NCBI GenBank assembly: GCA_947457935.1
Contig: CANGXP010000002.1
Span: 47,701-111,700 of the forward strand
Length of the DNA stretch: 64,000 nt
Source of the DNA: Alphaproteobacteria bacterium
GTDB lineage: Bacteria; Pseudomonadota; Alphaproteobacteria; JAJTHO01; CANGXP01
Direction of reading: 5' to 3'
Below, piece by piece: positions 1 to 64,000 of this stretch. How positions within the stretch are numbered: position 1 is the stretch's first letter; each line of letters opens with the position of its first letter. Below the pieces are notes generated by a model. The model was not told where the DNA came from and searched no databases. It was given only the letters and a program-made list of their open reading frames with translations. Position numbers and translations under genes: made by a program.

Positions 1-264
1 GCACAAAAAACGGGTAAATCTCCTGAAGAGGCAATTTACCAAGGCTGTTTGCTGCGCTTCCGCCCGATTATGATGACCACCATGGCAGCTATTTTCGGCG
101 TGCTCCCCATTGCGGTAGGGCACGGCGCAGGGGCAGAATTACGCCAACCATTGGGGCTTGTGGTGGTGGGCGGGTTGCTTACCTCGCAACTCCTCACGCT
201 GTATATTACGCCTGTGGTTTATTTGTATTTGGAGCGATTGCAGAGTCGCTTTAGGCTCTGTTGA
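1..264 (+). CDS. Partial gene, 3-prime end only: C-terminus of an RND-family (AcrB-like) efflux transporter
   Basis: Translation ...[59 protein letters not shown]... resembles the last transmembrane helices of HAE1/RND pumps. The ORF runs from the window edge to a stop at 262-264. Confidence 0.55.
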
Positions 265-398
265 GATTTTAAGTATTTTGAGGCGAAAATGGCTGTTTGC
301 CGAGCATTGGAGCGCAAGTGTACTTTTGGGTACATGCGCACCGAAGCGCAGGAAAATCAGACATTTGCAGACCAAAAGACGACAAATATCAATAGGGT

Positions 399-1952
399 CT
401 AACGTCGTCGAAAAGCTGCCCTAAGTTTCCGCGCATCTACCGCTTTAAACACCGCACAAAACAGCGCGAACAGCACACAGAATCCTGTAATAATAGCAAC
501 CAGCGCACCAATTCTCAGGGCGGCATGATGCCCCAAATTATACAAAAACGGGGTAATAAACGGCAACGCATATTCTATAGCCGCACTCATCCATCCTGCT
601 GCAACGAGGCACTTGGCTAGAAAAATCAGCAGTGGTTTGTCGAACGAAATAGCGTCTTGCTTGTGCAACCGTGTGCTCAACAAAAACACATTCAGCCACG
701 CGGCAATCGCGGTTGAGAGTGCCAACCCAACGTGCGCTAACGGCTGCATCAGAATGAAGTTCAACACAATATTTGCCGCCACACACACCATCGCTATTTT
801 CACAGGGGTTTTAGTATTTTCCCGTGCAAAAAATCCCGCTGTGAGCACCTTAATAATAATATAGGCAGGTAAGCCCACCGCAAAGGCTTGCAGAGCTTGG
901 GACGTGCCTTTCACAGCCTCGAGTGTAAATTCTCCGCGCAAAAACAAAACGTGCATAATCGGCTTTGCCAGCAGCATCAACACCACGGTGGTGGGAATCG
1001 CCACCAACAAGCCAATCTCTAACGCTTGGTTCTGTGTTTTAAGGGCTTCGGAGAGATTATTCTCCCGCAACTGCCGTGACAACATGGGCAGTAATGCGGT
1101 TCCCAAAGCAATGCCAATCACGCCTAAAGGAAGTTGATTGAGCCGATCCGCATAATACAAATACGTCACCGCCCCTTCAGGCAACAGGGTTGCGAGCATC
1201 GTATCCACCATCACGTTGAGTTGATACACACTCGCCCCCAAAATTCCAGGTAACAGCAACTTCAATAACTGCTTGATTTCAGGGGATAGTCGTGGGCGGA
1301 CAAAAATAGGGAACTGTAAGTTATAACGATACAATGCCCACACCAAAATCCCGAGTTGTAGCACGCCGCCCAGCGTGACGTTCCAAGCAACCGCATGTCC
1401 CGCAGACGAACTATAGTGTTGCCATGTTGACAATCCTGCAATCAACGCGAGGTTGAGCCAAATAGACGATGCTGCTCCTTCTGCAAATTTCAGGTTTGCG
1501 TTCAGAATGCCTGTGAGCATCGCTGCTAACACAATCAAAATCATATACGGCAAGGTGATGCGGCATAATTCAACAGTAAAGGCAAATTTCTGCGGCTCAT
1601 CCGCAAATCCGGGGGCAAGCAGATGCACCACTTGCGGCGTGAACACCATACATACCACGCATAACGCCGTCACGGTGAGAAACAAAAACACAAAACTTTG
1701 CGTGGCAAAATGCTTTGCCTGTTCTTTGGAGGCGGTGAGTTCTCGGGTATACAGCGGCACAAAAGCCGCACTAAACGCGCCTTCTGCCAGCAATCTACGA
1801 AACAAATTCGGCAAGCGGAACGCAACCAAAAATGCATCGGATACCACGCCTGCACCCAACACCGATGCCATCAGCAAGTCGCGGGCAAAGCCCATCACCC
1901 TGCTAACGAGAGTAAGACCGCTTAGGGTGGCGATGGCGCGAACGAGGGACAT
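399..1952 (-). CDS. murJ: Lipid II flippase MurJ (MviN)
   Basis: 517-aa polytopic membrane protein whose N-terminus MSLVRAIATLSGLTLVSRVMGFARDLLMASVLGAG...DAFLVAFRLPNLFRRLLAEGAFSAAFVP is characteristic of MurJ/MviN. Confidence 0.85.
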   Translation of the reverse strand: MSLVRAIATLSGLTLVSRVMGFARDLLMASVLGAGVVSDAFLVAFRLPNLFRRLLAEGAFSAAFVPLYTRELTASKEQAKHFATQSFVFLFLTVTALCVVCMVFTPQVVHLLAPGFADEPQKFAFTVELCRITLPYMILIVLAAMLTGILNANLKFAEGAASSIWLNLALIAGLSTWQHYSSSAGHAVAWNVTLGGVLQLGILVWALYRYNLQFPIFVRPRLSPEIKQLLKLLLPGILGASVYQLNVMVDTMLATLLPEGAVTYLYYADRLNQLPLGVIGIALGTALLPMLSRQLRENNLSEALKTQNQALEIGLLVAIPTTVVLMLLAKPIMHVLFLRGEFTLEAVKGTSQALQAFAVGLPAYIIIKVLTAGFFARENTKTPVKIAMVCVAANIVLNFILMQPLAHVGLALSTAIAAWLNVFLLSTRLHKQDAISFDKPLLIFLAKCLVAAGWMSAAIEYALPFITPFLYNLGHHAALRIGALVAIITGFCVLFALFCAVFKAVDARKLRAAFRRR

Positions 1953-1959
1953 GATGGCA

Positions 1960-3075
1960 TCATTTCACAACAAATAACGCATCAGAAAAAGCGGTAAACA
2001 CTCCATTCTTAGCTTTATGCGAAAAGGAAACAGCCATTTTATCAATATTTCTACTGTCGAAAGCATCCACATATGTATTAATCGTTGTTGTCAACGCATC
2101 AATATTACGCTTTAATTTCCATGATGCGTCAAAATCCGCCGTATCAATAAGGATTAAGAATAAACGATTGGATGCGTCAAAACGCATTTCTCCCTGTTCC
2201 TCATACAAATTTTGAATAAGCTTTCTGGGGTTTTTAACACATTGTTTTGCAAGGTTTTTTCTAAAGTCTGTAATTTCTTTAAGTGCCATATGGGCTTCAG
2301 GTAGAGCGCTGTCTTTGAAACGTGCCACGATTTCTGCAAACACATCTTTTTGTCTACCATCGCTCCCATATGCAATGTTTAGGATTTTTGCAGTAGATTT
2401 TAAGTGTGAGAATTCGGATTTTAAGCCTTCTTGTTTACGACACATCTCTACAAAATTTGTTGGAAGGTAGGTAACTTTTAAATCAAAGGGGATGTTATCA
2501 ATAAAAAAATCTACTTTTTTCACATTTCCAACAGCGGGCAAAACCTTTGGATGCTTTTTAAAAATGTTCTCTATGAGAATGGTTGACCAATGATTGTACC
2601 AACTGCATATGACATACCCATAGACAGCACGCGGTATCTCTGTCTCCAACATCCTATTAATAGTTTCATATGAGGGATATTCCTTCACATATGTATCTAT
2701 CAAATACTTATCAAGGGCATTTTTATAATCACCACCCCAATCAAAGTGCTGCACCCGATACAATTCGGAAACGAGCGAATTTTCTCGTTCAACAGAAAGT
2801 AGAGCCGTCTTCTGACGAATAAAAACATCTATTTGTAAATGCGCCTCTTGAGGATTTTCTAAAAGAATTTCATAAAGGCTTTTGAATTTTTGCGCTGTAC
2901 CTTTCACCGACGGAACATTGAGTTGAGCGTAGAATTCATCAAGAATTGTCCCTCGCGAAATAGATTTGAGCTTTAACCACAATAGCCCTTCCGTCGTTTG
3001 TGTTAATTCTGCAAGATTATCTGAATCAAATAAACGCTTAAAAAAATCAAAATCAATCATGGCTATTTCCTGCAA
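1960..3075 (-). CDS. Hypothetical protein, candidate restriction endonuclease partner of the adjacent methyltransferase (PD-(D/E)xK-like motif VDFFIDNIPFDLK)
   Basis: 371-aa ORF in an AT-rich segment. It overlaps the upstream MTase gene by 13 nt on the same strand. Its D-x9-DLK spacing is compatible with a PD-(D/E)xK nuclease core. I recognise no other family motif. Confidence 0.35.
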   Translation of the reverse strand: MQEIAMIDFDFFKRLFDSDNLAELTQTTEGLLWLKLKSISRGTILDEFYAQLNVPSVKGTAQKFKSLYEILLENPQEAHLQIDVFIRQKTALLSVERENSLVSELYRVQHFDWGGDYKNALDKYLIDTYVKEYPSYETINRMLETEIPRAVYGYVICSWYNHWSTILIENIFKKHPKVLPAVGNVKKVDFFIDNIPFDLKVTYLPTNFVEMCRKQEGLKSEFSHLKSTAKILNIAYGSDGRQKDVFAEIVARFKDSALPEAHMALKEITDFRKNLAKQCVKNPRKLIQNLYEEQGEMRFDASNRLFLILIDTADFDASWKLKRNIDALTTTINTYVDAFDSRNIDKMAVSFSHKAKNGVFTAFSDALFVVK

Positions 3076-4127
3076 ACCAATAAGTATTCTTTGCTTCCAG
3101 AAACAGAGCCTTTTCCTCCGCGTGATTGAGTATACTCTTTCTCATATGCGATAACATGCCTATATTTTTTAGCAATTTCAATAAGGCTGTTAATATCAGG
3201 ATAAGAGCGACAATTATAGCTTAATAACATATGGGGAATATTTTCAGATGCCGCAAAAAGACGATGAAAGGAGAGTTCTACATCACGCTTTTTGTCAAAG
3301 CCACTGTGCCTAGGGGGATAATATCGCTTGGTTCCCCCCCGAAATTCTTTGTCTTCCCAACGCTCCCCATATGTTTCTAACATATGGTAAAATGCTTGAT
3401 AATCAGCGTGACTACTACAGTAAGGCGGATCATAATACGCAAGGTCAATGCCTGATACTGTTGGCAATAGTGTTAGAATATCATTTTGATAAGAAATATT
3501 GTCCTGTCCATTATCAAAAATAGCGGCATTATACTGAGGTAGTATCTCTAAGAATAACGATTGTATGGGTTTAGCAATGCTCGGATTGCGCCGAATCCTA
3601 TCGGGATTATTAGCATATGGTATCGCTTGCAGGTGTGCAAAATGCCCCATAATAATTTTTCTTGTGAGGCTACGATTCATGACGCAAAGCGCAAGGGCTT
3701 TTTTATAGGGACAGGATAATAGGTCAACATTAGTACGAAAAGTATCAAGAAAAACACTATCTTCTTGATTGAAGAATATCCCTTGAAATAAGGTTTGTAC
3801 TTGGTTTTGCCGCAAAGGATTTTGTGCAAATAAGACAGATGTATCTTCTTTTGAGAGCGTAGCACTCTTGTTTTCTATCAGAGCCTTTCCTGTCATATGA
3901 CAGAATTGCATTAAATCATTGGTATGCACTGCTAAGCCTTGTTGCTTTAAAGCATATGCAACAGATTGTGACCCTCCGAACCCGTCTAATACTGTAGAAA
4001 TATCGTTAGGAAGATATTGTAATATCCAAGGCAATATTTTGTGCTTCGCCCCAAGATATTGGGGTTCGGGAAAATCATATGAACCATGGAATGATTGTGT
4101 GGGATTAAACAGAGGAAGAGCGTGCAT
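3063..4127 (-). CDS. N6-adenine DNA methyltransferase, Dam-like (D12 class)
   Basis: N-terminal AdoMet motif (EPQYLGAKHKILPWILQYLP...VLDGFGGSQSVAYA), a later catalytic DPPY tetrapeptide (LAYYDPPYCSSHADYQAF), and the motif order I-TRD-IV of alpha-class Dam methylases. GC is lower than the flanking DNA. Confidence 0.7.
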   Translation of the reverse strand: MHALPLFNPTQSFHGSYDFPEPQYLGAKHKILPWILQYLPNDISTVLDGFGGSQSVAYALKQQGLAVHTNDLMQFCHMTGKALIENKSATLSKEDTSVLFAQNPLRQNQVQTLFQGIFFNQEDSVFLDTFRTNVDLLSCPYKKALALCVMNRSLTRKIIMGHFAHLQAIPYANNPDRIRRNPSIAKPIQSLFLEILPQYNAAIFDNGQDNISYQNDILTLLPTVSGIDLAYYDPPYCSSHADYQAFYHMLETYGERWEDKEFRGGTKRYYPPRHSGFDKKRDVELSFHRLFAASENIPHMLLSYNCRSYPDINSLIEIAKKYRHVIAYEKEYTQSRGGKGSVSGSKEYLLVCRK

Positions 4128-4154
4128 ATGGTATTGTAGCAGCTCTTGTTATTT

Positions 4155-5864
4155 CTACAAATATCCCATGCTCTGCAGCTTCAAAATAATCCGTTGTGCG
4201 GCTTCTTCGCGAGAGCAGGTAGAGGTATCAATCACCAACTCAGGGTTCGTGGGGGCTTCGTACGGGTCATCAATCCCTGTAAAGCCTTTGAGGATTCCCG
4301 CACGGGCTTTGGCGTATAGCCCTTTGCGGTCGCGGCTTTCGCAGGTTTCAATGGGGGTTGCGACGTGAATTTCAATAAACCCGCTGTTGCCTGCAAAACT
4401 AGCACGAATGTCGTTGCGGGTTTGTGCGTAGGGCGCAATCGGGGCACAAATCGCAATACCACCTGCCTTGGCAATTTCTTGCGCCACATACCCAATACGG
4501 CGTACGTTGAGGTCACGGTGTTCTTTGGAGAATCCTAGCTCGCTGGAGAGGTTTTTACGCACCAAGTCGCCATCAAGCAAGGTGAGGGAACGCCCGCCCT
4601 GTTCCAGCAACTTTGCCATTAAGGCATTGGCAAGGGTAGATTTCCCCGACCCTGACAGCCCTGTGAAAAACACACAGAACCCTTGTTTGCATTTTGGCGG
4701 ATAGGTACGGCGGAGTTCCTGAATCACAGCAGGGTAGCTGAACCATTCGGGGATTTCCAAGCCTTGCTCAAGGCGGCGGCGGAATTCCGTGCCTGAAATA
4801 GCAAGGGCTTTGTCCTCTGGCTGCAGTTCATCGGCAGGTACATACTCGCTTTTGTTTTCCAGATAGAGCATTTCTTGGAACAACTCAATCTCCATGCCGA
4901 TTTCTGCGGCATGTTGCTTCACCAGCGTTTGCGCGGCGTAGGGATCATAAAACGGTTTGCCTTCTGAATTATTTCCCGGCCCTGCATGGTCACGCCCAAC
5001 AATAAAGTGCGTGCAGCCATAATTTTTACGGATAATGCAGTGCCACAGTGCCTCACGCGGCCCGCCCATGCGCATTGCCAAGGGCAGCAAACTCAACATC
5101 GCTGTTTGGTCAGGGTAGGTACGCAAGACGTGCTCATAGCAACGCACGCGCGAATAATGGTCAACATCCCCTGGTTTGGTCATCCCCACCACAGGGTGAA
5201 TAAGGAGGTTGGCTTCGGCGGTTTTTGCGGCGCGAATGGTTAGCTCCACATGGGCGCGGTGCATCGGATTGCGGGTTTGAAAGGCGACAACCCGCGTCCA
5301 ACCGCGCTCTTGGAAATAAGCACGGAGTTTTGCGGGTGTTAGGCGCAAGTGTCCGAAATCATAATGTGCGGGGAGTTCTAGCCCTGTAATCGTACCGCCT
5401 AGATACACATTTCCTGCTTTAGTATGCAGGTAATTCACCGCAGGGTGCGCTTTGTCATCCGCACCAAACACCGCAACGGCTTCCGCTGCTTTATCAGGTG
5501 TCCATTTTGATTCGAGGGTTAAAATGCCCAACACCACGCCTTCTGCATCACGCAGCGCGATTTTTTCGCCCACGTTCACCGTTTCGGCAAAAGCGTCTGA
5601 CACATCAAGGGTAATAGGAATCGGCCACAGCGTGCCATCTTTCAGGCGCATGTCTTTTAAGCAGCCGTTATAGTCATCAGGGTTCATAAACCCTTTCAGC
5701 GGCGAGAACCCGCCGTTGATGAGCATTTCAAGGTCGCATACTTGACGCGCACTTAAATCAAGAGATTTCAGCGCAACAATCTCTTGTTTTGCTTTGGCGA
5801 TCGCTTCGCCCTCCAGCAATAAATTTACCAGCGTGCCACCGTGGGCGCAAATAAGATTGGTCAT
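4155..5864 (-). CDS. Bifunctional sulfate adenylyltransferase (Sat-type ATP sulfurylase) / adenylylsulfate kinase (CysC) fusion
   Basis: 569 aa. The N-terminal two-thirds carry ATP-sulfurylase motifs (QTRNPMHRAHVEL, GRDHAGPG). The C-terminal third has a P-loop GLSGSGKSTLANAL typical of APS kinase. Confidence 0.85.
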   Translation of the reverse strand: MTNLICAHGGTLVNLLLEGEAIAKAKQEIVALKSLDLSARQVCDLEMLINGGFSPLKGFMNPDDYNGCLKDMRLKDGTLWPIPITLDVSDAFAETVNVGEKIALRDAEGVVLGILTLESKWTPDKAAEAVAVFGADDKAHPAVNYLHTKAGNVYLGGTITGLELPAHYDFGHLRLTPAKLRAYFQERGWTRVVAFQTRNPMHRAHVELTIRAAKTAEANLLIHPVVGMTKPGDVDHYSRVRCYEHVLRTYPDQTAMLSLLPLAMRMGGPREALWHCIIRKNYGCTHFIVGRDHAGPGNNSEGKPFYDPYAAQTLVKQHAAEIGMEIELFQEMLYLENKSEYVPADELQPEDKALAISGTEFRRRLEQGLEIPEWFSYPAVIQELRRTYPPKCKQGFCVFFTGLSGSGKSTLANALMAKLLEQGGRSLTLLDGDLVRKNLSSELGFSKEHRDLNVRRIGYVAQEIAKAGGIAICAPIAPYAQTRNDIRASFAGNSGFIEIHVATPIETCESRDRKGLYAKARAGILKGFTGIDDPYEAPTNPELVIDTSTCSREEAAQRIILKLQSMGYL

Positions 5865-5949
5865 AAAAATTCCTTTAAAGAAAAGACGCGTTACCAGAGA
5901 ATAGAGCTACTGTAAACCGTTTTCTTAAAGTCTATATGATTTGCATGAA

Positions 5950-7077
5950 TTACTGCATCATCCGCCACTCTTCCACCCGTTTCTCGATATAAGGACGCAC
6001 TGCCTCCACCAAGGCCGCAGACTCTTTTGCAGAGGCTTTTTTGCTGCGCATCACCATCACCGCGTAATAATTTTTCTCGCGGTCAATCCACGGATAAAAC
6101 CCGTATAATCCAAGATTAGAATTACGGTGTGTTGCACACTCTTTATCAACGCATTCCACCCATATGCCGAAGCCATACCGATGCGCCACGGATGCATACC
6201 CTTTAAACGGCGACCATTCTACTTTACGTGAGCCTATCTGATTTTGCTCCATCTCAGCAAATAAAGCCTCTCCAATAGCTGTTTTTCCCTCCACCACTGT
6301 TTTGTGGTTTATCCACCGCATAAACCGAAAATAGTCTTCTAACGCCAGCCACAAGCCACTCATAATCTGAGGATTATTGGTGGGCGCGGTGTCTTGCCCG
6401 TTGGTATAACGAGCAGAAAGCGTGAACCCTAACGGCTGTTTTATCGTCTCATTAAACAGCTGATTCCACGATTTTTGCGTGGCAACTTCTGCCATCCGCG
6501 CGGCGATTTGTAAGTGCGTCCCGCCATAATCGAAAGTCTCGTTTGGTTTAACCTCGGCATCTTTTTTATTCTCTTTATAAATTTTCAAAGAACATTGCTC
6601 TAGGGTAATCGTGCCATAATTAAGACAGCCTGCATCACGATATAGCCCCGATGTATGCGTGAGCAGTTGCCGCAAGGTTATTTTCCCCCGATTGCCTGAC
6701 CATACTGCGCCGTTTTCATCCTTCAAATATTTACTGGTGGTATCATCCAAACTCAGAAACTTCTGCTCCACCAGTTGCAGAATAACAGCAGTGCTTATCC
6801 ACGTTGTTGCAGCTTCAATATGGATGGGCTGGGAGGAAGGCGCATTGCCTGCCGAAAAATGATAAATTTGTTTATCTGTCACTGCATCGAATACATACAG
6901 CGTTGCATTCGGCACACGCACCGTACCTGTGCTATTCCGCATAATTTCTTGAATGGCTTGTTCCGCAGAAAGATTGGCATAGCGGTTGGTTCCAGCGTGT
7001 GCGGGAAGCGCGAACAGCAATAGACTGTAACAAAAGATTACAAAACGCATAGCATTGACTTTATGACAAGATTTCAT
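5950..7077 (-). CDS. Secreted serine hydrolase of the beta-lactamase/PBP-like (PF00144-type) family
   Basis: N-terminal signal peptide (MRFVIFCYSLLLFALPAHA) and a LLTHTSGL motif typical of beta-lactamase-family esterases/peptidases. 375 aa. An alternative start at the internal Met (position 7050) is possible. Confidence 0.55.
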   Translation of the reverse strand: MKSCHKVNAMRFVIFCYSLLLFALPAHAGTNRYANLSAEQAIQEIMRNSTGTVRVPNATLYVFDAVTDKQIYHFSAGNAPSSQPIHIEAATTWISTAVILQLVEQKFLSLDDTTSKYLKDENGAVWSGNRGKITLRQLLTHTSGLYRDAGCLNYGTITLEQCSLKIYKENKKDAEVKPNETFDYGGTHLQIAARMAEVATQKSWNQLFNETIKQPLGFTLSARYTNGQDTAPTNNPQIMSGLWLALEDYFRFMRWINHKTVVEGKTAIGEALFAEMEQNQIGSRKVEWSPFKGYASVAHRYGFGIWVECVDKECATHRNSNLGLYGFYPWIDREKNYYAVMVMRSKKASAKESAALVEAVRPYIEKRVEEWRMMQ

Positions 7078-7105
7078 TAGAAACGCTTTTTACTCTTGTT
7101 TCTGC

Positions 7106-8275
7106 GTGTCGTCCATGACTTCTGCTGTATTACCTGTTTTCAAACGCTTTCCCGTTTCCTTTGTGCGGGGAGAAGGCGTGTATCTATATGATGACACGGG
7201 CAAAAAATACCTCGATTTTGGTTCAGGCGTTGCCGTAAATGCGCTGGGGCACTGCCACCCCAAACTCGTCAAAGCACTTGAAACGCAAGGCAACGCGCTG
7301 TGGCATTGTTCAAATTGGTATGAAATACCCGCTCAAGAACACCTCGCAAAAACCCTCACCGAAGCCTCTTTTGCGGACTATGCCTTTTTCGGCAACTCAG
7401 GTGCAGAAGCGATTGAGTGCGGCATTAAAATGGTGCGGGCGTTTTTCTCGCATCGCAATGAACCAAATCGCTACACCATTATCACCTGCAATAATTCGTT
7501 TCATGGGCGCACGTTTGGCGCAATCTCTGCCATGGGGAGAAGCGGCTTTGAGCCAACCTTACCAGGATTTGTGCACGTTCCCTATGGCGATATTGAGGCA
7601 CTGAAAGCCGCTATCACGCCTTATACTGCCGCTGTGTTGCTTGAGCCGATTCAAGGTGAAGGCGGTGTCAACCCTGCCCGTCTTGACTATTTACAAGCCG
7701 TCCGCGCCCTCACCCAACAACACGGCATGTTGCTATTTTTAGACGAAATTCAAACGGGCATTGGGCGTACAGGCAAATTATTTGCTTACGAATGGGCTGG
7801 CATTGCCCCTGATATTGTTGCCTCAGCCAAAGGCTTAGGCGGCGGCTTCCCCATTGGGGCGTGCCTTGCCACAGCGCATGGTGCAAGCGGGATGTTAGCG
7901 GGAATGCACGGCTCCACCTTCGGTGGCAATCCCCTTGCGTGTGTGGTGGCGAGTGCTGTTTTGGAAGAAATCTTACAGCCTGAATTTTTACCGCAAGTGG
8001 ATAAAGTCGCACGGGTATTGTGGCATAAATTAGTAGAACTTATACCCGCGTCAAACAGTGTGTTTACGGCTGTACGAGGAGCAGGATTATTGCTTGGATT
8101 ACAATGCCGCGATAATAACATTGATGTGACAAAAGCGTTGCTGAAGAAGGGCTTATTGGTTGTACCAGCATGGGATAATGTGATTCGCTTATTGCCGCCG
8201 CTGATTATCAACGAACAGCATATTGACGAAGCCCTCGCCATCCTCACCGCCTACAAAGACAACCCCGATGCCTAG
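7106..8275 (+). CDS. argD: Acetylornithine aminotransferase (class III PLP aminotransferase)
   Basis: 389 aa with class-III aminotransferase motifs ([31 protein letters not shown]-lysine context [13 protein letters not shown]). It lies directly upstream of argF, as in the alphaproteobacterial argD-argF-hslO cluster. Confidence 0.8.
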
Positions 8276-9158
8276 ACATTTTCTCGACCTTAATCAGATT
8301 CCCCCCCGCGATTTACGCGCTATTATCGACGGCGCAAAACGCTTGAAAAATAGCCCTGTTAAAGAACCGTTACTCAGCGGCAAAACGCTTGCGATGATTT
8401 TTGAAAAGCCGTCTACCCGCACGCGCTTTTCGTTTGATATTGGGATGAGCCAACTCGGCGGGTACGCCATTGTCACCAACCAAAATGACATGCAACTGGG
8501 GCGTGGCGAGCCTATTTCCGATACCGCAAAAGTCCTTTCCCGTTATGTGGATGTGATAATGCTGAGAAGCCTCTATCACGAGCGTCTCATCGCGCTGGCA
8601 GAACACGCAACTATTCCCGTCATCAACGGACTAACAGACAAAAGCCACCCTTGCCAAATCATGGCGGATATTTTGACGATTGAAGAGCATCGTGGTACTA
8701 TCACAGGTAAAAAGATTGCGTGGATTGGCGATGTAAATAACGTCTGCGTGTCGTTCATTCATGCCGCCATTGCGTTCGATTTTACGTTGCATATCGCCTG
8801 CCCCGTGTCGCTCCAAACACTTAGCAAGTCCTACCAAGACCACAAAAATATTGTGCTCACAATAGATATAACAACGGCGGCAACAGGGGCGGATGTGATT
8901 GTCACCGATACATGGATTTCTATGGGCTGCCCCGATGAAGCGGCGCAAATTCAGGCGCTTACACCCTATCAAGTCAATAGTGCCGTGATGAACCTTGCAA
9001 AGTCAGACGTGTTGTTTCTGCATTGTCTGCCTGCTGTGCGCGGGCAAGAAGTCACCCCCGAGGTAATAGACGGCGCACAGTCTGTGGTGTGGGATGAGGC
9101 AGAAAATCGCCTGCACGCACAAAAAGCAATTTTGCTGTGGTGTTTGGGAAAACTGTAA
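8268..9158 (+). CDS. argF: Ornithine carbamoyltransferase
   Basis: STRTR carbamoyl-phosphate binding motif ([13 protein letters not shown]), HPCQ and the ornithine-binding HCLP motif ([13 protein letters not shown]). I placed the start at the internal Met (MPRHFLDL), which overlaps the argD stop by 8 nt. The ORF track begins 45 nt earlier. Confidence 0.85.
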
Positions 9159-9159
9159 C

Positions 9160-10110
9160 ATGACTAGCATATCCCCTGAAATAACGGATGAAACCGATAC
9201 CATCCGCGCCTTCCATTTTGAAAACCAAAACGTGCGCGGGCGCGTCATTAAATTGTCTGAAAGTATCACCGAAATTATCAACGCCCACGCCTATCCCCCC
9301 CTCATTGCAAATATTCTGGCTGAAGCCCTCACCATCACGGCAACACTCGCAAGTTTCCTAAAGTACGACGGCATTTTCACCCTGCAAACCAGCGGTGATG
9401 GTATTATAAAAATGTTGGTGTGCGATATGACTAGCGAGGGACACTTGCGCGGCTATGCCCAATATAATGACAATAAATTACAACGCGCCTTTGAAGGAAA
9501 AAATACGCCCCAAACCGTGCAAGAACTTTTCGGCAAGGGCTACCTTGCGTTCACCGTTGACCAAGGCGATAAAACCGAACGCTATCAAGGTATCGTGCCA
9601 CTGGAAGGCGAAACCCTTGCCGCCTGTGCGGAGGATTATTTCATGCATTCAGAGCAAATTGAGTGCGTCATAAAACTCAGCACCCGAACAATCCAACAGC
9701 CCACAACCATCTGGCAAACGGGATGCTTAGTATTGCAAAAAATGCCGTCTGTTGCGCCCACTTCCCGCATCCGCCTCCCCCAAGGGGAAGATAACGAGGA
9801 CGCATGGAAACGCCTCCAAGTGCTGCTTGCTACCTGCACGGATGATGAATTATTAAGCAACACTATCACCACTGATACCTTGCTCTATCGCCTCTTCCAT
9901 GAAGACACCGTGCGTGTATTTGATGCACAAAAAGTGATTGCCCAGTGCCGTTGTGCACGGGAAAAAGTGCTGTTCGTCTTGGTAGGCATCAGCCCAGAAG
10001 AGCGCAAAGCAATGCAACAAGACGGCGTGATTTCCGCAACTTGCCAGTTTTGCAGCACCACCTACACCTTTGCGGATGATGATTTCCTCAGTGTGGAGAC
10101 ACAGCAGTAA
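9160..10110 (+). CDS. hslO: Redox-regulated chaperone Hsp33
   Basis: Hsp33 family with C-terminal zinc-binding cysteines (CRCAREKV...CQFCSTTY). The start was chosen at the ATG immediately after the argF stop (MTSISPEITD...). The ORF track extends upstream, antisense-free but overlapping argF. Confidence 0.85.
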   Translation: MTSISPEITDETDTIRAFHFENQNVRGRVIKLSESITEIINAHAYPPLIANILAEALTITATLASFLKYDGIFTLQTSGDGIIKMLVCDMTSEGHLRGYAQYNDNKLQRAFEGKNTPQTVQELFGKGYLAFTVDQGDKTERYQGIVPLEGETLAACAEDYFMHSEQIECVIKLSTRTIQQPTTIWQTGCLVLQKMPSVAPTSRIRLPQGEDNEDAWKRLQVLLATCTDDELLSNTITTDTLLYRLFHEDTVRVFDAQKVIAQCRCAREKVLFVLVGISPEERKAMQQDGVISATCQFCSTTYTFADDDFLSVETQQ

Positions 10111-10151
10111 ATCTGTTGTTGCCAGCAGGAAATTATACTAAACTCTTCTCT

Positions 10152-10802
10152 ATGAAAACACCCCCTCAAACCATCGCTCAAATTCTGCTTGATATTGGCG
10201 CAGTGCTGCTTCGCCCTGAACAACCGTTCACGCTTACATCGGGCAAAAAAAGCCCTGTGTATGTGGATTGCCGCAAGCTCATTTCTTTCCCCAAAGAACG
10301 CCGCATCGTCATGCAAGCCATGGCGGAGGCGGTAAAACTCTCCCCCACTTTCAACACCCTAAAAGCCGTTGCGGGGGGAGAGACAGCAGGCATTCCTTAT
10401 GCCGCATGGCTCGCGGAACTGCTTGATTTGCCGATGCTTTATGTGCGCAAAAAACCCAAAGGTTTTGGGCGTAACGCGCAAATTGAAGGCAGTTTTGCAG
10501 AAGGTGATAGGGTTCTGCTCGTGGAAGACCTCGCCACCGATGGCGGCAGCAAAGTAGTGTTCGTGAATGCCTTACGAGAGGCAGGTGCAGTCGTGGATGA
10601 TTGCATCGTTGTGTTTTACTATGACATTTTCGACTATCAAAAATCCCCGCTTGCCTCGTTGAATATTGCGCTTCACGGGTTGGCAACATGGGCAGATATT
10701 CTCACCCTTGCCGAACAACAAGCCTTGCTTAACCCTGCGCAACTCAGCAGTGTTAAGCGGTTTTTGCAAAACCCCGATGCATGGCAACAGGCAATCGCAT
10801 GA
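10152..10802 (+). CDS. pyrE: Orotate phosphoribosyltransferase
   Basis: PRPP-binding motif VLLVEDLATDGGS and the typical N-terminus MKTPPQTIAQILLDIGAVLLRPEQPFTLTSGKKSPVYVDCR. The start is set at the internal Met. Confidence 0.85.
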   Translation: MKTPPQTIAQILLDIGAVLLRPEQPFTLTSGKKSPVYVDCRKLISFPKERRIVMQAMAEAVKLSPTFNTLKAVAGGETAGIPYAAWLAELLDLPMLYVRKKPKGFGRNAQIEGSFAEGDRVLLVEDLATDGGSKVVFVNALREAGAVVDDCIVVFYYDIFDYQKSPLASLNIALHGLATWADILTLAEQQALLNPAQLSSVKRFLQNPDAWQQAIA

Positions 10803-12499
10803 AACAACTCCTCATTCTGCTATTGTACTTTCTTATCACCGCAAATGCACACGCCCAATCACAACCCCTGCCCCCCAAACAAGAAATCATCATCGGCACA
10901 ACAGAAACCTTAAACACGACGCATCCCCTGCTTGCCACAACCACCGCAGAAAAACTCCTTCTCGCGCTCATCCATCGCCCCCTCACAGCACTGAATAAAA
11001 AAATGCAGCCCATGTGTTTGGTGTGCGATAAACTCCCTACCCTAGAGAATGGCTTAGTAAAACCCGCCCCCACAGCCGAAAATGGCAACCTGATAAGCGT
11101 CACGGTGCGCTTGCCTGAGAATGCCAGATGGGGAGACAGCACGCCGCTTACCAGTAAAGATGCCTATTTTACTTGGCAAACAGCGAAAACGCTTATCAAC
11201 AGCGGCGTTACAATGCCCTTTTATCAACAGGTGAGTGATATTCAGATTATCGATGATAAGAAATTTATTATTTTGCTGAATAACGCTGCCTACGCACAAT
11301 ATTTCTTGCATGATTTTTATATTCTGTCGCAGCATGTTGAAAATGCAATTACAAACACCAAAACGCCCTATCTTGAAGCAACACGCTATAAAACAACCCC
11401 CTTTGACGTGGGCTTATTTGCAGGGGCATATCGCCTCACCGCGTTTAATGAAACGGAAGCCATTGTTGTGCCCAATACAGCATGGTGGGGCACGCAGAAA
11501 CCATTTCTACAGAGAATCACTATAAAGGTTTTCCCCCACGCAGAAGCCTTGCAAGAGACCTTACTAAAACAAGAGATTGACGTTGTTTTGCCCCCTGCAG
11601 GGTTAAGTTTTGACCAAGCATATGATACCTTAAAGACAAGTCTTAACACCAAAGAATTTGCAGTAAACCTCACCCCTTCAACACAATTAGAGCATCTTGT
11701 TGTCAATTTGCAAAACCCCCTTTTACAAGATGTGCGCGTGCGGCAGGCCTTATTACAAAACATCAACCGCGAAAAATTTAATGACCTTGTGTTTCAAAAT
11801 AAGCGATTTCTTGCCGACTCTTTCATGCCCCCCCAGCATCCCTTTGCCAGCGCAACGACAACAGAGCTAGAGAATGCCGCTAGCTTATTAGACGCATCAG
11901 GTTTTAAAAAGGGCGCAGATGGCATTCTTATCAATGAGAAACAACAACGCCTCTCCTTTGCCTTTGCAACCGTGAAAGATGATCCCGCTTTGACTACTCT
12001 ACAACAACTCATTGCAAATGCGTGGCGGCAAATTGGCGTGGAAACCACGCTGGAAAGCTACCCCCTAAGAGATTTAGAACAGCGCATTCTCCCACAAAAA
12101 CTTTTTACAGGCGTTGCCCTGATACGCTCCACATTGCCTGATACACAGCCACCAATACCCCTATTTTCCAGCACTGCCATCCCCAATGCTGCGAATCAAT
12201 ATCAGGGGCAAAACTATAGCGGTTGGCAAAATGAAAAAGTGGATAGCATCCTCGCTGCTCTTGCAACGTCAACAGATACAGCGGCAGCACAACAACGCTG
12301 GCAAGCCCTCAACGCCGTATACTTAGCAGAATTGCCCACCTTGCCGCTCTATTTCACCCCTGCAATAACCGTGTTGCCTAAGGATTTACAAGGCGTTCCG
12401 CTCTCCACAGGACATACCCCGCAAACATTCAATGCAGAGCAGTGGTTTTTCACCCCCCCTGTTGTGGTGCAGCCAAAGAAAATACGGGAGATTTTTTAG
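10799..12499 (+). CDS. Periplasmic substrate-binding protein of the peptide/nickel ABC transporter family (SBP family 5, OppA/DppA-like). No permease or ATPase genes are adjacent
   Basis: Signal peptide MKQLLILLLYFLITANAHA, about 560 aa, overall family-5 SBP-like composition. The start overlaps the pyrE stop (ATGA). Confidence 0.65.
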   Translation: MKQLLILLLYFLITANAHAQSQPLPPKQEIIIGTTETLNTTHPLLATTTAEKLLLALIHRPLTALNKKMQPMCLVCDKLPTLENGLVKPAPTAENGNLISVTVRLPENARWGDSTPLTSKDAYFTWQTAKTLINSGVTMPFYQQVSDIQIIDDKKFIILLNNAAYAQYFLHDFYILSQHVENAITNTKTPYLEATRYKTTPFDVGLFAGAYRLTAFNETEAIVVPNTAWWGTQKPFLQRITIKVFPHAEALQETLLKQEIDVVLPPAGLSFDQAYDTLKTSLNTKEFAVNLTPSTQLEHLVVNLQNPLLQDVRVRQALLQNINREKFNDLVFQNKRFLADSFMPPQHPFASATTTELENAASLLDASGFKKGADGILINEKQQRLSFAFATVKDDPALTTLQQLIANAWRQIGVETTLESYPLRDLEQRILPQKLFTGVALIRSTLPDTQPPIPLFSSTAIPNAANQYQGQNYSGWQNEKVDSILAALATSTDTAAAQQRWQALNAVYLAELPTLPLYFTPAITVLPKDLQGVPLSTGHTPQTFNAEQWFFTPPVVVQPKKIREIF

Positions 12500-12842
12500 G
12501 GGAACAACTATATAGTCGTTTCAAGAAATATTTGCCCATAGCCGAGAACAACTGCACCTGAACGAAATGTACACTTCCGTACATGAGCGAGGGTAAAGGC
12601 AGTTCGCAGGCATGGGCAGGTATTTATGGGAATGACTATAGTTGTTGCTAAATCATACCAACCCAAGAAAATTTCTGATATTTAGGCGAGCGAATTAGCG
12701 AGGATGCAAAACAGCAACGCTGTTTTGCACCGCAAGCCAATGATCCTTGCCAAACACAAGCCCAAAGGGCGCAGCGGAAAGTTTAGGCGCATTGGAAAAT
12801 GTGGCGCAGCCGAATAGCAGGAATTTAATGGGCTTGGTATTA
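12498..12842 (+). repeat. Interspersed mosaic repeat, copy A: modules 1, 2 and 3 between the SBP gene and the hbd 3-prime end
   Basis: Module 1 TAGGGGAACAACTATATAGTCGTTTCAAG...CCCATAGCCGAGAAC. Module 2 GTACATGAGCGAGGGTAAAGGCAGTTCGCAGGC...GGAATGACTATAGTTGTTGC. Module 3 CAAACACAAGCCCAAAGGGCG...GTGGCGCAGCCGAATAGCAGGAATTTAATGGGCTTGGTATTA. The element begins on the SBP stop codon (TAG) and ends on the hbd stop codon. Confidence 0.7.
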
Positions 12843-13712
12843 CTTCATCGGCACGGGCTTCTCGCCAGAATAATCATAAAACCCTTTGCCTGTTTTACGA
12901 CCATACCAACCTGCTTCCACATATTTCACTAATAGGGGACAAGGGCGATATTTGCTGTCTGCGAGACCGTCATGCAGAACGTGCATAATAGCAAGGCAGG
13001 TGTCTAACCCAATGAAATCCGCCAATTCAAACGGGCCCATTGGGTGATTCGCCCCTAATTTCATCGCCGTATCGATGGAGACAACAGACCCCACCCCTTC
13101 ATGCAACGTATATACCGCCTCGTTAATCATGGGGAGCAAGATGCGGTTCACAATAAACGCAGGGAAATCTTCGGAAACAGCAATGCTTTTGCCAAGTTTT
13201 TCCGCCAACAATTTAACATGTCCGAATGTCTCCGCATCGGTTGCAATGCCTTTAATCAGTTCCACCAGCTTCATCACAGGCACAGGGTTCATGAAGTGCA
13301 TCCCCATGAACTTGTGCGGGCGGTCTGTTTTTGCCGCTAACCGCGTGATAGAGATAGACGAGGTGTTGGTGGCGATAATCGCGTCTTTATTGAGGTTCGG
13401 CACCAGTTTCTTGAAAATCTCATTTTTAACATTTTCGTTCTCGGTGGCGGCTTCAATCACGAAATCGCACTCAATGAAGGATTCATAGCCTGTGGTGGTG
13501 CGAATGCGCCCCAAAGCGTTTTTCTTGTCTTCTTCAGACAAAGTGCCTTTTGCTACTTGGCGGTCTAAGTTTTTGCTGATATTCGCAACGCCTTTTTGCA
13601 AGGCTTCTTCGCTAATATCAACCAACGTTACGTTGTATCCCGCAACAGCGGCAACATGCGCGATTCCGCTGCCCATTTGTCCTGCGCCAATAACGCCAAA
13701 ATTGTTGTTCAT
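12840..13712 (-). CDS. hbd: 3-hydroxyacyl-CoA / 3-hydroxybutyryl-CoA dehydrogenase
   Basis: N-terminal Rossmann motif [15 protein letters not shown] and 3-hydroxyacyl-CoA dehydrogenase NAD-binding and C-terminal domains. 290 aa. Confidence 0.85.
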
Positions 13713-13814
13713 GTCGAGTGCTCCTTAAAGTAGCCGTTTTTATAGTGAACGTGTTTTAAGGGTTATGCACGAAAAATAGTTAACAATTCGTTACGGTGTT
13801 TCAAGCTGTGGTAT

Positions 13815-15296
13815 TTACGCAGATTTTTTCAAACCCGCATCGCGTTGCATCCCCCATGCAATGTTCCCTGTAACCAAGGCTTCTTGCGCCTTTCGCACCG
13901 TCGCCGTTGCATCAGAAGCATCACCCGTGCGGGTGGCAAGGCGTTCTAGGGCAACATCCAGCGGTGTATCTAGCCAAATCCCTGTAAACGGCACGCCGCA
14001 ACGCTGTGCAAGGGCTTCAATCGCGGTGCGTTCTTCTTCAGCGGCAAATACTGCATCCACAATCACCGCATATCCTGCCTTTAACGCTATTTCTGTATCG
14101 CTATAGAGAGCCTTATAAACGGCGGCACTGGCTTCTTTTGTATAGCTTTCAGGAGCAAGGCGCGTTGTCTCAGACACACCCGCAAGACGCTTCCGAATAC
14201 TATCAGAGCGAATCACTACCGCGCCATTTTCCGCCGCAGTTGCCGCAGCCAGCGTTGATTTGCCACTGCCAGACAATCCGCCAATCGCGGTAAGGCTTGC
14301 CGTTTGGGGTTTAAGATAGCTCAAGGCCTGCGCCAGATAGGCTTTCGCATCCTGAAAGAAAAATGCTTGGGTATCCGCATCAGGAATGCTCTGCATAATC
14401 GCGATACTCACATGAGAGCGAATCGCCGCGCGGGTGGCAAGCATCACAGGCAATACGGCAAGTGCCTCATACTCGCCCGTTTGCGCGAGATAGCTATTGC
14501 GAACCAGCGTTGCGTATTGCGGCAAGCCGCGCTTGTCTAAGTCCATCAGCAAAAACGCAAGGTCATACAGCACATCAATAACGGCGAATGCATCGTTAAA
14601 TTCGATGCAGTCAAACAACAATGGATCATCATTATAGAGGCAAATATTTTGTAGGTGCAAATCGCCGTGACACTGTCGGATTTTGCCGTTTTCAGCCCGA
14701 TTATTCAATAAGGCTTGTTGTGTAGAAATCATGCTCAAACTGGCTGTTGTCAAGGCTTCCGTCTGTTCGCGGGGTAAAAATTCGGCATAGCTCGCAAACA
14801 TGGCATCATTGCCCTTAACCGTGTTCGCCAATATTTCCGCGCCTTTCAGCCCTGTTTTGTCGATTTCTGCCGTTTGGTGAAAATGCACAATCTTCGCTGT
14901 AATCGCCTGCATTTGTGCGGGTGTCAGCTTGCCTTCTGCCGCGAGCACATCAAACGTTGCCCCCTTATCAAAGCAGTGCATCACCACAAAATATTCTGCG
15001 ATGTCTCCAGATCCGCCCCACGCAAAGCCTTCAGCCGTTTTGTTCAGTGTTTCCACACCAACATATAAATCTGGCGCAGTGCGGCGGTTTAGCTCAATCT
15101 CCCGCGCACAAAAAGTTGCGCGTTTTTCCAATGTTGAATAATCCATATACGGATATGCAACAGGCTTTTTCATTTTATAGGCACGAGAGCCGCACAAATA
15201 AACGATTGCGCCGTGTGTCTCTATTTTCTCAACCGTTGCGGGTTTATGCGGGTAATTGGCAGGGTTTAACAGGAATTGGTCAAGATTGTGAGACAT
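13815..15296 (-). CDS. Two-domain putative kinase: N-terminal aminoglycoside-phosphotransferase-like (APH/Ser-Thr kinase fold) domain fused to a C-terminal P-loop (AAA_33/gluconate-kinase-like) domain
   Basis: Brenner motif HGDLHLQNI in the N-domain and Walker A GGLSGSGKSTLA in the C-domain. The start is ambiguous: the ORF track starts at 15428, and I chose the internal Met at 15296 (MSHNLDQF...). Confidence 0.55.
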   Translation of the reverse strand: MSHNLDQFLLNPANYPHKPATVEKIETHGAIVYLCGSRAYKMKKPVAYPYMDYSTLEKRATFCAREIELNRRTAPDLYVGVETLNKTAEGFAWGGSGDIAEYFVVMHCFDKGATFDVLAAEGKLTPAQMQAITAKIVHFHQTAEIDKTGLKGAEILANTVKGNDAMFASYAEFLPREQTEALTTASLSMISTQQALLNNRAENGKIRQCHGDLHLQNICLYNDDPLLFDCIEFNDAFAVIDVLYDLAFLLMDLDKRGLPQYATLVRNSYLAQTGEYEALAVLPVMLATRAAIRSHVSIAIMQSIPDADTQAFFFQDAKAYLAQALSYLKPQTASLTAIGGLSGSGKSTLAAATAAENGAVVIRSDSIRKRLAGVSETTRLAPESYTKEASAAVYKALYSDTEIALKAGYAVIVDAVFAAEEERTAIEALAQRCGVPFTGIWLDTPLDVALERLATRTGDASDATATVRKAQEALVTGNIAWGMQRDAGLKKSA

Positions 15297-15371
15297 TGTG
15301 CAATACTTTCTATTGGCATACCTATAGTCGTTCCTTGCAAACAGGGCAACTTGTTTGGTACAAATCGCGCT

Positions 15372-15923
15372 ATGCAATGTAAACCCTTGTCCATCCCTGA
15401 TGTAAAACTCCTCACCCCTAAAAAACATGGCGATGAAAAGGGTTTTTCCTCAGAGACGTATAATCGTGAAATTTTTGCGATTGGCGGTATTACGGTTGAT
15501 TTTGTGCAGGATAATCACCTCTATTATGCGCAACAGGGCATATTGCGAGGGTTGTACTTTCAAGAACCGCCGTTTGCCCAAGCAAAACTGGTGCGCGTGG
15601 TGCGCGGCGCAATTTGGGATGTGGCGGTGGATATCCGCCATGGCTCACCCACCTTTGGGCAATGGGTAGCGGCGGAATTATCGGCGGAGAATTGGCAGCA
15701 ACTGTATATTCCCATTGGGTTTGCACATGGTTTTGTAACATTAGAGCCTGATACGGAAGTGTGCTATAAAACCAGCAATTATTATTCTCCTGCCCATGAT
15801 GGCGGGATTTTATGGTCTGATGCGAGTCTAAATATTCCGTGGAATGTTAGTAATCCTATTTTATCTGCAAAAGACTCGAGACTGCCGCTATTGCGGGACT
15901 TAGAACCGATTTTCGGAGTGTAA
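15372..15923 (+). CDS. rfbC: dTDP-4-dehydrorhamnose 3,5-epimerase
   Basis: RmlC cupin motifs (IPDVKLLTPKKHGDEKGFSSETY...QDNHLYYAQQGILRGLYFQ...AHGFVTLEPDTEVCYKTSNYY). The start is at the internal Met. rfbA, rfbB and rfbD are not nearby. Confidence 0.75.
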   Translation: MQCKPLSIPDVKLLTPKKHGDEKGFSSETYNREIFAIGGITVDFVQDNHLYYAQQGILRGLYFQEPPFAQAKLVRVVRGAIWDVAVDIRHGSPTFGQWVAAELSAENWQQLYIPIGFAHGFVTLEPDTEVCYKTSNYYSPAHDGGILWSDASLNIPWNVSNPILSAKDSRLPLLRDLEPIFGV

Positions 15924-15927
15924 AACC

Positions 15928-17070
15928 ATGCGCCAAAAAATCATCCGTATTTTAAAGCACGAAACAGCAACAGGGGTGACGCTGTTCCTCGCAACAGTGT
16001 TGGCGTTAATCCTTGGTAACAGCGCGTTACACCCGCAATATCATGCGCTATTGCAGCAAACGCTCTCGCTAGGGATTCTTGAAAAATCGGTGGAGCATTG
16101 GATTAACGACGGCTTGATGGCGTTGTTTTTCCTCTATGTGGGGCTGGAAATAAAAAAAGAAATGTTGGAAGGGCATTTGCAAACGCGGGCACAAATTACG
16201 CTGCCTGCCATTGCGGCAGTGGGGGGCATGTTGTTTCCCGCGCTTATTTATGTCGCGTTGAATCAACACCATCCTGAAAATTTGCAGGGCTGGGCGATTC
16301 CCGCTGCGACTGATATTGCGTTTGCAGTGGGGGTGATTTCCTTGCTGGGCAAGCGTGTGCCGCCCTCTATTAAAATTTTCCTCATGGCGGTGGCGGTGTT
16401 TGATGACATTGGCGCAATTTTGGTGATTGCGCTGTTTTATACGAAAGAGTTGCAGTTGCTCTATTTGGGGTATGCAGCAGTAATTTTAGCGGCATTAGGT
16501 GCGTTTAATCACTTTAAAATAAAAAGTCTTGCCCCCTATCTTGTATTGGGCGCGATTTTGTGGTACTGTATTTATAAGTCAGGCGTGCACGCAACAATAG
16601 CGGGCGTTTTGTTAGGGTTGCTTATTCCCTTGAAGGTTGGCACGCAGTCGCCACTCAAAAGCCTGATGTATACTTTGGATCCGTGGGTGTCGTTTTTGGT
16701 GCTGCCGTTGTTTGCGCTGGCAAATGCGGGGATTTACCTAGGGGATATGGCTGTGGCTGATATTTTATCGCCGTTGCCACTGGGCATTGCGGCGGGGTTG
16801 TTTGTGGGCAAGCAACTGGGCGTAATGGTATTCACGTTTTCGGCGATAAAATTGGGACTAGGGCAAATGCCTAAACAGGCAACATGGGGGCATATCTATG
16901 GGGCGGCGATATTGACGGGTATTGGTTTTACGATGAGTTTGTTTGTAAGCAACCTGTCGTTTTCGGGGGGAGATGCAGTAGGGTTAACACGGTTGGGAGT
17001 GCTGGCGGGATCAGCGGCATCTGCGATAGTGGGATTTACGGTGCTTTGGTGGGTTAGCAAAAAACAATGA
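15928..17070 (+). CDS. nhaA: Na+/H+ antiporter NhaA
   Basis: 380-aa polytopic membrane protein with NhaA motifs (GIPAATDIAFAVGV, VFDDIGAILVIALFYT). Confidence 0.85.
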   Translation: MRQKIIRILKHETATGVTLFLATVLALILGNSALHPQYHALLQQTLSLGILEKSVEHWINDGLMALFFLYVGLEIKKEMLEGHLQTRAQITLPAIAAVGGMLFPALIYVALNQHHPENLQGWAIPAATDIAFAVGVISLLGKRVPPSIKIFLMAVAVFDDIGAILVIALFYTKELQLLYLGYAAVILAALGAFNHFKIKSLAPYLVLGAILWYCIYKSGVHATIAGVLLGLLIPLKVGTQSPLKSLMYTLDPWVSFLVLPLFALANAGIYLGDMAVADILSPLPLGIAAGLFVGKQLGVMVFTFSAIKLGLGQMPKQATWGHIYGAAILTGIGFTMSLFVSNLSFSGGDAVGLTRLGVLAGSAASAIVGFTVLWWVSKKQ

Positions 17071-18428
17071 TACGAAAATTTTTCATTTTGGCAGGAGTTT
17101 TATTGATGGCGCACGGATTTAATGCAGCGGCGGGAACGCCCGCAACAACGGGGGTTTTCAACCCGCAGATTTTCACCCTTGAGAATGGGATGACGGTGGC
17201 GTTGATTGAAAATCATCGGGTGTCTGCTGTGGTGCATATGGTGTGGTATAAGGCAGGGGCGATTGATGAAAAGCCCTCAAAGTCAGGGGTGGCGCACTTT
17301 CTGGAACACTTGATGTTTAAAGGCACGAAAACCATTGCGGAGGGCGAGTTTTCTAAGCGGGTCGCAAAAGTGGGGGGCGAGGACAACGCGTTTACGAGTT
17401 GGGACTACACCGCCTATTTCCAAAAGGTTGCTACCAAAGATCTTCCTGAAATGATGACCATGGAAGCAGACAGAATGCAAAATCTGTTGTTGTCGGAACA
17501 CGCGGTGGAAACAGAAAATAAGGTGATTGTGGAAGAGCGTCGCTCGGTGATTGATAACAAGCCGACGCGTCAGTTTGCCGAACAACTGCAAGCCGCCACC
17601 TTTCTGCATCATCCCTATAAAACGCCCATTATTGGCTGGTATTCGGAGATGTCTTCTTTGAGCCGCGAGGATGTGTTTGATTTTTATAACACGCATTATG
17701 CGCCGAACAATGCGGTGTTGGTGATAGCGGGGGATATAACCTTGCCTGCGCTGAAAGAACTAGCGGCGAAAACTTATGGCAAAGTGCCGTCTCGTCCCGT
17801 TGCGAAAAGCCCTGTGATGAAAGAGCCGCCACAGCTTGCGGCACGAACGCTTGAAATGCGCTTACCCAACGTGCAAATGCCGTTATGGCGGCGGCAATAT
17901 GTCGTGCCCAGCTATGCAACGGTGGGCGAGGATAAAGGGGTTGTGGATGCGTTAGAAGTGTTTGCCCAGATTTTAGGCGGTGGGGAATCTAGCAGATTAT
18001 ATGAAAAGTTGGTTTTAAAGAAGCAAATCGCCACCAATGTTAGTGTGTATTACGAAGCGGCAAAGCGCGGTGACAGCACGTTGGTGATTGATGTAGTACC
18101 TGTTGATGATAGTACAGCGGGACTCGCCGCTGTGACCAGCGCGGTGGAAGCCGAGATTGCAGCACTACGCGTTAAGCCTGTGCTGCCTGAGGAATTACAA
18201 CGCACAGTGCGCTCTATGCAGGCAGAGGCGGTCTATGCCCGTGATAGCCTGATGCACCCTGCAACCGTGGTGGGCGAAACGTTAGCGTTGGGACTACCCA
18301 TAAGCTATATTGAAGAATGGCCAACACGGATTGGCGGTGTGACAGTAGAGCGAGTGAAGGCAGCGGCGGCGTTGTTGGATGTAAAAGCCTCTGCTACGGG
18401 GTATTTGTTACCTGCGAAGAAAAAATGA
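17067..18428 (+). CDS. Periplasmic M16-family zinc metallopeptidase, catalytic subunit (pitrilysin-like)
   Basis: Signal peptide and an inverted zincin motif HFLEHLMFKGT (HxxEH). 453 aa. Confidence 0.8.
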   Translation: MIRKFFILAGVLLMAHGFNAAAGTPATTGVFNPQIFTLENGMTVALIENHRVSAVVHMVWYKAGAIDEKPSKSGVAHFLEHLMFKGTKTIAEGEFSKRVAKVGGEDNAFTSWDYTAYFQKVATKDLPEMMTMEADRMQNLLLSEHAVETENKVIVEERRSVIDNKPTRQFAEQLQAATFLHHPYKTPIIGWYSEMSSLSREDVFDFYNTHYAPNNAVLVIAGDITLPALKELAAKTYGKVPSRPVAKSPVMKEPPQLAARTLEMRLPNVQMPLWRRQYVVPSYATVGEDKGVVDALEVFAQILGGGESSRLYEKLVLKKQIATNVSVYYEAAKRGDSTLVIDVVPVDDSTAGLAAVTSAVEAEIAALRVKPVLPEELQRTVRSMQAEAVYARDSLMHPATVVGETLALGLPISYIEEWPTRIGGVTVERVKAAAALLDVKASATGYLLPAKKK

Positions 18429-18460
18429 TGGTTTTTATGTCAGGACACGTTTCTGGAAAT

Positions 18461-18601
18461 ACCCCTCACCCCAACCCTCTCCCACAAGGGGAGAGGGAGT
18501 TTTCTTTGTGTTATATTCTTTGTACACATCTTGTAAAAATTGTTGCAAGCAGTATGCAGATGCTCCCTCTCCCCTTGTGGGAGAGGGTTGGGGTGAGGGG
18601 T
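18461..18601. repeat. Perfect 39-bp inverted repeat (arms 18461-18499 and 18563-18601, 63-bp spacer). MITE/REP-like element between the two M16 peptidase genes
   Basis: Left arm ACCCCTCACCCCAACCCTCTCCCACAAGGGGAGAGGGAG. Right arm CTCCCTCTCCCCTTGTGGGAGAGGGTTGGGGTGAGGGGT, an exact reverse complement. Each arm also contains its own hairpin, CCCTCTCCC-ACAAG-GGGAGAGGG. Confidence 0.8.
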
Positions 18602-19897
18602 AAAATATCTCTCTTCCTCCTCCTATTTACTCTATTCACTCCCCAAGAAAGCAAGGCTATGGTCGCGATTCAAGACATCACAACGCCCTCAGGCATTACA
18701 GCATGGTTGATAGAAGACCATGCCGTGCCGTTGGTGACGATCAATTTTATGGTTAAAGGCGGTGCGGCGGCTGATGGGGCAACAAAAGCAGGGTTGACCA
18801 CCGTTGCCACGCAAATTTTGCTGGAAGGCGCGGGGCAATATGACTCTCTCGCTTTCAGCAAACAGCTTGATGAATATGCGGTGCGCCTGAGTTTCAACAC
18901 AGGGCGGGATTATTTCAGCGGCACGCTGCAAACCCTCACCGAGAATTTGCCAAAAGCCATTGAGCTTGCTTCTTTAGCTTTAACACAACCGCGCCTTGAT
19001 AAAACCTCGTTTGCCCGTGTGAAAGCGCAACAGCTTTCAAGTTTGCAAGCCGCCAATCAAAACCCTGCCGAACAAGCCAAAAAGCTGTGGTGGAGAACGG
19101 CGTTTAAGGGGCATCCATACAGTGTTCCCACGGAAGGGGAAATGGCGACAGTTGAGAAACTGACGTTGAAAGACGTGCATGAATTTGCCAAAACGCGCCT
19201 TGGGCGCAACGCACTGATTATCAGTGTGGCAGGGGCGGTGAATAAAGAGCAAGCAACCGCGATGGTAGAGGGCATTTTTGGCAACCTCCCTCTGATTACC
19301 GTGCCTGCCCCTGTTGCGGTGCAAGCGGTGCAAAAAAGCGGGAATACAGTGGTGGAGAAAGTTTCTCTCCCGCAAAGTGTAGCGATTTTCGGGCAAACTG
19401 GCGTGCGCCGCATTGACAAAGATTATTACGCCGCAACACTGCTGAATTATGTGATTGGCGGCGGGGGATTTGCTTCGCGGCTCATGCATGAAGTGCGCGA
19501 AAAGCGCGGTTTAACTTATGGGATTGGCACGGCGTTATCCGACACCGTCGCGCAACCGTTGTTTTTTGGGCAAGTTTCCAGTGCGAATGAAACCGTAACG
19601 GAGGCTCTGACGCTAACGAAAGCGATTTTGGCAGATATTGCGAAAAATGGTATCACCGCGCAAGAACTACAAGATGCAAAAGACCATGAAAATGGCTCGT
19701 TTCCATTAGATTTGGATAATACTGAGCGGCTAGCGAGCCTTGCCTCTGCCATGCAATACTATGACCTGCCGAAGGATTTTTTAGAAAAAAGAGAGTCGCT
19801 GATTTCTGCGGTGACGTTAGACCAAATTAACCACTTAGCCGCTAAGGTGTTTCACAGCGATGCATTAGTTATTGCTATTGTTGGAAACCCTAAATAA
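18554..19897 (+). CDS. M16-family peptidase homologue lacking HxxEH, likely the non-catalytic partner subunit
   Basis: M16 fold similarity but no HxxEH motif. Predicted start MQMLPLPLWERVGVRGKISLFLLLFTLFTPQESKA is signal-peptide-like. The ORF track extends upstream to 18317, through an inverted repeat and across the previous gene's end. Confidence 0.65.
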   Translation: MQMLPLPLWERVGVRGKISLFLLLFTLFTPQESKAMVAIQDITTPSGITAWLIEDHAVPLVTINFMVKGGAAADGATKAGLTTVATQILLEGAGQYDSLAFSKQLDEYAVRLSFNTGRDYFSGTLQTLTENLPKAIELASLALTQPRLDKTSFARVKAQQLSSLQAANQNPAEQAKKLWWRTAFKGHPYSVPTEGEMATVEKLTLKDVHEFAKTRLGRNALIISVAGAVNKEQATAMVEGIFGNLPLITVPAPVAVQAVQKSGNTVVEKVSLPQSVAIFGQTGVRRIDKDYYAATLLNYVIGGGGFASRLMHEVREKRGLTYGIGTALSDTVAQPLFFGQVSSANETVTEALTLTKAILADIAKNGITAQELQDAKDHENGSFPLDLDNTERLASLASAMQYYDLPKDFLEKRESLISAVTLDQINHLAAKVFHSDALVIAIVGNPK

Positions 19898-19906
19898 ACA
19901 ACCGAT

Positions 19907-21172
19907 ATGCTATTTACCCAAGAAATCGACCGCTGCTTTGAGAATACTATTCTTGATAGAGCACAGTATGAAAAAGCTTTGGAGAAGACCAAAGCAGGCG
20001 TTGCGGCGTTGCGCATTGCCTATCAGGATAATTCCTTGCCTCTGTTGCGTCTGCCAGAGCAAACAGCGGATATTGAAGCCATAACCGCGACAGCAACACG
20101 ATTGCGCGAAAACTTTAAGCATATTCTTGTTTTGGGAACGGGTGGTTCATCCTTAGGCGGGCAAACGCTCTATGCGTTGAAAAATCCGCAATTCGGCACA
20201 AAGCCACATCTCCATTTCCTCGATAATGTTGACCCCACGACGTTTGATGCGCTGTATGCTAGCCTGAACCTCAAAGAAACAGCGTGTATCGTGATTTCTA
20301 AATCAGGCGGTACGGCGGAAACACTCATGCAACTATTCACACTGTTTGCACGGTTTAGCCAACAAAAATTGCCTGTTTCGGCGCATTTCGTGGTGATTAC
20401 CGAGCCGACGGATAGCCCCTTAAAACAATTCGCGCAACAACACGCGCTCCCTTGTTTTGACCACGACCCGAATGTGGGCGGGCGGTTTTCTGTGTTGTCT
20501 ATCGTTGCCTTGCTCCCTGCCATGATAGCGGGGGTTGATTGTTCTGCTGTGCGGGCGGGCGCGAACAGTGTATTGCAAAGCTTGTTGCAGGATGCCCCCG
20601 AAACGCTTTTTTGTGCACAGGCCGCTGCGCTAGCGGTGAGTGCCGCTGCACAGGGCAAGAGTCAGTCGATTGTGATGCCCTACAGTGATCAGCTCTCTTG
20701 CTTTGGTTTATGGTATCAACAGCTCTGGGCAGAAAGCATTGGCAAAAAAGGGAAGGGGACAACCCCTATTCGCGCGCTTGGCACGGTTGACCAACACAGC
20801 CAGTTGCAGCTTTATCTGGATGGTCCCAAAGATAAATTGTTTACCATTATCACCAAAAATGCGGCTGGCACGGGCGATAGAATCGCGCCAACTATTACCA
20901 CCGACCCGCGTTTAGAATATCTCCAGAATAAAACGATGGGCGATTTGCTCTCTGCCGAACAAGAAGCGATTATTTTAACATTGGTAAAAAATAATTGCCC
21001 TGTGCGGGTGTTACGCGTCGCGACCATGGATGAGAAAACACTCGGCGCATTGCTGATGCACTATATGCTGAAAACCATTTTGGCGGCGCATTTGTGGGGG
21101 GTTGATGCCTTTGACCAACCTGCTGTCGAGCAAGGAAAAATTCTTACGAAAGAATTTTTGGCAAAAATTTAA
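19907..21172 (+). CDS. pgi: Glucose-6-phosphate isomerase (short, about 420-aa form)
   Basis: SIS-domain motifs (VLGTGGSSLGGQ, VISKSGGTAETL) and a PGI family C-terminal region. Confidence 0.75.
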   Translation: MLFTQEIDRCFENTILDRAQYEKALEKTKAGVAALRIAYQDNSLPLLRLPEQTADIEAITATATRLRENFKHILVLGTGGSSLGGQTLYALKNPQFGTKPHLHFLDNVDPTTFDALYASLNLKETACIVISKSGGTAETLMQLFTLFARFSQQKLPVSAHFVVITEPTDSPLKQFAQQHALPCFDHDPNVGGRFSVLSIVALLPAMIAGVDCSAVRAGANSVLQSLLQDAPETLFCAQAAALAVSAAAQGKSQSIVMPYSDQLSCFGLWYQQLWAESIGKKGKGTTPIRALGTVDQHSQLQLYLDGPKDKLFTIITKNAAGTGDRIAPTITTDPRLEYLQNKTMGDLLSAEQEAIILTLVKNNCPVRVLRVATMDEKTLGALLMHYMLKTILAAHLWGVDAFDQPAVEQGKILTKEFLAKI

Positions 21173-22131
21173 GGCGTATTCTTCCACCGCCGATGCAACC
21201 ACAGCCACTGTTCAGGATGGGCGCGAATCCAGTTTTCAAACAGCGCGTGCAACTGCAGGAGCACTGCAACACGCTTTGTATCGTCAAGCTCTCCCGCTTC
21301 AATAATTAAAGCCTCATGCATAATCAGGCGAAAGCTACCGTTTTTCTCTCTAATGCACTGCGCGGGAATAATCGGGAGTTGGAAACGCACCGCAAGATCC
21401 ACAATCGCGCTGGCTGTCATGGCGGGGAGCCCAAAAAACGGTACTTCTACACCATCATTCATTTTTTGATCTATCAAGAACCCTAAGTTCTTTTTGTTCT
21501 TAAGATTTTTAAATAGAATGCGTGCTCCCTCTGCCCCTTTGGGGGCAAATCCCCCCTCTACCCCTCCTCTATTGCGCTGAATCAGGCTATTCACAAAGGG
21601 GTTATTTGCCTTGCGAAACACCCGAATGAAAGGCATGTTATAGTGTTGCGCGATATGCGCCAGCACCTCCCAATTTCCCAAATGCGCCGAAACAAACAAG
21701 ACATTTTGTTGTTGGCGATGGAAATTTTGGAAGAGATGCGCGTTTTCCACGAAAATATGCGGTGTTGTGGGGCGTTTTGCAGGGTCATCTACGATGGGGA
21801 GGGTATGCAGTTTTGGCATCTCCCCCACAAGCCGCCCCAAGTTATCCCATACACCCACTATGGTTTTTCGCCGCTCTAGAGCAGACTGCTCAGGGAAAAC
21901 ACGGCGTAGATTATTGTCTGCAATTTTAGAGACAGGTAGCAACACGCCAAGGGCACGCGCTATAAAACCGCCTATTGCAGAGGCGGTTTTATAAGGCAGA
22001 CAAGTAAAAAACTTGTAGAAAATAAAAACGGGGATGGCTTCAAGGAGATACCGCACGATTTTTGAAAGCGGCAGAGAGCGGGCTTCTTCAGAGAGTATTC
22101 TTTTTAAAATCGAGAAGTGCACATTGTTCAC
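21169..22131 (-). CDS. Lipid A biosynthesis lauroyl/myristoyl acyltransferase (LpxL/HtrB family)
   Basis: Acyltransferase H(x)4E motif (VSAHLGNWEVL), 320 aa, single N-terminal TM segment. It lies directly downstream of atpF on the same strand. Confidence 0.65.
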   Translation of the reverse strand: MNNVHFSILKRILSEEARSLPLSKIVRYLLEAIPVFIFYKFFTCLPYKTASAIGGFIARALGVLLPVSKIADNNLRRVFPEQSALERRKTIVGVWDNLGRLVGEMPKLHTLPIVDDPAKRPTTPHIFVENAHLFQNFHRQQQNVLFVSAHLGNWEVLAHIAQHYNMPFIRVFRKANNPFVNSLIQRNRGGVEGGFAPKGAEGARILFKNLKNKKNLGFLIDQKMNDGVEVPFFGLPAMTASAIVDLAVRFQLPIIPAQCIREKNGSFRLIMHEALIIEAGELDDTKRVAVLLQLHALFENWIRAHPEQWLWLHRRWKNTP

Positions 22132-22140
22132 GCCAAATGC

Positions 22141-22608
22141 CTAAGCAGCACGGATGATTTTTTCCATCTGCTGCACATCTTTCGCGGAGTCTTGCGTTTG
22201 TGCGCGGAGTAATTGTTCTGTTGCTTTTAAGGCAAGAGCAACAGCCACAGCACGAATTTCTTGCGTTGCGCGTTGCTCTGCACGCGCAATTTTTTCCATA
22301 GCGCGTTGCTTTTGCGCTGCCATGTCTTTATCCAGTGCTTCTAACGCTTCTTTTTGCAAGAACAGCGCATCGCGCTCTGCTTGCTCAATGAGACGCTTCA
22401 TATCACTAGCTTGTTCTTTTTGTTGCTTTTTAAAAGACTCAAGTAATGCTTGCGCTTCTTCATGCAGCGTTTTTGCGTCATCGAGTTTTTTGCCAACCCC
22501 GACTGCATAGCCATCAAGCGTGTTTACAACGGAGCGGATGAGAGGACGCGCTACAGCCGCTATAAACGTGAAAAAGGCAACAGAATAAAGAATTTTTGTG
22601 CTGTCCAT
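22141..22608 (-). CDS. atpF: F0F1 ATP synthase subunit b
   Basis: 155 aa with an N-terminal TM helix and a long charged coiled-coil tail. It is the last gene of the atpI-B-E-F'-F F0 operon. Confidence 0.75.
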   Translation of the reverse strand: MDSTKILYSVAFFTFIAAVARPLIRSVVNTLDGYAVGVGKKLDDAKTLHEEAQALLESFKKQQKEQASDMKRLIEQAERDALFLQKEALEALDKDMAAQKQRAMEKIARAEQRATQEIRAVAVALALKATEQLLRAQTQDSAKDVQQMEKIIRAA

Positions 22609-22611
22609 CGC

Positions 22612-23115
22612 CTAACTCGCTAATTTTTGATAATCGTTTGTTACAACGCGGACGCTATCGCGCACAGATTGTTGTTGCGCCTGACCACCACTTAATTTTG
22701 CAAAGCATTCTGCAGCAACAACACTCACTGTTTCTTGAATGCTTGCAAACGCTTCATCTCTGGCTGTTTTAATCCGCACTTCTGCAGCGGCGGTTTCAGC
22801 GGCAATTTCAGCATTTAAAGCATTCTGCCTAATAACAACCGTTCTCGCAATGTCCGTCTTCATGTCGTCCATGATTCGCCGTATTTGTTGCTGTGCCTCA
22901 GTTTGATTACTTTCCAGCATTCCTTTGAGTATGGTAGCCTCTTTCTGAAGCTCTCTTGCCTGCTGTAGATCGTTTTCAACGCGTTTTTCTCGCATTTCGA
23001 GAACTGCCTTAATTTTAGGCAGTCCCCGTGTTTTAAGCAAAAAATACAGCGTACTAAATGTTAACAACAACCAAAAAAGTTGTGTCACAAAGGATTCTGG
23101 ATTTAACTGCGGCAT
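22612..23115 (-). CDS. atpF2: F0F1 ATP synthase subunit b-prime
   Basis: Second b-like subunit (TM helix plus coiled coil), as in alphaproteobacterial and photosynthetic F0 operons. The start is placed at the internal Met (MPQLNPESFVTQLFWLLL...). The ORF track starts at 23202. Confidence 0.65.
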   Translation of the reverse strand: MPQLNPESFVTQLFWLLLTFSTLYFLLKTRGLPKIKAVLEMREKRVENDLQQARELQKEATILKGMLESNQTEAQQQIRRIMDDMKTDIARTVVIRQNALNAEIAAETAAAEVRIKTARDEAFASIQETVSVVAAECFAKLSGGQAQQQSVRDSVRVVTNDYQKLAS

Positions 23116-23294
23116 AACAATCCCAACAACACTATTACAGGACTTACGCAGTGCTCGTCTTTTCGGTAATTTTGTTGTCAGAAAATTGCTCAAAATGCTC
23201 ATTTACGTCTAGTAAACTGCGCTTTTTCCCAAATTTCTTCCTAAAAATTCCTCAAAAATTCATCACCTGCGTAAGTCCTGTAGTCATAAAAAAT

Positions 23295-23519
23295 CTAGCT
23301 TTGTAGCATGACGATCGCAATAACGAAGCAAAGAATGAGTACTAACTCGGTTGCAGCGAAGCCAATAAAGGTCATTGTTTTGAACTTTGGCTCAGCAGAA
23401 GGATTGCGACTTGTTGCATTGATGTAAGAAGAAAAGATATTCCCCAAACCAAGACCAACGCCAAGAGCGGCAAACATTGCAATACCAGCGCCAATGAATT
23501 TTGCTGCTACGGGATCCAT
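23295..23519 (-). CDS. atpE: F0F1 ATP synthase subunit c
   Basis: 74-aa proteolipid with a GxGxGxG region (GAGIAMFAALGVGLGLGNIF) and a conserved carboxylate helix. Confidence 0.85.
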   Translation of the reverse strand: MDPVAAKFIGAGIAMFAALGVGLGLGNIFSSYINATSRNPSAEPKFKTMTFIGFAATELVLILCFVIAIVMLQS

Positions 23520-23549
23520 AAGATATTCTCCAAATTTAAAAGTTAAAGG

Positions 23550-24278
23550 TTAATGTAATTCTAAAGCATCTTTAATATAGACGCAGGTAAGCAATGAAAA
23601 GATATATGCTTGAACGCACGCTATAAAAAACTCAAACGCTATTATCGCAAGTGATAGCACAAACGGAAACACGGCAATCGCCATACCCGCCGACACAGTC
23701 ATTGCGATAATAACTTTTAAAACAATGTGTCCTGCCATCATGTTTGCAAAAAGTCGCAAAGAAATTGTTACAGGTCTCATGCAATAAGAGAACATTTCTA
23801 TCGGTGCGAGTAAAATCAAAACATACCAAGGAACGCCATGCGGTGCAAACAGCCTAAAGAAATGCAACCCGTGCTTAACAAACCCTAGTATGGTCACAAA
23901 TAAAAACACCAACATCGCTAACGCGAACGTAACAATAATATGGCTTGTGAAGGTAAAAGCAAACGGAAACATGCCAAACAGGTTGCCAAACAAAATAAAG
24001 GCAAACAGGCTAAATACTAACGGGAAATAGGAGGCGGCGCCCTTCCCTGCTGTGTCTGTTACAAGGGAATGCACGAAAGAATAAAACAGCTCTCCTGCTG
24101 ACTGTAACCGATTAGGGATAAGTGCCTGCTTTCGCCCTGCGAACGATGTTAATAACAGCGTCATCACAACGGAAACCACCATTGCCAGAGAAGAGTTGGT
24201 AAAAGACACATCAAACCCAGCCAGCTTTGGCAGTTCTATCAGAGTTTTAATCTCAAATTGGTGTAGCGGGCTGCTCAC
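23550..24278 (-). CDS. atpB: F0F1 ATP synthase subunit a
   Basis: 242-aa polytopic protein with the conserved subunit-a arginine helix (ISLRLFANMMAGH). Confidence 0.85.
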   Translation of the reverse strand: MSSPLHQFEIKTLIELPKLAGFDVSFTNSSLAMVVSVVMTLLLTSFAGRKQALIPNRLQSAGELFYSFVHSLVTDTAGKGAASYFPLVFSLFAFILFGNLFGMFPFAFTFTSHIIVTFALAMLVFLFVTILGFVKHGLHFFRLFAPHGVPWYVLILLAPIEMFSYCMRPVTISLRLFANMMAGHIVLKVIIAMTVSAGMAIAVFPFVLSLAIIAFEFFIACVQAYIFSLLTCVYIKDALELH

Positions 24279-24283
24279 AAAAA

Positions 24284-24580
24284 CTACTCTTGATGTTCTT
24301 CAGGGGGTTCTTTGCTTAAACGGAGCACATTCATAATGCCAGTTCCCAATCCAATCAAGATAAAAATCAAGGTGAACAACGGCATCAACGAAAAATATTT
24401 ATCCAGCCATATCCCCAACGCCCCACCAACGCCAATCGGCGCTATAAATTCAATCATAATTTGGGTTGTCTTGCCCGTTCCCTTTAGGTTTGGGTGGCTA
24501 AACTGCGACTCGGTTACTTCTGCATCCGCGATTTTACGCGCGAGGACGTCGAGCGGGTCTTTATTTTCACCCTGAGACAT
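24284..24580 (-). CDS. atpI: ATP synthase protein I (AtpI/AtpZ-like small membrane protein)
   Basis: 98-aa two-helix membrane protein immediately upstream of atpB. Confidence 0.55.
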   Translation of the reverse strand: MSQGENKDPLDVLARKIADAEVTESQFSHPNLKGTGKTTQIMIEFIAPIGVGGALGIWLDKYFSLMPLFTLIFILIGLGTGIMNVLRLSKEPPEEHQE

Positions 24581-24597
24581 ATTCTGTATTTTGTTCT

Positions 24598-25188
24598 TTA
24601 TTTTGCCGCAGCATTAAGTTTCTTTTCAAAATTTTCAAAGCTCATGTCCCCTGACATTTTTTCGCCATTGATAAAAAAAGTAGGGGTTGATTCAACTTTA
24701 AGGGTGTTGGATGCTTCCAGCCGTTTTTCTAACAGTGCATCATTAAGCGCCTTATTATCAAGGCAAGCCTTGAAGGCTGCTTCGGTCATCCCCGCTTGGG
24801 TGGCGAATTTTTTAACGGCTGTTATATCGCCCGTTGCATTAACCCACTCTGCTTGGTTTTTAAAAAGAATACCGATAAAGCCGAAAAACTGTTTTTCAGG
24901 CAAACAGCGGGTGATTTGTGCAGCTTGGAGTGAGAGCGGGTCAAGGGAGAAATCGCGGAAAATAAATTTTGCTTTGCCTGTTTCAATATAATTTTTCTTG
25001 AGTTCTGGGAATGTGGTTGCATGGAAATGGGCACAGTGACTGCACCCCAAGGAGGCATATTCGGTAATGGTAATCGGGGCATCGGCTTTACCAAGCGTGC
25101 GCTCTTCCCAAACGATGGGTTTATCTGCGGCAACAGCAGTGAGGGTTGCTGTGAGAAATATGGCGAGAGAGAGCAGCAGTTTTTTCAT
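24598..25188 (-). CDS. Periplasmic thiol:disulfide oxidoreductase, DsbA family
   Basis: Signal peptide and a thioredoxin-fold CxxC (ASLGCSHCAHFH). 196 aa. Confidence 0.7.
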   Translation of the reverse strand: MKKLLLSLAIFLTATLTAVAADKPIVWEERTLGKADAPITITEYASLGCSHCAHFHATTFPELKKNYIETGKAKFIFRDFSLDPLSLQAAQITRCLPEKQFFGFIGILFKNQAEWVNATGDITAVKKFATQAGMTEAAFKACLDNKALNDALLEKRLEASNTLKVESTPTFFINGEKMSGDMSFENFEKKLNAAAK

Positions 25189-25217
25189 GGATTTAATCCC
25201 CTTATTATTACCGTAAT

Positions 25218-25601
25218 TTAACGCTTTACAGCAGGCACAGCAAGAGCAAACTTCGTGAGCGGCACATGCAGGAGCTTTAAGCGTGTCACGGCATTATAGC
25301 CAAAAAACGTGTTGATTTTATCGACAATTTGCGGCTCGGCATGTTGAATATCCAGCGCAAACACAGACGCGGTTTCCAGATGCAAACAGCCATTCTCGCG
25401 TTGATTATGGGGAAACACAATTTTTTGTGGTAGCGTGTGTTTTGCTAAACTTGCCCCCACAATCGATGCCCAATGCAAAATAATATCTTGTTGATGAAAC
25501 CCGCGCTCTGCTAGGGCAGATTTAACAATCGAGGGAATGGCAACACTTGCCAGTTTAGGTTGTTGCCAGCGGGGGGAGGTATTTTGATGAGGGGTTGACA
25601 T
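25218..25601 (-). CDS. Small conserved hypothetical protein (DUF721/DciA-like, often found next to mutY in alphaproteobacteria)
   Basis: 127-aa ORF divergent from mutY. I can only cite its size, position and general resemblance to DUF721 proteins. Confidence 0.35.
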   Translation of the reverse strand: MSTPHQNTSPRWQQPKLASVAIPSIVKSALAERGFHQQDIILHWASIVGASLAKHTLPQKIVFPHNQRENGCLHLETASVFALDIQHAEPQIVDKINTFFGYNAVTRLKLLHVPLTKFALAVPAVKR

Positions 25602-25629
25602 ATAGCAAGCATAGTAGACATATCAGCTT

Positions 25630-26688
25630 GTGACACAACAGCTAAATTTCGCAACTGCTCTCCTTGCTTGGTATGACACGCATCAGCGTGTTTTGCCGTG
25701 GCGAACGGCATCGCCCGATCCCTATAAAGTCTGGCTCAGCGAAACAATGTTGCAGCAAACAACCGTTGCTACCGTTAAAGGCTATTTTGAGAAATTCACA
25801 ACAAGATGGAAGACTGTAAAAGATCTTGCGGACGCGCCATTGGATGACGTGCTCCATGCGTGGCAGGGCTTGGGGTATTATGCTCGTGCACGCAATCTTC
25901 ATAAAACCGCCAAAATGGTTGCAGAACAATACGGCGGGGTTTTTCCTGACACGGAAGAAGAATTACGCAAATTGGCGGGGATTGGGGCGTATACCGCTGC
26001 CGCCATTGCCAGCATTGCGTTTAATCAACGTGCCGTGGTGGTGGATAGCAACGTGGAACGGATTATCGCCCGTGTGTTTGCCGTTGAAAAGCCTGTGTCT
26101 CAAGCAAAAAAGCAAATATGGGCACTAACCGATAGCATCACGCCGCAACAACGCGCAGGTGATTTCGCGCAAAGCATGATGGACTTAGGCTCGTTGATTT
26201 GCACTGCCCGTGCGCCAAAATGCCTGATGTGCCCTGTCAACAGCCTGTGCGCTGCTTTTGGGCAGCACGCCGTTGAACAATATCCTGTGAAGCCTGTTAA
26301 GCAACCCCGTCCCACACGTTATGGCGCGGTGCTGTGGGTGGAGAACGAAAAACAAGAGGTGTGGATTCGCAAACGCCCGCCGACAGGTTTATTAGGGGGG
26401 CTAATGGAAATTCCCTCAACCGACTGGCTTGCAACGCCTGTTGAGAGCAATGCTGCTTTGGGATTGCTCCCCTCCAGTGTGATGACGGAGATTCTCAACA
26501 AGCCCGTTACGCACACCTTCACGCATTTTCATCTTGTGTTGACGATTGTTAAAGCAACTGTTGCGGGCGTTCCGCCATTAGAATCAGGGGAATGGCTTGC
26601 TGTTGAGGCGTTGCCGCAAAAAGCATGGTCAACGCTGATGAAGAAGGTTTTGGGGGTTGGGGGTTGCCGCAGGGCTTCCGCTCATTAG
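25630..26688 (+). CDS. mutY: A/G-specific adenine DNA glycosylase
   Basis: HhH-GPD glycosylase motifs (LLAWYDTHQRVLPWR, LPGIGAYTAAAIASIAF), a 4Fe-4S cysteine cluster (CTARAPKCLMCPVNSLC) and a C-terminal NUDIX-like domain. Confidence 0.85.
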   Translation: MTQQLNFATALLAWYDTHQRVLPWRTASPDPYKVWLSETMLQQTTVATVKGYFEKFTTRWKTVKDLADAPLDDVLHAWQGLGYYARARNLHKTAKMVAEQYGGVFPDTEEELRKLAGIGAYTAAAIASIAFNQRAVVVDSNVERIIARVFAVEKPVSQAKKQIWALTDSITPQQRAGDFAQSMMDLGSLICTARAPKCLMCPVNSLCAAFGQHAVEQYPVKPVKQPRPTRYGAVLWVENEKQEVWIRKRPPTGLLGGLMEIPSTDWLATPVESNAALGLLPSSVMTEILNKPVTHTFTHFHLVLTIVKATVAGVPPLESGEWLAVEALPQKAWSTLMKKVLGVGGCRRASAH

Positions 26689-26945
26689 TGCAGCCATTGG
26701 CGGAACGGTGTGGGCATCGTCAGTGAATTAATGGTGACAGAAGAGGTTGAGCAGCCACTGTCACGCCCGCCCCTTAAAAAATAAGAGTATCATCCGCGCT
26801 AACCAGAACTCACGCCAGCTAGCACGAGGATGGAGACTAGGGGCAGCGCGGTAAGAAAGCCCGCAAGTTCAGGGCGTTTGGAAGAGAGTCAAGAGGTGCT
26901 CAGGATGATGGCGATTTGAGGGCTATCGGCATGCACTACTCTCAT

Positions 26946-27182
26946 TCAGCGCGTTTTAAAGTTATCCAAAGGCATTTCATTTTTCCAATCAAAAGAGAGT
27001 TCTTTCCGTTCTTGAAGATAAGAAAGACGACTAAGGTCAGCTGGTGATGGGCTTCCTTTAGAAAAGGAATAAACCAACCGCTCACCTGTGTTTATTAAAC
27101 AATTCGGTTCGTACTCTTTTAAATCAGAGTTCACCCAATCATTAATTTGTTGCAAATTTTTACCAGCAATACTTAAGAACAT
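26946..27182 (-). CDS. Small AT-rich hypothetical ORF of 78 aa. It may be a remnant or an orphan addiction-module-like gene
   Basis: Only a 78-codon ORF in a roughly 38% GC segment. I recognise no motif and could not evaluate a ribosome-binding site. Confidence 0.2.
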   Translation of the reverse strand: MFLSIAGKNLQQINDWVNSDLKEYEPNCLINTGERLVYSFSKGSPSPADLSRLSYLQERKELSFDWKNEMPLDNFKTR

Positions 27183-27307
27183 TATCTATCTTTCAAACAT
27201 AAAATAATTGGCGGCTCGGTAGGGAATTCCTTCGCTTGTACCTGCGACATAAACCCCCGACCAAGATATTATGATGCCGACGGCTAACCGTTGCAAGGAT
27301 TAACAAT

Positions 27308-27340
27308 AAAAAAAGCGGAGGATTGCTCCCCCGCTTCTTT
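27308..27340 (-). terminator. Intrinsic terminator downstream of pnp
   Basis: GC-rich hairpin GCGGAGG-ATTGCT-CCCCCGC flanked by an A-run on one side and a T-run on the other. On the minus strand this gives hairpin plus U-tract about 25 nt after the pnp stop. Confidence 0.6.
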
Positions 27341-27363
27341 ATATTTTAGCGAATCGTTAAAGA

Positions 27364-29478
27364 CTACGCCACGTCTTCTGCTTCTCCTGCAGGCGCATCT
27401 TCCAACTTCATGGTGAGGCGGATTTTACCGCGATCATCCACGCCAACAACTTTCACTTTAATAACATCGCCCATTTTGACGATGTCAGAAACTTGCTTCA
27501 CACGGTAGTTCGCCATCTCACTGATGTGCACCAAACCATCTTTTGCACCCAAGAAATTCACGAACGCGCCGAATTCGACGATACGCACAACCGTGCCCTC
27601 GTAAATTTCGCCGATTTCTGGCACAGCAACAATGGCGCGGATACGGCGGATTGCCTCATTGGTAGCCTCTTCCGAGGTTGCCGCAATTTTAATCGTACCA
27701 TCTTCGCCGATGTCCACTTTTGCACCGCTGAGTTCGCAAATTTCACGAATCACTTTGCCGCCAGAGCCAATCACATCGCGGATTTTATCCTTGTCGATTT
27801 TGATGGTGTGGATGCGCGGTGCATGTTGGCTCACGCCATCACGCGGGGTGTCTAAACCCTTTTGCATTTCGCCTAAGATATGCAAGCGACCGTCTTTGGC
27901 TTGTGCCAAGGCTTGCTCCATAATCTCCGCAGTGATGCTGGTGATTTTGATGTCCATTTGCAGCGCGGTTACACCGTTTGATGTCCCTGCTACTTTAAAG
28001 TCCATATCGCCAAGGTGATCTTCATCGCCCAAGATGTCAGAAAGAATAGCAAAGTCTTTGCCTTCTTTAATCAAACCCATGGCAATCCCTGCTACAGGGC
28101 GTTCCAGTGGCACACCTGCATCCATCAAGGATAGCGAGCCGCCGCACACGGTTGCCATGGAAGACGAGCCGTTTGACTCGGTAATTTCAGACACAATACG
28201 AATGGTGTACGGGAAGGTTTCTTTTGCAGGGAGCAGCGGACGAATGGCGCGCCACGCGAGTTTACCATGCCCAATTTCACGACGACCGGGTGAACCCATG
28301 CGCCCTGTTTCTCCTACGCTGTAAGGCGGGAAGTTGTAGTGCAGCATGAAGTTTTCATAGCGTTCGCCTTCAAGCGCATCAATCATTTGCTCGTCATCGC
28401 CTGTGCCCAAGGTGGTAACAACAATCGCTTGCGTTTCGCCACGGGTGAACAACGCACTACCATGCGTGCGCGGCAAAATGCCTACTTCTGATTCAATGCG
28501 GCGAATATCGGTGGTGCTACGCCCATCAATCCGTTTGCCTGTTTTCAGCACATCAAGACGCAAAATGTCTGATTCGAGATGCTTAAATTCAGAAAGAAGC
28601 TTCACTTTAGTAACATCCGCATTATCAGCAAACGCTTCTAACACTTTTTGCTTCGCTGCATCGATTTTCTCACGGCGGGGTTGCTTGTCTTTTTCTTTGT
28701 ATGCTGCAACAAGGTCTTTTTGTGCCAGTGTCGCGATTTTCTTTTTCACGTCAGCAGACAATGCGCCTTTTTCAAGGTCAATATCCCACGGGTCTTTCGC
28801 ACAGGTTTCAGCGAGCTGAATAATGGCTTGAATAACCGTGTTATAGGCTTCTTGTCCAAATTTCACCGCGCCCAACATGATTTCTTCAGAAAGCTCTTTT
28901 GCTTCTGATTCTACCATCAACACGCCTTCAGTTGTGCCAGCCACAACGAGTTCTAAAGAACCGTCTTGAATTTCTTGCGGGGTGGGGTTGAGGATGTATT
29001 GTCCATCAATGTAACCCACTTTTGCCGCCGCAATGGGTCCCATGAAGGGTAAGCCAGAAAGGGTGAGGGCAGCAGACGCGCCAATGATAGAGATAATGTC
29101 ACTGTCAGCATCGCTGTCATAGCTGAGTACGGTGCAAACAACCTGTGTCTCGTGCTTAAAACCATTGATAAACAGCGGGCGAATCGGGCGGTCAATCAGG
29201 CGAGAAATAAGGGTTTCTTTTTCGGTAGGGCGACCTTCACGCTTGAAGAATCCCCCGGGGATGCGCCCTGCTGCAAAGAATTTCTCTTGGAAATTGACGG
29301 TGAGGGGGAAAAAATCAATATCGGGTTTTGCTTCTTTTGCGGCAACAACGGTGCAGAGTACGGTTGTTTCGCCGAGGGTTGCCATCACGGCAGCATCAGC
29401 TTGACGGGCGACTTTGCCTGTCTCCAGAATAAGGGTACGTCCACCCCATTCAATTTCTTTACGGAATACTTTGAACAT
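27364..29478 (-). CDS. pnp: Polyribonucleotide nucleotidyltransferase (PNPase)
   Basis: 704 aa with two RNase PH domains, a KH domain and a C-terminal S1 domain ([20 protein letters not shown]). Confidence 0.9.
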
Positions 29479-29658
29479 TCTTTAATTTTCCTATTTTCTA
29501 TCCATTTGATGAGCGGTTCTAGCAGATATTTTACGAAAGCGAAACACAAATAAGGGCGACGGCACAGCGCACCATCGCCCTTACAAGATTAAAACTTACG
29601 CGAAGCATTTTAAACGCGTCCAAATGTCATTCCCGTGCAAACGGGAATCCACGCTTAA

Positions 29659-29693
29659 CTTAAAAAGTGTGGATCCCCTCTTTCGAGGGGATG
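29659..29693 (-). terminator. Intrinsic terminator of rpsO, with structured pnp leader hairpins following at 29540-29655
   Basis: On the mRNA strand: stem AUCCCCUC, GAAA loop, GAGGGGAU, followed by CCACACUUUUU. Additional stems follow (AUUCCCGU...ACGGGAAU and AAGGGCGAUGG...CCGUCGCCCUU). Confidence 0.55.
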
Positions 29694-29738
29694 ACAAACC
29701 GAACAATCGTTGCGCGCAAATTCGTTTGCAAAATAAAC

Positions 29739-30008
29739 TTAATAACGCAAGCCTAGTTTCTTAATCAAAACGCTATACCGCTGAAAGTCTGTACGCTTTA
29801 AATAGTCGAGTTGGCGGCGGCGTTGCCCCACCATTTTCAATAATCCGCGACGAGAAATGTTGTCTTTTTTGTGGGTATTTAAATGCCCTGTGAGTTCTTG
29901 AATGCGGGTGGTGAGCAAGGCAACTTGCACTTCAGGTGAGCCTGTGTCGCCTTCTTTGCGACCATATTCTTTTACAATAGTGCTTTTTGAAACGGTATCG
30001 AATGACAT
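29739..30008 (-). CDS. rpsO: 30S ribosomal protein S15
   Basis: 89 aa with an S15 signature ([24 protein letters not shown]...[12 protein letters not shown]). Confidence 0.9.
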
Positions 30009-30029
30009 CGGAGTTCCTCCAGTTTGTGA

Positions 30030-30902
30030 TTACAAAAATATGCCCCGTTGCGGTGCAAAGACGCTGCTCTCTATGCGCCCAAGGGCAATAAGAACACCAT
30101 CCAGCGTGCAATACGCAAGACCATCAGGCAGGGTTGTTTGTGTTAAAACAACAGGTTGCCCTTGGCGAATGCGGTGTGCGTCTTCCGCTGAAACAGCCAG
30201 TGCAGAGATGTCGTCCAGCACGGTTGTAAGCGGTTGCAGCACAGCAGCAACAGGATTAGCCAACACAGCATCAAGGCTAACGCACTGATTTTCAGTGATT
30301 TGCCCAACTTTTGTGCGGCGGAGGGCGACTATATGCGCGAACGTGCCCAATTGTAAAGCAATATCTTGTCCTAACACCCTGATATAGGTGCCTTTACTGC
30401 ACGTGGTGCTGAACATCGCCGTATCGGGTGTGGGACTACCACGGTATTGCAGATCATAAATCGTAATCGTGCGGGGTTGCAGCACAACCTCTTCCCCTGC
30501 GCGTGCCAGTGCGTAAGCACGTTGACCGTTTATTTTCAACGCGGAAAAAGCTGGCGGGGTTTGCTGTTGCGCCCCTAAGAATTTTGGAATGATGGCGGCA
30601 ATTTCCGCAGGCGTTGGCAGATGCGCAGACGTTGCAACTGTCTCGCCCTCTATATCGCCTGTGGTGGTGCTCCTCCCCCATTGCACGATGAAGCTATAGG
30701 TTTTTGGCGCATCCGCGATATAGGGCATGGTTTTTGTTGCCTCACCCAATGCAATCGGCAACACGCCAGAAGCAAGCGGATCAAGCGTGCCTGCATGTCC
30801 TGCCTTTTTGGTTTTGAAGGCACGCCGTACTTTTGTCACCGCGTCGTTGGAGGTGAGGTGCAGCGGTTTATCAAGGAAAATCCAGCCGTGGGGGAGTGTC
30901 AT
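30030..30902 (-). CDS. truB: tRNA pseudouridine(55) synthase
   Basis: TruB catalytic motif HAGTLDPLASGVLPIALGEATK. 290 aa. Gene order truB-rpsO-pnp. Confidence 0.85.
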   Translation of the reverse strand: MTLPHGWIFLDKPLHLTSNDAVTKVRRAFKTKKAGHAGTLDPLASGVLPIALGEATKTMPYIADAPKTYSFIVQWGRSTTTGDIEGETVATSAHLPTPAEIAAIIPKFLGAQQQTPPAFSALKINGQRAYALARAGEEVVLQPRTITIYDLQYRGSPTPDTAMFSTTCSKGTYIRVLGQDIALQLGTFAHIVALRRTKVGQITENQCVSLDAVLANPVAAVLQPLTTVLDDISALAVSAEDAHRIRQGQPVVLTQTTLPDGLAYCTLDGVLIALGRIESSVFAPQRGIFL

Positions 30903-30971
30903 ACAGTCTATCTTTCAAAAAATCCTTGCTACCATAGCAGAGTATTGCATAGTGCGGAAAAATTCTAAGGA

Positions 30972-32492
30972 TTGTCTATGCTGCACCGTCACCTTCATTC
31001 TTTTTTCGGCTTGTTTATAATAAGTGCGGTAGCAGGGGCGGTTCTGGGGTATGCACTCCCGCCCTATAATTACATCCTCGCTGGCGGTGCGTTCAGCGTT
31101 TTGCTCTATGCGATTATCAACAGCAAAAAATCATGGCATAGCTATTGTTTCGGGTGGGTGTTTGGTTTTGCGTTTTATGGACTGAGCTTATCATGGGTGG
31201 CAAACGCCCTCACTTTTGACGCACAATTTGCCTATCTCATTCCTATTTCTCAATTCGGTATTCCCGCATTTTTGGGGTTGTATAGCGGTGCGGTGGCGGC
31301 AATGGCCAAACGCTCGCGCTTTACAGGCATCTCGTTATGGTTGCTGTTTGCAGCCTTGTGGGCGGGCATGGAATATATCAAAAATATTATAGGCTTCTCG
31401 TTCCCGTGGAATATCGTGGGGTATGCGTGGACGCAAAATCTTGAAATCCTGCAATCAACGGCTCTTGTTGGCATTCACACCCTAAGCCTGTTGAGTGTGT
31501 TGTTGTGGACAAGCCCCCTCCTCCTCACCGCCAAACACGGCAGACCTGCCTTGATGGGTATCGCGGTTATTTTCTGTCTATTTTATGGGTGGGGATTAGG
31601 GCGACTACAGAATGCTAGCGATGAAACGCAGCCGTTTGTGATGCGTTTGGTGCAACCGAATGTGAGCCAGAATAATAAAATTCAAGGCAATGCAAATGAA
31701 GATGATTTTGCCCGTCTGATACGTCTTTCGGCAACCCCTACCAATCAAAAAATTTCTGCCGTCATTTGGCCTGAATCTGCAGCACCCTATGGGCTTGATC
31801 AAGATGCAAATGCACGACAACAAATCATGCAGCAACTCCCCTTGGGGGCAGATCTCATCACGGGGATTAGCCGCCTACGTATTGACACAACACAAAACAA
31901 AGAAGTGCCCGCCAACAGCCTGATGGTGGTGCACCCGAGTGGTGATATTGCAGGGTTTTACGACAAACATTTTCTCGTGCCGTTTGGAGAATATGTGCCA
32001 TTGCGCCGTTATTTAAAGATGGCAAAAGTCACCCCTGGAATTGGCGATTTTGCCCGTGGGGTTGGCGTACAAACGCTAGCGCTCTCTGATGTTCCCGCGT
32101 TTAGCCCGCTGATTTGCTACGAAGCGGTTTATTCAGGGCAAGTGGTGGATAAAAACAATCGTCCTCAATGGTTACTCACCATCAGCAATGATGCATGGTA
32201 TGGCGATTCTGCAGGCCCCTACCAACATGCCGAATTTGCCAAAGTCCGCGCCATTGAAGAAGGCTTGCCCCTTGTGCGCGTTGCCAACACCGGCATTTCT
32301 TACATTGCTGACAGTTATGGACGACAACAAGGCATCACCACCTTAGATACGGATGCGGTGGTAGATCTCCCCTTGCCAGCAGCCTTAGAGAATCCAAAGT
32401 TCTTTGCACGGCATGGGAACATGCTGTTTGGAGTAGCGTTGGGACTATGTGTTATAGCAGCGGCGGCATTGCGGCGGATAGTACGCGACTAG
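30972..32492 (+). CDS. lnt: Apolipoprotein N-acyltransferase
   Basis: 506 aa with an N-terminal polytopic domain and a C-terminal CN-hydrolase domain including the catalytic Cys context (PLICYEAVY). Confidence 0.8.
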   Translation: MSMLHRHLHSFFGLFIISAVAGAVLGYALPPYNYILAGGAFSVLLYAIINSKKSWHSYCFGWVFGFAFYGLSLSWVANALTFDAQFAYLIPISQFGIPAFLGLYSGAVAAMAKRSRFTGISLWLLFAALWAGMEYIKNIIGFSFPWNIVGYAWTQNLEILQSTALVGIHTLSLLSVLLWTSPLLLTAKHGRPALMGIAVIFCLFYGWGLGRLQNASDETQPFVMRLVQPNVSQNNKIQGNANEDDFARLIRLSATPTNQKISAVIWPESAAPYGLDQDANARQQIMQQLPLGADLITGISRLRIDTTQNKEVPANSLMVVHPSGDIAGFYDKHFLVPFGEYVPLRRYLKMAKVTPGIGDFARGVGVQTLALSDVPAFSPLICYEAVYSGQVVDKNNRPQWLLTISNDAWYGDSAGPYQHAEFAKVRAIEEGLPLVRVANTGISYIADSYGRQQGITTLDTDAVVDLPLPAALENPKFFARHGNMLFGVALGLCVIAAAALRRIVRD

Positions 32493-32640
32493 GAATATTG
32501 TTGTTGTTTCAGTTTAGAATGTTACGCAGTCGAAAACGACCGCAACCGAACGAACGTGTACATTTTAGTACATGAGTGAGGTTAAGGGAAGTTTGCAGGC
32601 GTGTAACATTCTAAAATGGAATGACTACCTACCGCGCCCG
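32490..32640 (+). repeat. Interspersed mosaic repeat, copy B: modules 1 and 2 between lnt and the purF 3-prime end
   Basis: TAGGAATATTGTTGTTGTTTCAG...CGAAAACGACCGCAACCGAACGAACGTGTACATTTTAGTACATGAGTGAGGTTAAGGGAAGTTTGCAGGC...GGAATGACTAC aligns with copy A. It begins on the lnt stop codon. Confidence 0.65.
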
Positions 32641-34110
32641 CATCAACTCCTTCAGCACGTTTTTCTTATTCTTCGGCAAGGTGGTGCTATTGTGGTCAGT
32701 GAGCGGCAAGGGATATTCCCCCGTAAAGCACGCATCGCAATATTGCGGCATCTCTTTGTTGCGCTTGGTTTCGCCGAGGGCTTGATAGAGTCCATCAAGG
32801 GAAATAAACGCCAGACTATCCACACCGATGAGTTTCGCCATTTCTGCAATAGAATGTTGCGCTGCCATCAGTTTATCGCGTGAGGGCGTGTCTACCCCAT
32901 AAAAACAGGAATGCGTTGTGGGCGGGCTGGCAATCCGCATGTGCACTTCTTTTGCACCCGCTTGCCGCACCATATCCACAATTTTTACCGAGGTTGTGCC
33001 GCGCACAATACTATCATCCACCAAAATCACTCGCTTATCTTTAATGTACGCTTTGTTGGTGTTGTGTTTCAGCTTCACGCCCAAATGGCGGATGTGGTCG
33101 GTGGGTTCAATGAACGTGCGCCCGACATAGTGATTGCGGATAATCCCTAACTCAAAGGTAATGCCTGATTGTTCGGCATAGCCCAACGCGCCTGTTACGC
33201 CTGAATCAGGCACAGGCACAATCACATCCGCATCAACATGGCTTTCCCGCGCAAGTTGCTTGCCAATATTTTTGCGTACCGCATACACGCTTTTGTCTTC
33301 AAACAGGCTATCAGGGCGGGCAAAATAAATGTACTCAAAAATGCAAAACCGCGAGGGGCTTTTATCGAACGGAAAGCTGCTATGAATACCATTTGCATCA
33401 ATGCTTACCATTTCCCCTGCGGCAACATCACGCACATATTGCGCCCCGATAATATCAAACGCACAGGTTTCAGAGGCGAGCAAATACGCATCCCCCAACT
33501 TGCCCAACACCAACGGGCGCACGCCTGCGGGGTCACGCACCCCAATTACACGGTCGCTCCCCAACACCACAAGAGAATACGCCCCTTCAACTTGGTTAAG
33601 CGCGTCAACAAGGCGTTGCTCAAGCGTTTTGCCTGCACCCAGTGCCATCAGATGAAAAATAACTTCTGTATCACTGGTAGACTGAAAAATTGCGCCGCGC
33701 TCAATCAGCACTTTTTTCAGCGTGTAGGCATTCGTCAAATTTCCATTATGGGCAATGCCCACGCCGCCAAAGGCAAACTCGGCAAACAGGGGTTGCACGT
33801 TGCGTAAAATTGTATCACCTGAGGTGGAATAGCGGACGTGCCCAATGGCAATATCACCCACTAAGCCTTGCATAACCTCGTTTGAGGCGAATGCATCGCC
33901 CACTAAACCTAAGGCACGATGCGCATGGAATTGCCCGTTATCAACTGTTACAATGCCCGCTGCTTCTTGCCCCCGATGTTGCAGGGCATGAAGTCCTAGA
34001 GCCGTGTGCGCTGCCGCTGTATGCGCCCCAAACACGCCAAATACGCCACATTCCTCACGGAGTTTGTCGTCATCAAAGGGGTTGGTGGAAACGTGACAAA
34101 AAGAAGTCAT
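32629..34110 (-). CDS. purF: Amidophosphoribosyltransferase
   Basis: N-terminal Ntn-hydrolase CGV (REECGVFGVFG) and a PRTase motif (VILVDDSIVRGTTS). 493 aa. It overlaps cvpA by 4 nt, the classic cvpA-purF operon arrangement. Confidence 0.9.
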   Translation of the reverse strand: MTSFCHVSTNPFDDDKLREECGVFGVFGAHTAAAHTALGLHALQHRGQEAAGIVTVDNGQFHAHRALGLVGDAFASNEVMQGLVGDIAIGHVRYSTSGDTILRNVQPLFAEFAFGGVGIAHNGNLTNAYTLKKVLIERGAIFQSTSDTEVIFHLMALGAGKTLEQRLVDALNQVEGAYSLVVLGSDRVIGVRDPAGVRPLVLGKLGDAYLLASETCAFDIIGAQYVRDVAAGEMVSIDANGIHSSFPFDKSPSRFCIFEYIYFARPDSLFEDKSVYAVRKNIGKQLARESHVDADVIVPVPDSGVTGALGYAEQSGITFELGIIRNHYVGRTFIEPTDHIRHLGVKLKHNTNKAYIKDKRVILVDDSIVRGTTSVKIVDMVRQAGAKEVHMRIASPPTTHSCFYGVDTPSRDKLMAAQHSIAEMAKLIGVDSLAFISLDGLYQALGETKRNKEMPQYCDACFTGEYPLPLTDHNSTTLPKNKKNVLKELMRAR

Positions 34111-34853
34111 TGTACACTTTCAATTAAATGGTCAAGGCTTTGGCGTTCTTTGTTGCCATAACTTGCATCGACATCAGCGTTGCTTTCATCTGCTTTTTTA
34201 GCGTCTTTATCCTCAAGCATTTTCACGCGCTCTTTATTCTTTGGCACGTTTTTATCTTGCTGCTCTTTAAGAGCTTGCCCTTTATCGCGCAATACTTTTT
34301 TAACGGAATCTTTGTTCTCTTCTAAGGCTAGAGATTTTTCCGTAGCATTTTGCATGTCTTCTGGCAGCAACGCGACAATAATTTTCGCCCCCTCTTTCAT
34401 AATCGGCATTGATTTCGCGGTTTCAAGCCACTTGGGTAAATTTTCCTTCCCTTTGGCATCCATCGTGAAATTAACAACCAACATGTAAAACAGGCTGATA
34501 ATCACCCCGCCACGCAAAAGCCCGAAAACAAAACCAAGGGTGTTATCCAGCGAGCCAAGGGGGCCATCATCCACGGCATCTGCAACGCGATAGGTGATCA
34601 CATGCCCAATCACCAACGTGATAATAAAGACGCTGGAATAAGAGACAATCCGCGCCATAATCTCGCTGCTGATTGTGTCTTGCCAGAATGGATAGGTGAA
34701 TTCTTGCACATATAGCGTTACAAAAACCGCCAGTGCCCAGCTAAAAATTCCTAACACTTCCCGCACAAGCCCTCGAATCAACGCGAACAGCGCAGAGCCG
34801 AGAACAATGGCAATCGCAATGCCATCTGTTATATTGAAAGAATAGGGTTCCAT
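34107..34853 (-). CDS. cvpA: Colicin V production protein CvpA homologue with an extended lysine-rich C-terminal tail
   Basis: Multi-TM N-terminal region typical of CvpA, immediately upstream of purF. The start is set at the internal Met (MEPYSFNITDGIAIAIVLG...). The ORF track begins with an alternative codon at 34919. Confidence 0.65.
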   Translation of the reverse strand: MEPYSFNITDGIAIAIVLGSALFALIRGLVREVLGIFSWALAVFVTLYVQEFTYPFWQDTISSEIMARIVSYSSVFIITLVIGHVITYRVADAVDDGPLGSLDNTLGFVFGLLRGGVIISLFYMLVVNFTMDAKGKENLPKWLETAKSMPIMKEGAKIIVALLPEDMQNATEKSLALEENKDSVKKVLRDKGQALKEQQDKNVPKNKERVKMLEDKDAKKADESNADVDASYGNKERQSLDHLIESVQ

Positions 34854-34894
34854 ATGGGGGGTTATACGCGATATTTTACAATTTGCAAAAGGTG

Positions 34895-34910
34895 TCGTGT
34901 TGCAACACGA
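34895..34910. promoter_or_regulatory. Perfect 16-bp palindrome TCGTGTTGCAACACGA in the divergent cvpA-purF / serA promoter region. Candidate operator
   Basis: Read directly from the sequence. It lies about 40 bp upstream of the cvpA start and about 80 bp upstream of the serA start. Confidence 0.4.
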
Positions 34911-34990
34911 AAAATACACAGGTCGTTTGACTTATGCTCGATAACTTTATATGACCATGCGTATCATTATACCCCACAAAGAGATTTTTT

Positions 34991-36577
34991 ATGACCGCTC
35001 CCAAAGTTCTGATTTCCGATAAACTCAGCCCCCGCGCTATTGAAATTTTTAAAGAGCGCGGCATTGTTGCCGATGTAAAAACAGATTTAACCCCTGAACA
35101 ACTGAAAGCCTGTATTGGTGAGTATGCAGGGCTGGCGATTCGCTCAAACACCAAAGTCACCAAAGAAATTATTGAAGCAGCAAGCAACCTTAAAGTGATT
35201 GGTCGGGCAGGGATTGGGATTGATAACGTGGATGTACCCGCTGCCACCGCCAAAGGCATTGTGGTAATGAACACGCCGTTTGGCAATTCCATCACCACGG
35301 CAGAACACGCTATCGCTATGATGTTTGGCTTAGCAAGACAACTCCCTGCTGCCAATGCGTCAACCCATGCAGGGAAATGGGAAAAATCTCGTTTTATGGG
35401 CGTGGAAGTGACAGGAAAAACGCTAGGGATTATTGGCTGCGGCAACATTGGCGCGATTGTGGCAGATAGAGCCGTCGGGCTTAAAATGAAAGTCGTGGCG
35501 TTTGACCCCTATTTGTCAAAAGAACGCGCCGATGACCTTGGCATTGAGAAAGTTGAGACCATTGAGGAGCTATTGCCTCGCGCTGATTTCATCACGCTGC
35601 ACACGCCTTTAACTGAAAAAACAAAAGGTATTTTAGACGCAAAAAACCTCGCTAAATGCAAAAAAGGCGTGCGGATTGTAAACTGTGCCCGTGGTGGCTT
35701 GATTGTTGAAGCAGACCTCAAAGCCGCCTTAGACAGCGGCCATGTTGCAGGCGCGGCACTCGATGTATTTGACATTGAACCTGCCAAAGAAAACGTGTTG
35801 TTTGGGGATGAGCGCGTTATTGCCACCCCGCATTTGGGTGCATCAACCAGTGAAGCACAAGAAAATGTGGCGTTGCAAGTGGCAGAACAAATTTCCGATT
35901 TCTTGCTGACAGGGGCGGTTACCAACGCGCTCAACATGCCGTCTGTGAGTAGCGAAGAAGCCATTCGCTTGAAGCCTTACATGAAACTGGCAGAAATGTT
36001 GGGCAGCTTTGCAGGGCAAATTACCGAGACGGGCATCAAGTCTATCTCTCTTGAATACAGCGGCGCGGTAACAAAGCTGAACACCAAGCCTCTCACTTCT
36101 ATCACTGTTTCTGCCCTGCTCTCCCCGTTATTAGATTCTGTGAATGTCGTGAATGTTATGATGGTGGCAAAGCAACGTGACATTAACATCAGCGAAACAA
36201 AACACAGCAAGCATGAAGACTCTGCCGAGTTTGTGAAGCTCACTGTGCATACAGATAAGCGGTCACGCTCTGTGACAGGTAAAGTGTTTGCGCCTGATAG
36301 TGCTCGTATTATTGATATTGAAGGCATCGCGATTGAAGCCGAGTTAGGCAAACACATTCTATTCGTGCGTAACAATGACAAACCCGGTTTCATTGGGCGT
36401 TTAGGGTCAACCTTGGGCGATGCGAATATCAATATCGCCACCTTCACTTTGGGGCGCGTTGCCGCAGGGGAAGACGCGATTGCGCTGATTGAAGTTGACC
36501 AAGAAATAACCCCCGATATTTTGGAAAAAGTAAAGACTATCAAAAATGTGGTACAGGCAAGTGTTCTCCGCTTCTAA
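34991..36577 (+). CDS. serA: D-3-phosphoglycerate dehydrogenase (long form with ASB and ACT regulatory domains)
   Basis: 528 aa. Contains the NAD-binding GxGxxG (GIIGCGNIGAIVA) and a D-isomer 2-hydroxyacid dehydrogenase catalytic region. Confidence 0.85.
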   Translation: MTAPKVLISDKLSPRAIEIFKERGIVADVKTDLTPEQLKACIGEYAGLAIRSNTKVTKEIIEAASNLKVIGRAGIGIDNVDVPAATAKGIVVMNTPFGNSITTAEHAIAMMFGLARQLPAANASTHAGKWEKSRFMGVEVTGKTLGIIGCGNIGAIVADRAVGLKMKVVAFDPYLSKERADDLGIEKVETIEELLPRADFITLHTPLTEKTKGILDAKNLAKCKKGVRIVNCARGGLIVEADLKAALDSGHVAGAALDVFDIEPAKENVLFGDERVIATPHLGASTSEAQENVALQVAEQISDFLLTGAVTNALNMPSVSSEEAIRLKPYMKLAEMLGSFAGQITETGIKSISLEYSGAVTKLNTKPLTSITVSALLSPLLDSVNVVNVMMVAKQRDINISETKHSKHEDSAEFVKLTVHTDKRSRSVTGKVFAPDSARIIDIEGIAIEAELGKHILFVRNNDKPGFIGRLGSTLGDANINIATFTLGRVAAGEDAIALIEVDQEITPDILEKVKTIKNVVQASVLRF

Positions 36578-36675
36578 TACCAAACCCATTAAATTCCTGC
36601 AATTTTGCTGCGCCACACCATCGGCTTCAGTCATTGGCGTTGAGCCAACTCCATTCAGCCTCGGCTCGCTCACAA
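36576..36675 (-). repeat. Interspersed mosaic repeat, copy D: reverse orientation, module-2 start fused to module-3 end, immediately after the serA stop
   Basis: Plus strand TAATACCAAACCCATTAAATTCCTGCAATTTTGCTGCGCC is the reverse complement of the copy-A end GCGCAGCCGAATAGCAGGAATTTAATGGGCTTGGTATTA. The far end reads GTGAGCGAG (compare ATGAGCGAG of module 2). Confidence 0.6.
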
Positions 36676-36692
36676 AAATTTCAGAAATTTTC

Positions 36693-37781
36693 TTGGGTTG
36701 GTATAAGGTACTTGGCGGCGCATTATTTGCACTATGCGTTTATGGCGCAGGGGATTCTGCATCCATCGCCGCTGATTCTTTTAAAGTGGGGGATGCAACC
36801 TATTCGGTGGTTATCCAACAGCCCCTCACGCCACTGGTGGGGCTGGGAATACACAACACTATCCCTCAAAAAATAGTGGGGTTTGACCGCAATAACAAGG
36901 TGTATAGCCTAGAGGCATTGATTGGCACGTTGGTGCTAACACCCCTTAAGGACTTTGCGCCTGTTCCCCAACCCCTCTTAAAAGATAAGGTGGAAAACAG
37001 CGCGGTGAGCTATGGCAAAACCGAAATACAGTATGCGTATTTTGCGGATACTGTGGAGGGTGCTTTCTCCCCCATCCTCGGTAAACTCCCCGTGGGCAGA
37101 ACGCTTGTTGCAACCTTAAAAAATGGTGCAGATGTACGGTTTTCACTGCCAGCAGGATATGTGTATGAAAACACTGCCCCTGTTGTGATTGATCTCAATA
37201 ATGACGGGTTAGAGGAAATTGTTGTAACCGAAACCAACACGCAAACGGGAACGTCTGTGCTGGGGTTGTATATCACCGTTGAGGGGCGATTAAAGCGAAT
37301 GGCAAACTCCCCCGCTTTGCCACAACAAGGGCACTGGGTGGATGCACTAGGGACGCTTGATTGGCAGGAAGACGGCAAGCCCTCAATTTTGGCGATTGAA
37401 GCCCCCAACATCAACGGATTCTTGCAGTTTTACGGCATGAAAAACGGCAAAATGGAGAGTGTGCGGCGGGAATATGGCTATTCTAGCAGAATCGTTGGCA
37501 CGCCCTTAGCCCCAACACTGTTGCTTGCAGATATGGACGACAACGGCACACAAGAGCTGATGATACCGCGCAACAGCATGGATGCTCTTGCTATTTTAAG
37601 TTTCACAAAAGGGCTGATGACACGCCTGTATGAAACGGATTTACCTGCCCCGATTGCCTCTGCCTTTTATATTGCCTACACTGCCCCCCCCGAAAATCCA
37701 AAAAGGGCTGTGCATAGTATTGCATTCTTTTTGCGGGATGGGCAAATTGCGCTGATAACACGCGTACAGAAAGCACAATAG
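36693..37781 (+). CDS. Secreted hypothetical protein with FG-GAP/VCBS-like repeats
   Basis: Asp-rich repeat motifs VVIDLNNDGLEEIVVTE and LLADMDDNGTQELMIP. The start is uncertain. The ORF track starts at 36546, but that N-terminal part is occupied by an interspersed repeat copy. I suggest a TTG at 36693, which gives a signal-peptide-like N-terminus GWYKVLGGALFALCVYGAG. Confidence 0.4.
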   Translation: MGWYKVLGGALFALCVYGAGDSASIAADSFKVGDATYSVVIQQPLTPLVGLGIHNTIPQKIVGFDRNNKVYSLEALIGTLVLTPLKDFAPVPQPLLKDKVENSAVSYGKTEIQYAYFADTVEGAFSPILGKLPVGRTLVATLKNGADVRFSLPAGYVYENTAPVVIDLNNDGLEEIVVTETNTQTGTSVLGLYITVEGRLKRMANSPALPQQGHWVDALGTLDWQEDGKPSILAIEAPNINGFLQFYGMKNGKMESVRREYGYSSRIVGTPLAPTLLLADMDDNGTQELMIPRNSMDALAILSFTKGLMTRLYETDLPAPIASAFYIAYTAPPENPKRAVHSIAFFLRDGQIALITRVQKAQ

Positions 37782-37784
37782 CGC

Positions 37785-38921
37785 ATGACACAGCCCCCCT
37801 CCGCACTGCTCCCCGCTGGCGTTCACGATTATTTGCCCGAGACGGCACGTCAACGCTACAGTGTTGCCCACAGTCTGCTCACCACCTTTCAACAATACGG
37901 CTATGACCTTGTGTTGCCGCCGTTGGTGGAATTTGAGCAATCGTTACTCCCTGCTATGGGTAATAATTTGAGCAGCAATACTTTTAGGGTGATGGATTCG
38001 CTCTCCCATGAAATGATGGCACTCCGCGCCGACATAACCCCCCAAATTGCGCGTATTGCCACAACCCGCTTGCACAAACAACCCCGCCCCTTACGGCTTT
38101 GTTATGCAGGGGAAGTGTTGCGCCTCAGTGGCTCTGATTTGAATTATGAACGGCAATCTCTGCAAACAGGCATTGAACTTGTGGGACACGCAGGCATCAC
38201 CGCCGATGCAGAAGTGATTACTCTTGCAACACAAGCCTTACAAGCCGTTGGCGTAAAAGATATAACCGTGGATTTAACCATCCCGCCGTTGCTCACCGTG
38301 CTGGCTGATACGTTTGGGTTAGACACAGCCACTCGCACAGCTTTGTTTATTGGGCTAGAACGAAAGGAAACAGGGGTTCTAGAAGCGCTTTCTCCTGATG
38401 CAAAAGCCTGTTTTCAGCAAGTATTGCGATTTGTGGGCAACAGCAAATCCTTGCCGATTGCGACGTTGTTAGAGGTATTCCCCAAAGAAGCAGCCCCGTT
38501 GTTGCAGAATTTACAGGCATTGATTGCCGCCCTAGAAAACGTGCCCAGCATCAACACAATAACAGTTGATATGACCGAACAACGCGGTTTTCTCTATCAT
38601 AGCAGCGTGTGCTTCTCCCTGTTTGCTAACGGGTTTCGCGGCGAAATTGGACGCGGTGGACGCTATGTTGTGGGCGAGGCACGCGAGCCCGCTGTGGGCT
38701 TTAGTGTGTATATTGACCCGCTGTTGCGTTCTCTCCCTGCTTTACAGCCTGTCGTAAAGATTCTTATTCCGCAGAATCTCCCCTTACAAAAACAAGATGA
38801 ATTAATCGCCCAAGGCTGGCGGTTAGCAAGACATTTACAGGAGACACCGCTCAGTGCTGCAACGGCAGTGGCACAGGGGTGTGCGGCGTGGTATGATGGC
38901 AACGCCATTCAAAAGAGGTAA
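37785..38921 (+). CDS. hisZ: ATP phosphoribosyltransferase regulatory subunit HisZ (HisRS-like, no anticodon-binding domain)
   Basis: 378 aa with class-II aaRS-like motifs (LRLCYAGEVLR, GGRYD-like GRGGRYV). The length fits HisZ rather than HisS. No hisG follows. Confidence 0.65.
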   Translation: MTQPPSALLPAGVHDYLPETARQRYSVAHSLLTTFQQYGYDLVLPPLVEFEQSLLPAMGNNLSSNTFRVMDSLSHEMMALRADITPQIARIATTRLHKQPRPLRLCYAGEVLRLSGSDLNYERQSLQTGIELVGHAGITADAEVITLATQALQAVGVKDITVDLTIPPLLTVLADTFGLDTATRTALFIGLERKETGVLEALSPDAKACFQQVLRFVGNSKSLPIATLLEVFPKEAAPLLQNLQALIAALENVPSINTITVDMTEQRGFLYHSSVCFSLFANGFRGEIGRGGRYVVGEAREPAVGFSVYIDPLLRSLPALQPVVKILIPQNLPLQKQDELIAQGWRLARHLQETPLSAATAVAQGCAAWYDGNAIQKR

Positions 38922-38925
38922 AGTT

Positions 38926-39555
38926 ATGCATATTTTGAGTCATCGCGGATACTGGCAAGCCCCCTCAGAAAAAAATACAGCGGAAGCATTCCATCGCTCT
39001 TTTGCTTTGGGTTTTGGTACAGAAACAGATTTTCGTGACTGTAACGGCGGTCTGGTTATTGCCCATGACTGCCCAACACAGGATTCGATGCCTGCTGCAA
39101 CATTCTTTGAGATTTATAACAGCTATTCCTTGGATGTTCCTCTTGCTCTCAATATTAAGTCAGATGGACTGCAATCACTGTTGAAACAAGCATTAGATAA
39201 CGCGAACATCCCTCATTACTTTGTGTTTGATATGTCAGTTCCCGATATGCTGCACTATCAACGTGCTGGCATGCCCTACTACACACGCCAGAGTGATATT
39301 GAGACAGAATTGGTGCTATATGAAAACGCCACAGGGGTATGGTTAGACAGTTTTGGGGCGGAAGACTGGATTGCAGAATCGACTATCGCAATGCATCTTG
39401 AAGCAGGAAAATCTGTATGTGTTGTGTCCCCCGATTTGCATAAACGGGCACATCTTCCCTTCTGGCAACGTTTGAAGGGCTTTTCCTGTTTACAGGACTC
39501 ACGCCTTATGCTCTGTACGGATTATCCAGAACAAGCGCGGGAGTTTTTTCGGTGA
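38926..39555 (+). CDS. Glycerophosphodiester phosphodiesterase-like (GDPD/GP-PDE family) protein
   Basis: N-terminal HRGYW...EKNTAEAFHRSFALGFGTETDFRDCNGGLVIAHD pattern (HR..ENT..AF..A...G.E.D....DG..V..HD) of GDPD enzymes. An AAGAGG Shine-Dalgarno lies 7 nt upstream of the ATG. It is the first gene of a 5-gene overlapping cassette. Confidence 0.5.
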   Translation: MHILSHRGYWQAPSEKNTAEAFHRSFALGFGTETDFRDCNGGLVIAHDCPTQDSMPAATFFEIYNSYSLDVPLALNIKSDGLQSLLKQALDNANIPHYFVFDMSVPDMLHYQRAGMPYYTRQSDIETELVLYENATGVWLDSFGAEDWIAESTIAMHLEAGKSVCVVSPDLHKRAHLPFWQRLKGFSCLQDSRLMLCTDYPEQAREFFR

Positions 39556-40199
39556 CAATTAAAGCCGTAATTTTTGATATGGACGGCGTGCTGATTGATG
39601 CCAAAGACTGGCATTATGAAGCCCTTAATCGTGCCCTTGCCCTGTTTGGATATGAAATTAGCCGTTATGATCACCTCGTCACATACGATGGGCTACCTAC
39701 CGCCAAGAAACTTGATATGTTGACGCTGGAAAGGGGACTCCCCAAAGGACTGCATCGCTTTTTGAATGACTTAAAACAAAAATACACGATGGAAATTATA
39801 CACGCGCAGTGTAAGCCAACATTTGCGCATGAATATGCTTTGTCACGACTAAAAGCCGAGGGCTACAAACTCGCTATTGCCTCTAATTCTGTGCGCAATA
39901 CTGTTGAAAGCATGATGGAAAAAAGCATGTTGCGCCCCTATCTTGAACTTCTTTTATCTAACCAAGATGTTAAAAAAGGCAAACCCGATCCTGAAATTTA
40001 CACAACCTCTATTGAGAAATTGGGGCTAACTCCCTCAGAATGCTTAGTGGTTGAAGATAATCCCCACGGGATTAAAGCAGCCAGAGATGCAGGGGCGCAT
40101 GTTATGGTGGTGCAAACAGTTTATGATGTTCATTACACCGCCATTAAACAGGAAATTGCAAAAGCAACCGCGTTGAATAACGAGGGTGTTGCAGCATGA
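39552..40199 (+). CDS. HAD-superfamily subfamily IA hydrolase (beta-phosphoglucomutase-like phosphatase)
   Basis: Motif I VIFDMDGVLIDA, motif III K (KKGKPDP) and motif IV (VVEDNPHGIKAARDAG). It overlaps its neighbours by 4 nt at both ends. Confidence 0.7.
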   Translation: MTIKAVIFDMDGVLIDAKDWHYEALNRALALFGYEISRYDHLVTYDGLPTAKKLDMLTLERGLPKGLHRFLNDLKQKYTMEIIHAQCKPTFAHEYALSRLKAEGYKLAIASNSVRNTVESMMEKSMLRPYLELLLSNQDVKKGKPDPEIYTTSIEKLGLTPSECLVVEDNPHGIKAARDAGAHVMVVQTVYDVHYTAIKQEIAKATALNNEGVAA

Positions 40200-40969
40200 G
40201 TGCCTCTAAACTCAATGTTCTCATCCTGATGGCAGGGTCTAGCAAGTCCTTTAAGGAAGCAGGTCATATATACCCCAAAATGCTGCTAGAAATAGATGGT
40301 AAGTCTCTTGTTGAACACGTTATTGCTTCTTATGGATCGTTGGTCTCTGAGGAAGTAAACTTAACTTTTGTGATACGCAAAGAAGACAACCAAGCCTTCC
40401 ATCTTGGCACTGTCATAAAATTATTAATGCCTGATGCCACAATCCTTGAAGTAGGCGGCACAACGGCTGGGGCTGCCTGCACCGCTCTTCTTGCGATTGA
40501 TAATATTAATACAAACGATGCGCTCCTTATTCTCAATGGCGATCAAATTTTGCACACTGACTTGGGCGCGATTGTTAAAAAATTTCACACACAACAATGG
40601 GATGGCGGGATTGTGACATTTCGGGCTGTGCACCCTAAATGGTCGTACGTCAAAGCAAATGTAGATGGCTTCGTCATTGAAGCAGCGGAGAAACGCCCCA
40701 TCAGCAATAGAGCAACAGCAGGAGTCTATTACTTCAAAAAAGGGGCTGATTTTGTCGAAGCAGCAACCAGCATGATCGTGAAAGATGCGCATGTGGACGG
40801 GGCATTTTATGTCTGCCCCTGTTATAATGAAATGATTTTACGTCAAAAAACGATAGGAACGCACGAAATAAGCGCGAAACAATACCTTTCTATCATAACA
40901 CCCCAAGCCTTACAGGCACTAGAAGAAGCTGTTAATACGGGAAAGGTGCGCCTTTATGAAGCTGCATAA
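40196..40969 (+). CDS. Sugar/alcohol-phosphate nucleotidyltransferase-like protein (NTP_transferase GT-A fold), paralogue 1
   Basis: N-terminal LILMAGSSKSF...PKMLLEIDGKSLVEH nucleotide-binding loop and clear paralogy to the 41306-42052 product (HPKWSYVK../DPKWSFVR.., AGVYYFKKGADFV/VGIYNFTRGADFV, FYVCPCYNEMI/FYVAPVYNQMI). Confidence 0.5.
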   Translation: MSASKLNVLILMAGSSKSFKEAGHIYPKMLLEIDGKSLVEHVIASYGSLVSEEVNLTFVIRKEDNQAFHLGTVIKLLMPDATILEVGGTTAGAACTALLAIDNINTNDALLILNGDQILHTDLGAIVKKFHTQQWDGGIVTFRAVHPKWSYVKANVDGFVIEAAEKRPISNRATAGVYYFKKGADFVEAATSMIVKDAHVDGAFYVCPCYNEMILRQKTIGTHEISAKQYLSIITPQALQALEEAVNTGKVRLYEAA

Positions 40970-41279
40970 ACTAAATGAGATGACACGCGGCTGGTTTGTG
41001 GGAGACTTCACGCCCAGCCTCTATCAAACACAAGATGTTGAGGTTGCCATCCAGCATTTTGCAGCAGGCACGGTGGAGGCAGAGCATTATCACGCCATTG
41101 CAACGGAGATTACCGTTATCGTCAGTGGCGAAGCAGAAATGCAGGGTCGTCGTGTTAAAGCAGGTGATATTGTTGTCATTGAACCCAAGGAAATTACGGG
41201 TTTTACAGCTATTACAGATGTGACAACAGCCGTTGTAAAACTCCCCGGAGCAAAAAATGACAAATATCTCGCGTTGTAA
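40956..41279 (+). CDS. Small cupin-fold protein
   Basis: 107 aa with a His-containing cupin motif region (AAGTVEAEHYHAIATEITVIVSGEAEM...GDIVVIEP). It overlaps the upstream gene by 14 nt. Confidence 0.45.
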   Translation: MKLHKLNEMTRGWFVGDFTPSLYQTQDVEVAIQHFAAGTVEAEHYHAIATEITVIVSGEAEMQGRRVKAGDIVVIEPKEITGFTAITDVTTAVVKLPGAKNDKYLAL

Positions 41280-41305
41280 ACACAAAAAGATAAGGATATT
41301 GAGCA

Positions 41306-42052
41306 GTGATTAATATTGTTGTCCCCATGGCAGGCCATGGAAGTCGCTTTTCTAAGGCGGGCTACACACTACCCAAACCCCTTATTCCCGTGGCTGGCGT
41401 GCCCATGATCAAAGGAGTAATTGCCAACCTTACCCCACAAATACCACATCGATTTATTTTTATCTGCCAAGCGACACACCTAGCAAATTATGGTCTATCG
41501 GAAAACCTTCGCCAGTGGGCAAAAAATTGCGTTATTCTTTCTGTTGATAGCGTAACAGAGGGAGCAGCCTGCACTGTATTATTAGCAGAAAAATTCATCA
41601 ATAATGAAGATCCGTTGATGATTGCAAATTGTGACCAGTATGTAGACGTAAATATTGACGCGTATCTAGAGGCACAACAAGGATTCTCGGGGTTAATGAT
41701 GACCATGAAGGCAGCTGATCCTAAATGGTCTTTTGTACGCTTTGATGAATCAGGAAAAATCATAGAAGTAGTAGAAAAAGAGGTTGTATCTGATGAAGCT
41801 ACAGTGGGGATCTATAATTTTACACGGGGCGCAGATTTTGTGGTCGCAGCAAAAAAAATGATTGCACAAAATTTACGTGTTAAGGGTGAATTTTATGTTG
41901 CACCTGTGTATAATCAAATGATAGCGCACGGTGCAAAAATAGGCATTTATAATATTGGTACAGTGAACAACGGAATGTATGGCTTAGGAACACCTGAAGA
42001 TTTAGAGGTCTTTTTGAATTTACCCATAGCAACCGTTTTTGCTGCTGCATAA
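41306..42052 (+). CDS. Sugar/alcohol-phosphate nucleotidyltransferase-like protein, paralogue 2
   Basis: VVPMAGHGSRFSKAGYTLPKPLIPVAGVPMI N-terminal loop. Paralogous to the 40196-40969 product. Confidence 0.5.
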   Translation: MINIVVPMAGHGSRFSKAGYTLPKPLIPVAGVPMIKGVIANLTPQIPHRFIFICQATHLANYGLSENLRQWAKNCVILSVDSVTEGAACTVLLAEKFINNEDPLMIANCDQYVDVNIDAYLEAQQGFSGLMMTMKAADPKWSFVRFDESGKIIEVVEKEVVSDEATVGIYNFTRGADFVVAAKKMIAQNLRVKGEFYVAPVYNQMIAHGAKIGIYNIGTVNNGMYGLGTPEDLEVFLNLPIATVFAAA

Positions 42053-42067
42053 ATAAGGTATAGAAAA

Positions 42068-43360
42068 ATGAGTAATGTCACCGTAATCGGCGCACAGTGG
42101 GGCGATGAAGGCAAAGGAAAAATCGTTGATTGGTTGTCTGAACGCGCCGATGTGGTCGTGCGTTTCCAAGGCGGTCACAACGCAGGGCACACGCTGGTGG
42201 TTGATGGCGTGACCTATAAACTGCATTTGTTGCCCTCTGGCGTGGTGCGCCCGAATAAGCTGGCGGTGATCGGCAATGGCGTGGTGCTTGACCCATGGGC
42301 ATTGTTCACCGAAATTGCCACGGTGCAGCAACAGGGCATTGAGATTACGTCTGAACGCCTCCGTATAGCAGAGAACGTGCCGCTGATTCTCCCTGTGCAT
42401 GTGTTGAGTGACAAGGCGCGGGAAGCGGCACGCGGCAGCAGCAAAATTGGCACCACAGGGCGCGGTATTGGCCCTGCGTATGAAGACAAAGTGGCGCGGC
42501 GTGCCATTCGCTTGTGTGACTTGGCACATCCCGCCACCTTGGCAGATAAACTCCAGCCCCTTGTTGACCACCACAACGCGTTGTTGCGCGGTTTTGGCGC
42601 AACGGAAGCAAATGCAGCAGAGATTCTTCAGCAGCTCCTAGAAATAGCCCCGAAACTATTGCCTTATGCCAGTCCTGTGTGGAAATTGCTCAATGAAAAA
42701 CAACAGCAAAACCAGCGCATTTTGTTTGAGGGCGCACAAGGCATTATGCTGGATATTGATCACGGCACCTATCCGTTTGTAACGTCCTCTAACACCGTGC
42801 CAGCGGCTGCAACGTCGGGCAGCGGGATGAGTCCCCAAGCAGTCGGCTATATTCTTGGCATTACCAAGGCGTATACAACGCGGGTGGGCAGTGGGCCTTT
42901 CCCCACAGAGCAACTTAATGCTGACGGCGAGCGCATGGGCGAACGCGGGCATGAGTTTGGCACTACCACAGGGCGCAAACGTCGTTGCGGATGGTTTGAT
43001 GCGGTGATGGTGCGGCAAGCTGCAAAAATCACGGGCATGAATGGTATGGCACTCACCAAGCTTGATGTGCTGGATGGCTTTGAAACCCTGCCTATTTGCG
43101 TTGGCTATGATTATAACGGCACGGTGTTAGACTATCTCCCCGCTGCCCCTGAAGTACAAGCCGCCGTAAAACCTATTTATGAAATGATGGCGGGATGGGG
43201 CGAGAATACCAGCGGTATTCGCAACTGGAACGACCTCCCCAAACAAGCACAAGAATATGTGCGGCGCATTGAGGCATTAACAGAAACCCCTGTGGCGTTG
43301 CTCTCCACAAGCCCAAAACGGGAAGATACAATGCTGATGATTGACCCGTTTGGGGGGTGA
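42068..43360 (+). CDS. purA: Adenylosuccinate synthetase
   Basis: GDEGKGK P-loop ([12 protein letters not shown]), GGHNAGHT and [11 protein letters not shown] motifs. 430 aa. Confidence 0.9.
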
Positions 43361-43385
43361 TTTGCTTGTTGATGGGAGAAGCATT

Positions 43386-45260
43386 TTAAAGTGTAATACC
43401 TACAGTGGCGATAATTTCTTGCACCACACTCGGATCTGCCAGCGTAGAAATATCCCCTAAGCTGTCCACTTCCCCCGCCGCAATTTTCCGCAAAATCCGC
43501 CGCATGATTTTCCCCGAACGGGTTTTGGGCAAGCCACTGCAAAACTGAATTTTATCAGGGGTGGCAATGGGGCTTAAGTGTTCGCGCACCTGTTGCACAA
43601 GGGCTTTTTTTAAAGCATCTGAAGGGGCGTATTCTTTATGCAAGATAACAAACGCATAAATGCCTTGTCCTTTCACATCATGGGGGAAGCCAACGACAGC
43701 TGCCTCCACCACCTCTTCTGCTTCGTCTAAAATTGCCTCAATTTCCGCTGTTCCTAAGCGATGCCCCGCGACATTAATCACGTCATCCACCCGCCCTGTA
43801 ATCCAATAATCACCGTCGCTATCACGACGACACCCATCCCCTGAAAAATAATACCCTGTAAAGCTGCTGAAATAGGTTTGCTCGAAACGGGCGTGGTCGC
43901 CATAGAGCGTGCGGGCTTGCGCTGGCCACGAATCAGCAAGGCATAAGTTGCCCTCTGCTTCTCCCTGTAACACCGTGCCATCATTATCAAGAATAACAGG
44001 CTGAATGGTGGGCAAGGGTTGCGTTGCACTGCCCGCTTTGGGGCTGGTGATGTGCGCCGCACGGGGGCTAATCAGAATGCCGCCTGTTTCCGTTTGCCAC
44101 CATGTATCCACCACCGCGCACTGCTTTAAGCCCACCTTTTCATTATACCAGTGCCACGCTTCAGGGTTAATCGGTTCGCCCACACTGCCCAACACGCGCA
44201 GGCTTTTGCGAGAGGTGCTGTCAAGGTAGCTATCGCCCTCGCGCATCAAGGCTCTGATAGCCGTCGGCGCGGTGTAAAAAATGTTCACTTGATACTTGTC
44301 GATAATCTGCCAGCAGCGCGACGCATCGGGATAGGTCGGTACGCCCTCAAAAATCAAGGTTGTTGCCCCGTTTGCCAACGCACCATAGACGGTATAGGTA
44401 TGACCCGTAATCCAGCCCACATCGGCGGTGCACCAATACACATCGCCCTGTTTATAGTCGAACACCTGTTCATGGGTATAGGCGGCATAAACCAAGTATC
44501 CGCCTGTTGTGTGGAGAACCCCTTTCGGCTTACCTGTTGACCCTGAGGTATACAGCAAGAACAACGGGGCTTCCGCGTTCATCGGCACGCACGGGCAATC
44601 GATGTCAACCGTTGTCGCGATGTCTTTATACGCAATATCGCGCCCGTCTACCCAATCGTTGAGTGCACAGCCTGTATGCTCAATCACCAGTACTGTTTCA
44701 ACAGTGATAAGATGCTCGAGTGCCTTATCCACATTGGCTTTGAGCGGCACGGCTTTTCCTGCTCTCCGCCCTTCATCGGCGGTTATCACTATCTTTGAGC
44801 CGCAATCCTCAATCCGTCCTGCTAATGCTTCAGGCGAAAATCCGCCAAACACCACCGAATGCACCGCGCCAATTCGCGCACACGCCAGCATGGCATACAC
44901 TGCCTCGGGAATCATGGGAAGATAGATGGTCACACGGTCGCCTTGTTCAACGCCCAGTTTTTTCAGCACGTTGGCAAAACGACACACGTTTTCATAAAGC
45001 TGTTGGTAGGTGATTTTTTGACTGTCTTCAGGATTATCCCCCTCCCAAATCAGCGCAGTATGATTGGCTTTAGCGGGCAAGTGGCGGTCAACGCAGTTGT
45101 AACACACGTTCAATTCACCATCCGCGAACCAGCGGATATGCACAGGGGATGTGAACGACACATCTTTTACTTCAGTGAACGGTTTATCCCACGAGAGGCA
45201 GAGGGCTTCTTGTGCCCAGAAGGTTGTAGCATCTAAAGAAACAGTGGGGTTGCTTGGCAT
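43386..45260 (-). CDS. acs: Acetyl-CoA synthetase (AMP-forming)
   Basis: 624 aa with an AMP-binding motif ([12 protein letters not shown]), a core YGxTE-like region (WWQTETGG) and the C-terminal lysine region ([20 protein letters not shown]). Confidence 0.9.
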
Positions 45261-45308
45261 AAATCAACATACCTTCTAGTTGTTGTTATTTTAATACGCA
45301 TTGCAGAT

Positions 45309-45385
45309 ATGTTTCACGTGAAACATTGTTTTCGCGGTAGAAAACCGCCATTTTTTCAAAAATCGGTGTTTTTTTAGGTGGCTTT
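45309..45385 (+). repeat. Roughly 80-nt repeat, copy 1: 18-bp perfect palindrome ATGTTTCACGTGAAACAT, then TGTTTTCGCGG, hairpin GCGGTAGAAAACCGC, T-run, and TTTTCAAAAATCGGYG
   Basis: It matches the reverse complement of 62294-62374 over about 75 nt. It lies in the acs upstream region, on the strand opposite to acs. Confidence 0.6.
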
Positions 45386-45426
45386 CAGAGGCAAAAAGTG
45401 TTAATTTTTCATTACTAATCAACGCA

Positions 45427-46413
45427 TTATGTATCAAGCGTATTATACATTTTCACAATTTTCATCACTAACGGATGTCGCACTACATCATCCTCGCTGA
45501 ATTGCGTAATGCCAATTTCAGGAATATCTTTCAGCAGGTGGAGTGCTTGAGAAAGTCCTGATTTTGAAGGGTGCGGCAAATCGATCTGTGTTAAGTCTCC
45601 CGTCACCACCATACGCGAGTTTTCCCCCAAGCGGGTGAGAAACATTTTTAATTGCATAGGCGTTGCGTTTTGTGCCTCATCGAGAATACAAAAGGCATTG
45701 GCAAGGGTGCGCCCGCGCATAAATGCCAATGGCGCAATTTCAATCTCATTATTCTCAATCTTCTTTTGTACTACGTCAGGGGGCAACATATCGTCTAATG
45801 CGTCATAGAGCGGACGCAAATAGGGATCGACTTTCATTTTTAAATCCCCCGGTAAAAAGCCGAGGTGTTCGCCCGCTTCCACAGCGGGGCGAGAGAGAAT
45901 AATCCGCTCAACTGCGCCCGCCATTAACAGTTCCACCGCTTTCGCCACCGCAAGGTAGGTTTTGCCTGTCCCTGCAGGCCCCACGCCAAACACCAACTCA
46001 CATTGGTTGAGCATCTTTAAATAGCCCGCTTGCCGTTGCGAACGGGGGTTAATAAATTTGCGCTTGGTTTTCACCAGCAACGACTTACTGTTGAAGTCTT
46101 CAAGGGCATCTGTTGTTTCAGGAGGCATCGGAGAATTTTCCTTATGAGGGGGAAGGGTTGCCATTCTAAGGGCTGCCATAACATCACTTTTTGTGACATC
46201 CTGCCCGTTCTCGAGGCGTTCATAGAGAGCTTGTAAGCAGCGTGTTCCTTCAAGCACAGCGTTTTCTTGGTCGCCCGATAGGGTTACAACATTGCCCCGT
46301 GTGCCGATGCGTACGGCGAGTTTCTCTTCAATACATTGGAGGTGGCTGTTGTGTTCCCCAAACAGTTGGGGGAGAAAGGCGTTGTTAGCAAGTTCAAGGG
46401 TTTGTTTGTGCAC
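45427..46413 (-). CDS. phoH: PhoH-like ATPase
   Basis: Walker A GPAGTGKTYLAVA and PhoH family conservation. Typical miaB-phoH arrangement. Confidence 0.85.
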   Translation of the reverse strand: MHKQTLELANNAFLPQLFGEHNSHLQCIEEKLAVRIGTRGNVVTLSGDQENAVLEGTRCLQALYERLENGQDVTKSDVMAALRMATLPPHKENSPMPPETTDALEDFNSKSLLVKTKRKFINPRSQRQAGYLKMLNQCELVFGVGPAGTGKTYLAVAKAVELLMAGAVERIILSRPAVEAGEHLGFLPGDLKMKVDPYLRPLYDALDDMLPPDVVQKKIENNEIEIAPLAFMRGRTLANAFCILDEAQNATPMQLKMFLTRLGENSRMVVTGDLTQIDLPHPSKSGLSQALHLLKDIPEIGITQFSEDDVVRHPLVMKIVKMYNTLDT

Positions 46414-46616
46414 TCAACACCTCTCATTTTGTGTCATACCAGAACCTGTTTTTGCCAAATCTCTGATTTGTCTTGCAAAAACACGGTGTCTGGTATCCAG
46501 TCCTATTTTTCTGGATTCCCGATAACAGGCTCGTATTCCAAGGAAACCTTGGACTTGCCTAAGTTTCGGGAATGACACGCCATATCCATATACTGAGAAA
46601 TGATAAAATTTGTGCA

Positions 46617-48008
46617 TCAGGCAACTTTTTGGGTTTCAATAGTGACGATTTCCCCCGCCACACTATAGGGCATTCCTGAAATAATTTTCACATCCGCAAT
46701 CGTACCAATGAGCCGTTGAGGAGCCATGATATGCACAGACTGCATGAACGGGCTTCTGCCGATAATCTGCCCTGCTTTGCGCCCTTCTTTCTCAAACAAA
46801 ACGGGCATTGTTTGCCCTTCTGTTTGTTTGTTAAAGGCTGCTTGTTGTTCGCCTAACAACCCTTGCAGAATTTGCAAGCGTTCTTGCTTTACAGGCAAGG
46901 GAATAGCATCCGCTTCCATAGCAGCAGGGGTGCCTGCCCGTGCACTATACATAAACGAATAGGCTTGTGCGTAGTTGACTTCCCGCACTAAATCGAGGGT
47001 ATCGGCAAAGTCTTGTTCGGTTTCGCGGGGGTGTCCCACGATAAAATCAGAAGAAAAAGCAATGTCAGGACGCGCAGCCCGTAGGCTAGCAATGACCTCT
47101 TTATAGGCTTCGCGGCTATGTTTGCGGTTCATCATCTCCAACATCCGATTAGAACCACTTTGCACAGGTAAATGTAAAAAAGGCATTAACGCAGGAATTT
47201 CTTTGTGTGCCTTGATGAGGTCGCTGTCCACATCACGCGGATGGGAAGTCGTATAGCGCAAGCGCACAAGCCCGTCTAGTTCTGCCATCGCGAATAACAA
47301 CCGTCCTAAACCCCATTCAGAGCCATCTGCTGCCATGCCATGATAGGCATTCACGTTTTGCCCTAATAACGTAATTTCTTTTGCCCCTGCGGCAATAAGC
47401 TGTTTTGCCTCTTTCAGCACCTCTGCCACAGGACGCGAAAATTCCGCCCCGCGTGTATACGGCACAACACAAAACGAACAAAACTTGTCACAGCCTTCTT
47501 GGATGGTGAGAAACGCGGCACCCGCTTGCACGGCGTTGCTATCACTGCCGCTTTCAGGCAGAAAATCAAATTTTGACTCAAGAGGAAAATCGGTAGCCAG
47601 AATGCCGCGCCCGCCGCTGTTTTTCTCCCGTGCGCGTTGTGCTTGCGCCACTAACTCAGGCAATTTGTGATACATTTGAGGGCCTACCACAATATCAACA
47701 TAAGGCGCACGGCGGAGCATTTCCGCGCCCTCTGCCTGTGCAACACACCCTGCAACCCCAATCACAAGGTCCTGCCCGTGCACGGCTTTTTCTGCCCGCA
47801 ACTCCCGCAATCTGCCCAATTCAGAATACACCTTCTCCGCTGCTTTTTCCCGAACATGGCAGGTGTTGAGGATTGCCATATCGGCATCATCCACCGTTTC
47901 GGTTGCCTCAAAGCCAAGGGGGCGCAAGGTATCTGCCATGCGCGATGAATCATACACGTTCATCTGGCAGCCATATGTTTTAATATAGAGTTTTTTCATG
48001 CCATCCAC
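46617..48008 (-). CDS. miaB: tRNA-i6A37 methylthiotransferase (radical SAM)
   Basis: N-terminal MTTase cysteines (YGCQMN...NTCHVRE), radical-SAM CxxxCxxC (CDKFCSFCVVP) and a C-terminal TRAM domain. Confidence 0.9.
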   Translation of the reverse strand: MDGMKKLYIKTYGCQMNVYDSSRMADTLRPLGFEATETVDDADMAILNTCHVREKAAEKVYSELGRLRELRAEKAVHGQDLVIGVAGCVAQAEGAEMLRRAPYVDIVVGPQMYHKLPELVAQAQRAREKNSGGRGILATDFPLESKFDFLPESGSDSNAVQAGAAFLTIQEGCDKFCSFCVVPYTRGAEFSRPVAEVLKEAKQLIAAGAKEITLLGQNVNAYHGMAADGSEWGLGRLLFAMAELDGLVRLRYTTSHPRDVDSDLIKAHKEIPALMPFLHLPVQSGSNRMLEMMNRKHSREAYKEVIASLRAARPDIAFSSDFIVGHPRETEQDFADTLDLVREVNYAQAYSFMYSARAGTPAAMEADAIPLPVKQERLQILQGLLGEQQAAFNKQTEGQTMPVLFEKEGRKAGQIIGRSPFMQSVHIMAPQRLIGTIADVKIISGMPYSVAGEIVTIETQKVA

Positions 48009-48060
48009 TTAAAATCCTGCATATTGTCTTTGCTGCGCCTCGCCGTACTCAGGTAGTTTT
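48009..48060 (-). repeat. Interspersed mosaic repeat, copy E (3-prime-end module only)
   Basis: The reverse complement GGCGAGGCGCAGCAAAGACAATATGCAGGATTTTAAGTGGATGG matches the conserved GTGGCGCAGC...AATAGCAGGAATTTAATGGGYTTGG end-module of copies A and D. It abuts the miaB start codon. Confidence 0.45.
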
Positions 48061-48104
48061 CTACATTCTGTGCGGCTCGGCTGGCGCGCCAAATCTTCAG
48101 AATT

Positions 48105-48920
48105 TTACGAAGGATGGCATACTTGTAAAGTAACATTCTTTTCCCGTCTGCCCGTATAACTCTCTTTCAACCCTTGCGCTACTTTATTTTCGCAATGGTG
48201 GCTCAGTTCCTTACGGTTTTTAAAATCATCTTTCGCCACAACGGGGTGATAGGTCACGCGCACGGTCACCTTACCAAGCCCGAGGAATGCGAGCAGGTGC
48301 GTGCCCAACTCCATATCGCCATACCACGTTACAAACGGGCGCAATACACGGTTAATAGGCATCCCATCCAGTTTGGTATAGGCAACCGTAACGGGCTGAA
48401 TCATCAGTCCTTCAGGGCTTTCTTCTGACGTTGCCACACCAAACAAGGTGCTTTTGAAGGGCAGCACGCGATTTCCATCTGTGCTTGTGCCTTCTGGAAA
48501 CAATACAAGATTTTGCTTGGCTTTCAGGGCGGTGGCAATTTCTGCTTGGTGTTGTTTAGCAAGGCGGGGATTGCGCTCAATAAAAATGGTGCGATGGCAA
48601 CGCGCGAGGAAACCAATAATAGGCCAGCCATCAATTTCTTTTTTCGCCACAAACGAGGCATGGAGTTCTGCCCCCAGCACCACAATATCTAAATATGAAC
48701 TATGGTTGGCAACAAACAACGTGGGGATATGCGGCGAAATCTTACCTTCCCGCTCAATTTTTAGCCCTAAAATTTTTGCCGTTACTTTATGCCAGCGTTG
48801 CGGCATGAAATCGCGTCGCGGAAGCTTGAAAAGTCCCGCAACGCTGAATAACGCAAGCATAAAGAGCGTCCAGCATAAAATTGCCGCCAAACGCCAAACG
48901 ATGTTAAGCGGCTTAATCAT
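48105..48920 (-). CDS. olsA: Lysophospholipid acyltransferase family protein (PlsC-like). Position and size fit OlsA of ornithine-lipid synthesis
   Basis: PlsC H(x)4D motif region (FVANHSSYLDIVVL) and FPEGT motif (LVLFPEGTST). 271 aa. It overlaps the upstream GNAT-like gene by 4 nt. Confidence 0.55.
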   Translation of the reverse strand: MIKPLNIVWRLAAILCWTLFMLALFSVAGLFKLPRRDFMPQRWHKVTAKILGLKIEREGKISPHIPTLFVANHSSYLDIVVLGAELHASFVAKKEIDGWPIIGFLARCHRTIFIERNPRLAKQHQAEIATALKAKQNLVLFPEGTSTDGNRVLPFKSTLFGVATSEESPEGLMIQPVTVAYTKLDGMPINRVLRPFVTWYGDMELGTHLLAFLGLGKVTVRVTYHPVVAKDDFKNRKELSHHCENKVAQGLKESYTGRREKNVTLQVCHPS

Positions 48921-49822
48921 GCGGCAGGGCTATTGCCATCATCGGTGTTAGGCAAACTCCGACTATAATTTTTCTTATATTTATCGGTGAGCATTTCCAT
49001 CCGCACAATCATGCACACATCGGTTGTGTTAAATTGCCAGTCAATCACCGCCCCTGCACTGACTAACCCGCCAATCCGCAGATACCCTTTAATCAACGGC
49101 GGCATTTCGGCTAGCGCCTCTTTTACGTCAATTTTCTCAAAAGGAATATTATTCATTTCCACATAACGGCTTGGCAAAGCACGGGGGCGTATTTCCTCAG
49201 GCGCGAGATGATAATGATGCAAATACGCAAGAGCGCGATGGAGCTTACTGACATCGGTGCCGTGGAAACTCGCGCACCCAAACATGAGTTCAATGTCATG
49301 GATAAACGCATAGTTTGCAAGCCCGCGCCACAGCATTTGCATGGTTGTGCCTGTGCGATAGTTCGGCGCAACACAAGACCGCCCCACTTCCAACACTTCG
49401 CCTTGATAGGCTTCTAGGCAACTCACGTCATATTCACTGGCGGAATAAAACCCGCCTGCTTTAATCGCCATTTTTCGGGTAATGAGACGATATGTTCCGA
49501 CAACCGCATCGTTACCGGTTTGGGTGGAATCAATCACCAACAAATGGTCACATAGCGCATCGAGATGATCAAAATCACGCTCAAGACGCAAAATTTCCGC
49601 TGTTGGTTGCGCGCGCATTTCTTCATAAAATATCTTGTAACGCAAGCGTTGTCCGGCTTTCACCTCTTCTTCTGATTCGGCAAGGCGCACACACATATCG
49701 CCCACCCAAATCTCAAGCTTGGCATTGGGGCTAAAACTATCCACTCTCGCAACGTCTGGATCAAACGCGTCCTCTAAACTTTGTGGCACGCTTTGCGGCG
49801 GGATTTTGCTCTTCTCTAACAT
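48917..49822 (-). CDS. olsB: GNAT-fold hemolysin-like N-acyltransferase. Candidate ornithine N-acyltransferase OlsB
   Basis: About 300 aa, general similarity to OlsB-type acyltransferases, and the olsB-olsA operon arrangement known from rhizobia. This is inferred from size, order and composition, not from a diagnostic motif. Confidence 0.5.
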   Translation of the reverse strand: MLEKSKIPPQSVPQSLEDAFDPDVARVDSFSPNAKLEIWVGDMCVRLAESEEEVKAGQRLRYKIFYEEMRAQPTAEILRLERDFDHLDALCDHLLVIDSTQTGNDAVVGTYRLITRKMAIKAGGFYSASEYDVSCLEAYQGEVLEVGRSCVAPNYRTGTTMQMLWRGLANYAFIHDIELMFGCASFHGTDVSKLHRALAYLHHYHLAPEEIRPRALPSRYVEMNNIPFEKIDVKEALAEMPPLIKGYLRIGGLVSAGAVIDWQFNTTDVCMIVRMEMLTDKYKKNYSRSLPNTDDGNSPAA

Positions 49823-49829
49823 GATACGC

Positions 49830-50240
49830 CTATTTTTTTATCTTCCGAGCATACAGCTCTAAACGGTGTCCGACAAGCTCATATCCCAACAAAGCGGCTT
49901 GCTCTTGTTGCAATCGCTCAATCACATCATTGTGAAACTCAATAACAGTCCCGCTTTCCATGTCGATCAAGTGATCATGGTGTTCTTCGGGAATTTCTTC
50001 ATACCGCGCTCTGCCGTCGCCAAACTCATGTTTTTGCAGAATATTCGCTTCTTCAAACAGTCGCACTGTCCTGTAAACAGTCGCAATGCTTATTTTAGGA
50101 TCAATATCAATCGCGCGACGATACACCATATCCACATCAGGATGATCCAACGAATCCGACAGAACTTGAGCGATAACACGCCGCTGTTCTGTCATTTTCA
50201 GTCCTTTTTCAAGGCAAATATTTTCTATTTTTGAAGGCAT
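49830..50240 (-). CDS. Fur-family metalloregulator (Irr-like: HHDH motif, no C-terminal CxxC)
   Basis: 136 aa with a winged-helix N-terminus and the metal-site motif EEHHDHLID. The cysteine pair of classical Fur is absent. Confidence 0.7.
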   Translation of the reverse strand: MPSKIENICLEKGLKMTEQRRVIAQVLSDSLDHPDVDMVYRRAIDIDPKISIATVYRTVRLFEEANILQKHEFGDGRARYEEIPEEHHDHLIDMESGTVIEFHNDVIERLQQEQAALLGYELVGHRLELYARKIKK

Positions 50241-50317
50241 TGTTTACCGTTGCAATTCATCTGTTGTTCACAGAATACACCTATACGCCGTTTCAGAAAA
50301 TAACGCAATCGTTGCGC

Positions 50318-51493
50318 TTACGCCGCACTTGATAGCTTTGTCTTAGTCTCCGCATACGCCCATTCAATCCATGGGAACAACGCTTCTAAATCCGCTGTTT
50401 CAACAGTGGCACCGCCCCACAGGCGCAAGCCAGCGGGTGCATCACGATAGCCCGCAATATCAAACGCCACACCTTCTTTTTCCAAGGCACCTGCCAAGCC
50501 TTTAATAACGGCTTGCTGTTGGTCGCCCGTTTGCGCGGTGAACCATGCGTCCTTAATCACCAAGCAAATGGAGGTGTTAGAGCGCACCGCCACATCTTCT
50601 GCCAAAAACGAAATCCACGGTGTTTTGGCAACCCATGCCGTAACAGCGGCAAGATTTTGCTGTGCGCGTTTCTTTAAAGCGGGTAAGCCGCCGATGGATG
50701 CCGCCCAATCAAGTGCATCGCGGTAATCTTCCACACAAATCATTGACGGGGTATTGATCGTTTCCCCTTGGAAAATACCGTCAATCAGCTTGCCACCCTT
50801 AGTAAGACGGAAGATTTTGGGGAGTGGCCAAGCGGGTTTATACGTCTCTAAGCGTTCAACAGCGCGAGGGCTTAAAATCAAAATACCATGTTGCGCTTCC
50901 CCGCCGAGCACTTTCTGCCAAGAGAACGTGGTTGCATCAAGCTTATCCCACGGTAAATCCATGGCAAACGCCGCTGATGTTGCATCACACAATGTTAAGC
51001 CTTGGCGGTCTGCGGCAATCCAGTTGCCATTGGGCACGCATACGCCCGATGTTGTGCCATTCCAGCAGAACACAATATCGCTGTTATTATCAACTTGGGA
51101 GAGGTCTGTAATCTTCCCGTAATCCGCTGTAAAGGTGCGCACATTGGGGAGTTTCAACTGCTTTACAATGTCTGTTACCCACCCTTCGCTGAAGCTTTCC
51201 CACGCAAGCACATCAACGGGGCGTGCGCCAAGCAACGTCCACATAATACACTCAAACGCGCCTGTATCAGAGGCAGGCAGAATACCGATTTTATAATCAG
51301 CAGGAACACCCAACACCGCACGGGTTTTCTCAATCACGTCTTTAAGGCGTTGCTTACCCTCTTTACCACGATGCGACCGCCCCACTAACGAGTCTTTCAG
51401 GGACTCAATCGTCCAATTCGGGCGTTTCGCACAAGGGCCAGAGGAGAAATTAGGATTTTTAGGGCGGGCGGTTGGTTTTGTCATGGATGTCAA
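50318..51493 (-). CDS. serC: Phosphoserine aminotransferase
   Basis: 391-aa class-V aminotransferase with the alphaproteobacterial SerC layout. The PLP-lysine region is present ([10 protein letters not shown]). Confidence 0.8.
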
Positions 51494-51760
51494 CTTATCA
51501 AGATGGTTAAGAGCAGCGCATACTAAGGTCTGTGAGAAACAGCGTCAACCCCTAAGAACCTATCCACAATCACATGATCCCTTGCTGCAAATGACGTTTT
51601 TCTGCGATACGATGCTCATGTATGAAAAATACACTGCGCTTCGTTTCTCGAAAACCATCCATTTTCGCTACGGGCTGATGCGATTTTGAACAGGTTCTAA
51701 CCTTTTGTTAATGATTTCCCTCTAAGCTATCCCCTAATCAACAATAAACACCATAGACAA

Positions 51761-53902
51761 ATGGCCACACCGCTTCCCGCTGCACTTCCCAATCCTAACG
51801 CTGCACAAGGCAATGCAGCGGCTGGTTTTAGCTGGCTAACAGGGCTTGCTAAACGCGGTGATATTATCATGGCGTTGGGCATCGTCACCATTTTGGTGGT
51901 GTTGTTCTTTCCCATTCCCGCCGTTTTGCTTGATGTTGGTTTAGCCATTTCCTTAACACTGTCCGTATTAATTCTTATGGTGGCGTTGTTTATCGAAAAA
52001 CCGCTTGATTTCAGCAGTTTCCCAACCATTTTGCTGATCACCACCATGATTCGCCTTGCGCTCAACTTGGCATCCACCAAATTGATTTTGAATGAAGGGC
52101 ATCAAGGAACAGCATCTGCAGGACATGTGATTGAAGCGTTTGGTAATTTCCTGATGAGTGGCAATACGGTCATCGGGATCATCGTTTTCTCTATTTTGGT
52201 TATCGTCAACTTTATCGTTATCACCAAGGGTTCGGGGCGTATTGCCGAAGTTTCTGCGCGTTTTAGCTTAGATGCGATGCCCGGAAAACAAATGGCGATT
52301 GATGCCGATTTATCCGCAGGGCTTGTTGATGAAGCGGGTGCGAAACGTCGCCGTAAAGAATTAGAAGACGAGAGCAACTTTTTCGGGTCAATGGATGGGG
52401 CGGCAAAGTTCGTACGCGGGGATGCAATCGCGGGGCTGCTCATCACCTTTATTAACGTCATCGGCGGCATTATTATTGGTGTAGTGTTTAATGATATGCC
52501 GCTTGCTGAAGCGGGCAGAGTGTATACGTTTTTAACAATCGGTGATGGGTTAGTAACGCAAATTCCCGCACTTATCGTCTCGCTTGCAGCGGGTATGTTG
52601 GTCACCAAATCAGGAGACAGAGGGTCAACAGATAAAGCCGTATTTAAACAACTCTCAGGACAACCCAGCGCCTTGGGCATGAGTTCCTTCCTGATGGCAA
52701 CTTTTGCTTTTTTACCTGGTATTCCTGCCCTGCCGTTTCTTGTGATGGCAGGCGGCACAGGCTACATTGCCTACAACATGAAGAAAAACATGAAAACAGT
52801 GGCGGTTGCTGCCGAACAAGAAGCCATTAAAACGCAACAAGTGCAGTCTAAACAGGCAGCGGCAGAAGATGAACCTATTTCTAAAACGCTGAAAATTGAT
52901 GCGGTGCGCCTCGAGCTTGGCTATGGGCTGCTCTCTTTAATCAATGGTGAAAACGGCGCGAAACTGCCTGATCAAATTAAATCACTCCGTAAACAGCTTG
53001 CCAGCGAAATTGGCTTTATTGTGCCGTCTGTGCGCATTCAAGATAACTTGCAACTCAATAGTAATACCTACGTTATTCGCGTTAAAGAAATTGAGGCGGG
53101 ACGCGGGGATATTCGAGTGGGGCAATATCTTGTGATGGATCCTGCTGGTGGCAAAATTGATCTTGCGGGAGAGCCAACCGTTGAACCAACATTTGGCTTG
53201 CCAGCTTTATGGGTGAATGAAAATCAGAAGGAAGAGGCAACCTTTAAGGGCTATACGATTGTTGAGCCTGCAACGGTGTTAATTACGCACCTTACGGAAA
53301 TTATTAAAGATAATATGGCGGATTTATTGTCGTATTCTGAAACGCAAAAACTTTTGGATCAGGTGGATGAAGAACATAAAAAACTGGTTGCAGACGTTGT
53401 GCCTGATAAAATCTCTGTCACAGGGTTACAGCGCGTATTGCAATCGTTATTGCAAGAGCGGGTTTCCGTGCGGGATCTGCCGAGTATTTTAGAAGGCATT
53501 GCCGAGGCAACAGGGCAAACCCGCAACCTTACGCTGATTACGGAGCATGTGCGCATGCGGCTGTCACGGAGCATCAGTGAAGCCTGCGCGAATGATCAAG
53601 GTATTCTGTTGCTTGTTGCGTTGTCTGCAGATTGGGATAATGCCTTCCATGATGCCCTTATCAGTCATGGAGAAGACAAACAACTGGCGATGGCACCGAG
53701 TAAAATTCAAGAATTCATGGTCAAAACACGCCAAACATTTGAAAAACACGCTATGTCTGGCGAGTTCCCTGCCCTGCTTACCACGCCTAGCATTCGCCCC
53801 TATGTGCGCACCGTGATAGAGCGTTTCCGCCCTTCAACGATTGTATTATCGCAAAATGAAATTCATCCCAAGGCACGAATAAAGACGGTGGGGCAGATTT
53901 AA
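51761..53902 (+). CDS. flhA: Flagellar biosynthesis protein FlhA (type III export apparatus)
   Basis: 713 aa with N-terminal multi-TM FHIPEP motifs (RGDIIMALGIVTILVVLFFPIPAVLLDVGLAISLTLSVLILMVALFI, FSLDAMPGKQMAIDADL) and a large cytoplasmic C-domain. No other flagellar genes are adjacent. Confidence 0.85.
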   Translation: MATPLPAALPNPNAAQGNAAAGFSWLTGLAKRGDIIMALGIVTILVVLFFPIPAVLLDVGLAISLTLSVLILMVALFIEKPLDFSSFPTILLITTMIRLALNLASTKLILNEGHQGTASAGHVIEAFGNFLMSGNTVIGIIVFSILVIVNFIVITKGSGRIAEVSARFSLDAMPGKQMAIDADLSAGLVDEAGAKRRRKELEDESNFFGSMDGAAKFVRGDAIAGLLITFINVIGGIIIGVVFNDMPLAEAGRVYTFLTIGDGLVTQIPALIVSLAAGMLVTKSGDRGSTDKAVFKQLSGQPSALGMSSFLMATFAFLPGIPALPFLVMAGGTGYIAYNMKKNMKTVAVAAEQEAIKTQQVQSKQAAAEDEPISKTLKIDAVRLELGYGLLSLINGENGAKLPDQIKSLRKQLASEIGFIVPSVRIQDNLQLNSNTYVIRVKEIEAGRGDIRVGQYLVMDPAGGKIDLAGEPTVEPTFGLPALWVNENQKEEATFKGYTIVEPATVLITHLTEIIKDNMADLLSYSETQKLLDQVDEEHKKLVADVVPDKISVTGLQRVLQSLLQERVSVRDLPSILEGIAEATGQTRNLTLITEHVRMRLSRSISEACANDQGILLLVALSADWDNAFHDALISHGEDKQLAMAPSKIQEFMVKTRQTFEKHAMSGEFPALLTTPSIRPYVRTVIERFRPSTIVLSQNEIHPKARIKTVGQI

Positions 53903-53957
53903 GAACTACAGATAATTTTCCGCCGCGTTGTATGAGCGGGCGGAAGAATTACAATAT

Positions 53958-54899
53958 TTATTCTATTTCTATTTCTACCCCCTCTTTTTCAGATTGCTTG
54001 GTTAGGTAAATCACGAGGTCTTCTCTGTCTGCCTTTCCAATTGGCTCCTTGGTATCTTTATATGTTAATCTAGAAACGTATGTAGCCTCAGAGGCAAGAT
54101 ACCAACTTTCTTCCTTAGGCAATCGAATAATTCTACCTCGATATTCTAGAAGTACATAGAATCTATCAGAGAAGAACCAATTAAAATTATGATGTGTTGA
54201 GGCATCTGGTGTCAGCTCAACATCATCAAAAACTTCATGGCTATCAAAATAATTAGCTTTATCGTGATATTCTATGCATAAAATTTCTTCTTGCGCGACA
54301 ACTAACCCCTCGAAAGTACTCTCAACATAAAGCTCTATTTCGTCTTCAAGCATATGGTTAATTGAAAAAATCCTATTTTGGATATTTTCACCAGATGTTT
54401 CTTCTTTTATAAACCAACCCGTGTCTACTCTGAAAATATAATATTGAAGAGGAAAATTTTCTTTTGCATGATCATCCCATAGTCTGTAGAAAAATAAGGA
54501 TCTTTTAAAATTTTCTATAATCTCTTTTTTATCCACTTCGCTGGGCGGCGTTTCATAGCGTTCTTTGATTGCTTGAGTAAAGTTAGATATTTTCTCCCTT
54601 GGCTTGTCAAAAGTGTAGTTGTCAGCTTTTAATTCAAGGACATCGCAAAATTCTACAAATGTTCCGATGAAGTCTTTTTCAACAAAGTTGCTCCATTTCT
54701 GATATAATTCAAATCTTCTCATACATGAGCGTCTCAATATATCGCTGGTAAGATAGCGCATCTCCGAATCTATTTTGTCTATATCTTCCTTTATGTTGAA
54801 GAATATCGATTGATCTTCTAACGCGTTTGTAGTGTCAATACTGGTTATCGCATCGTTAATATCTTTTAGACGCTGGATATATTCTTCTGGTTTAAACAT
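53958..54899 (-). CDS. AT-rich orphan hypothetical protein: acidic, cytoplasmic, 313 aa
   Basis: Long ORF in a segment with clearly lower GC than the surroundings. It is on the same strand as asd, 25 bp downstream of it. I recognise no motif. Confidence 0.4.
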   Translation of the reverse strand: MFKPEEYIQRLKDINDAITSIDTTNALEDQSIFFNIKEDIDKIDSEMRYLTSDILRRSCMRRFELYQKWSNFVEKDFIGTFVEFCDVLELKADNYTFDKPREKISNFTQAIKERYETPPSEVDKKEIIENFKRSLFFYRLWDDHAKENFPLQYYIFRVDTGWFIKEETSGENIQNRIFSINHMLEDEIELYVESTFEGLVVAQEEILCIEYHDKANYFDSHEVFDDVELTPDASTHHNFNWFFSDRFYVLLEYRGRIIRLPKEESWYLASEATYVSRLTYKDTKEPIGKADREDLVIYLTKQSEKEGVEIEIE

Positions 54900-54923
54900 C
54901 GTAAATTCCCTTCAAAGAACACT

Positions 54924-55937
54924 CTACAAGTAATTCTCAATCAACACTTCTGCAATCTGCACGCTGTTGAGTGCCGCTCCCTTACGCACGTTGTCGGCTA
55001 CAATCCACAAGTTTAAACCGTGCTCTACAGTCGGGTCTTTACGGATACGACTCACATACACAGGGTCTTGCCCACTGCTTTCTTTGGGGGTCATAAACCC
55101 ATATTCATCGGGGTTATCCGTCAACCAAACACCGTCTGCTTCTTGTAGAGCAGCGCGGGCTTCCGCCACGCTAATCGGGCTTTCAAATTCCACGTTTACG
55201 GCTTCTGCGTGCCCCACAAACACAGGCACACGCACACATGTTGCCGAAACATCAATCCCCGCATCAAGGATTTTCTTGGTCTCCACCTGCATTTTCCATT
55301 CTTCTTTGGTGTAGCCATCGTCCATAAACACATCAATTTGCGGGATGACGTTAAACGCGATTGGCTTTGAAAAGTGTTCGCTGGGGGCTGCCGTGTTCAT
55401 CAAAATAGCACGGGTTTGGTTATACAACTCATCCATTGCGCCCTTCCCTGCCCCCGAAACGGATTGATAGGTCGCAACCACAATCCGTTTAATCCGTGCA
55501 ATGTCATGCAGCGGCTTTAACGCCGTGACCATCTGAATGGTGGAGCAGTTCGGGTTGGCAATAATATTGCGCTTTGTATAGTCCGCAATCGCATCCGCAT
55601 TCACCTCAGGCACGACCAATGGCACGTCTTTATCCATACGAAAATGAGAGGTGTTATCAATCACTACACAGCCCGCTGCTGCCGCTTTGGGTGCATAAAT
55701 TGCGGATACTTTCCCCCCCGGAGAGAACAGAGCAATTTGGCATTGCGAGAAATCAAAGGTGGCGAGATCTTGAACCGTCAGACGAATATCATCGCCAAAC
55801 GACACTTCCTTGCCCACAGAACGGCTAGATGCCAGCGCGAATACTTTATCCACAGGAAACTTGCGCTCGAACAGCGTTTCCAACATGGCGCGTCCCACGT
55901 TTCCCGTCGCGCCCACAACAGCAACATTGTATTTCAT
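54924..55937 (-). CDS. asd: Aspartate-semialdehyde dehydrogenase
   Basis: NADP-binding VAVVGATGNVGR, active-site Cys context (IANPNCSTIQ) and a C-terminal dimerisation domain. 337 aa. Confidence 0.9.
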   Translation of the reverse strand: MKYNVAVVGATGNVGRAMLETLFERKFPVDKVFALASSRSVGKEVSFGDDIRLTVQDLATFDFSQCQIALFSPGGKVSAIYAPKAAAAGCVVIDNTSHFRMDKDVPLVVPEVNADAIADYTKRNIIANPNCSTIQMVTALKPLHDIARIKRIVVATYQSVSGAGKGAMDELYNQTRAILMNTAAPSEHFSKPIAFNVIPQIDVFMDDGYTKEEWKMQVETKKILDAGIDVSATCVRVPVFVGHAEAVNVEFESPISVAEARAALQEADGVWLTDNPDEYGFMTPKESSGQDPVYVSRIRKDPTVEHGLNLWIVADNVRKGAALNSVQIAEVLIENYL

Positions 55938-55953
55938 TGTTTTATCATCCTTC

Positions 55954-56207
55954 TTAGGGGCATTAACTATATAGTTGTTTCAATTTAGAATTACCCATAG
56001 CCGAAAGCTGATGCTGCCAAAAAGCACTGCTTTTTGCAACAGCAGCCAATGAGCTTTACTAAACACAAGCCCAAAAGGGCGAAGTGATTAGTTTAGGCGG
56101 AATTGAAGCAGCGGCACGAAGTTTACCTTTTTGTAAATGAGAGACGCTAAGGGAAGTTTGCAGGCAGGGGTAATTTTAAAGTGGGACGACTATAGCAGCC
56201 ACAATCT
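55954..56207 (+). repeat. Interspersed mosaic repeat, copy C: modules 1, 3-like and 2, between the class IV aminotransferase gene and the asd start
   Basis: TTAGGGGCATTAACTATATAGTTGTTTCAATTTAGAATTACCCATAGCCGAAAGC (module 1). CTAAACACAAGCCCAAAAGGGCGAAGTGATTAGTTTAGGCGG (module 3-like). GTAAATGAGAGACGCTAAGGGAAGTTTGCAGGCAGGGG...GGGACGACTATAGCAGCC (module 2). Confidence 0.65.
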
Positions 56208-57003
56208 GTTCCCGCAAGGCAAGAGCATGTTTTTCTCGTTTTGGAATAATCCCCAACGGGCGAATTTCGGCAATAGGGGCAATCAGGGTGCCGATGTTGC
56301 TCATAAAAATCTCATCTGCCTGTTGGAGTGCGTCAAGCGCGTAGTGCCCTTCGGCAATTTTTCCTTGCCACAACGTAAGAATTTTGTGGCGCACCGTCCC
56401 TGCCACTAAGGGTAAATCCAGTGAGGGCGTATACAGTGTATCCCCCGTAATCCAGAATAGATTGCCGCTTGCTGTTTCACAAATGCGCCCCGATGCATCG
56501 CATAACAGTGCATTATCACAGGCGTTTTGTTCTGCTTCCAACATTGCCATAACGTACGGCAAGGCACTATTCGTTTTGCAGGGGGCAACCATTGAGCCGA
56601 TAATACTACTCTGCCATAGCGTAATTCTTTTTAAAGAAGGCAACGGCTTTGCAAATGTTTGGATGAGAAGTGTTGCGTTGTGGTGTTTCGGTAAATACCC
56701 CACTGCATCAGCGGGATTCTCCCCCCGTGTTACCACCAACCGCACATAGCCTGTATCGAACGAATTTTTGTTGATAATTGCGGCACATAGCACCTCGAGC
56801 GTATCCGCCTCTGGGAGGTTCAGACGAAAATACGTCAGTCCCTTGCGTAAACGCGCAAAATGCGTCTCAGGTTCAAATATTTTGCCTTTATACACAAACA
56901 GCGTTTCAAAAATGCCGTCTCCAAAACGGAATGACCTGTCTTCCGCTGTAAATAGAGGCGTTCCAGCGGGGTGATATTCTGCTTTATAATAGACAAAACT
57001 CAT
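56176..57003 (-). CDS. Class IV PLP aminotransferase (PabC / D-amino-acid or branched-chain aminotransferase family)
   Basis: 275 aa with the fold-type IV signature region (GIFETLFVYKGKIF, EADEIFMSNIGTLIAP). Confidence 0.6.
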   Translation of the reverse strand: MSFVYYKAEYHPAGTPLFTAEDRSFRFGDGIFETLFVYKGKIFEPETHFARLRKGLTYFRLNLPEADTLEVLCAAIINKNSFDTGYVRLVVTRGENPADAVGYLPKHHNATLLIQTFAKPLPSLKRITLWQSSIIGSMVAPCKTNSALPYVMAMLEAEQNACDNALLCDASGRICETASGNLFWITGDTLYTPSLDLPLVAGTVRHKILTLWQGKIAEGHYALDALQQADEIFMSNIGTLIAPIAEIRPLGIIPKREKHALALREQIVAAIVVPL

Positions 57004-57806
57004 GCGTCTAATTTCTCCAGTAGTTCTTGTACTACTAATAAATCATGCCATGCTTCTTTCTTTTGTGCGGGAGAACGCAAGAGATAAGACGGGTGAAATG
57101 TTGCAACAGCGGGAATCGTTGTGCCATCCGCAAGCGTGTATACAACCTGCTTGCCGCGCAAGCGCATAATCCCCTCACTACTTTTCAACAAACTTTTTGC
57201 GGCAACACCCCCCAAAAACAATAAGAGTTTGGGGCGCACAAGGGCGATGTGTTGTGCAATGAACGGCAGACAGGCAGCAATTTCTTGGTCTGTGGGGGTG
57301 CGATTTCCGGGGGGGCGCCACGGCAATACGTTGCTGATGTAGACATGGGTTCTGTCTAACCCGATTGCCGAGAGCATCTTATCCAGCAATTTACCGCTTG
57401 CGCCCACAAAGGGTAATCCTTGCTTGTCCTCCTCGGCTCCGGGGGCTTCACCTACCAGCATCAGTGCGGCTTTGGGATTGCCATCTGCAAACACGAGATT
57501 GGTTGCGGTTGTGCGTAACGCGCAGCCTGTGAACGCGGTCATTTGTGCTTTGAGTTCTGCAAGGGTGGTAGCCGTTGGCTGCGCCAAAACCTCTTGAAAC
57601 AACGGCGTTATCGTGGCGGTGGGCGGCGCAACAACGGGAGGCACGGGAGCGGCAACAGGCGCAACTGTTGCAAAATGGTCGATTGGTGTGATATTTACGC
57701 GTTCATCCACGCCAATTTCAATTAACCATTCTGTAAAAGCGGTATCTAAAAGCACAGGATGCCCTTGCATATTTCTAAAGTATTCCATATTACTTTTTAA
57801 GCCCAT
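57000..57806 (-). CDS. Uracil-DNA glycosylase, family 4, with an N-terminal Pro/Ala-rich extension
   Basis: Family-4 UDG motifs GEAPGAEEDKQGLPFVGASGKLLD and HPSYLLR. 268 aa. It overlaps the downstream aminotransferase gene by 4 nt. Confidence 0.75.
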   Translation of the reverse strand: MGLKSNMEYFRNMQGHPVLLDTAFTEWLIEIGVDERVNITPIDHFATVAPVAAPVPPVVAPPTATITPLFQEVLAQPTATTLAELKAQMTAFTGCALRTTATNLVFADGNPKAALMLVGEAPGAEEDKQGLPFVGASGKLLDKMLSAIGLDRTHVYISNVLPWRPPGNRTPTDQEIAACLPFIAQHIALVRPKLLLFLGGVAAKSLLKSSEGIMRLRGKQVVYTLADGTTIPAVATFHPSYLLRSPAQKKEAWHDLLVVQELLEKLDA

Positions 57807-57828
57807 AAAGAATAATAGAAAAGGCTTT

Positions 57829-59538
57829 TTCGTGAAGTTTCGCCCTGTCGCTGCCGTCTCTCTTGTAAGTTTAGCTGTTCTGTTGTTAGGCGCGTGCGAA
57901 AAAAAAGCCGCAACCCCTGAAAAAACAAGCGCGGTAGAGCAAGACTATGACGCAACACTTGTGCAAACACCAAACGCAACAGGGAACTACCTTTCTGCTC
58001 GCTCTGCCTTTGCCACACGCAATTTTGCAAAAGCGTTGGAATACACCAATGCAAGCCTGAGCCAATTTCCCACAAACTCTGCTTTGCTTCAGCAAGCATT
58101 TTTCCTGAATATTATTGCGGAACGCTGGCAAGCGGCAGATACTATTGCTCAACGAATCCTCAGCATCACCCCTGATGACTATTTTGCCAATCTGGTTACC
58201 ATAACACAAAGCCTTGCCAATAAAGACTATGTCCTTGCAGAAAAACAACTCAATAGCCTGCCACAGGGCGGCGTGCAACAGGTGTGGTTGTCTTTGTATC
58301 AAGCATGGGTATCTCTGGGGCAAGGGGCGGGGCAAAGTGCCTCTTACGTTTTGCAAGCTGTTGACCAAGTGCCAGAATTGCGCCCGCTGGTGTTGCTGCA
58401 CAACGGGCTAATTAATCAGGTGGCAGGGAACACAGAAAACGCGCTCAACTATTTTGCACAAGCCAGACAAGCGATTGAGGTGCTGCCGTTGCGCTTTGTG
58501 GTGCTCTATGGCAATTTACTCAACACGCAAAAACAAACCGCTAATCTCGATGCCATGCTGAAATCAGCCGAGCAAGATAGTGACACAGTGGCAGTCTCAC
58601 AACAAATTTTACAACGGCTACAAACCAATAATACGGAAGGCTTGGGGGTTATCACTTCCGCGAAAGAAGGCTTTGGGCAAGCGCTGTATGATGTGGGAAC
58701 ATTTTTAAACAGTGACCGCTCGCGGGATGCCGCCCTCATCCACACCGCGCTTTCTTTGCGCCTGATGCCTGATAATGATTTTGCGAAACTGTTGTTGGGG
58801 CGATTATTAGAGGAAACAAATTTTCACGATAAGGCTCTTGGGTTTTTAAGCGAAATCAAGCAATCGTCTGTATTTTGGTCGGTTGCACAAATTCGCCGCG
58901 CTCAAGTGCTTGCTGCTGATAAAAAAGAGGCAGAAGCCATCACTATTTTGCAAAAAGCACTGGCTGAAAACAGCACATCGTTTGAAATCAAAGAACAGCT
59001 TGCGGATTTATTGCGCTCTCAAGAAAAATTTGTAGAAGCTATCCCGCTGTATACCGAAATTCTTGAGCAGATTAAAGACGAGAAGCAAAATTTGTGGACG
59101 CTATACTATGCGCGTGGCACGTCATATGAGCGTACGAATCAATGGGACAAAGCGGAAGCAGACCTGAAAAAAGCGTTGGAACTCGAACCAAACCAGCCGT
59201 TTGTGTTGAATTATTTGGGGTATTCGTGGGTTGATAAGGGCATCAACCTTGAAGACGCTCTTGTTATGCTGCATAAAGCCGTCGAAATTGAGCCAGACAA
59301 TGGCTATATCGTCGATAGCCTTGGGTGGGCGTATTATAAAATGGAAAAATATGAAGAGGCGGTGAAATATCTAGAAGAAGCCGTTTCGTTGAATCCCTCA
59401 GACCCGCTTATCAATGACCATTTAGGTGATGCATACCTTAAAGCAGGGCGCGTTAATGAAGCAAAGTTTCAATGGAAACGGGCTTTATCGTTTGATCCTG
59501 AAGAGAAGGATAAAAAACGCATTGAGGAGAAGCTATAG
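57829..59538 (+). CDS. TPR-repeat lipoprotein
   Basis: Proposed GTG start gives KFRPVAAVSLVSLAVLLLGAC, a lipobox followed by Cys. Multiple TPR-like repeats occur in the C-terminal half (YYARGTSYERTNQWDKAEADLKKALELEPN..., AYYKMEKYEEAVKYLEEAVSLNP...). The ORF track starts at 57613, inside the divergent UDG gene, which is implausible. Confidence 0.55.
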   Translation, partial: FVKFRPVAAVSLVSLAVLLLGACEKKAATPEKTSAVEQDYDATLVQTPNATGNYLSARSAFATRNFAKALEYTNASLSQFPTNSALLQQAFFLNIIAERWQAADTIAQRILSITPDDYFANLVTITQSLANKDYVLAEKQLNSLPQGGVQQVWLSLYQAWVSLGQGAGQSASYVLQAVDQVPELRPLVLLHNGLINQVAGNTENALNYFAQARQAIEVLPLRFVVLYGNLLNTQKQTANLDAMLKSAEQDSDTVAVSQQILQRLQTNNTEGLGVITSAKEGFGQALYDVGTFLNSDRSRDAALIHTALSLRLMPDNDFAKLLLGRLLEETNFHDKALGFLSEIKQSSVFWSVAQIRRAQVLAADKKEAEAITILQKALAENSTSFEIKEQLADLLRSQEKFVEAIPLYTEILEQIKDEKQNLWTLYYARGTSYERTNQWDKAEADLKKALELEPNQPFVLNYLGYSWVDKGINLEDALVMLHKAVEIEPDNGYIVDSLGWAYYKMEKYEEAVKYLEEAVSLNPSDPLINDHLGDAYLKAGRVNEAKFQWKRALSFDPEEKDKKRIEEKL

Positions 59539-59647
59539 CAGTCCTCATTTAGATTGATACATCGTCAGCTTTCGGCTTATGTATGTTAATACACTGCGCC
59601 TCAGCTTCCTTGTAGCAATCTAAAGCAGTCCCGCTAAATTAAAAAGT

Positions 59648-60715
59648 ATGCATCCTGCAACGCTCACCGTTTCTTTGAATGCCCTCAAGCGCAACGATGC
59701 GACTTTCAAACGGCTTGCGCCCCACAGCACCCGCGCCGCTGTTGTCAAGGCAGATTGTTATGGATTGGGGATTGGCGGTATTATTCCCGCCCTCCTTGAC
59801 ATTGGCTACACCCGTTTTTTTGTTGCCTATCCTGACGAAGGCATTGCGGTGCGCCAACTGCTTAACGCTCGCGCAATCCCCGCATCGGACTATACTATTT
59901 ATGTTTTGTGTGACTTCCACAAAAACACCCTGCCCGCCTATCTTGAATTTTCGCTTACCCCTGTTTTGAACGCTTTAGAACAGATTGTGTTGTGGAATGA
60001 ACAGGGCGTTCCTGCTTTGCGCCCTCTTTTGCAACTGAACACAGGCATGAATCGTTGCGGCTTGGAAGAAACAGAGTGGGCAACAGCCGCCTCCAAACTC
60101 ACTTTTCCGCTCGCTTATATAATGACGCACCTTGCCTGTGCAGATGAACCAGAGCATCTGCTCAACACCCAACAATTACAAGCCTTTCAGCGTGCTTTTG
60201 CTCATTTTCCTGAATGCAAAAAAAGCCTTGCTGCTTCATGGGGGACGTTTCTAGGAGAACAATACCACTATGACATGCTGCGCCTCGGCACAGGACTTTA
60301 TGGGGCGATGCCGCACCCTCTCGTTGAAAACATCGTTACCCTTACCACGAAAATCCTTGAAGTACGGCAGATTGACAAGGGCGCAGCGGTTGGCTATGGT
60401 GCGACGTATCATAGCGATGCTGTAAAGCGTGTTGCAACGATTGCCTTAGGATATGCGGATGGGTATCCACGGGAGCTGAGTAATATCGGCGTGATGTATA
60501 TCGAGGAAACGGCAGTGCCCATAATCGGGCGCGTTTCCATGGATGTTATCACGCTGGATGTAACCCACGTTCCTGAACACAAGGCAAGAGAAGGGGGGAT
60601 TGTAACGGTGTATGGCAAAAATTACACCATTAACGATGCCGCAACCGACGCGAACACTATTGGCTATGAAATTCTCACCCGCCTTGGACGGCGCGTTACA
60701 CGCCGTTATAAATAG
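59648..60715 (+). CDS. alr: Alanine racemase
   Basis: PLP-lysine motif AVVKADCYGLG and an alanine racemase C-terminal domain. 355 aa. Confidence 0.8.
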   Translation: MHPATLTVSLNALKRNDATFKRLAPHSTRAAVVKADCYGLGIGGIIPALLDIGYTRFFVAYPDEGIAVRQLLNARAIPASDYTIYVLCDFHKNTLPAYLEFSLTPVLNALEQIVLWNEQGVPALRPLLQLNTGMNRCGLEETEWATAASKLTFPLAYIMTHLACADEPEHLLNTQQLQAFQRAFAHFPECKKSLAASWGTFLGEQYHYDMLRLGTGLYGAMPHPLVENIVTLTTKILEVRQIDKGAAVGYGATYHSDAVKRVATIALGYADGYPRELSNIGVMYIEETAVPIIGRVSMDVITLDVTHVPEHKAREGGIVTVYGKNYTINDAATDANTIGYEILTRLGRRVTRRYK

Positions 60716-60722
60716 GTTTTTT

Positions 60723-61499
60723 GTGCAAGCTTTCCTTCAATCCATCGGTCGTAATTTTCTCAATTTCCTCGAAGCTATCGGCCGTTTTGCGATGTTCGCC
60801 ATACTCGCGTTATCGCATTGTGTGCGTGCCCCGTTTTATCTTAAAAACATGGGACGCTTGATGATTGATTTTGGCTATTACTCTTTGCCTGTTGTTGGGC
60901 TAACAGCCGCATTCACAGGGATGGTGCTGGCGTTGCAAAGTTATTCAGGGTTCTCGCGGTTTTCTGCAGAGGGTGCGATTGCGGGCGTTGTTGCCCTTTC
61001 TGTTACACGCGAACTAGGTCCTGTATTGGCAGGATTGATGGTTGCAGGGCGCGTTGGTGCTGCTATTGCGGCAGAGTTAGGCACGATGCGGGTGACAGAG
61101 CAAATTGACGCGCTCTCTACTCTCTCCACCAACCCCTATAAATATCTGATTGTCCCGCGCCTTATTGCCGCCACCGTCACCATGCCGTTGTTGGTGGTGA
61201 TTGCGGATATTATTGGCATATTCGGCGGGTTTATTATTGGGGTGTATCACCTGAATTTTAATGCGGGAGCATACTTAAAAAACACGCTCGATATTCTCAC
61301 CTTCACCGATGTTTTCTCAGGGTTAGTGAAAGCCGCTGCCTTCGGATTTATTATTGCGTTATTGGGATGCTATAATGGGTTTAACTCTAAAGGCGGGGCG
61401 CAAGGCGTGGGCAATGCCACAACATACGCGGTTGTTTCTGCTTCCATGCTTATTCTGATGTCTAACTTTTTCATCACCGCTTTGTTTTTTGGGGTTTAA
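60723..61499 (+). CDS. mlaE: Phospholipid ABC transporter permease MlaE
   Basis: MlaE family polytopic permease (FLQSIGRNFLNFLEAIGRFAMFAILAL...). The start is placed at the first in-frame GTG after the alr stop. The ORF track starts at 60612, inside alr. Confidence 0.65.
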   Translation: MQAFLQSIGRNFLNFLEAIGRFAMFAILALSHCVRAPFYLKNMGRLMIDFGYYSLPVVGLTAAFTGMVLALQSYSGFSRFSAEGAIAGVVALSVTRELGPVLAGLMVAGRVGAAIAAELGTMRVTEQIDALSTLSTNPYKYLIVPRLIAATVTMPLLVVIADIIGIFGGFIIGVYHLNFNAGAYLKNTLDILTFTDVFSGLVKAAAFGFIIALLGCYNGFNSKGGAQGVGNATTYAVVSASMLILMSNFFITALFFGV

Positions 61500-61501
61500 C
61501 G

Positions 61502-62266
61502 ATGAACAGCGTCACACCCAAAATTCGCTTTACGAATGTCTATAAATCTTTTGGCACCAAAAAAGTCCTTCAAGGGATAAATCTTGATGTGATGCCACAA
61601 GAATCAGTGGTTATTATTGGCGGGTCAGGCACAGGAAAATCCGTGCTGATTAAAAGCGTGTTAGGCATTGTAAAACCTGACAGTGGCACCATTGAGATTG
61701 AAGGACGCGATGTCAGCAAACTTTCGCACCACGAACGGGAGCAACAGCTTAAAAAATTTGGCATGTTGTTTCAAGGCGGCGCGTTGTTTGATAGCATGAA
61801 AATTTGGCAAAACATTGCTTTCGGGCTTATTCAAGGCGCGGGCATGGATAAAAAAGAAGCAAAAACCATTGCCCTTGAGAAGTTAAAACAAGTGGGGCTT
61901 ACGGCGGATGTGGCAGAGTTATACCCCTCTGAACTCTCAGGCGGGATGCAAAAACGCGTTGCCCTTGCCCGTGCCATTGCCACAAAGCCCGATGTAATTT
62001 TCTTTGATGAACCGACCACGGGATTAGACCCCATCATGGCGGATGTTATCAATGAGTTGATTGTAAAATGCGTGAAAGACCTTGGCGCAACCGCCCTCAC
62101 CATTACCCATGATATGCATTCGGTGCGAAAAATTGCTGATAAAGTGGCAATGCTGTTTGAGGGAAAAATCTTGTGGCAAGGCACGGTGGCAGAACTAGAC
62201 ACCTGCGATAATGACTATGTGCAAAAATTTGTCAGCGGGATGAGCACGGCGGTTAAGGTTGCTTAA
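61502..62266 (+). CDS. mlaF: Phospholipid ABC transporter ATP-binding protein MlaF
   Basis: Walker A GGSGTGKS, ABC signature LSGGMQKRVALARA, Walker B IFFDEPTTGLD. 254 aa. Confidence 0.8.
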   Translation: MNSVTPKIRFTNVYKSFGTKKVLQGINLDVMPQESVVIIGGSGTGKSVLIKSVLGIVKPDSGTIEIEGRDVSKLSHHEREQQLKKFGMLFQGGALFDSMKIWQNIAFGLIQGAGMDKKEAKTIALEKLKQVGLTADVAELYPSELSGGMQKRVALARAIATKPDVIFFDEPTTGLDPIMADVINELIVKCVKDLGATALTITHDMHSVRKIADKVAMLFEGKILWQGTVAELDTCDNDYVQKFVSGMSTAVKVA

Positions 62267-62293
62267 ATTAACTTTTTCCTCTTGAAATACTCC

Positions 62294-62374
62294 ATTTAAC
62301 CAAAAATTTATTTTCGCCGATTTTTGAAAATTTGGCTCAGTTCTGCCGCGAAAACAATGTTTCACGTGAAACAT
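62294..62374 (-). repeat. Roughly 80-nt repeat, copy 2 (reverse orientation): the same 18-bp palindrome ATGTTTCACGTGAAACAT plus the conserved flank
   Basis: CGCGAAAACAATGTTTCACGTGAAACAT on the plus strand is the exact reverse complement of the 28-mer at 45309-45336. Similarity continues through TTTTCAAAAATCGG. It lies about 45 bp downstream of the flippase gene stop, on the same strand. Confidence 0.6.
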
Positions 62375-62418
62375 AGTTGCAATGTAAGGCAAATATAGTG
62401 TAGCGTTGCGGGGTAAAA

Positions 62419-63843
62419 TTAACCTTTACGCTTCAGCAAGCCGTCTCTCACCCCCAATATATTGAGGGCAACAGCACTTACCCCATATAAACCGCCGCCC
62501 ACCAAAATTTTCACCACAAGAGACAGGGTGAGTGAGGGAAGGTGTACAAAATAAAGCCCCCCTGCCATAACACCCGTTGCAAGTATAATCTTTGCAATGC
62601 CCAACAGCGGCAGGGGCAACGGAAACACGCGCCGTGCTGCCCAGAATGTAATCACAATCGAAAAGCTATACGCCAGCACGCCCGCATATACCGCACCCAT
62701 TAAACCATAAATGGGGATGAGTGCATAGTTTGCACCAATGTGAAAAAGGGCGGCAGGGACAAGCACATACAATAAGATTTTATTCTTTTTAGCGAGCTGA
62801 AAACTATGGTCAATATAGTGTGCCTTTAGTCCAAACAAGAACGTGCTAAGGGCAACCCACGGCATGATGGCAATCGCCTCTGTGCGGAATTGTGCGCCTA
62901 AGAACACCGTTGCCATTTCAGGAGCGAGCATCCCGAAACCCACAGCAGCAGGAAGCCCCAAGCCGAAAATCCACAACGCGTTTTTCTCTAACTGTGCCTT
63001 CATTTTTTCAGGAGATTCTTGTTCTATTGTTTTTACCGCCAGTGGATGCGATGCCATCACGATAATCATAAACACCGAAAGAATCGCCTGTTCTGCCAGG
63101 CTATAGGCGGCAGAATATAAGCCTACCGCTTCACTGCCCAGCAAATCTTGCAAGATGAAGCGGCTGCCCTTGGAAATGCTAAATCCGAGAATTGACACCA
63201 GCATAATTGCCCAGCCATAGCTCCAAATCTCGCGCATGGTGGCGCGGGTTGCATTTGACAGCGCAAGAAATTTCACAACATTTTTCCTGTCTGCAACCAA
63301 CAGCACGGCATAGCCCAACATTTGCCCGATGATAACCATCTCGGGACTTGGTGAAATGAGGTAGAGAAAACCAATGGCAAACCCCGCACTTAACAACGCT
63401 TGCAGCGTTGCGAGCAGGCTATATTTTTTACTCTCCAATGTTGCCATATGGGAACGGAGCGTGAGCAATTGCAAACTAAATAAGACAAATTGCGGGATGG
63501 TGATCAACAATACAACACGCTGTATGCTTGGCTCCCAAAAGCCCCATAATATCGCCGTCCCGCCGATGACTGTTATCAAAACAGTGACTAAATACCACGC
63601 CCCGCAACTTGCGAGCAGCCGCTTTGTTGCCGTCTCATCAGGGCACGCCGCATGAAGACGCATAATCGCAGCACACAACCACTGACTAAAAAAATTCTGT
63701 CCCGCATTCATCACCGCCGTTGCAAGTGCGAGGTAGCCGTAATTCTCGACACTCAAAACACGCGTAAAGACTGCCACCGTGAGCAGCGACAACACGGCGG
63801 GAATAATTTGCGACGGGGCGTAACGAAGAATATGTTTAAGCAT
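62419..63843 (-). CDS. Polysaccharide/O-antigen flippase of the MOP superfamily (Wzx/PST-like)
   Basis: 474 aa, about 12-14 predicted TM helices, N-terminal polysaccharide-biosynthesis-protein-like region. Confidence 0.55.
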   Translation of the reverse strand: MLKHILRYAPSQIIPAVLSLLTVAVFTRVLSVENYGYLALATAVMNAGQNFFSQWLCAAIMRLHAACPDETATKRLLASCGAWYLVTVLITVIGGTAILWGFWEPSIQRVVLLITIPQFVLFSLQLLTLRSHMATLESKKYSLLATLQALLSAGFAIGFLYLISPSPEMVIIGQMLGYAVLLVADRKNVVKFLALSNATRATMREIWSYGWAIMLVSILGFSISKGSRFILQDLLGSEAVGLYSAAYSLAEQAILSVFMIIVMASHPLAVKTIEQESPEKMKAQLEKNALWIFGLGLPAAVGFGMLAPEMATVFLGAQFRTEAIAIMPWVALSTFLFGLKAHYIDHSFQLAKKNKILLYVLVPAALFHIGANYALIPIYGLMGAVYAGVLAYSFSIVITFWAARRVFPLPLPLLGIAKIILATGVMAGGLYFVHLPSLTLSLVVKILVGGGLYGVSAVALNILGVRDGLLKRKG

Positions 63844-63920
63844 TAACGGGCTAGATTTTTAAGGATTATCAAGGTATACTAAAGCTCTGTATATTAAAAA
63901 GACAGGACTTACACAGGTGA

Positions 63921-64000
63921 TGGATTTTCGAGAAATTTTTAGGAAGAACATTGCGAGAAAGCGCAGTTTACTAAACGTAAATGAGCATTTTGAGCAATTT
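63921..64000 (+). CDS. Possible 5-prime end of a gene continuing beyond the window (MDFREIFRKNIARKRSLLNVNEHFEQF...)
   Basis: An ATG-initiated ORF stays open to the window edge and is divergent from the flippase gene. Only 27 codons are visible. Confidence 0.2.

Follow-up and report, generated by a model that had tools for sequence, protein, structure and literature searches.

Downstream of the SBP_bac_5 gene, an interspersed repeat carries a short ATG-initiated frame (MSE.KGS.QA...NDY), which raises the question of whether such repeats encode a micro-protein, form a conserved structure, or move as mobile elements. All three readings were offered by an earlier note on this DNA, which found the pattern more in keeping with a micro-protein or a structured RNA and less so with a decaying MITE. 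Our analysis of the whole 64-kb stretch (the window) retains the mobile element and the conserved structure and discards the micro-protein. The opposition itself was a false one, as long, well-paired hairpins are classic for bacterial MITEs (PMC3184786, PMC10969869). With a probability of about 85%, we conclude that the repeats are related families of small, noncoding, nonautonomous MITE-like elements, each folding into one long imperfect hairpin. Bacterial MITEs as such are known; these are new families, not described before, in an uncultured freshwater alphaproteobacterial genus.

Element types and their copies

The interspersed repeats in the window are genuine, with similarity far above chance. 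In a blastn self-comparison of the window, the five loci noted earlier all showed significant similarity (E 1e-7 to 1e-14), and repeat finding backed this similarity with the families D1, D3, D6, D11, I4, and I5. The list of copies was incomplete, since a covariance model (CM) recovered three diverged relatives of one element, designated X'1, X'2, and X''. Table 1 lists the resulting 11 copies of X, Y, Z, X', and X'' in 64 kb, and further copies are present in JBILKT01. X and Y are each ~125 nt long with three copies in the window, while Z, a two-hairpin module of ~100 nt, is nested once in X and once in Y. Overall, the elements measure 101 to 142 nt, or 184 to 221 nt when carrying a nested Z. 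The distinct sequences at hand number six for X, four for Y, and two for Z. What had been described as modules in different order are instead distinct elements that adjoin or lie inside one another (Z in X and Y; X beside Y at locus A), hence the mosaic look. Copies D and E, previously delimited as 36576-36675 and 48009-48060, proved to be longer. Terminal inverted repeats were found in X (TAGTCGTTTC/GGAATGACTA), X'2 (GAACCTGTTC/GGATAGGTTC), and Y (TACCAACCC/GGGTTGGTA); in Y copy E, both arms of the terminal stem (ATGCCATCC/GGATGGCAT) are altered relative to ATACCAACC/GGTTGGTAT. The two Z copies have no inverted termini and no recognizable duplication, and four compensatory pairs distinguish them.

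Table 1. Elements in the window, with similarity support and predicted RNA folding energies (kcal/mol). Genes neighboring X copy B and Y copy E were identified with Pfam.
Element	Positions	Strand	Termini, flanks, and setting	Similarity	Fold
X copy A	12514-12638	+	hairpin TAGTCGTTTC...GGAATGACTA; flanked by TA 12512-12513 and TA 12639-12640	nhmmer E 6e-42; CM R1 146 bits	-63.6, z -7.8; opposite strand -46.0
X copy B	32501-32627	+	5' terminus degenerate; between lnt (30972-32492, +) and purF (32629-34110, -)	nhmmer E 1e-39; CM 140 bits	-53.0; antisense -34.8
X copy C	55972-56192	+	Z nested at 56007-56107; flanked by TA 55970-55971 and TA 56193-56194		-85.6, z -5.7
Y copy A	12656-12839	+	TACCAACCC...GGGCTTGGTA; flanks TCA and TTA; Z nested in apical part	repeats I4/I5 common to copy D; nhmmer E 2e-35	-68.8, z -4.8
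Y copy D	36578-36703	-	TAA 36575-36577 and TAA 36704-36706, a perfect 3-bp duplication	nhmmer E 4e-37	-54.3 (minus strand); -38.3 (plus strand)
Y copy E	47999-48119	-	older, diverged; between acyltransferase gene (48105-48920, -) and miaB (start near 47999, -)	blastn D vs E, E 4e-4; nhmmer E 4e-32	-45.2, z -4.7
Z in Y copy A	12695-12801	+	two-hairpin module without terminal inverted repeats	76% identity to 56010-56107, E 2e-14 (blastn)
Z in X copy C	56007-56107	+	apical part of X copy C; takes the place of 6 nt of the X consensus
X'1 (tentative)	about 263-390	+	decayed X'2 relative between convergent acrB-like and murJ genes	I7 repeat common to 51635-51668; nhmmer E 0.009; CM 14.7 bits, E 1.4
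X'2	51556-51697	-	GAACCTGTTC...GGATAGGTTC; flanked by TTA 51698-51700 and TTA 51553-51555; 5 nt upstream of promoter-like pair TTGACG/TAGTAT	CM R1 33.9 bits, E 4e-5	-56.5 vs -40.7
X''	59536-59636	-	short X relative, 101 nt: TAGCGGGAC...GGACTGCTA	CM R1 25.2 bits, E 0.005 over 251 kb, 1.6e-4 in local search	-43.0, z -6.0; antisense -29.3

Beyond the window, when a collection of genomes was scanned for a 23-nt X pattern, the matches comprised only two true copies, both in the MAG JBILKT01, and two due to chance. Only chance matches came from a metagenome scan and two viral-contig scans, and no further X, Y, or Z occurs in the window flanks (L009, L010) or in L038, another contig of this organism (22 kb). 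The elements show no similarity to plasmids, rhizobial megaplasmids included, or to phages. Rfam 15 gave no match at the gathering threshold across the whole window and none at an E value of ≤1 in 12450-12900. The nearest sequenced relatives outside the genus have SerA and TypA proteins just ~72 to 73% identical; SerA relatives, at 72%, were set aside as too distant for site comparison.

Insertion sites and gene ends

Comparison with empty sites in relatives, proposed earlier as a check, yielded two exact insertions. At the site of X copy C, sister species (L057/L055/L056) read GTGGCTGCTATAGTTAATTCCCC by exact alignment, asd starting 11 nt from the aminotransferase stop codon, while in the window the flanks are unchanged and X plus Z is inserted with TA on each side, a 2-bp duplication. 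At the X'2 site, the exact empty sequence in L055/L056 is AAAAGG-TTA-GAGCTTGACG, and the window reads AAAAGG[TTA]-X'2-[TTA]GGGGTTGACG, a 3-bp TTA duplication. Perfect TAA/TAA or TTA/TTA flanks, as judged from the filled sites, also border Y copy D and the Y copy at L051:7027-7150. X is flanked by TA/TA in copies A, C, and L042 and by CA/TA in L006; given that TA and CTATAG are palindromic contexts, its 2-bp duplication can also be read as insertion without duplication.

Furthermore, congeners lack the element at the orthologous position in five cases (typA, xerD, hbd, asd, and upstream of flhA). Downstream of typA, X occurs only in JBILKT01, and homology stops at its first base; upstream of xerD, X is missing in a lineage whose XerD is 83% identical; and at hbd, homology with the sister species stops at 12841, the terminus of Y copy A. 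Together with the two filled/empty pairs, this presence/absence pattern bears out the mobile-element reading. Every synteny break seen between the sister species is marked by an element. Two contigs of the same species (L042 and L043) have X in common, with different sequence beyond its 3' end, and the 3' arm is chimeric in this comparison; short Logan/ENA contigs terminate within repeats. X copies A and C are homologous in their 5' flanks. A rule that the 5' flank of each X mimics its own 3' end was tried and fits copy A only (12/15).

The element boundaries had also been noticed to coincide with stop codons, and this observation stands. The hbd stop (minus strand; TTA at 12840-12842) abuts Y copy A, and the serA TAA (36575-36577) is itself a flank of the Y copy D duplication; the purF TAG (32629-32631) lies 2 nt from the end of X copy B, and the TA flanking X copy A is found 13 nt after the TAG (12497-12499) that ends the SBP_bac_5 gene (10781-12499). 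The coincidence arises because X termini start with TAG and Y termini abut TAA, given the TA/TAA target duplication. X copy C is inserted in the last codons of a class-IV aminotransferase gene (56176-57003, -), upstream of asd (54924-55937, -), and the terminal TAG of X'' (59536-59538, plus strand) is the stop of a TPR gene (57832-59538). In all, three genes end inside or read into an element.

Hairpin fold and the short frame

X forms a 45-bp hairpin in which 14 pairs are changed on both sides among five copies. In this stem, 97.7% of cells are paired, compared to 31 to 43% with the partner slid, and none of 500 shuffles attained the observed values. These results strongly support conserved secondary structure, for which the earlier note had asked. 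The covariation spans the whole hairpin, beyond the termini. Moreover, the stem contains 22 G·U cells versus a single A·C cell, indicating that the fold is strand specific; consistently, the sense strand is ~10 to 18 kcal/mol more stable in eight of nine X-type copies. A G·U-type asymmetry was likewise seen in X'2, X'', and Y copy D, and the excess over A·C is confined to one strand throughout, including subfamilies that have diverged beyond alignment. Fold stability reaches z values from -6 to -8 in the very stable cases. An apical GUGUAY...RUACAU hairpin and the internal-loop nucleotides are conserved across diverged subfamilies; conservation of unpaired columns as a whole does not exceed that of paired columns (51% versus 53%). 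Since the full stem covaries, G·U outnumbers A·C about 20 to 1, and the apical hairpin survives throughout, the X superfamily (X, X', and X'') may be maintained as a strand-specific single-stranded fold, of RNA or ssDNA, and not merely as double-stranded transposase-binding ends, a possibility that we regard as doubtful. If true, it would imply either a new hairpin-dependent mobilization that still makes 2- to 3-bp duplications or a domesticated RNA role.

The same covariation accounts for the variation in the short frame, which the X hairpin carries on its 3' arm. The frame is open with an ATG start in copies A, B, C, and L006, which have several residues in common, and its variable columns, distributed 7/5/12 over the three codon positions (of 19 each), are somewhat more numerous at the third. 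This variation had been taken as synonymous in type; however, the bias is not significant (rough chi-square, ~3.25; 2 df), and 17 of the 24 variable columns are paired columns whose 5'-arm partner changes too. The ATG, which falls within the apical stem, is replaced by ATA in L042/L043 (two of six X copies) and in X'', and no Shine-Dalgarno motif was seen by eye. With no conserved stop, the frame runs into unrelated flanks to give 22, 29, or 103 amino acids or an open end. Between copies A and B, 8 of the 19 residues of the peptide are changed, radically by our count; the peptide is not preserved in the diverged relatives, X'2 giving an unrelated one in the same frame; and open frames on the 5' arm and the reverse strand are equally "conserved." The start GTGAGCGAG of copy D, previously read as MSE again, is not homologous to the ATGAGCGAG of X, because copies D and E are Y elements. 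Thus, the frame does not show the conserved start and stop, ribosome-binding site, and purifying selection by which a small protein would be recognized, and that it encodes a conserved micro-protein is scarcely credible. What looks like a "conserved short ORF" results from reading a conserved hairpin arm as codons.

Mobilization, rival explanations, and known systems

Several features place the elements among MITEs. They are small (<~400 bp) and lack coding capacity; terminal inverted repeats are found in X, X'2, and Y, with Z lacking them; duplications were checked against an empty site for X copy C (TA, with other parsings possible) and X'2 (TTA); and the dispersed copies vary in presence between relatives. 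MITEs are described as folding into long stem-loops, inserting into each other, and lengthening genes at their 3' ends (PMC10969869, PMC3184786). We propose that a transposase encoded elsewhere in the genome recognizes the inverted termini and would insert the elements at TA (X) or at TTA/TAA (Y and X') with target duplication. Such TA-centered 2- to 3-bp duplications would suit a DDE enzyme, either of the IS630/Tc1 or of the IS5 (IS427/IS1031) type, as a candidate. In this compact genome, intragenic insertions would be lost, so that copies would survive in short spacers, typically adjoining a stop codon or preceding it by a few codons. The termini would then provide stops, TAG from the X terminus and TAA from the duplicated Y target, and some genes would end within an element. 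Insertion beside or into other elements would place Z in the apical parts of X and Y and X next to Y at locus A, and dispersed copies could serve as recombination substrates, whereby synteny between strains or species would break exactly at element ends. Effects on mRNA, through RNase III/E processing or stabilization, may follow by analogy with Correia and ERIC elements.

Certain observations weigh against the MITE reading. A transposase that reads only double-stranded termini does not account for the full-length, strand-specific covariation, nor does the scheme account for how Z, with neither inverted termini nor recognizable duplication, is inserted; the 2-bp X duplication can be parsed as none; and the sequences number only six X, four Y, and two Z. 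Examination of ~250 kb from this genus turned up no cognate transposase or IS bounded by such termini; the one IS encountered, at L044 1-1286 (terminal inverted repeat GGGCAGTTCTAAAAACC), has termini unrelated to those of X and Y. The element termini TAGTCGTTTCAA, GAACCTGTTCAA, and TACCAACCC can be used for matching to transposase genes.

Alternatively, a HUH/Y1 transposase related to RAYTs or to IS200/IS605 could mobilize X, and perhaps Y, as ssDNA in a REPIN-like manner, with the hairpin as the recognized substrate. This would explain the strand-specific, G·T-tolerant pairing, together with the energy gap between strands and the compensatory changes along the entire stem, and it agrees with an X insertion parsed as lacking duplication and with the 5'-flank homology of copies A and C. 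It is improbable, however, in view of the direct 3-bp duplications that are perfect at X'2, where an empty site confirms the insertion, and at two Y copies; Y1 transposases are not known to make a target duplication. Moreover, the arms are not REP-like palindromes by eye, and no Y1_Tnp/RAYT was present among the called genes of ~250 kb. Less probable still is that the elements are primarily functional structured RNAs (cis mRNA stabilizers, RNase III sites, or small RNAs) whose sense fold is selected and whose spread is secondary. The very stable folds, the G·U-specific asymmetry, and the conserved internal-loop nucleotides and apical hairpin would fit such a role, for which Correia elements with RNase III and ERIC with RNase E are precedents (PMC10969869, PMC2649163). 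Nonetheless, orientation is mixed, with four copies sense to the upstream gene (A, B, L006, and X'1), three antisense within tandem gene pairs (C, L042, and X''), and one upstream of a promoter (X'2), and no significant rule relates orientation to neighboring genes; GC skew gave no usable replication-strand information. There is no conserved promoter or terminator, consensus scans having flagged none at a common position in three X copies, and neither the conservation of unpaired columns nor Rfam favors this explanation. In addition, the absence of elements at orthologous sister-species sites indicates that no particular gene depends on them.

Among known systems, the CREE/nemis (Correia) elements of Neisseria resemble X in size (104 to 157 bp), in forming one long hairpin of inverted arms, and in their TATAG ends and insertion at TA, occasionally CA (PMC2649163), as in L006; they too lie in spacers and gene ends and vary in presence between close relatives. 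X plus its flanking TA reads TATAGTCGTTTCAA, and the CREE pattern is TATAG[CT]GGATTAA (PMC2649163). X as a Correia element was rejected: TATAG[CT]GGATTAA(CAAAAA/ATTTAAA)... is absent at both ends, with only TATAG in common (PMC2649163). The host is an uncultured freshwater alphaproteobacterium rather than Neisseria, X covaries over its full length with G·U asymmetry, neither an IHF site nor a promoter was demonstrated in our elements, and in X relatives the duplicated target is TTA, 3 bp. ERIC/IRU elements of Enterobacteriaceae are likewise imperfect palindromes (~127 bp) in transcribed spacers, with orientation-dependent RNA effects reported (PMC10969869). They share no sequence similarity with our elements, for which clear target duplications and empty sites are seen, and the composite at locus A had no match in 5,426 Escherichia coli genomes. 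Longer ERIC variants arise by an extra block inserted at internal sites, which resembles Z within X and Y. REPINs form long hairpins with frequent compensatory changes and cluster by insertion into or next to copies (PMC3116915), and the strand-specific folding of X would suit a single-stranded intermediate; X and Y as a REPIN/RAYT system were rejected on the duplications, the arms, and the called genes described above. A separate REPIN-like element lies at 18460-18602. The RIME/Sm-repeats of rhizobia and the RPEs of Rickettsia, compared by description only, are alphaproteobacterial palindromic repeats, intergenic or in frame, with a similar mosaic look. RPEs and other repeats are incorporated into coding regions, and repeats extending gene 3' ends are described (PMC3184786); the window elements, unlike RPEs, mostly replace the last few codons and do not lie in frame within proteins.

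Altogether, the elements remodel gene ends in this organism: X copy C now separates the aminotransferase gene from asd, and X'2 lies 5 nt from a promoter-like -35 box. They also break up assemblies of metagenomes and so bear on MAG quality. An attractive but false lead, that of a micro-protein carried by the repeats, is thereby set aside. The strand-specific, fully covarying hairpin poses a modest question on how such elements are maintained.

Element families and other repeats

Self-comparison of the five repeat loci (A to E) gave matches far above chance between A and C (E 2e-14), A and B (E 3e-12), and A and D (two matches, E 3e-9 and 2e-7), confirming that the repeats are real, and a separate repeat search returned the same relations (families D1, D3, D6, D11, I4, and I5). 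The reverse complement of each unit also matched the unit itself; each is therefore a long imperfect palindrome. The earlier note had described modules in different combinations and order. The pieces are indeed shared, but the apparent mosaic consists of separate elements, of families X, Y, and Z, lying side by side or nested (see the table; suffixes give the locus). Z occurred exclusively inside other elements (in the apical parts of Y_A and X_C), so that locus A is X followed by Y carrying Z and locus C is X carrying Z. Loci D and E are Y elements; hence, GTGAGCGAG at the start of D, previously read as "MSE again," is not homologous to ATGAGCGAG of X.

A genome-collection scan added two X copies, both in one Lake Mendota alphaproteobacterial MAG, JBILKT01. 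Its typA and hbd are 86% and 91% identical in DNA to those of the window organism, of which it is a sister species; the closest SerA and TypA outside this genus are only ~72 to 73% identical. Metagenome and viral scans for X yielded chance matches only. With six X sequences as input, a covariance model recovered three diverged relatives in the window (X'1, X'2, and X''), and a fourth Y copy was found in the sister species (contig L051). Altogether, the window, which sits in a 120-kb metagenome scaffold (ENA ERZ28613074; 47.7% G+C), holds 11 element copies, or ~1.5 kb of 64 kb. The L051 Y-type copy differs from D and E in its interior, a perfect G+C-rich hairpin of 23 bp (GGGCCCCTGCCTCCCGCTGCGCA/...); thus, Y termini can carry different apical cargo.

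Positions and properties of the elements and other repeats. X and Y are hairpins of ~125 nt, and Z is a two-hairpin block of ~100 nt; L numbers are contigs from related genomes.
Feature	Position	Flanks	Fold energy, kcal/mol (z)	Remark
X_A	12514-12638	TA/TA	-63.6 (-7.8)	
X_B	32501-32627		-53.0 (-6.1)	
X_C	55972-56192			
X in L004/L042	471-616	TA/TA (L042)		
X in L006	1834-1982	CA/TA		
X'2	51556-51697		-56.5 (-7.9)	covariance model 33.9 bits, E 4e-5
X''	59536-59636		-43.0 (-6.0)	covariance model 25.2 bits
X'1	~263-390			decayed; weak covariance-model match
Y_A	12656-12839	TCA/TTA		
Y_D	36578-36703 (reverse)	TAA/TAA (TTA/TTA in Y orientation)		
Y_E	47999-48119 (reverse)	degenerate		
Y in L051	7027-7150	TAA/TAA		
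Z in Y_A	12695-12801			
Z in X_C	56007-56107			
40-nt inverted repeat	18460-18602			
68-nt inverted repeat I2	45299-45366 / 62317-62384			87% complementary
120-nt inverted repeat	23183-23302 / 63881-64000			85% complementary

Other repeats lie nearby. The perfect 40-nt inverted repeat (TACCCCTCACCCCAACCCTCTCCCACAAGGGGAGAGGGAG; spacer, 63 nt) sits inside the M16 peptidase gene at 18425-19897, in its 5' part, and the product of this gene has 490 amino acids in the window versus 412 in the sister species (L052); either arm is itself a small, REPIN-like palindrome. A contig from a second sample (L002) breaks off at this point, with the spacer apparently in inverted orientation; the repeat may mark an invertible segment or an assembly artifact. 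Two copies of a parS-like palindrome, TGTTTCACGTGAAACA (~45315 and ~62355), are embedded in I2 and suggest that the window may lie near a replication origin or partition region. The 120-nt repeat, of a different family, has one site between ATP synthase genes and the other at the edge of the window, where it lies upstream of a gene for polysaccharide synthesis.

Insertion sites and gene ends

Evidence of mobility came from two exact pairs of filled and empty sites between the window and the sister species, at asd (X_C) and upstream of flhA (X'2). In the empty asd site (L057, L055, and L056), 11 nt separate the end of a class-IV aminotransferase gene from asd (...GTGGCTGCTATAGTTAATTCCCCTATATGAAGGATGAGACAATG); in the window, the flanks are the same and X_C, carrying Z, is inserted. 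Read in X orientation, the sequence is AACTA-TA-GCAGCC when empty and AACTA[TA]TAGTTGTTTC...GGGACGACTA[TA]GCAGCC when filled. By this comparison, the termini of X_C are symmetric (TAGTYG.../...CRACTA) and its insertion duplicated 2 bp of the target (TA); the palindromic context formally still admits insertion without duplication. The insertion adds 225 bases between the two genes and alters the aminotransferase C terminus from ...AAIVNSPI-stop to ...AAIVVPL-stop. Upstream of flhA, AAAAGG-TTA-GAGCTTGACG in the sister species corresponds to AAAAGG[TTA]-X'2-[TTA]GGGGTTGACG in the window; here 3 bp are duplicated, and a promoter-like pair (TTGACG/TAGTAT) lies 5 nt away. The flanks of the other copies (see the table) are in agreement. 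On their 5' sides, X_A (12496-12513, TTAGGGG-AACAACTATA) and X_C (55954-55971, TTAGGGGCATTAACTATA) have similar flanks; the X_C flank is native, being already in the empty L057 site, and taking X_A out restores the palindrome AACAACTATAGTTGTT. These features suggest that insertion favors targets that are AACTA^TAG-like or palindromic.

The coincidence of element boundaries with stop codons, reported in the earlier note, is correct and is explained by the TAA/TTA target of Y and the TAG-starting termini of X. The duplicated Y target is the stop codon itself at serA (TTC TAA/TACC) and hbd (AAG TAA/TACC); in the sister species, hbd ends AAG TAG GGATT, and homology stops at window position 12841. 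X termini start with TAG on both strands; as a consequence, several genes terminate within an element or run into one: the L042 hexapeptide-repeat gene ends TTA TAG/TCATTCC, higA in L006 ends likewise, and the stop of a TPR gene is the terminal TAG of X''. In L051, acs reads 9 codons into the Y copy. Insertions would be tolerated only at extreme gene 3' ends or in the short spacers of a compact genome, and the stop codons carried by the termini would render such insertions harmless.

No transposase with ends matching the elements was found in ~250 kb of this genus. The sole IS seen (L044 1-1286, sister species, ENA ERZ27272047; DDE_Tnp_1/DUF772 transposase, termini GGGCAGTTCTAAAAACC) is inserted in the hexapeptide-repeat gene that adjoins the X copy at xerD; with ends unrelated to either X or Y, it was rejected as their source. 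We take the TA-centered 2- to 3-bp duplications to suggest an IS630/Tc1-like or IS5 (IS427/IS1031)-like DDE enzyme as the mobilizer.

Hairpin fold and short reading frame

Each element forms one long hairpin, far more stable than shuffled controls. Among only five X sequences, RNAalifold gave 45 pairs, and 14 of these show compensatory changes on both sides; 97.7% of cells are paired, compared to 31 to 43% when the partner is slid by 1 to 3 columns, and the observed values were reached by 0 of 500 shuffles. The X fold is strand specific: G·U occupies 22 cells, spread over 11 columns, and A·C only one, and the sense strand is ~10 to 18 kcal/mol more stable than its complement in eight of nine X-type copies, X'2 and X'' included. 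Strand asymmetry in fold energy is also present in Y_D and absent from Y_A, Y_E, and Z. Unpaired and paired columns are equally conserved (51% versus 53% invariant).

The conserved microprotein proposed earlier (MSE.KGS.QA...NDY) does not survive this analysis. Its frame is the 3' arm of the X hairpin, with the ATG within the apical stem (GUGUAC/GUACAUG); both X'' and the copy at xerD in JBILKT01 (L042/L043) have ATA instead, and no Shine-Dalgarno motif was seen by eye. Lacking a conserved stop, the frame runs on into unrelated flanks (22 amino acids in A, 103 in B, 29 in L006, and open-ended in C). Variable columns at codon positions 1, 2, and 3 number 7, 5, and 12, which is not significant by a rough chi-square test, and 17 of these 24 are paired columns whose 5'-arm partner changes with them. 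Furthermore, the same frame in X'2 gives an unrelated peptide, and open frames are equally "conserved" on the 5' arm and the opposite strand. On these grounds, we reject the microprotein.

A transposase that reads double-stranded ends would not need full-length, strand-specific covariation. Selection on transcripts could account for it, for which Correia elements (RNase III) and ERIC (RNase E) are precedents (PMC10969869, PMC2649163); so could a single-stranded intermediate of the kind proposed for REPINs, in which compensatory changes are likewise common (PMC3116915), or template-switch "correction" of quasi-palindromes. Element orientation relative to adjacent genes is mixed, and a search for a conserved promoter or terminator at the elements found none; any RNA role is therefore only putative.

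Genome rearrangement and known families

In every comparison possible between related genomes, homology breaks off at the terminus of an element. At typA, it ends at the first base of the downstream X, right after the typA terminator, and three other relatives carry different DNA there; at hbd, it ends at the Y_A terminus. Two same-species contigs diverge where the X copy at xerD ends on its 3' side; the 3' arm of this X is chimeric, as would be expected from recombination between copies. Short-read contigs repeatedly stop within repeats. Across the typA-anmK interval (L006 1834-4247 versus L038/L039/L041), the gene cassettes differ among four related genomes (higBA with a methyltransferase and a glycosyltransferase; a 330-aa gene; a 366-aa gene with GT8), and the variable island begins exactly at the X copy in JBILKT01.

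The elements had no match in Rfam or in plasmids, phages, and E. coli genomes. The closest analogue of X is the Correia element, which is alike in size class, TATAG ends, TA (sometimes CA) target, and hairpin (PMC2649163); no sequence is shared past the TATAG ends, and X is not a Correia element. MITEs, REPINs, and other repeats are already known to nest and to extend gene 3' ends (PMC10969869, PMC3184786, PMC3116915). X, Y, and Z are a set of new families within an already known kind of element, and their general interest is moderate to low.

Follow-up and report, generated by a model that had tools for sequence, protein, structure and literature searches.

The M16 peptidase locus and its inverted repeat

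The window, i.e. the whole stretch of 64,000 nucleotides that was analysed, contains two M16 peptidase genes located between nhaA and pgi. Gene 1 encodes the catalytic peptidase and gene 2 a homolog without the HxxEH motif. A long inverted repeat with a hairpin in each arm lies where the two genes meet. For comparison, related loci are used. L220 (JBILKT010000036.1) belongs to the MAG Alphaproteobacteria bacterium ME2017-07-14_3300042517_group7_bin76. The contigs L001 and L002 carry P0001, the nearest homolog of gene 2 (96% amino-acid identity). L125 (1219–1370 on JBILKT010000005.1) is a second composite from the MAG of L220. The features of the locus are as follows.

17067–18428, plus strand: gene 1, catalytic M16 peptidase (HFLEH; HxxEH motif), from translation and motif
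18425–18427, plus strand: ATG that shares bases with the TGA stop codon of gene 1 (ATGA); proposed as the start of gene 2, both originally and at present; kept in L220 and L001
18425–19897, plus strand: gene 2, M16 peptidase homolog without HxxEH, read from the overlap start across the element (translation; same start called in P0001 by JGI/ENA)
18460–18602, plus strand: composite element of two inverted BoxC/PIT/TM units and a 63-nt spacer (complementarity, fold z-scores, composites elsewhere with identical 21-mer arm cores)
18460–18499, plus strand: left arm, a reverse TM unit with the C-rich tail CCCCTCACCCCAA (18462–18474) followed by the inner hairpin (18475–18497); matches the reverse complement of TM_ECO (PMC4666352, Table 1)
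18475–18507, plus strand: left inner hairpin with 9 bp, 7 of them G-C, and AGTTTTCTTT after it; resembles an intrinsic terminator (simple terminator scan)
18500–18562, plus strand: AT-rich, lineage-specific spacer with the non-conserved ATGs 18554 and 18560 (comparison with L220, L001 and L125)
18563–18602, plus strand: right arm, a forward TM unit with the inner hairpin (18565–18587) and the G-rich tail TTGGGGTGAGGGG (18588–18600), from sequence
18579–18600, plus strand: GGGAGAGGGTTGGGGTGAGGGG with four G-tracts, the G-quadruplex/triplex-capable block of the motif, from sequence
18602–18658, plus strand: signal-peptide h- and c-regions, predicted by comparison with orthologs (K, hydrophobic core ISLFLLLFTLF, TPQESKA)

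The original prediction described a perfect 39-bp inverted repeat at 18461–18601, placed between the two M16 peptidase genes. These are the HxxEH-bearing gene (17067–18428) and an HxxEH-less ORF ending at 19897. Both the repeat and its position are real. Counting the outer T/A pair, the arms comprise 40 nt each with 100% complementarity (40/40) and, together with the 63-nt spacer, form an element of 143 nt. The predicted 9-bp inner stem (CCCTCTCCC/GGGAGAGGG) is present in each arm with loops of 5 nt (18475–18483/18489–18497 and 18565–18573/18579–18587). A search of the window for the inner-hairpin pattern and the 22-nt arm core, allowing up to 3 mismatches, gave no sites beyond these two, which upholds the claim of a single copy in the window. 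Neither pattern occurred in 100 dinucleotide shuffles (0/100). The inverted repeat with its inner hairpins is far above chance.

A prediction of the folding energy, suggested earlier as a check, gave −109.2 kcal/mol for the RNA of the 181-nt region, compared with −52.6 ± 4.8 for shuffled sequences (z = −11.9). As ssDNA, a 153-nt stretch folds with −58.8 versus −18.3 ± 3.1 for shuffles (z = −13.3). The left inner hairpin by itself has a folding energy of −19 kcal/mol and passes a simple terminator scan, whereas the long hairpin with its 3' flank UAAAAUAU fails. Rfam gave no match at gathering score across the entire window and the sub-threshold matches are eukaryotic miRNA hairpins only. A known RNA family as the identity of the repeat was ruled out, as none appeared in the Rfam scans.

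From comparison with orthologs, which read ...SHNAHA followed by MPDIQ, the mature gene 2 protein probably begins with MVAIQ (18659). The notion that the window is too gene-dense to offer intergenic landing sites is not supported. Long ORFs make up ~86% of it and many gaps of several hundred nucleotides are present.

Family membership and distribution of the repeat

The element can be identified with high confidence as a composite copy of a widespread repeat that goes by the names BoxC, PIT or 'triplex motif' (TM_ECO, HPGQ). The repeat has reportedly been known since 1992 (Bergler) and was first named BoxC. PIT (potential intrastrand triplex) elements are said to have been described by Hoyne and Maher in 2000 and 2002. 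The unit in each arm consists of CCCTCTCCC, a loop, GGGAGAGGG, two bases and GGGGTGAGGG, and the two inverted units have their C- and G-rich tails pointing outward around a lineage-specific spacer. The motif is defined as CCCTC(T/G)CCC, a loop of 3–6 nt, GGGAGAGGG, a linker of 2–3 nt and GGG(G)TGAGGG (PMC4666352; PMC5100583). Comparison with Table 1 of PMC4666352 shows that both arms carry the three-block motif exactly. This identity had been missed by the original prediction.

According to Holder et al. 2015 (PMC4666352) and Kaplan et al. 2016 (PMC5100583), the motif occurs in more than 260 genomes, and E. coli K-12 contains 23 units, five times as inverted pairs. As an isolated single strand, the E. 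coli motif folds in vitro into either a triplex or a G-quadruplex, and the motif is associated with local sequence instability (PMC4666352; PMC5100583). In vivo footprinting did not indicate triplex formation, and no function was found in E. coli. Furthermore, PIT elements showed neither promoter nor terminator activity in E. coli (PMC4666352). For the BoxC/PIT/TM repeats as a whole, the literature reports neither a function nor a transposase (PMC4666352; PMC5100583). The element is, with high confidence, a non-autonomous dispersed repeat.

In blastn searches, the arms matched 5374 of 5426 complete E. coli genomes with 88–91% identity. The median number of sites per genome is 30, and all of these are without annotation. 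One E. coli strain likewise contains a tails-outward composite, located between two genes. The 21-mer pattern is also recurrent in IMG/VR contigs among the matches listed.

Apart from the three-block motif and the BLAST identity of 88–91%, the window element has in common with BoxC/PIT/TM_ECO the conserved stems with variable loops, the frequent inverted pairs and the unannotated copies without known function or transposase. The motif of E. coli K-12 is reported to be always intergenic, whereas the window element is inside an open reading frame. Intergenic location is a descriptive and not a defining property of BoxC/PIT/TM_ECO. Each of the five pairs of E. coli K-12 is made up of a type A (TTA) and a type B (CCG) unit with a short spacer, whereas both units in the window have a 'TT/AA' linker and the spacer is 63 nt long, AT-rich and lineage-specific. 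The HPGQ 'G-quadruplex-hairpin-duplex switch' (Kaplan et al. 2016, PMC5100583) is the same family seen as a G4 motif. It shares with the window element the four G-tracts (18579–18600), a C-rich block upstream of these that forms a competing hairpin, and the opposite-strand pairs. HPGQ was described between E. coli operons and a regulatory role was proposed for it, whereas the G4 of the window is a candidate seen in the sequence.

One genome per GTDB species was scanned for the exact left and right 21-mers 80–110 nt apart. The two-unit composite is present at no fewer than 117 places, with lengths of 122–152 bp, in many phyla and usually several times per genome. The matches listed include Alpha-, Beta- and Gammaproteobacteria, Verrucomicrobiota, Thermoanaerobaculia and Planctomycetia as well as Abditibacterium, Myxococcales, Desulfobaccales, Dehalococcoidia and one Candidatus Uhrbacteria MAG. 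Many genomes among the matches listed have multiple copies, the spacers of which are alike within one genome and unlike between genomes. Thus, the composite multiplies as a unit. No association of composites with signal peptides was found in the 117 listed composites from other genomes. The long 'fusion' ORFs at these are GC-rich artefacts, or the element is located in the 5' UTR. A metagenome scan for the left spacer end of the subfamily (GGGAGAGGGRGYTTTCTTTGTG) gave three unrelated chance matches in a collection without the L001 contig. A profile search with the element-encoded peptide yielded six short unrelated ORFs and nothing usable.

For 115 composites, each inverted repeat was extended outward and the flanks were then compared. 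No target-site duplication was found: 88 of the 115 composites have no matching base and 23 have a single one, which corresponds to the level of chance. The termini are mostly CC and not TA (n = 115). Since target-site duplication is missing, the composite is not a classical MITE. Perfect inverted repeats of at least 38 nt are present in 24 of 118 composites, so a copy as symmetrical as that of the window is nothing unusual in this family. The arms of L220 and L001 are mismatched at the same site, and the special meaning that had been assigned to perfect symmetry is not borne out.

The proposal of a MITE-like insertion holds in part. An inserted, dispersed repeat, as opposed to sequence native to this operon, is supported by distant orthologs without the element, by the second copy L125 and by the empty site L247 (see below). 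In keeping with a MITE, the element has terminal inverted repeats (40 nt), a small size (143 nt) and no coding capacity for a transposase, its copies share internal sequence (spacer ends of L125 and the M16 copy), and filled and empty sites exist. A target-site duplication is the missing property; the TA/TA of the window is not common to L220 or L001.

Correia/NEMIS elements of Neisseria are similar in size (~100–150 bp) and in their long terminal inverted repeats. They are also co-transcribed with their neighbours and give rise to a long RNA hairpin that RNase III could cleave; such processing has been shown for Correia/NEMIS elements. They differ by TA target duplication, as opposed to the family described here (n = 115), by IHF or promoter motifs and by their unrelated sequence. 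RAYT-mobilised REP/BIME elements share the short GC-rich hairpin repeats, the frequent inverted pairs and the lack of target-site duplication. Their hairpins are accompanied by a GTAG or CGTC tetranucleotide, whereas those of the window adjoin CCCCTCACCCCAA and TTGGGGTGAGGGG. Furthermore, REPs are species-specific, whereas the motif in the window is conserved across phyla.

Age of the insertion and independent copies

The identical M16 site is filled and the gene order is conserved in the window, L220, L001 and L002. Between the three lineages (window, L220 and L001/L002), gene 1 differs at 10–12% of its nucleotides and the 4-fold degenerate sites of genes 1 and 2 differ by 26–37% (0.26–0.37). 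With the site filled in three lineages that are this divergent, the insertion is old. The element entered the 5' end of gene 2 before the lineages of the window, L220 and L001 split. The description of the insertion as recent has to be given up accordingly. No empty M16 site was found in close relatives; the homolog list drops from 96% to 50% identity. The comparison with orthologous sites, which had been suggested to detect an empty site, showed no insert in the distant ortholog P0004 and another insert in L124, whereas the close lineages L220, L001 and L002 are all filled.

The spacer of the window is 96% identical to that of L220, 82% identical to that of L001 and partly homologous to that of the paralogous L125. 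Spacer differences out of 67 amount to 3, 14 and 21 (3 in L220 and 14 in L001). One of the three spacer changes in L220 breaks an arm pair, and the outer TA, which is outside the 67-nt count, is also changed. In the L001 copy, the left loop is longer by an inserted 15 nt, and several arm positions are mismatched.

The 64-kb window contains one copy, and the related MAG contains two loci (L220 and L125), so that in this lineage the presence of several copies per genome is demonstrated for this relative. The arm cores of L125 are identical to those of the M16 copy and the spacer ends are homologous (TTTCTTTGTG ... AAAAATTGTGGCAAGCAGTACGC). TTTCTTTGTG is retained in all four copies of the subfamily (4/4). 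The host of L125 is a small lipoprotein gene between argH-like and lysA-like genes. It reads AAGGAG, 7 nt, ATG (MITPHNIN), the element and then LCVVLCFVLLTGC directly followed by TTLN..., and the frame is open from its ATG through to the lipobox LLTGC. L247 (P0128) is a 67%-identical ortholog without the element. It begins with MQKTLAFGLILLALTSC directly followed by TTLN... and has a plain lipoprotein signal peptide. L125 and L247 thus form a pair of filled site and empty site.

Another composite of the family is found at nearly the same place in L003, which encodes P0003 (50% identical to the window protein). Its left arm is in a different frame and its right end is located 6 codons further from the conserved K-I-S. 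P0004 and P0006, which are 78–79% identical to P0003, are both without the TM composite. P0004 has no insert at all and the M16 genes overlap, and in L124 (P0006) this junction is occupied by another insert of ~150 nt. Thus, the insertion in L003 is independent.

The 62 core bases of the element (two tails and four 9-nt stems) show no changes in the three orthologs and the paralog L125. Given a neutral tree length of ~0.5 substitutions per site, this invariance is extremely unlikely to have arisen by chance. Selection at the protein level does not explain the cores, because not even synonymous changes are seen. Judged from these alignments, either sequence-specific selection or gene conversion among copies may account for the invariance.

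Reading frame across the element and the start of gene 2

In the window, L220 and L001, a reading frame that begins at ATG 18425 stays in phase and meets no stop codon on its way across the element and into the hydrophobic core (KISLFLLLFTLF...SKA, followed by MVAIQ). This continuity from the upstream ATGA overlap start had also been missed by the original prediction. The overlap start is present in L003 (ATGA) and L124 (GTGA) as well, and the frame is likewise open from there across the composite of L003 and across the unrelated insert of L124. The element in gene 2 has a length that is a multiple of three and contains no stop codon in the host frame, as is characteristic of RPEs (see below). 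Two length differences of 15 nt (the left-loop insertion of L001 and the longer right loop of L125) are also multiples of three. The joint chance of in-phase open frames, calculated as 1/3 for the length phase times the observed fraction of stop-free frames per element, is ~1 in 1000 with rough priors and for four independent events only.

The spacer substitutions between window and L001 are spread about equally over the three codon positions. This lack of a third-position bias fits a peptide of irrelevant sequence that must stay open. Without the element, the leader of gene 2 would read MMVFMSGHVSGN directly followed by KISLFLLLFTLFTPQESKA, and its length resembles that of ortholog leaders. 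The right arm reads LPLPLWERVGVRG in the frame of gene 2, with two arginines before the hydrophobic core; its other stop-free frame would supply two glutamates. All three independent TM insertions use the frame with the GTG in phase and read ERVGVRG. The start at MQM, which had been considered the most plausible, is not conserved: ATG 18554 is ACG in L220 and L001, and ATG 18560 is ATT in L001.

The explanation favoured here combines the identity of the repeat, the old insertion and read-through of the element as part of a cleaved signal peptide. As a whole, it is given a probability of about 55%. The insertion would fall in codons of the signal-peptide n-region, with a length that keeps the frame and zero stop codons. 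Translation would still start at the ATG overlapping the stop of gene 1 (coupled ATGA). Ribosomes arriving from that ATG would melt the long hairpin and read across the element. The 47 extra residues TPHPNPLPQGEREFSLCYILCTHLVKIVASSMQMLPLPLWERVGVRG would leave with the cleaved signal peptide, and the right arm would place the two arginines directly ahead of the hydrophobic core. For the narrower claim that the element is tolerated as a translated, cleaved n-region, with the start codon of gene 2 predicted from the reading frames, the odds are about even. On this view, a dedicated regulatory role is unnecessary. The right arm is buried in the 40-bp stem, which argues against free internal initiation. 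If so, only insertions that are readable from upstream would survive, and this would explain the frame pattern.

Other observations speak against read-through. An n-region of ~60 residues is unusually long for a signal peptide, and ribosomes would need to unwind a stem of −109 kcal/mol. The 62 fully invariant core bases are unexplained by the model of a neutral passenger. Moreover, the block 18579–18600 is also readable as a Shine-Dalgarno-like GGGAGAGGG, 5 nt and the in-frame GTG 18593–18595 (GTG-AGG-GG), and would yield textbook signal peptides (MRGKISLF... in the window, MRGLCVVLCFVLLTGC in L125).

These latter peptides are central to an alternative that is possible, if tentative: the element would be an untranslated intercistronic RNA and gene 2 would start inside it, either at GTG 18593 with GGGAGAGGG as the ribosome-binding site or at ATG 18560 or 18554 in the apical loop. 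The 40-bp hairpin would gate this start until ribosomes of gene 1 arrive, or an RNase III site would uncouple the cistrons; a perfect 40-bp duplex is generally a good substrate. No variation is seen in the Shine-Dalgarno-like block, in the gap of 5 nt or in the in-frame GTG. In 3 of 3 independent TM insertions, this GTG is in phase (ERVGVRG), and the signal peptides that would result are canonical. Their lengths match that of the empty-site ortholog, whose MQKT... is mimicked by the L125 peptide. Internal initiation gives no reason, however, why all independent insertions (4 of 4) should have an upstream ORF that is open, in phase and maintained despite indels. Neither ATG 18554 nor ATG 18560 is conserved, the stem of the predicted fold hides both the GTG and its Shine-Dalgarno block, and PIT elements showed neither promoter nor terminator activity in E. 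coli (PMC4666352). Both starts of gene 2 may be used. In a rather doubtful extension, the BoxC/TM composite would serve as a portable 'start cassette' for exported proteins in this alphaproteobacterial lineage, and the core invariance would reflect selection on a functional site instead of a passenger. The right arm delivers the Shine-Dalgarno-like GGGAGAGGG, the in-frame GTG and Arg-Gly before the hydrophobic core, a pattern common to all three independent insertions, namely those of two M16 lineages and of one lipoprotein. If true, the 40-bp hairpin would keep this start shut unless ribosomes come from upstream, and translational coupling would be enforced.

The same invariance, with no changes in 62 bases of three orthologs and one paralog compared with 26–37% at 4-fold sites and with changing loops and spacer, may also be taken to indicate that the cores are a selected DNA or RNA site. 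This could be a putative protein-binding site or a triplex/G-quadruplex/hairpin switch acting in replication, recombination or transcription, with the local position being secondary. Identical 21-mers across phyla and the formation of triplex and G4 in vitro (PMC4666352; PMC5100583) are consistent with such a site. It is nevertheless unlikely, as in vivo footprinting gave no sign of a triplex and no function was found in E. coli (PMC4666352), and gene conversion among copies equally permits the invariance. Still less probable is a transcription attenuator, in which the left inner hairpin with UUUUCUUU would terminate some transcripts between the peptidase genes and set the subunit ratio. The terminator-like match (18475–18497 and AGTTTTCTTT) and the T-rich tract kept in all four copies of the subfamily fit this role. 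However, the stem has just 9 bp, the U-tract is discontinuous and shifted by 2 nt, PIT elements showed no terminator activity in E. coli (PMC4666352) and, under the favoured read-through model, the site is inside a translated ORF. The tract is also kept in L125, which is not preceded by a cistron of a two-subunit enzyme. A recent IS630/Tc1-type MITE with a TA target duplication that created the MQM start is highly improbable. TA on both flanks in the window and a length of 139 + 2 = 141 nt, i.e. 47 codons, agree with it. The left flank is TC in L220 and the right flank is AA in L001, and the 115 family members have neither target-site duplications nor TA termini; these flanks and family members rule out a TA target duplication of the IS630 type. 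Additionally, the insertion predates ~30% synonymous divergence and the MQM start is not conserved.

Read-through as favoured here has a parallel in other small repeats. Rickettsia palindromic elements (RPE) were reportedly described by Ogata et al. in 2000, and their host is also an alphaproteobacterium. In ORF fusions of RPE, ERIC and YPAL (Delihas 2008, PMC2229807), small palindromic repeats are likewise located in frame and without stop codons in conserved protein genes, and YPAL fusions in some cases contribute to a signal peptide. RPEs differ by their unrelated sequence and by their location in mature regions, whereas the copies described here are located in cleaved signal-peptide n-regions.

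As a copy of a repeat that has been known for decades, the element is selfish and ordinary, though its location is somewhat unusual. The value of the locus is that a striking structure is explained as BoxC/PIT/TM. Three points go slightly beyond the cited literature. The tails-outward composite with identical 21-mer cores is present in multiple copies in many phyla and without target-site duplication. Cores that are unchanged at one orthologous site over ~30% neutral divergence provide a handle on the question of whether they are selected or homogenised. The surviving copies of this lineage occupy signal-peptide n-regions, in frame with the host gene. Such regions tolerate additional coding sequence, much as the sites of RPE insertion in Rickettsia do. 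Annotators should be aware that such 'intergenic hairpins' may belong to an ORF.

Conservation of the motif cores

The element in the 5' end of the second M16 gene was compared with two copies at the orthologous M16 site of relatives (contigs L220 and L001) and with a paralogous copy in a lipoprotein gene (contig L125, same MAG as L220).

Motif-core arms compared with L220, L001 and L125
18462-18497, window: first arm
18565-18600, window: second arm

All motif-core bases (62 of 62) are unchanged in the three orthologous copies and the paralogous one. The flanking genes, in contrast, differ at 26–37% of the 4-fold degenerate sites in the same comparison, and the loops and spacer of the element vary among the four copies. 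The invariance suggests that the cores are either under selection or subject to gene conversion.

At 1196-1205 of L125, directly after the ATG and 21 nt upstream of the element, the sequence of the element's left terminus (TACCCCTCAC) recurs. This second copy may have been left behind by a partial extra tail or by the insertion event.

Composites in other phyla and in viral contigs

Among the matches listed (L125-L241), composites with identical 21-mer arm cores are present in at least 10 phyla. The carriers include MAGs of Candidatus Uhrbacteria (candidate phyla radiation) and Dehalococcoidia. Several composites occur per genome with genome-specific spacers, and no target-site duplication was seen at the listed composites. 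The inverted repeat extends at least 12 nt into the flanks in several copies (L170, L195, L226, L149 and L215). Three composites of Planctomycetia bacterium CTOTU28215 (L179, L193 and L200, contigs of high coverage) are identical. This identity includes the flanks, so the three composites lie within a longer repeat.

The TM arm pattern matched at least 120 stretches in a collection of viral contigs (IMG/VR). One of these contigs (L024) carries at least three TM units of ~41 nt each, arranged head-to-tail on the minus strand near position 10068. The matches contrast with the report that the TM motif is not associated with phages or plasmids (Holder et al., PMC4666352).

The M16 gene junction

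Within the window, the G+C content of 2001-4000, 22001-24000, 40001-42000 and 54001-56000 is 37.5–43.5%, clearly below the mean of ~48%. The 3' end of the first M16 gene and the element's left terminus are perfectly complementary over 9 nt (GGGGTATTT at 18398-18406, AAATACCCC at 18457-18465), which could reflect chance or alternative pairing.

In another lineage with a more distant M16 ortholog (contig L124), the same junction of the two genes holds an insert of ~150 nt (2407-2558) that differs from the element. It resembles a palindromic repeat, includes GTCATCCCGGCGAACGCCGGGAACC and keeps the frame open and in phase from the GTGA overlap start. Insertions thus seem to land at the M16 gene junction repeatedly and to be tolerated there.

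Follow-up and report, generated by a model that had tools for sequence, protein, structure and literature searches.

The locus studied here raises the question of whether five tightly packed genes lying between hisZ and purA form a dedicated pathway and, if so, what that pathway makes. It lies in a 64,000-nucleotide stretch of alphaproteobacterial DNA (the window), in which a preliminary description had placed five overlapping or nearly abutting ORFs on one strand. All five are present at the coordinates given there (38926-42052, + strand), and the junctions and flanking genes also check out:

37785-38921, + strand: hisZ, ATP phosphoribosyltransferase regulatory subunit, upstream flank (tRNA-synt_His, E = 6e-83)
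38926-39555, + strand: ORF1, 209 aa, compact cytoplasmic TIM-barrel of the glycerophosphodiester-phosphodiesterase (GDPD/PLC-like) superfamily
39552-40199, + strand: ORF2, 215 aa, HAD-superfamily subfamily IA hydrolase resembling beta-phosphoglucomutase/YqaB (HAD_2, E = 4.6e-35)
40196-40969, + strand: ORF3 (NT1), 257 aa, nucleotidyltransferase-fold paralogue with a degenerate NTP-binding signature (NTP_transferase, 31.8 bits)
40956-41279, + strand: ORF4, 107 aa, minimal single-domain cupin with a 2-His/1-Glu metal motif (Cupin_2, 25.2 bits)
41306-42052, + strand: ORF5 (NT2), 248 aa, canonical-looking sugar-1-phosphate nucleotidyltransferase (NTP_transferase, 43.5 bits)
42068-43360, + strand: purA, adenylosuccinate synthase, downstream flank (Adenylsucc_synt, E = 3e-179)

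ORF1 and ORF2 share 4 nt (39552-39555), as do ORF2 and ORF3 (40196-40199); ORF3 and ORF4 share 14 nt, and a 26-nt gap separates ORF4 from ORF5. At the edges, 4 nt lie between the hisZ stop (38921) and the ORF1 ATG, and 15 nt between the ORF5 stop (42052) and the purA ATG. Taken at its greatest possible length, ORF1 would begin at a GTG within hisZ (38854), but its homologues all begin at MxILSHRGYW, corresponding to the ATG at 38926; AGAGG lies upstream of this ATG. Promoter and terminator scans found nothing over shuffled expectation. Both flanks are secure: the top NCBIfam matches of the upstream gene are hisZ equivalog models, and purA exceeds the cutoff of NF002223 (649 bits).

The cassette had been said to occupy the expected site of hisG, but this remark is unsupported because direct succession of hisZ by purA is a normal arrangement. 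The adjacency is common in proteobacteria, and on the contig of a distant relative (L097) purA directly follows hisZ with no cassette between; no hisG was found among the window ORFs scanned. The cassette is better described as inserted between two genes that are normally neighbours. The hisZ-cassette-purA layout is retained in relatives with an 86%-identical ORF1, and relatives L089-L091 have the same hisZ/ORF1 junction as the window. The claim that the cassette is AT-richer than its surroundings is correct but modest in extent: its GC is 0.41-0.47 and its GC3 0.33-0.43, which is 1-2.5 SD below the 43 other genes in the window that reach 450 nt (0.486 +/- 0.061). Each of the five genes is under purifying selection in this lineage and has retained its function, with dN/dS against the nearest relatives of 0.07-0.14 (ORF2 0.07, ORF3 0.12, ORF4 0.14, ORF5 0.10), comparable to hisZ (0.11), and with catalytic motifs intact.

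An ORF1 relative is encoded in at least 595 species genomes, and five-gene synteny was assessed on the best 80 ORF1 loci. A compact ORF1-ORF5 array in the window's order is found in 56, the same order with inserted DNA in 4, and all five genes in permuted order in 6; another 7 run off a contig end, and 7 lack genes without being truncated. The cassette thus occurs as a unit, with all five genes in 66 of the 73 assessable loci (about 90%), mostly in the same order. Carriers come from at least 11 phyla, including Chlorobiota, Armatimonadota, Cyanobacteriota (with Melainabacteria), Bacteroidota, Verrucomicrobiota, Planctomycetota, Campylobacterota, Desulfobacterota, Bdellovibrionota, Bacillota and Pseudomonadota. 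A horizontally transferred operon module is the best reading, because the cassette genes are closer to Chlorobiota and Armatimonadota sequences (59-61% identity for ORF1) than to alphaproteobacterial ones (50-53%) among the matches listed, because GC3 is lower, and because the cassette is also plasmid-borne, including on a conjugative P. aeruginosa megaplasmid.

This distribution bears on whether housekeeping enzymes (a generic UgpQ, a sugar phosphatase and MobA-, IspD- or GlmU-type proteins) have come together by chance, or whether the cassette is a decaying remnant. Every domain class is common on its own and the annotation names are generic. However, the same genes recur in the same order across phyla, their starts and stops are closely coupled, and none of the five proteins reaches any NCBIfam equivalog cutoff, the models compared including RmlA, GlmU, GalU, IspD, MocA, beta-PGM and HxpB, so that the refutation set out in the preliminary description (ordinary MobA, IspD or GlmU orthologues beside a generic UgpQ) does not hold; selection and intact motifs speak against decay. 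The dedicated unit that the preliminary description preferred to coincidence is borne out, and we regard chance adjacency as so improbable that it can be set aside. Synteny and selection already refute both it and a decaying remnant.

The domain calls made earlier also hold: HAD_2 for ORF2, NTP_transferase for ORF3 and ORF5, and a cupin for ORF4. ORF2 is better conserved than the other four genes (median identity 67% across phyla), with the invariant motifs DMDGVLID, SNS, GKPDP and VEDN. It scores below the cutoffs of both TIGR02009 (119 bits, cutoff 153) and the beta-PGM equivalog (93.5, cutoff 189), and its best PDB relatives are the TM1254 sugar phosphatase, beta-PGMs, CbbY and 2-deoxyglucose-6-P phosphatase. 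ORF2 is predicted to be either a sugar-phosphate phosphatase or a phosphomutase, between which its sequence does not decide. ORF4 falls just under the Pfam cutoffs for Cupin_2 (27.2 bits) and PF14667 (25.9 bits, cutoff 28.7), but every one of 31 orthologues has the residues of its HxH...E motif (H44, H46 and E51); in the PDB it matched only generic cupins.

Both nucleotidyltransferase-like proteins exceed the Pfam NTP_transferase cutoff of 21.2 bits and are 36% identical. NT2 is conserved in 71 orthologues at PMAGxGSRF...PKPLI, N(S/C)DQ and VEK..VS.EATVGIYNF; its best NCBIfam matches, rmlA_long and Arch_glmU, are far under cutoff, and in the PDB it matches 4EVW (E = 1e-21), then RmlA and GlmU. 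NCBI labels it 'glycosyltransferase family 2 protein'. The NT1 AlphaFold model (pLDDT 92.5) likewise finds 4EVW as its top Foldseek match (E = 9e-21, TM 0.79), followed by GlmU and RmlA. All 77 NT1 orthologues, however, have (P/L)MAGxxxxF as their N-terminal loop: two GxGxR residues, the second Gly and the Arg, are gone, whereas the lysine of PK.L, NGDQ and EKRPIS persist. The missing residues are common to characterised NTP-using sugar nucleotidyltransferases. The description of paired paralogues stands, but judged from their sequences the two are not equivalent, GxGxR being gone from the whole NT1 family and kept in that of NT2.

The closest solved relative of both, 4EVW, is a structural-genomics entry from Vibrio cholerae RC9 named 'nucleoside-diphosphate-sugar pyrophosphorylase', and we found no function or paper attached to it. 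It matches by phmmer (E = 1.6e-19 for NT1, 1.1e-21 for NT2) and with an NT1 profile (E = 2e-27), and shares the length of about 250 aa and motifs around WS(F/Y) and AEK.PIS....G.Y.F. It is only about 25-30% identical to the cassette proteins, and its loop, MAGMSSRF, has the Arg that NT1 lacks.

ORF1 has no Pfam match, GDPD included, and its family lies outside Pfam coverage. It is only 15-20% identical to GlpQ and UgpQ, about 30-40 residues shorter than typical GDPDs, and has an invariant Asn where canonical GDPDs have the third metal-ligand Glu, together with several additional invariant basic residues. ORF1 sits in a probable nucleotide-sugar operon, not in one for glycerol-phosphate uptake. 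The missing Pfam match and the Asn weigh against the possibility that the cassette makes a polyol-phosphate or glycerol-phosphate donor or substituent, with ORF1 supplying or trimming glycerophosphodiester units, for which the CDP-glycerol and CDP-ribitol chemistry of teichoic acids is the model. The best NT2 matches are hexose-1-phosphate nucleotidyltransferases (rmlA_long, Arch_glmU, GlmU); IspD- and MocA-type models are marginal (E > 0.004) and match NT1 alone. The cassette has no reductase or dehydrogenase for making a polyol, and TagF- or TagB-type transferases are not among the frequent neighbours. We consider a polyol product quite unlikely; with regard to the sugar or polyol proposed earlier, the nucleotidyltransferases match enzymes acting on sugar-1-phosphates best, not polyol-phosphate cytidylyltransferases.

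The route to GDP-mannose offers a likeness for three of the proteins, as it uses an isomerase of the cupin type, an enzyme that shifts a phosphate and a sugar-1-P nucleotidyltransferase with a GT-A fold (phosphomannose isomerase, phosphomannomutase and mannose-1-P guanylyltransferase, with ManC, AlgA and XanB as bifunctional cupin-nucleotidyltransferases). In contrast, the cassette cupin is a 107-aa standalone protein with no PMI family match; the putative mutase, ORF2, is of the HAD superfamily, whereas bacterial ManB is of the alpha-D-phosphohexomutase superfamily; NT2 is far under the guanylyltransferase cutoff (27.6 vs 440 bits); and neither ORF1 nor NT1 has a counterpart. CMP-Kdo synthesis also combines an isomerase (KdsD), a TIM barrel (KdsA), a HAD phosphatase (KdsC) and a GT-A-fold nucleotidyltransferase (KdsB). 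It differs in that ORF1 has a GDPD fold and not a DAHP/KDO8P-synthase fold (its structural match to KDO8PS is weak; TM 0.54, E = 1e-3), the putative isomerase of the cassette belongs to the cupins instead of the SIS-domain proteins, and NT2 resembles RmlA and GlmU, not KdsB.

GlgC/GlgD and GMPPB/GMPPA are pairs of a catalytic and a degenerate sugar nucleotidyltransferase, and NT2 and NT1 may be analogous: two paralogues encoded together, one with a degraded N-terminal nucleotide-binding signature. Unlike those pairs, NT1 is also found without NT2. ORF1-ORF2-ORF3-only loci exist (Pseudanabaena, L092), and this disfavours NT1 as merely a silent partner. Such loci within GT2-rich clusters (L031, L039, L040, L092) would fit two sub-modules, in which ORF1-ORF3 make one activated compound and ORF4-ORF5, like a split bifunctional phosphomannose isomerase/GDP-mannose pyrophosphorylase, a second, ordinary NDP-sugar, NT1 being a real enzyme with unusual nucleotide binding. 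At L028, L054 and L058 ORF5 is displaced or ORF4 and ORF5 are swapped with ORF1-ORF3 still together, and L020 has no cupin; the NT2-like family has more than 7600 matches against about 3100 for ORF1 and 3600 for NT1; and NT1 keeps its Lys, Asp and EK residues under purifying selection. We nevertheless judge this division unlikely: the five genes stay together in about 90% of assessable loci, NT1 is without the Arg and second Gly of GxGxR, and separate transferases for two products are not evident.

A distant analogue lies on the E. coli plasmid p5-S1-CAM-01-A (NZ_CP145712.1, 6-15 kb), where a GDPD-like protein 29% identical to ORF1 accompanies a HAD hydrolase and two NT-like domains, adjoining GT2 and GtrA genes. 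There, the two NT domains are fused in one protein and the cupin is replaced by PRK/uridine-kinase-family and class II aldolase/adducin-family proteins. We counted the fusion as support for two NT domains acting together, and the presence of GxGxRF in both halves against our preferred explanation.

In other genomes the cassette is nearly always within cell-surface polysaccharide gene clusters, where its neighbours comprise export genes (Wzm/Wzt ABC, Poly_export, Wzx), glycosyltransferases of families 1, 2 and 4, WavE and methyltransferases. Counting Pfam families among 135 immediate neighbours puts WavE first (17, against 12-13 for GT1/GT4 and 10 for GT2), and 31 of 76 loci have a WavE-like gene no more than 7 kb away; that this is only about 40% counts against the preferred explanation. 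At L074 a lone ORF1 directly follows WavE, and in a few loci (L071) ORF1 has a non-glycan context. The activated donor for LPS, capsule or another glycoconjugate envisaged in the preliminary description fits this setting, and its interpretation is partly supported overall.

The window itself has no WavE or glycosyltransferase gene, nor do the 9 kb past its right end, so that a glycan role in this genome is extrapolated from other genomes. With only housekeeping neighbours and no exporter nearby, the product here could instead be a free small metabolite such as a glycoside or compatible solute, an NDP-sugar giving a glycosyl-phospho-acceptor that the HAD phosphatase then dephosphorylates, with NT1 as a GT-A-like transferase. 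Glucosylglycerate, mannosylglycerate, sucrose and trehalose synthesis classically pair a GT-A-fold enzyme and a HAD phosphatase, and loci such as L071 would agree. However, the NT1 model matches nucleotidyltransferases (4EVW, GlmU, RmlA) with no glycosyltransferase in its top 50, the cassette is overwhelmingly inside glycan loci in other genomes, and transferases can lie elsewhere in the genome. We hold a free metabolite to be very unlikely.

Probably, therefore, the five genes are one conserved, horizontally transferred module supplying a nucleotide-activated sugar for cell-surface glycan assembly. With folds, motifs, gene co-occurrence and order, context and selection as observed above, we infer the reaction order, substrates and product as follows, the parts of ORF4, ORF2 and ORF5 being modelled on the GDP-mannose route. 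ORF4, as a metal-dependent cupin, would isomerise or epimerise a central sugar phosphate, and ORF2 would shift or remove a phosphate so that the resulting compound can be activated. NT2, with its intact GxGxR/K/D catalytic set, would join this compound and an NTP into an NDP-sugar; NT1, having lost the triphosphate-binding signature, may assist NT2 without catalysis or as a regulator, or carry out a non-canonical nucleotidyl step. ORF1 would form or cleave a phosphodiester bond beside a free hydroxyl on the sugar, either in making the sugar phosphate or, alongside the WavE-family transferases that are the cassette's most frequent companions, in acting on the donor or product. We found no precedent for a phosphodiesterase in nucleotide-sugar synthesis, which counts against this explanation, and for no cassette member did we find a publication, curated family or solved structure that assigns a function. 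The activated sugar would be destined for O-antigen, capsule or EPS, and in this lineage the module would have been placed between hisZ and purA, co-transcribed with both and apart from any glycosyltransferase genes.

The five open reading frames of the cassette lie on the forward strand at 38926-42052, between hisZ and purA, exactly as the preliminary description had them: a GDPD-like gene (ORF1), a HAD gene (ORF2), two nucleotidyltransferase genes, NT1 (ORF3) and NT2 (ORF5), and between these a cupin gene (ORF4). ORF1 and ORF2 overlap by 4 nt, as do ORF2 and ORF3, while ORF3 and ORF4 overlap by 14 nt and a gap of 26 nt separates ORF4 from ORF5. The hisZ stop codon is 4 nt before the cassette and the purA start codon 15 nt after it. 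Because of these overlaps and short gaps, the seven genes from hisZ to purA look like a single transcription unit; promoter and terminator scans gave nothing above the shuffled background. The start of ORF1 was placed at ATG 38926, which has AGAGG upstream and agrees with the N-termini of all homologues, and an in-frame GTG further upstream was rejected as the homologue N-termini all match this ATG. The cassette has a GC content of 0.41-0.47 and a GC3 of 0.33-0.43, compared with a GC3 of 0.486 ± 0.061 for the 43 other window genes of at least 450 nt. It had been described as somewhat AT-richer than its flanks; the direction is right, but the magnitude is modest, only 1-2.5 SD.

The window as a whole is housekeeping territory. 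Upstream of the cassette come murJ, an ATP-sulfurylase/APS-kinase fusion, a class III aminotransferase, hsp33, pgi, a lipid A acyltransferase, F0 ATP synthase genes, mutY, pnp, truB, lnt, purF, cvpA, serA and hisZ. Downstream are purA, acs, phoH, miaB, flhA, asd and alr. Other features of the window are as follows.

1960-3075, reverse strand: 371-aa ORF without a Pfam match, adjoining the D12 methyltransferase gene; GC3 ~0.32
3063-4127, reverse strand: D12-class N6-adenine DNA methyltransferase; GC3 ~0.32
13815-15428, reverse strand: 537-aa protein with an APH-type phosphotransferase region and a C-terminal AAA_33/zeta-toxin-like kinase domain
22141-24580, reverse strand: F0 ATP synthase operon, with two b-type subunit genes and an a subunit gene
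36546-37781, forward strand: 411-aa ORF with a weak FG-GAP repeat match only
53958-54899, reverse strand: 313-aa ORF without a Pfam match, between flhA and asd; lowest GC3 in the window, 0.31
62419-63843, reverse strand: Wzx-type (Polysacc_synt) flippase, 20 kb beyond the 3' end of the cassette and lacking glycosyltransferase neighbours

The GC3 of the methyltransferase gene and its 371-aa neighbour is among the window's lowest, and the two (1960-4127) are possibly a horizontally acquired restriction-modification pair. An F0 layout with two b-type subunit genes besides that of the a subunit is typical of alphaproteobacteria and fits the preliminary guess of such an origin. The 411-aa ORF overlaps the 3' end of serA by 32 nt, stops 4 nt before hisZ, and is conserved at the same place in the close relatives L089 and L090 (where it is called as 367 aa), with a dN/dS of 0.15. 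When a transferase locus was sought, both inside the window and past its right-hand edge, the sole candidate was the lone Wzx-like gene, which is followed by housekeeping genes past the window end, and the window holds no ORF resembling WavE (PF07507). An RmlD/epimerase-like gene lies ~3 kb past the window end.

In a distant hisZ relative, found on one contig in a metagenome scan with hisZ, purA lies directly downstream of hisZ, and hisZ-purA adjacency is common in proteobacteria. The supposition that the cassette occupies the place of hisG is therefore not supported; the better description is that it was inserted between two genes that are usually neighbours. Two metagenomic relatives (86% identical in ORF1 and 94% in ORF3) have an identical hisZ-cassette-purA layout, and against these the dN/dS of all five genes is 0.07-0.14, and their synonymous divergence is similar to that of the flanking genes. 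It follows that the common ancestor shared with these two relatives already had the cassette, and that selection maintains it.

Relatives of ORF1 were found by profile in at least 595 species genomes, and the carriers belong to at least 11 phyla. Among the 80 best loci, the window order ORF1-ORF5 is compact in 56 and interrupted by inserted DNA in 4, all five genes occur in permuted order in 6 (ORF1 sits at the end in Akkermansiaceae; other permutations swap ORF4 with ORF5 or split ORF3), 7 are cut by contig ends and 7 are truly incomplete. Pseudanabaena and one other locus (L092) have ORF1-ORF2-ORF3 without ORF4-ORF5, the cupin is absent from one locus, and in another (L074) ORF1 stands alone, directly after a WavE gene. 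Median identities to the window proteins (52, 67, 48, 56 and 59% for ORF1 to ORF5, respectively) show little regard to phylum; among the loci listed, the window copy is nearer to those of Chlorobiota and Armatimonadota than to alphaproteobacterial ones. Plasmid-borne cassettes include those on a Scandinavium plasmid and on a conjugative P. aeruginosa megaplasmid, and human-associated carriers include Campylobacter concisus, Hungatella hathewayi and Oribacterium. The shared gene order, the spread over at least 11 phyla, identities that depend little on phylum and the plasmid copies together point to a functional module that has spread horizontally. The alternative, that unrelated enzymes have come to lie side by side by coincidence, is refuted by the synteny of the five genes across phyla and by the selection acting on all of them, and the proposal of a dedicated unit holds.

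Six loci (L033, L035, L057, L064, L070 and L080), among them some from Sulfuricurvum, other Epsilonproteobacteria MAGs and a Bdellovibrionaceae MAG, have a 111-aa SnoaL/NTF2-like gene between ORF3 and ORF4 (for example L064 12010-12345), which may encode an extra isomerase-type step. A defence or phage-derived origin of the cassette was considered and dropped: PADLOC defence models run against the five proteins gave nothing beyond one chance-level match (E = 0.0075), and a search of 50,697 phage records turned up no homologue of ORF1.

ORF1 has the TIM-barrel fold of the PLC-like phosphodiesterase type. Residues H6, R7, E33, D35, H47 and D48 are invariant in the family, in sets of 40 and 83 homologues, and in alignments the catalytic HRG, ExD and HD residues coincide with the 3no3 and 1o1z motifs. 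The family motif LALNIK carries an invariant Asn76 at the position expected for the third metal-ligand Glu, judging by comparison with (N)IE(I/L)K, which we take to be the GDPD consensus. Searches of Pfam and NCBIfam, including the curated GDPD models, gave no match to ORF1 at E ≤ 0.01. The family, defined as 731 clusters (50% identity) at E ≤ 1e-30, consists almost entirely of standalone proteins of ~210 aa, and the top 150 cluster representatives, all standalone, contained no domain fusion that could serve as a Rosetta-stone hint. ORF1 also has extra conserved basic residues, suggesting that its substrate carries two or more phosphates or a nucleotide. GDPD-fold chemistry is phosphodiester cleavage or transfer aided by a neighbouring hydroxyl, and we know of no precedent for an enzyme of this fold in nucleotide-sugar synthesis.

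Of the remaining domain assignments of the preliminary description, the HAD and the two nucleotidyltransferases proved correct, and the cupin is probably correct, by Pfam and NCBIfam scores, motifs and PDB relatives. HAD_2 matches ORF2 with E = 4.6e-35 and 121.8 bits (cutoff 23.8), the HAD core motifs DMDGVLID, SNS, GKPDP and VEDN are conserved, and by sequence the protein is clearly assigned to the subfamily IA hydrolases of the HAD superfamily, resembling the beta-PGM/YqaB group. It scores 93.5 bits against the beta-phosphoglucomutase equivalog TIGR01990 (cutoff 189.4) and 119.1 bits against the subfamily model TIGR02009 (cutoff 153.35), missing every equivalog cutoff, and is therefore not a beta-PGM orthologue. 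The PDB proteins related to it comprise sugar-phosphate phosphatases, beta-PGMs and CbbY, and it could be either a mutase or a phosphatase. In ORF4 (107 aa), the Cupin_2 score of 25.2 bits is slightly under the cutoff of 27.2; H44, H46 and E51 of the HxH...E metal motif are invariant in its homologues, and a search of PDB sequences with the cupin alignment profile returned generic matches only.

NT1 and NT2 are paralogues, 36% identical, and both pass the NTP_transferase (PF00483) cutoff of 21.2 bits, with 31.8 and 43.5 bits, respectively. For both, the nearest solved structure is 4EVW, which comes from a structural-genomics effort on V. cholerae and carries no assigned function. Neither reached the NCBIfam equivalog cutoffs for RmlA, GlmU, GalU, ManC, HddC, MurU, G1P-cytidylyltransferase, IspD or MocA, the best score being 52.8 bits for rmlA_long (cutoff 320), with the others further below. 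In 71 orthologues NT2 keeps PMAGxGSRF...PKPLI, N(S/C)DQ with the Mg-binding Asp, and an EK motif; with its Pfam match, G-x-G-(S/T)-R-(F/L) signature, Lys and Asp, it has the make-up of a putative sugar-1-phosphate nucleotidyltransferase. The N-terminal loop of NT1 is (P/L)MAGxxxxF, lacking the second Gly and the Arg of GxGxR in all 77 orthologues, although the family retains the Lys, the Asp and EKRPIS. Judged by these motifs, the two are not equivalent, the NTP-binding signature being absent in NT1 and kept in NT2. NCBI annotates NT1 as a 'glycosyltransferase family 2 protein', an assignment we rejected as its predicted model (pLDDT 92.5) matches nucleotidyltransferases only (4evw, GlmU and RmlA, at TM 0.72-0.79). 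NT1 may be either a degenerate partner of NT2, for which GlgC/GlgD and GMPPB/GMPPA are precedents, or a non-canonical enzyme. The loci with only ORF1-ORF2-ORF3 favour the non-canonical enzyme.

The glycan connection of the cassette comes from other genomes. In Capsulimonas, a Chthonomonadaceae MAG, a Chlorobiales MAG and Gemmataceae, it lies amid Wzm/Wzt or Wzx exporters, Poly_export, glycosyltransferases, methyltransferases and WavE. Among 135 immediate neighbours at 76 loci, WavE is the commonest Pfam family (17), followed by GT1/GT4 (12-13), GT2 (10), ABC transporters, acyltransferase_3 and methyltransferases; with an iterated HMM, WavE-like genes were found within 7 kb of the cassette in 31 of the 76 loci, often in two or three copies. 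No solved homologue was detected when PDB sequences were searched with the WavE alignment profile. The tight WavE linkage of ORF1 in some loci leaves open a role for it at the transfer stage. A role in making a free metabolite in this genome, where no transferase lies near the cassette, is disfavoured by this glycan context elsewhere and by the predicted nucleotidyltransferase-type fold of NT1. A blastn 'distant' search of E. coli genomes with a gammaproteobacterial cassette copy gave no match, which leaves none of the known O- and K-antigen structures of E. coli available for inferring the sugar.

A soluble protein of ~570-600 aa, matched by no Pfam family, is repeatedly encoded next to the cassette: on the P. 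aeruginosa PA83 megaplasmid (L093 11391-13166), on the Scandinavium plasmid (L094 4230-5939) and in C. concisus (L026 13841-15646). Several MAGs carry it too, and the copies in L083, L085 and L068 are weaker. To judge by its sequence, the middle of the protein resembles a GT-A-type glycosyltransferase. A distantly analogous cluster lies at 6022-14984 of the E. coli plasmid NZ_CP145712.1 (L095). It encodes a fused double nucleotidyltransferase in which, unlike NT1, both halves have GxGxRF, together with GtrA, GT2, a HAD hydrolase, a GDPD-like protein 29% identical to ORF1, a 660-aa PRK/uridine-kinase-family protein, a class II aldolase/adducin-family protein and a 586-aa hypothetical protein.

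From the folds, motifs, co-occurrence, context and selection we infer that the cassette is a precursor-supply module for a nucleotide-activated sugar. Those steps of its mechanism that have the best precedent would run, by analogy, from the cupin through the HAD enzyme to NT2. ORF4 would carry out an isomerase or epimerase step, ORF2 a subsequent phosphomutase or phosphatase step, and NT2 would convert NTP and sugar phosphate to an NDP-sugar, an order that we liken to phosphomannose isomerase, mutase and GDP-mannose pyrophosphorylase. A polyol-phosphate donor is less likely as the product, given that NT2 resembles hexose-1-phosphate enzymes and that the cassette has no reductase.

A further reading, which we consider improbable, is that the cassette encodes an undescribed sugar-activation route through a phosphodiester or cyclic-phosphate intermediate, with the WavE family as dedicated transferases. 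One nucleotidyl transfer would give an NDP- or NMP-linked sugar phosphate, the GDPD-fold enzyme would re-position the phosphate by way of a neighbouring hydroxyl, for example onto a ketose anomeric oxygen, the HAD enzyme would take off the other phosphate, and a second nucleotidyl transfer would yield the actual glycosyl donor. The sugar so donated would be one not yet known to be activated in bacteria, such as the neutral ketoses fructose or xylulose. Several features hint at such a route, none of them decisive: the need of GDPD enzymes for a vicinal hydroxyl, the two nucleotidyltransferase domains per system, and the HAD relatives CbbY, YqaB and HxpB, which act on ketose mono- or bisphosphates. 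The E. coli plasmid cluster offers another hint in its PRK-family kinase and class II aldolase/epimerase-family protein, families whose characterised members act on ketose phosphates. WavE, finally, takes its name from the core-oligosaccharide cluster of V. cholerae, whose core contains fructose.

Full-text searching of the literature (domain combinations, WavE, PF07507, 4EVW, NDP-fructose/NDP-xylulose) found no description of this cassette, and we found no curated family or functional annotation for it. Work on CA_C2195/DUF4910 and on jumbo phages looked promising and turned out to be unrelated. As a precursor-supply module the cassette is of a known kind, that of nucleotide-sugar and glycan-precursor operons; its combination of enzymes matches no described pathway. 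Current annotation names its products 'hypothetical', 'HAD phosphatase', 'GT2' and 'cupin', and one protein has no Pfam family. The window copy is one ordinary instance among thousands, special only in its housekeeping-operon setting. Nucleotide-sugar supply modules set which sugars appear on LPS, capsules and exopolysaccharides, and the surface sugars displayed are targets of phages, antibodies and vaccines. Identification of the product would allow thousands of genes to be annotated in one step, would probably give the uncharacterised WavE transferase family a donor, and would possibly reveal new phosphodiester chemistry in sugar activation.

Follow-up and report, generated by a model that had tools for sequence, protein, structure and literature searches.

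Two predicted chromosomal parS sites on an inverted, probably duplicated segment in an uncultured alphaproteobacterial genome

The 64-kb window, by which we mean the whole stretch of DNA that was analysed, holds two copies of the 18-bp palindrome ATGTTTCACGTGAAACAT. The 16-bp core of this palindrome, TGTTTCACGTGAAACA, is by its sequence the global consensus parS, the predicted loading site of ParB. The parS site is the centromere-like site of bacterial ParABS chromosome partition. We consider it probable (about 0.88) that both palindromes are chromosomal parS sites and that the similar DNA around them is an old duplication of a parS-bearing segment. The kind of element is already known, and the original prediction did not recognise what the palindrome was. 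With this assignment, an unexplained palindrome is settled as a probable instance of a universal bacterial centromere motif, and not a new regulator site or RNA.

Two palindromes with the parS consensus

The palindrome is exact at both of the places where it had been predicted (Table 1), and it has no other occurrence in the window. Allowing up to 3 mismatches to the 18-mer still returned 2 matches, where 0.03 would be expected by chance. The 28-mer ATGTTTCACGTGAAACATTGTTTTCGCG, also predicted to be conserved, is identical at 45309-45336 on the plus strand and at 62347-62374 on the minus strand. Repeat search and local alignment placed both within an ungapped inverted repeat of 68 nt, identical at 59 of 68 positions, whose two sides include CATTGCA..TATG and TTTTCAAAAATCGGYG, respectively. 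On the side away from CATTGCA, similarity continues more weakly and with gaps (AAATTAAC...TGAAA), which brings the unit to about 110-120 nt; the score of this local alignment was equalled by 2 of 1000 shuffles. Beyond CATTGCA the similarity of the two copies ends abruptly. The repeated element had been described as about 80 nt long and as including a hairpin and a T-run. The blocks CATTGCA..TATG and TTTTCAAAAATCGGYG are indeed common to both copies; the hairpin with its T-run belongs to site A only.

Outside the 18-mer, the core of the repeat is about 82% identical. The 10 further identical bases of the 28-mer therefore need no special cause and are compatible with chance (about 0.82^10, our own estimate). 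Considering that the flanks are about 18% diverged, drift is unlikely to have spared all 18 bases of the palindrome in both copies (about 0.03, or 0.82^18, again our own estimate), which we regard as mild evidence of selection on the palindrome.

Table 1. Positions of the two sites, the repeat copies and the adjoining genes in the window. L137 is a relative (JGI 3300034010).
Feature	Position	Strand	Remark
parS site A, TGTTTCACGTGAAACA	45310..45325	.	Perfect consensus match; within the 18-bp palindrome 45309-45326
parS site B, TGTTTCACGTGAAACA	62358..62373	.	Perfect consensus match; within the 18-bp palindrome 62357-62374
Repeat copy A, core (68 nt)	45299..45366	+	CATTGCA..parS..TTGTTTTCGCGG..hairpin..TTTTCAAAAATCGG
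Repeat copy B, core (68 nt)	62317..62384	-	Inverted relative to A; 59/68 identical
Copy A, distal extension	45367..45408	+	Weak similarity (..TTTCAGAGGCAAAAAGTGTTAATTT); gapped local alignment
Copy B, distal extension	62265..62316	-	Weak similarity; about 11 nt more than in copy A; begins at the mlaF-like stop codon
GCGG-N7-CCGC hairpin and T-run	45334..45357	+	Site A only, not common to both copies; kept in L137
Putative sigma-70-like promoter match for acs	45288..45317	-	Weak, 9/12; -35 GTGAAA inside parS, -10 TAAAAT at 45293-45288
acs (acetate--CoA ligase)	43386..45260	-	Start codon 49 bp from parS A
PhoH-like ATPase gene	45427..46413	-	100 nt between its stop and the edge of the 18-bp site A palindrome
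MlaF-like ABC ATPase gene	61502..62266	+	Ends where repeat copy B starts
HfsF/Wzx-like polysaccharide flippase gene	62419..63843	-	Stop 45 nt from parS B

Both cores have 0 mismatches to the parS consensus tGTTNCACGTGAAACa. Their 16-bp sequence is the same as in the chromosomal parS sites of known ParABS systems (B. subtilis with Spo0J, Caulobacter, Hyphomonas), and the setting is also alike: intergenic, more than one site per chromosome, with housekeeping chromosomal genes around. Chromosomal parS sites were reportedly surveyed by Livny, Yamaichi and Waldor in 2007. The 16-mer is identical to a Hyphomonas EMSA probe, and a review table gives TGTTTCACGTGAAACA for H. neptunium and a near-identical consensus for Caulobacter and for Burkholderia chromosome 1 (PMC7022226). 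In vitro experiments on CTP-dependent ParB spreading employed the Caulobacter parS duplex GGATGTTTCACGTGAAACATCC, which has the 18-mer found here at its centre (PMC7053999). In the same work Caulobacter parS is contrasted with the Noc-binding site NBS, ATATTTCCCGGGAAATAT, which is of equal length and has the same palindromic architecture as the site described here (PMC7053999). NBS is bound by Noc, a ParB paralogue, through a ParB-family helix-turn-helix (PMC7053999; see also PMC7383237). NBS differs from our site at the specificity positions: the parS bases GTTTCAC/GTGAAAC are present here, as opposed to ATTTCCC/GGGAAAT in NBS. Noc is not known outside Bacillota, whereas the genes around the present sites are alphaproteobacterial in content.

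Many phyla share the motif, and in other genomes it is linked to parB. In a GTDB set with one genome per species (596 Gb), the exact 18-mer was found in at least 120 loci; we estimate about 10-20 chance matches of an 18-mer for the whole collection. Among the matches listed, these loci belong to Actinomycetota, Bacillota, Bacteroidota, Pseudomonadota, Spirochaetota and more, including Streptomyces, Bifidobacterium, Clostridia, Bacillales, Campylobacterota and Alpha-, Beta- and Gammaproteobacteria. The sites are frequently clustered, with 2-4 within a few hundred bases among the matches listed. Six-frame translation revealed the ParB box II motif GERRxRA in 45 of 120 blocks (up to 8 kb each) among the matches listed, and all of the sampled ORFs with this motif (10/10) scored above the curated cut-off of TIGR00180 (ParB/RepB/Spo0J).

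Predicted function and distance from parAB

From what is established for the ParB family, we propose that a ParB dimer would recognise the palindrome through its helix-turn-helix domains. As a CTP-dependent clamp, ParB would then bind CTP, close and slide onto the flanking DNA, and repeated loading would build a partition complex, to be segregated by ParA and to recruit and load SMC. The inverted orientation of the two copies would be irrelevant to ParB, because parS is palindromic. As for the origin of the pair, a short parS-bearing segment may have been duplicated long ago, leaving copies that are now inverted and 17 kb apart; selection would have preserved a perfect palindrome of 16-18 bp in each, with drift reducing the flanks to about 82% identity. 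Binding by a predicted ParB of the host, centromere function and this duplication history are what we infer from the sequence.

If so, the 17-kb stretch between the sites is predicted to be a likely ParB loading zone. The pair is also a candidate marker by which to place the origin domain of this uncultured alphaproteobacterium, which shows no other evident sign of its origin. Two points are slightly unusual: the duplicated flank at both sites, and the absence of parAB within tens of kilobases. Over about 101 kb of the 120-kb contig of this metagenome-assembled genome, comprising the window with about 37 kb on its left and about 9 kb on its right, neither a parB gene nor a further parS (up to 2 mismatches) was found. 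Likewise, the GERRxRA motif is absent from the 64-kb window and from 83 kb of loci of the same organism, which partly overlap the window. On one side, site A has no parAB for at least 55 kb; on the other, none lies in the roughly 10 kb from site B to the contig end. In the best-studied Alphaproteobacteria, among them Caulobacter and Hyphomonas, the parS sites adjoin parAB. Sites located tens of kilobases from parAB occur in other bacteria, for example B. subtilis and V. cholerae (chromosome 1).

Neither GC skew nor a DnaA-box scan gave an origin signal in the window. DnaA-box-like 9-mers (TTATCCACA, up to 1 mismatch) are more numerous over the whole window than in shuffles (30 vs 14.7), and they do not cluster in any of its intergenic regions.

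Gene context, putative promoter overlap and RNA readings

Gene calls at both sites confirmed the predicted context, with one palindrome upstream of acs and the other about 45 bp past the flippase stop. Site A occupies a 166-nt spacer between the acs start and the stop of the PhoH-like gene, both on the minus strand, and its palindrome has its near edge 49 bp and its far edge 66 bp from the acs ATG. Site B occupies a 152-nt spacer between two convergent genes, bounded by the stop codons of the MlaF-like ATPase gene on the plus strand and of the flippase gene on the minus strand.

This arrangement bears on the first of the original readings, in which the palindrome was taken for the operator of a regulator. 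What survives of it is the kind of element, a predicted protein-binding site; as a consensus parS, the palindrome would be bound by ParB and not by an unknown regulator. We give next to no credence to the idea that an unrelated dimeric transcription factor, such as a metabolic regulator of acs, uses it as its operator. A perfect palindrome near the acs start would suit such a factor, but the same 18-mer is present in many phyla, linked to parB among the matches listed, and one of the two copies here has convergent genes on its two sides and nothing to regulate. Nor are there other copies in the window, even degenerate ones with up to 3 mismatches to the 18-mer, upstream of other genes. An operator placed upstream of the promoters of a regulon was rejected as a candidate on these grounds.

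A different possibility is that ParB at site A, in addition to its proposed centromere function, also represses or modulates acs. Upstream of acs, on its strand, a single promoter-like match occurs; its -35 falls within parS, its putative -10 is retained in L137, and parS lies 49-66 bp from the ATG. ParB-dependent silencing near parS is known from P. aeruginosa and S. pneumoniae (PMC7022226; PMC4488948). The likeness to those systems (parS1-4 in P. aeruginosa, comCDE in S. pneumoniae) is a parS at promoter distance from acs; the difference is a second copy without an adjacent promoter. Since site B has no promoter, lying as it does between convergent genes, regulation cannot be the common function of both sites. 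The promoter match is also weak, at 9 of 12 positions, with 2 promoter-like sites found against 1.2 expected. In B. subtilis, moreover, loss of Spo0J leaves the expression of parS-adjacent genes unchanged (PMC7022226). Finally, conservation around site A runs into the coding sequences of phoH and acs, which fits a recombination tract better than intergenic constraint. Taken together, we consider an added effect on acs plausible but unlikely.

The remaining original readings concerned RNA: a small RNA gene ending in an intrinsic terminator on the strand opposite to acs, and a terminator of the flippase gene at site B. Neither held up, and we think it very improbable that site A encodes a short plus-strand non-coding RNA or that site B is an intrinsic flippase terminator. 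On the plus strand, site A has a terminator-like 5-bp GC stem, GCGGTAGAAAACCGC, followed by CATTTTTT (1 site vs 0.5 expected). In this short GC stem with its T-run, which L137 retains, site A resembles a Rho-independent terminator or small RNA; the palindrome can itself fold, into a 7-bp hairpin. At site B, on the other hand, the 3' arm of the stem is replaced, and a scan of both strands returned no terminator-like site there. Minimum free energy z-scores for both strands of both copies (-0.99, -1.62, -0.21 and -1.10) are not significant. The window as a whole has no Rfam match at the gathering threshold, and the two sites have none even at E<=1; a tRNA/tmRNA scan was also empty. No plus-strand promoter match is found upstream of site A, nor does any plus-strand gene end upstream of it that would need a terminator.

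The window encodes an ATP synthase B' subunit among other alphaproteobacterial features, and the host is an uncultured member of the Alphaproteobacteria that branches deeply. Two close metagenomic clusters apart, no protein exceeds 62% identity to the PhoH-like protein, whose nearest named matches, at 57-59%, are from Kiloniella, Holosporales and Rhodospirillales. To the left of the window (L138/L139), Pal and TolB are at least 90% identical to NCBI entries labelled 'Nitrosomonadaceae bacterium'. This label is at odds with the alphaproteobacterial gene content and best named matches, and a public MAG was probably binned or labelled wrongly.

Several other features of the neighbourhood were observed. 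The nusA-infB-rbfA-truB-rpsO-pnp cluster, which is usually contiguous, is split: truB and pnp are at 27364-30902, and rimP-nusA-infB-rbfA lie about 36 kb away from them, beyond the right edge of the window (L122, 153-5410). Both parS sites fall between the two parts. A gene for a D12-class (Dam-like) N6-adenine methyltransferase (3063-4127, PF02086; within 1960-4127) adjoins a 371-aa ORF that has no NCBIfam match at E<=1e-25; the two could be a restriction-modification pair, or the methyltransferase an orphan methylase. The 90% cluster of the flippase (474 aa) also contains four 51-aa proteins (P0017, P0019, P0021 and P0022) of unrelated sequence. P0021 lies in an unrelated gene neighbourhood, and the 51-aa members are a clustering artefact of the collection.

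The proposed duplication and the related genomes

Shared flanks set these two sites apart from other chromosomal parS. The copies here have about 50-100 nt of flank in common, whereas such similarity was absent from all within-locus pairs of other parS sites among the matches listed (0/46). Over 40 nt of flank, the best of the 46 foreign pairs listed reached 22/40 identical positions, compared with 33/40 on one side here. When the element was compared with the 120 foreign parS loci listed, only 18-24 nt around the palindrome matched. We infer that the flank similarity is due to a private two-member duplication, specific to this lineage.

Searches for additional members returned none. There is no further copy of the element in about 101 kb of the contig, and the plasmid collection has no match to the 126-nt element. 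Scanning JGI metagenomes with half of parS plus flank (GTGAAACATTGTTTTCGCG) gave 3 matches, all of which are without the palindrome and thus due to chance. Of the repeat family that had been suggested, the two-copy duplication is therefore what stands.

The gene order around site A is retained in L137, where the phoH - element - acs junction is present with site A whole. The phoH genes are 86% identical, and site A differs from its L137 orthologue by 3%. Because the two copies within the window are only about 82% identical, the duplication looks older than the split from L137. The phoH-acs spacer is more similar between the window and L137 than phoH is (97.0% vs 86.2%, p = 2.6e-6). The high identity is not limited to the spacer: it sets in about 150 nt within phoH and extends into acs. 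Recombination, or a junction shared recently, would explain such a tract better than constraint acting on the flanks. Spacer conservation in L137 was accordingly dropped as a sign of flank function. The tract itself covers about 360 nt (45214-45575 against 2168-2529 of L137) at about 97-98% identity, and the DNA just upstream of it is about 85% identical.

Three other close relatives have no parS at the corresponding gene junctions, and synteny is broken at each. One of them has phoH next to lpxL and acs behind a Zur-like gene, and parS is absent. In a relative of 94% identity, a different repeat and an IS5-like gene come after mlaF, and in the third the flippase is followed by an SBF transporter gene. 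Synteny with the relative L132 breaks at 62269. Both parS units thus lie at synteny breaks, a position that is not significant in itself, because breaks are so frequent among the genomes of the relatives. An inversion between the two inverted copies was rejected as the origin of the arrangement; the gene orders of the relatives do not match the ancestral order that it predicts.

The acs gene itself is found in three neighbourhoods among relatives with Acs at least 90% identical (L124 included): zur-acs-argF, phoH-parS-acs-purA and acs-AraC-glyoxalase. These varied neighbourhoods indicate unusually rapid local rearrangement or mobility of acs.

The position of the copies raises the question of whether the parS-bearing unit of about 110 nt is a small repeat, mobile or prone to copying, by which new centromere sites are seeded at the junctions of rearrangements. 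Like MITE or REP-type repeats, it is short, intergenic and at synteny breaks. Both copies lie exactly at breaks relative to close relatives, copy B fills all the space from the mlaF stop, where the 94%-identical relative has its other repeat and IS5-like gene, and the flank similarity is lacking in the 46 foreign parS pairs listed. The genome does have MITE-like elements. Unlike such repeats, the unit is limited to two copies in about 101 kb, with no true copy in the JGI metagenome scan or the plasmids. By inspection, its ends lack terminal inverted repeats and target-site duplication. In addition, a divergence of about 18% between the copies dates any copying far back, and since nearly every contig fetched has synteny breaks, finding both of two copies at breaks is not significant. 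A mobile repeat is therefore highly unlikely, and a MITE or dispersed family was rejected as a candidate on its two copies and on the terminal inverted repeats and target duplication that it lacks.

In a broader form of the same idea, which we regard as decidedly unlikely, the parS-bearing segment of about 110 nt would be a copy-prone module through which a deep-branching and heavily rearranged alphaproteobacterial lineage gains or relocates centromere sites. It would account for the pair of perfect parS sites, 17 kb from each other and separated from parAB by at least 55 kb (left) or at least 10 kb (right), of which one would overlap the acs promoter. Were this true, ParB loading and acetate metabolism would be coupled. 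An old private duplication of a parS-bearing segment is the reading that we prefer.

True MITE-like elements with terminal inverted repeats are found elsewhere in the window, at 18460-18602 and 23137-23283. The latter, of about 145 nt, lies between atpF and atpE and has the terminal inverted repeats ACAGGACTTACGCAG ... CTGCGTAAGTCCTGT. It is missing in the relative L135, where the alignment jumps from 23131 to 23290, and the window end cuts a second copy, inverted and 85% identical, at 63860-64000, upstream of the flippase gene. The unit at 18460-18602 is 143 nt long and bounded by perfect 40-nt inverted repeats (TACCCCTCACCCCAACCCTCTCCCACAAGGGGAGAGGGAG), each arm with its own hairpin. It falls within an automatically called ORF (18317-19897) and resembles a further miniature inverted-repeat element. 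One family of dispersed intergenic repeats, 70-90% identical, occurs at 12480-12842, 32500-32628, 36575-36704 and 55951-56192. A 44-nt piece of such a dispersed repeat (32525-32568) follows mlaF in the relatives L132-L134, at the place where parS copy B would be.
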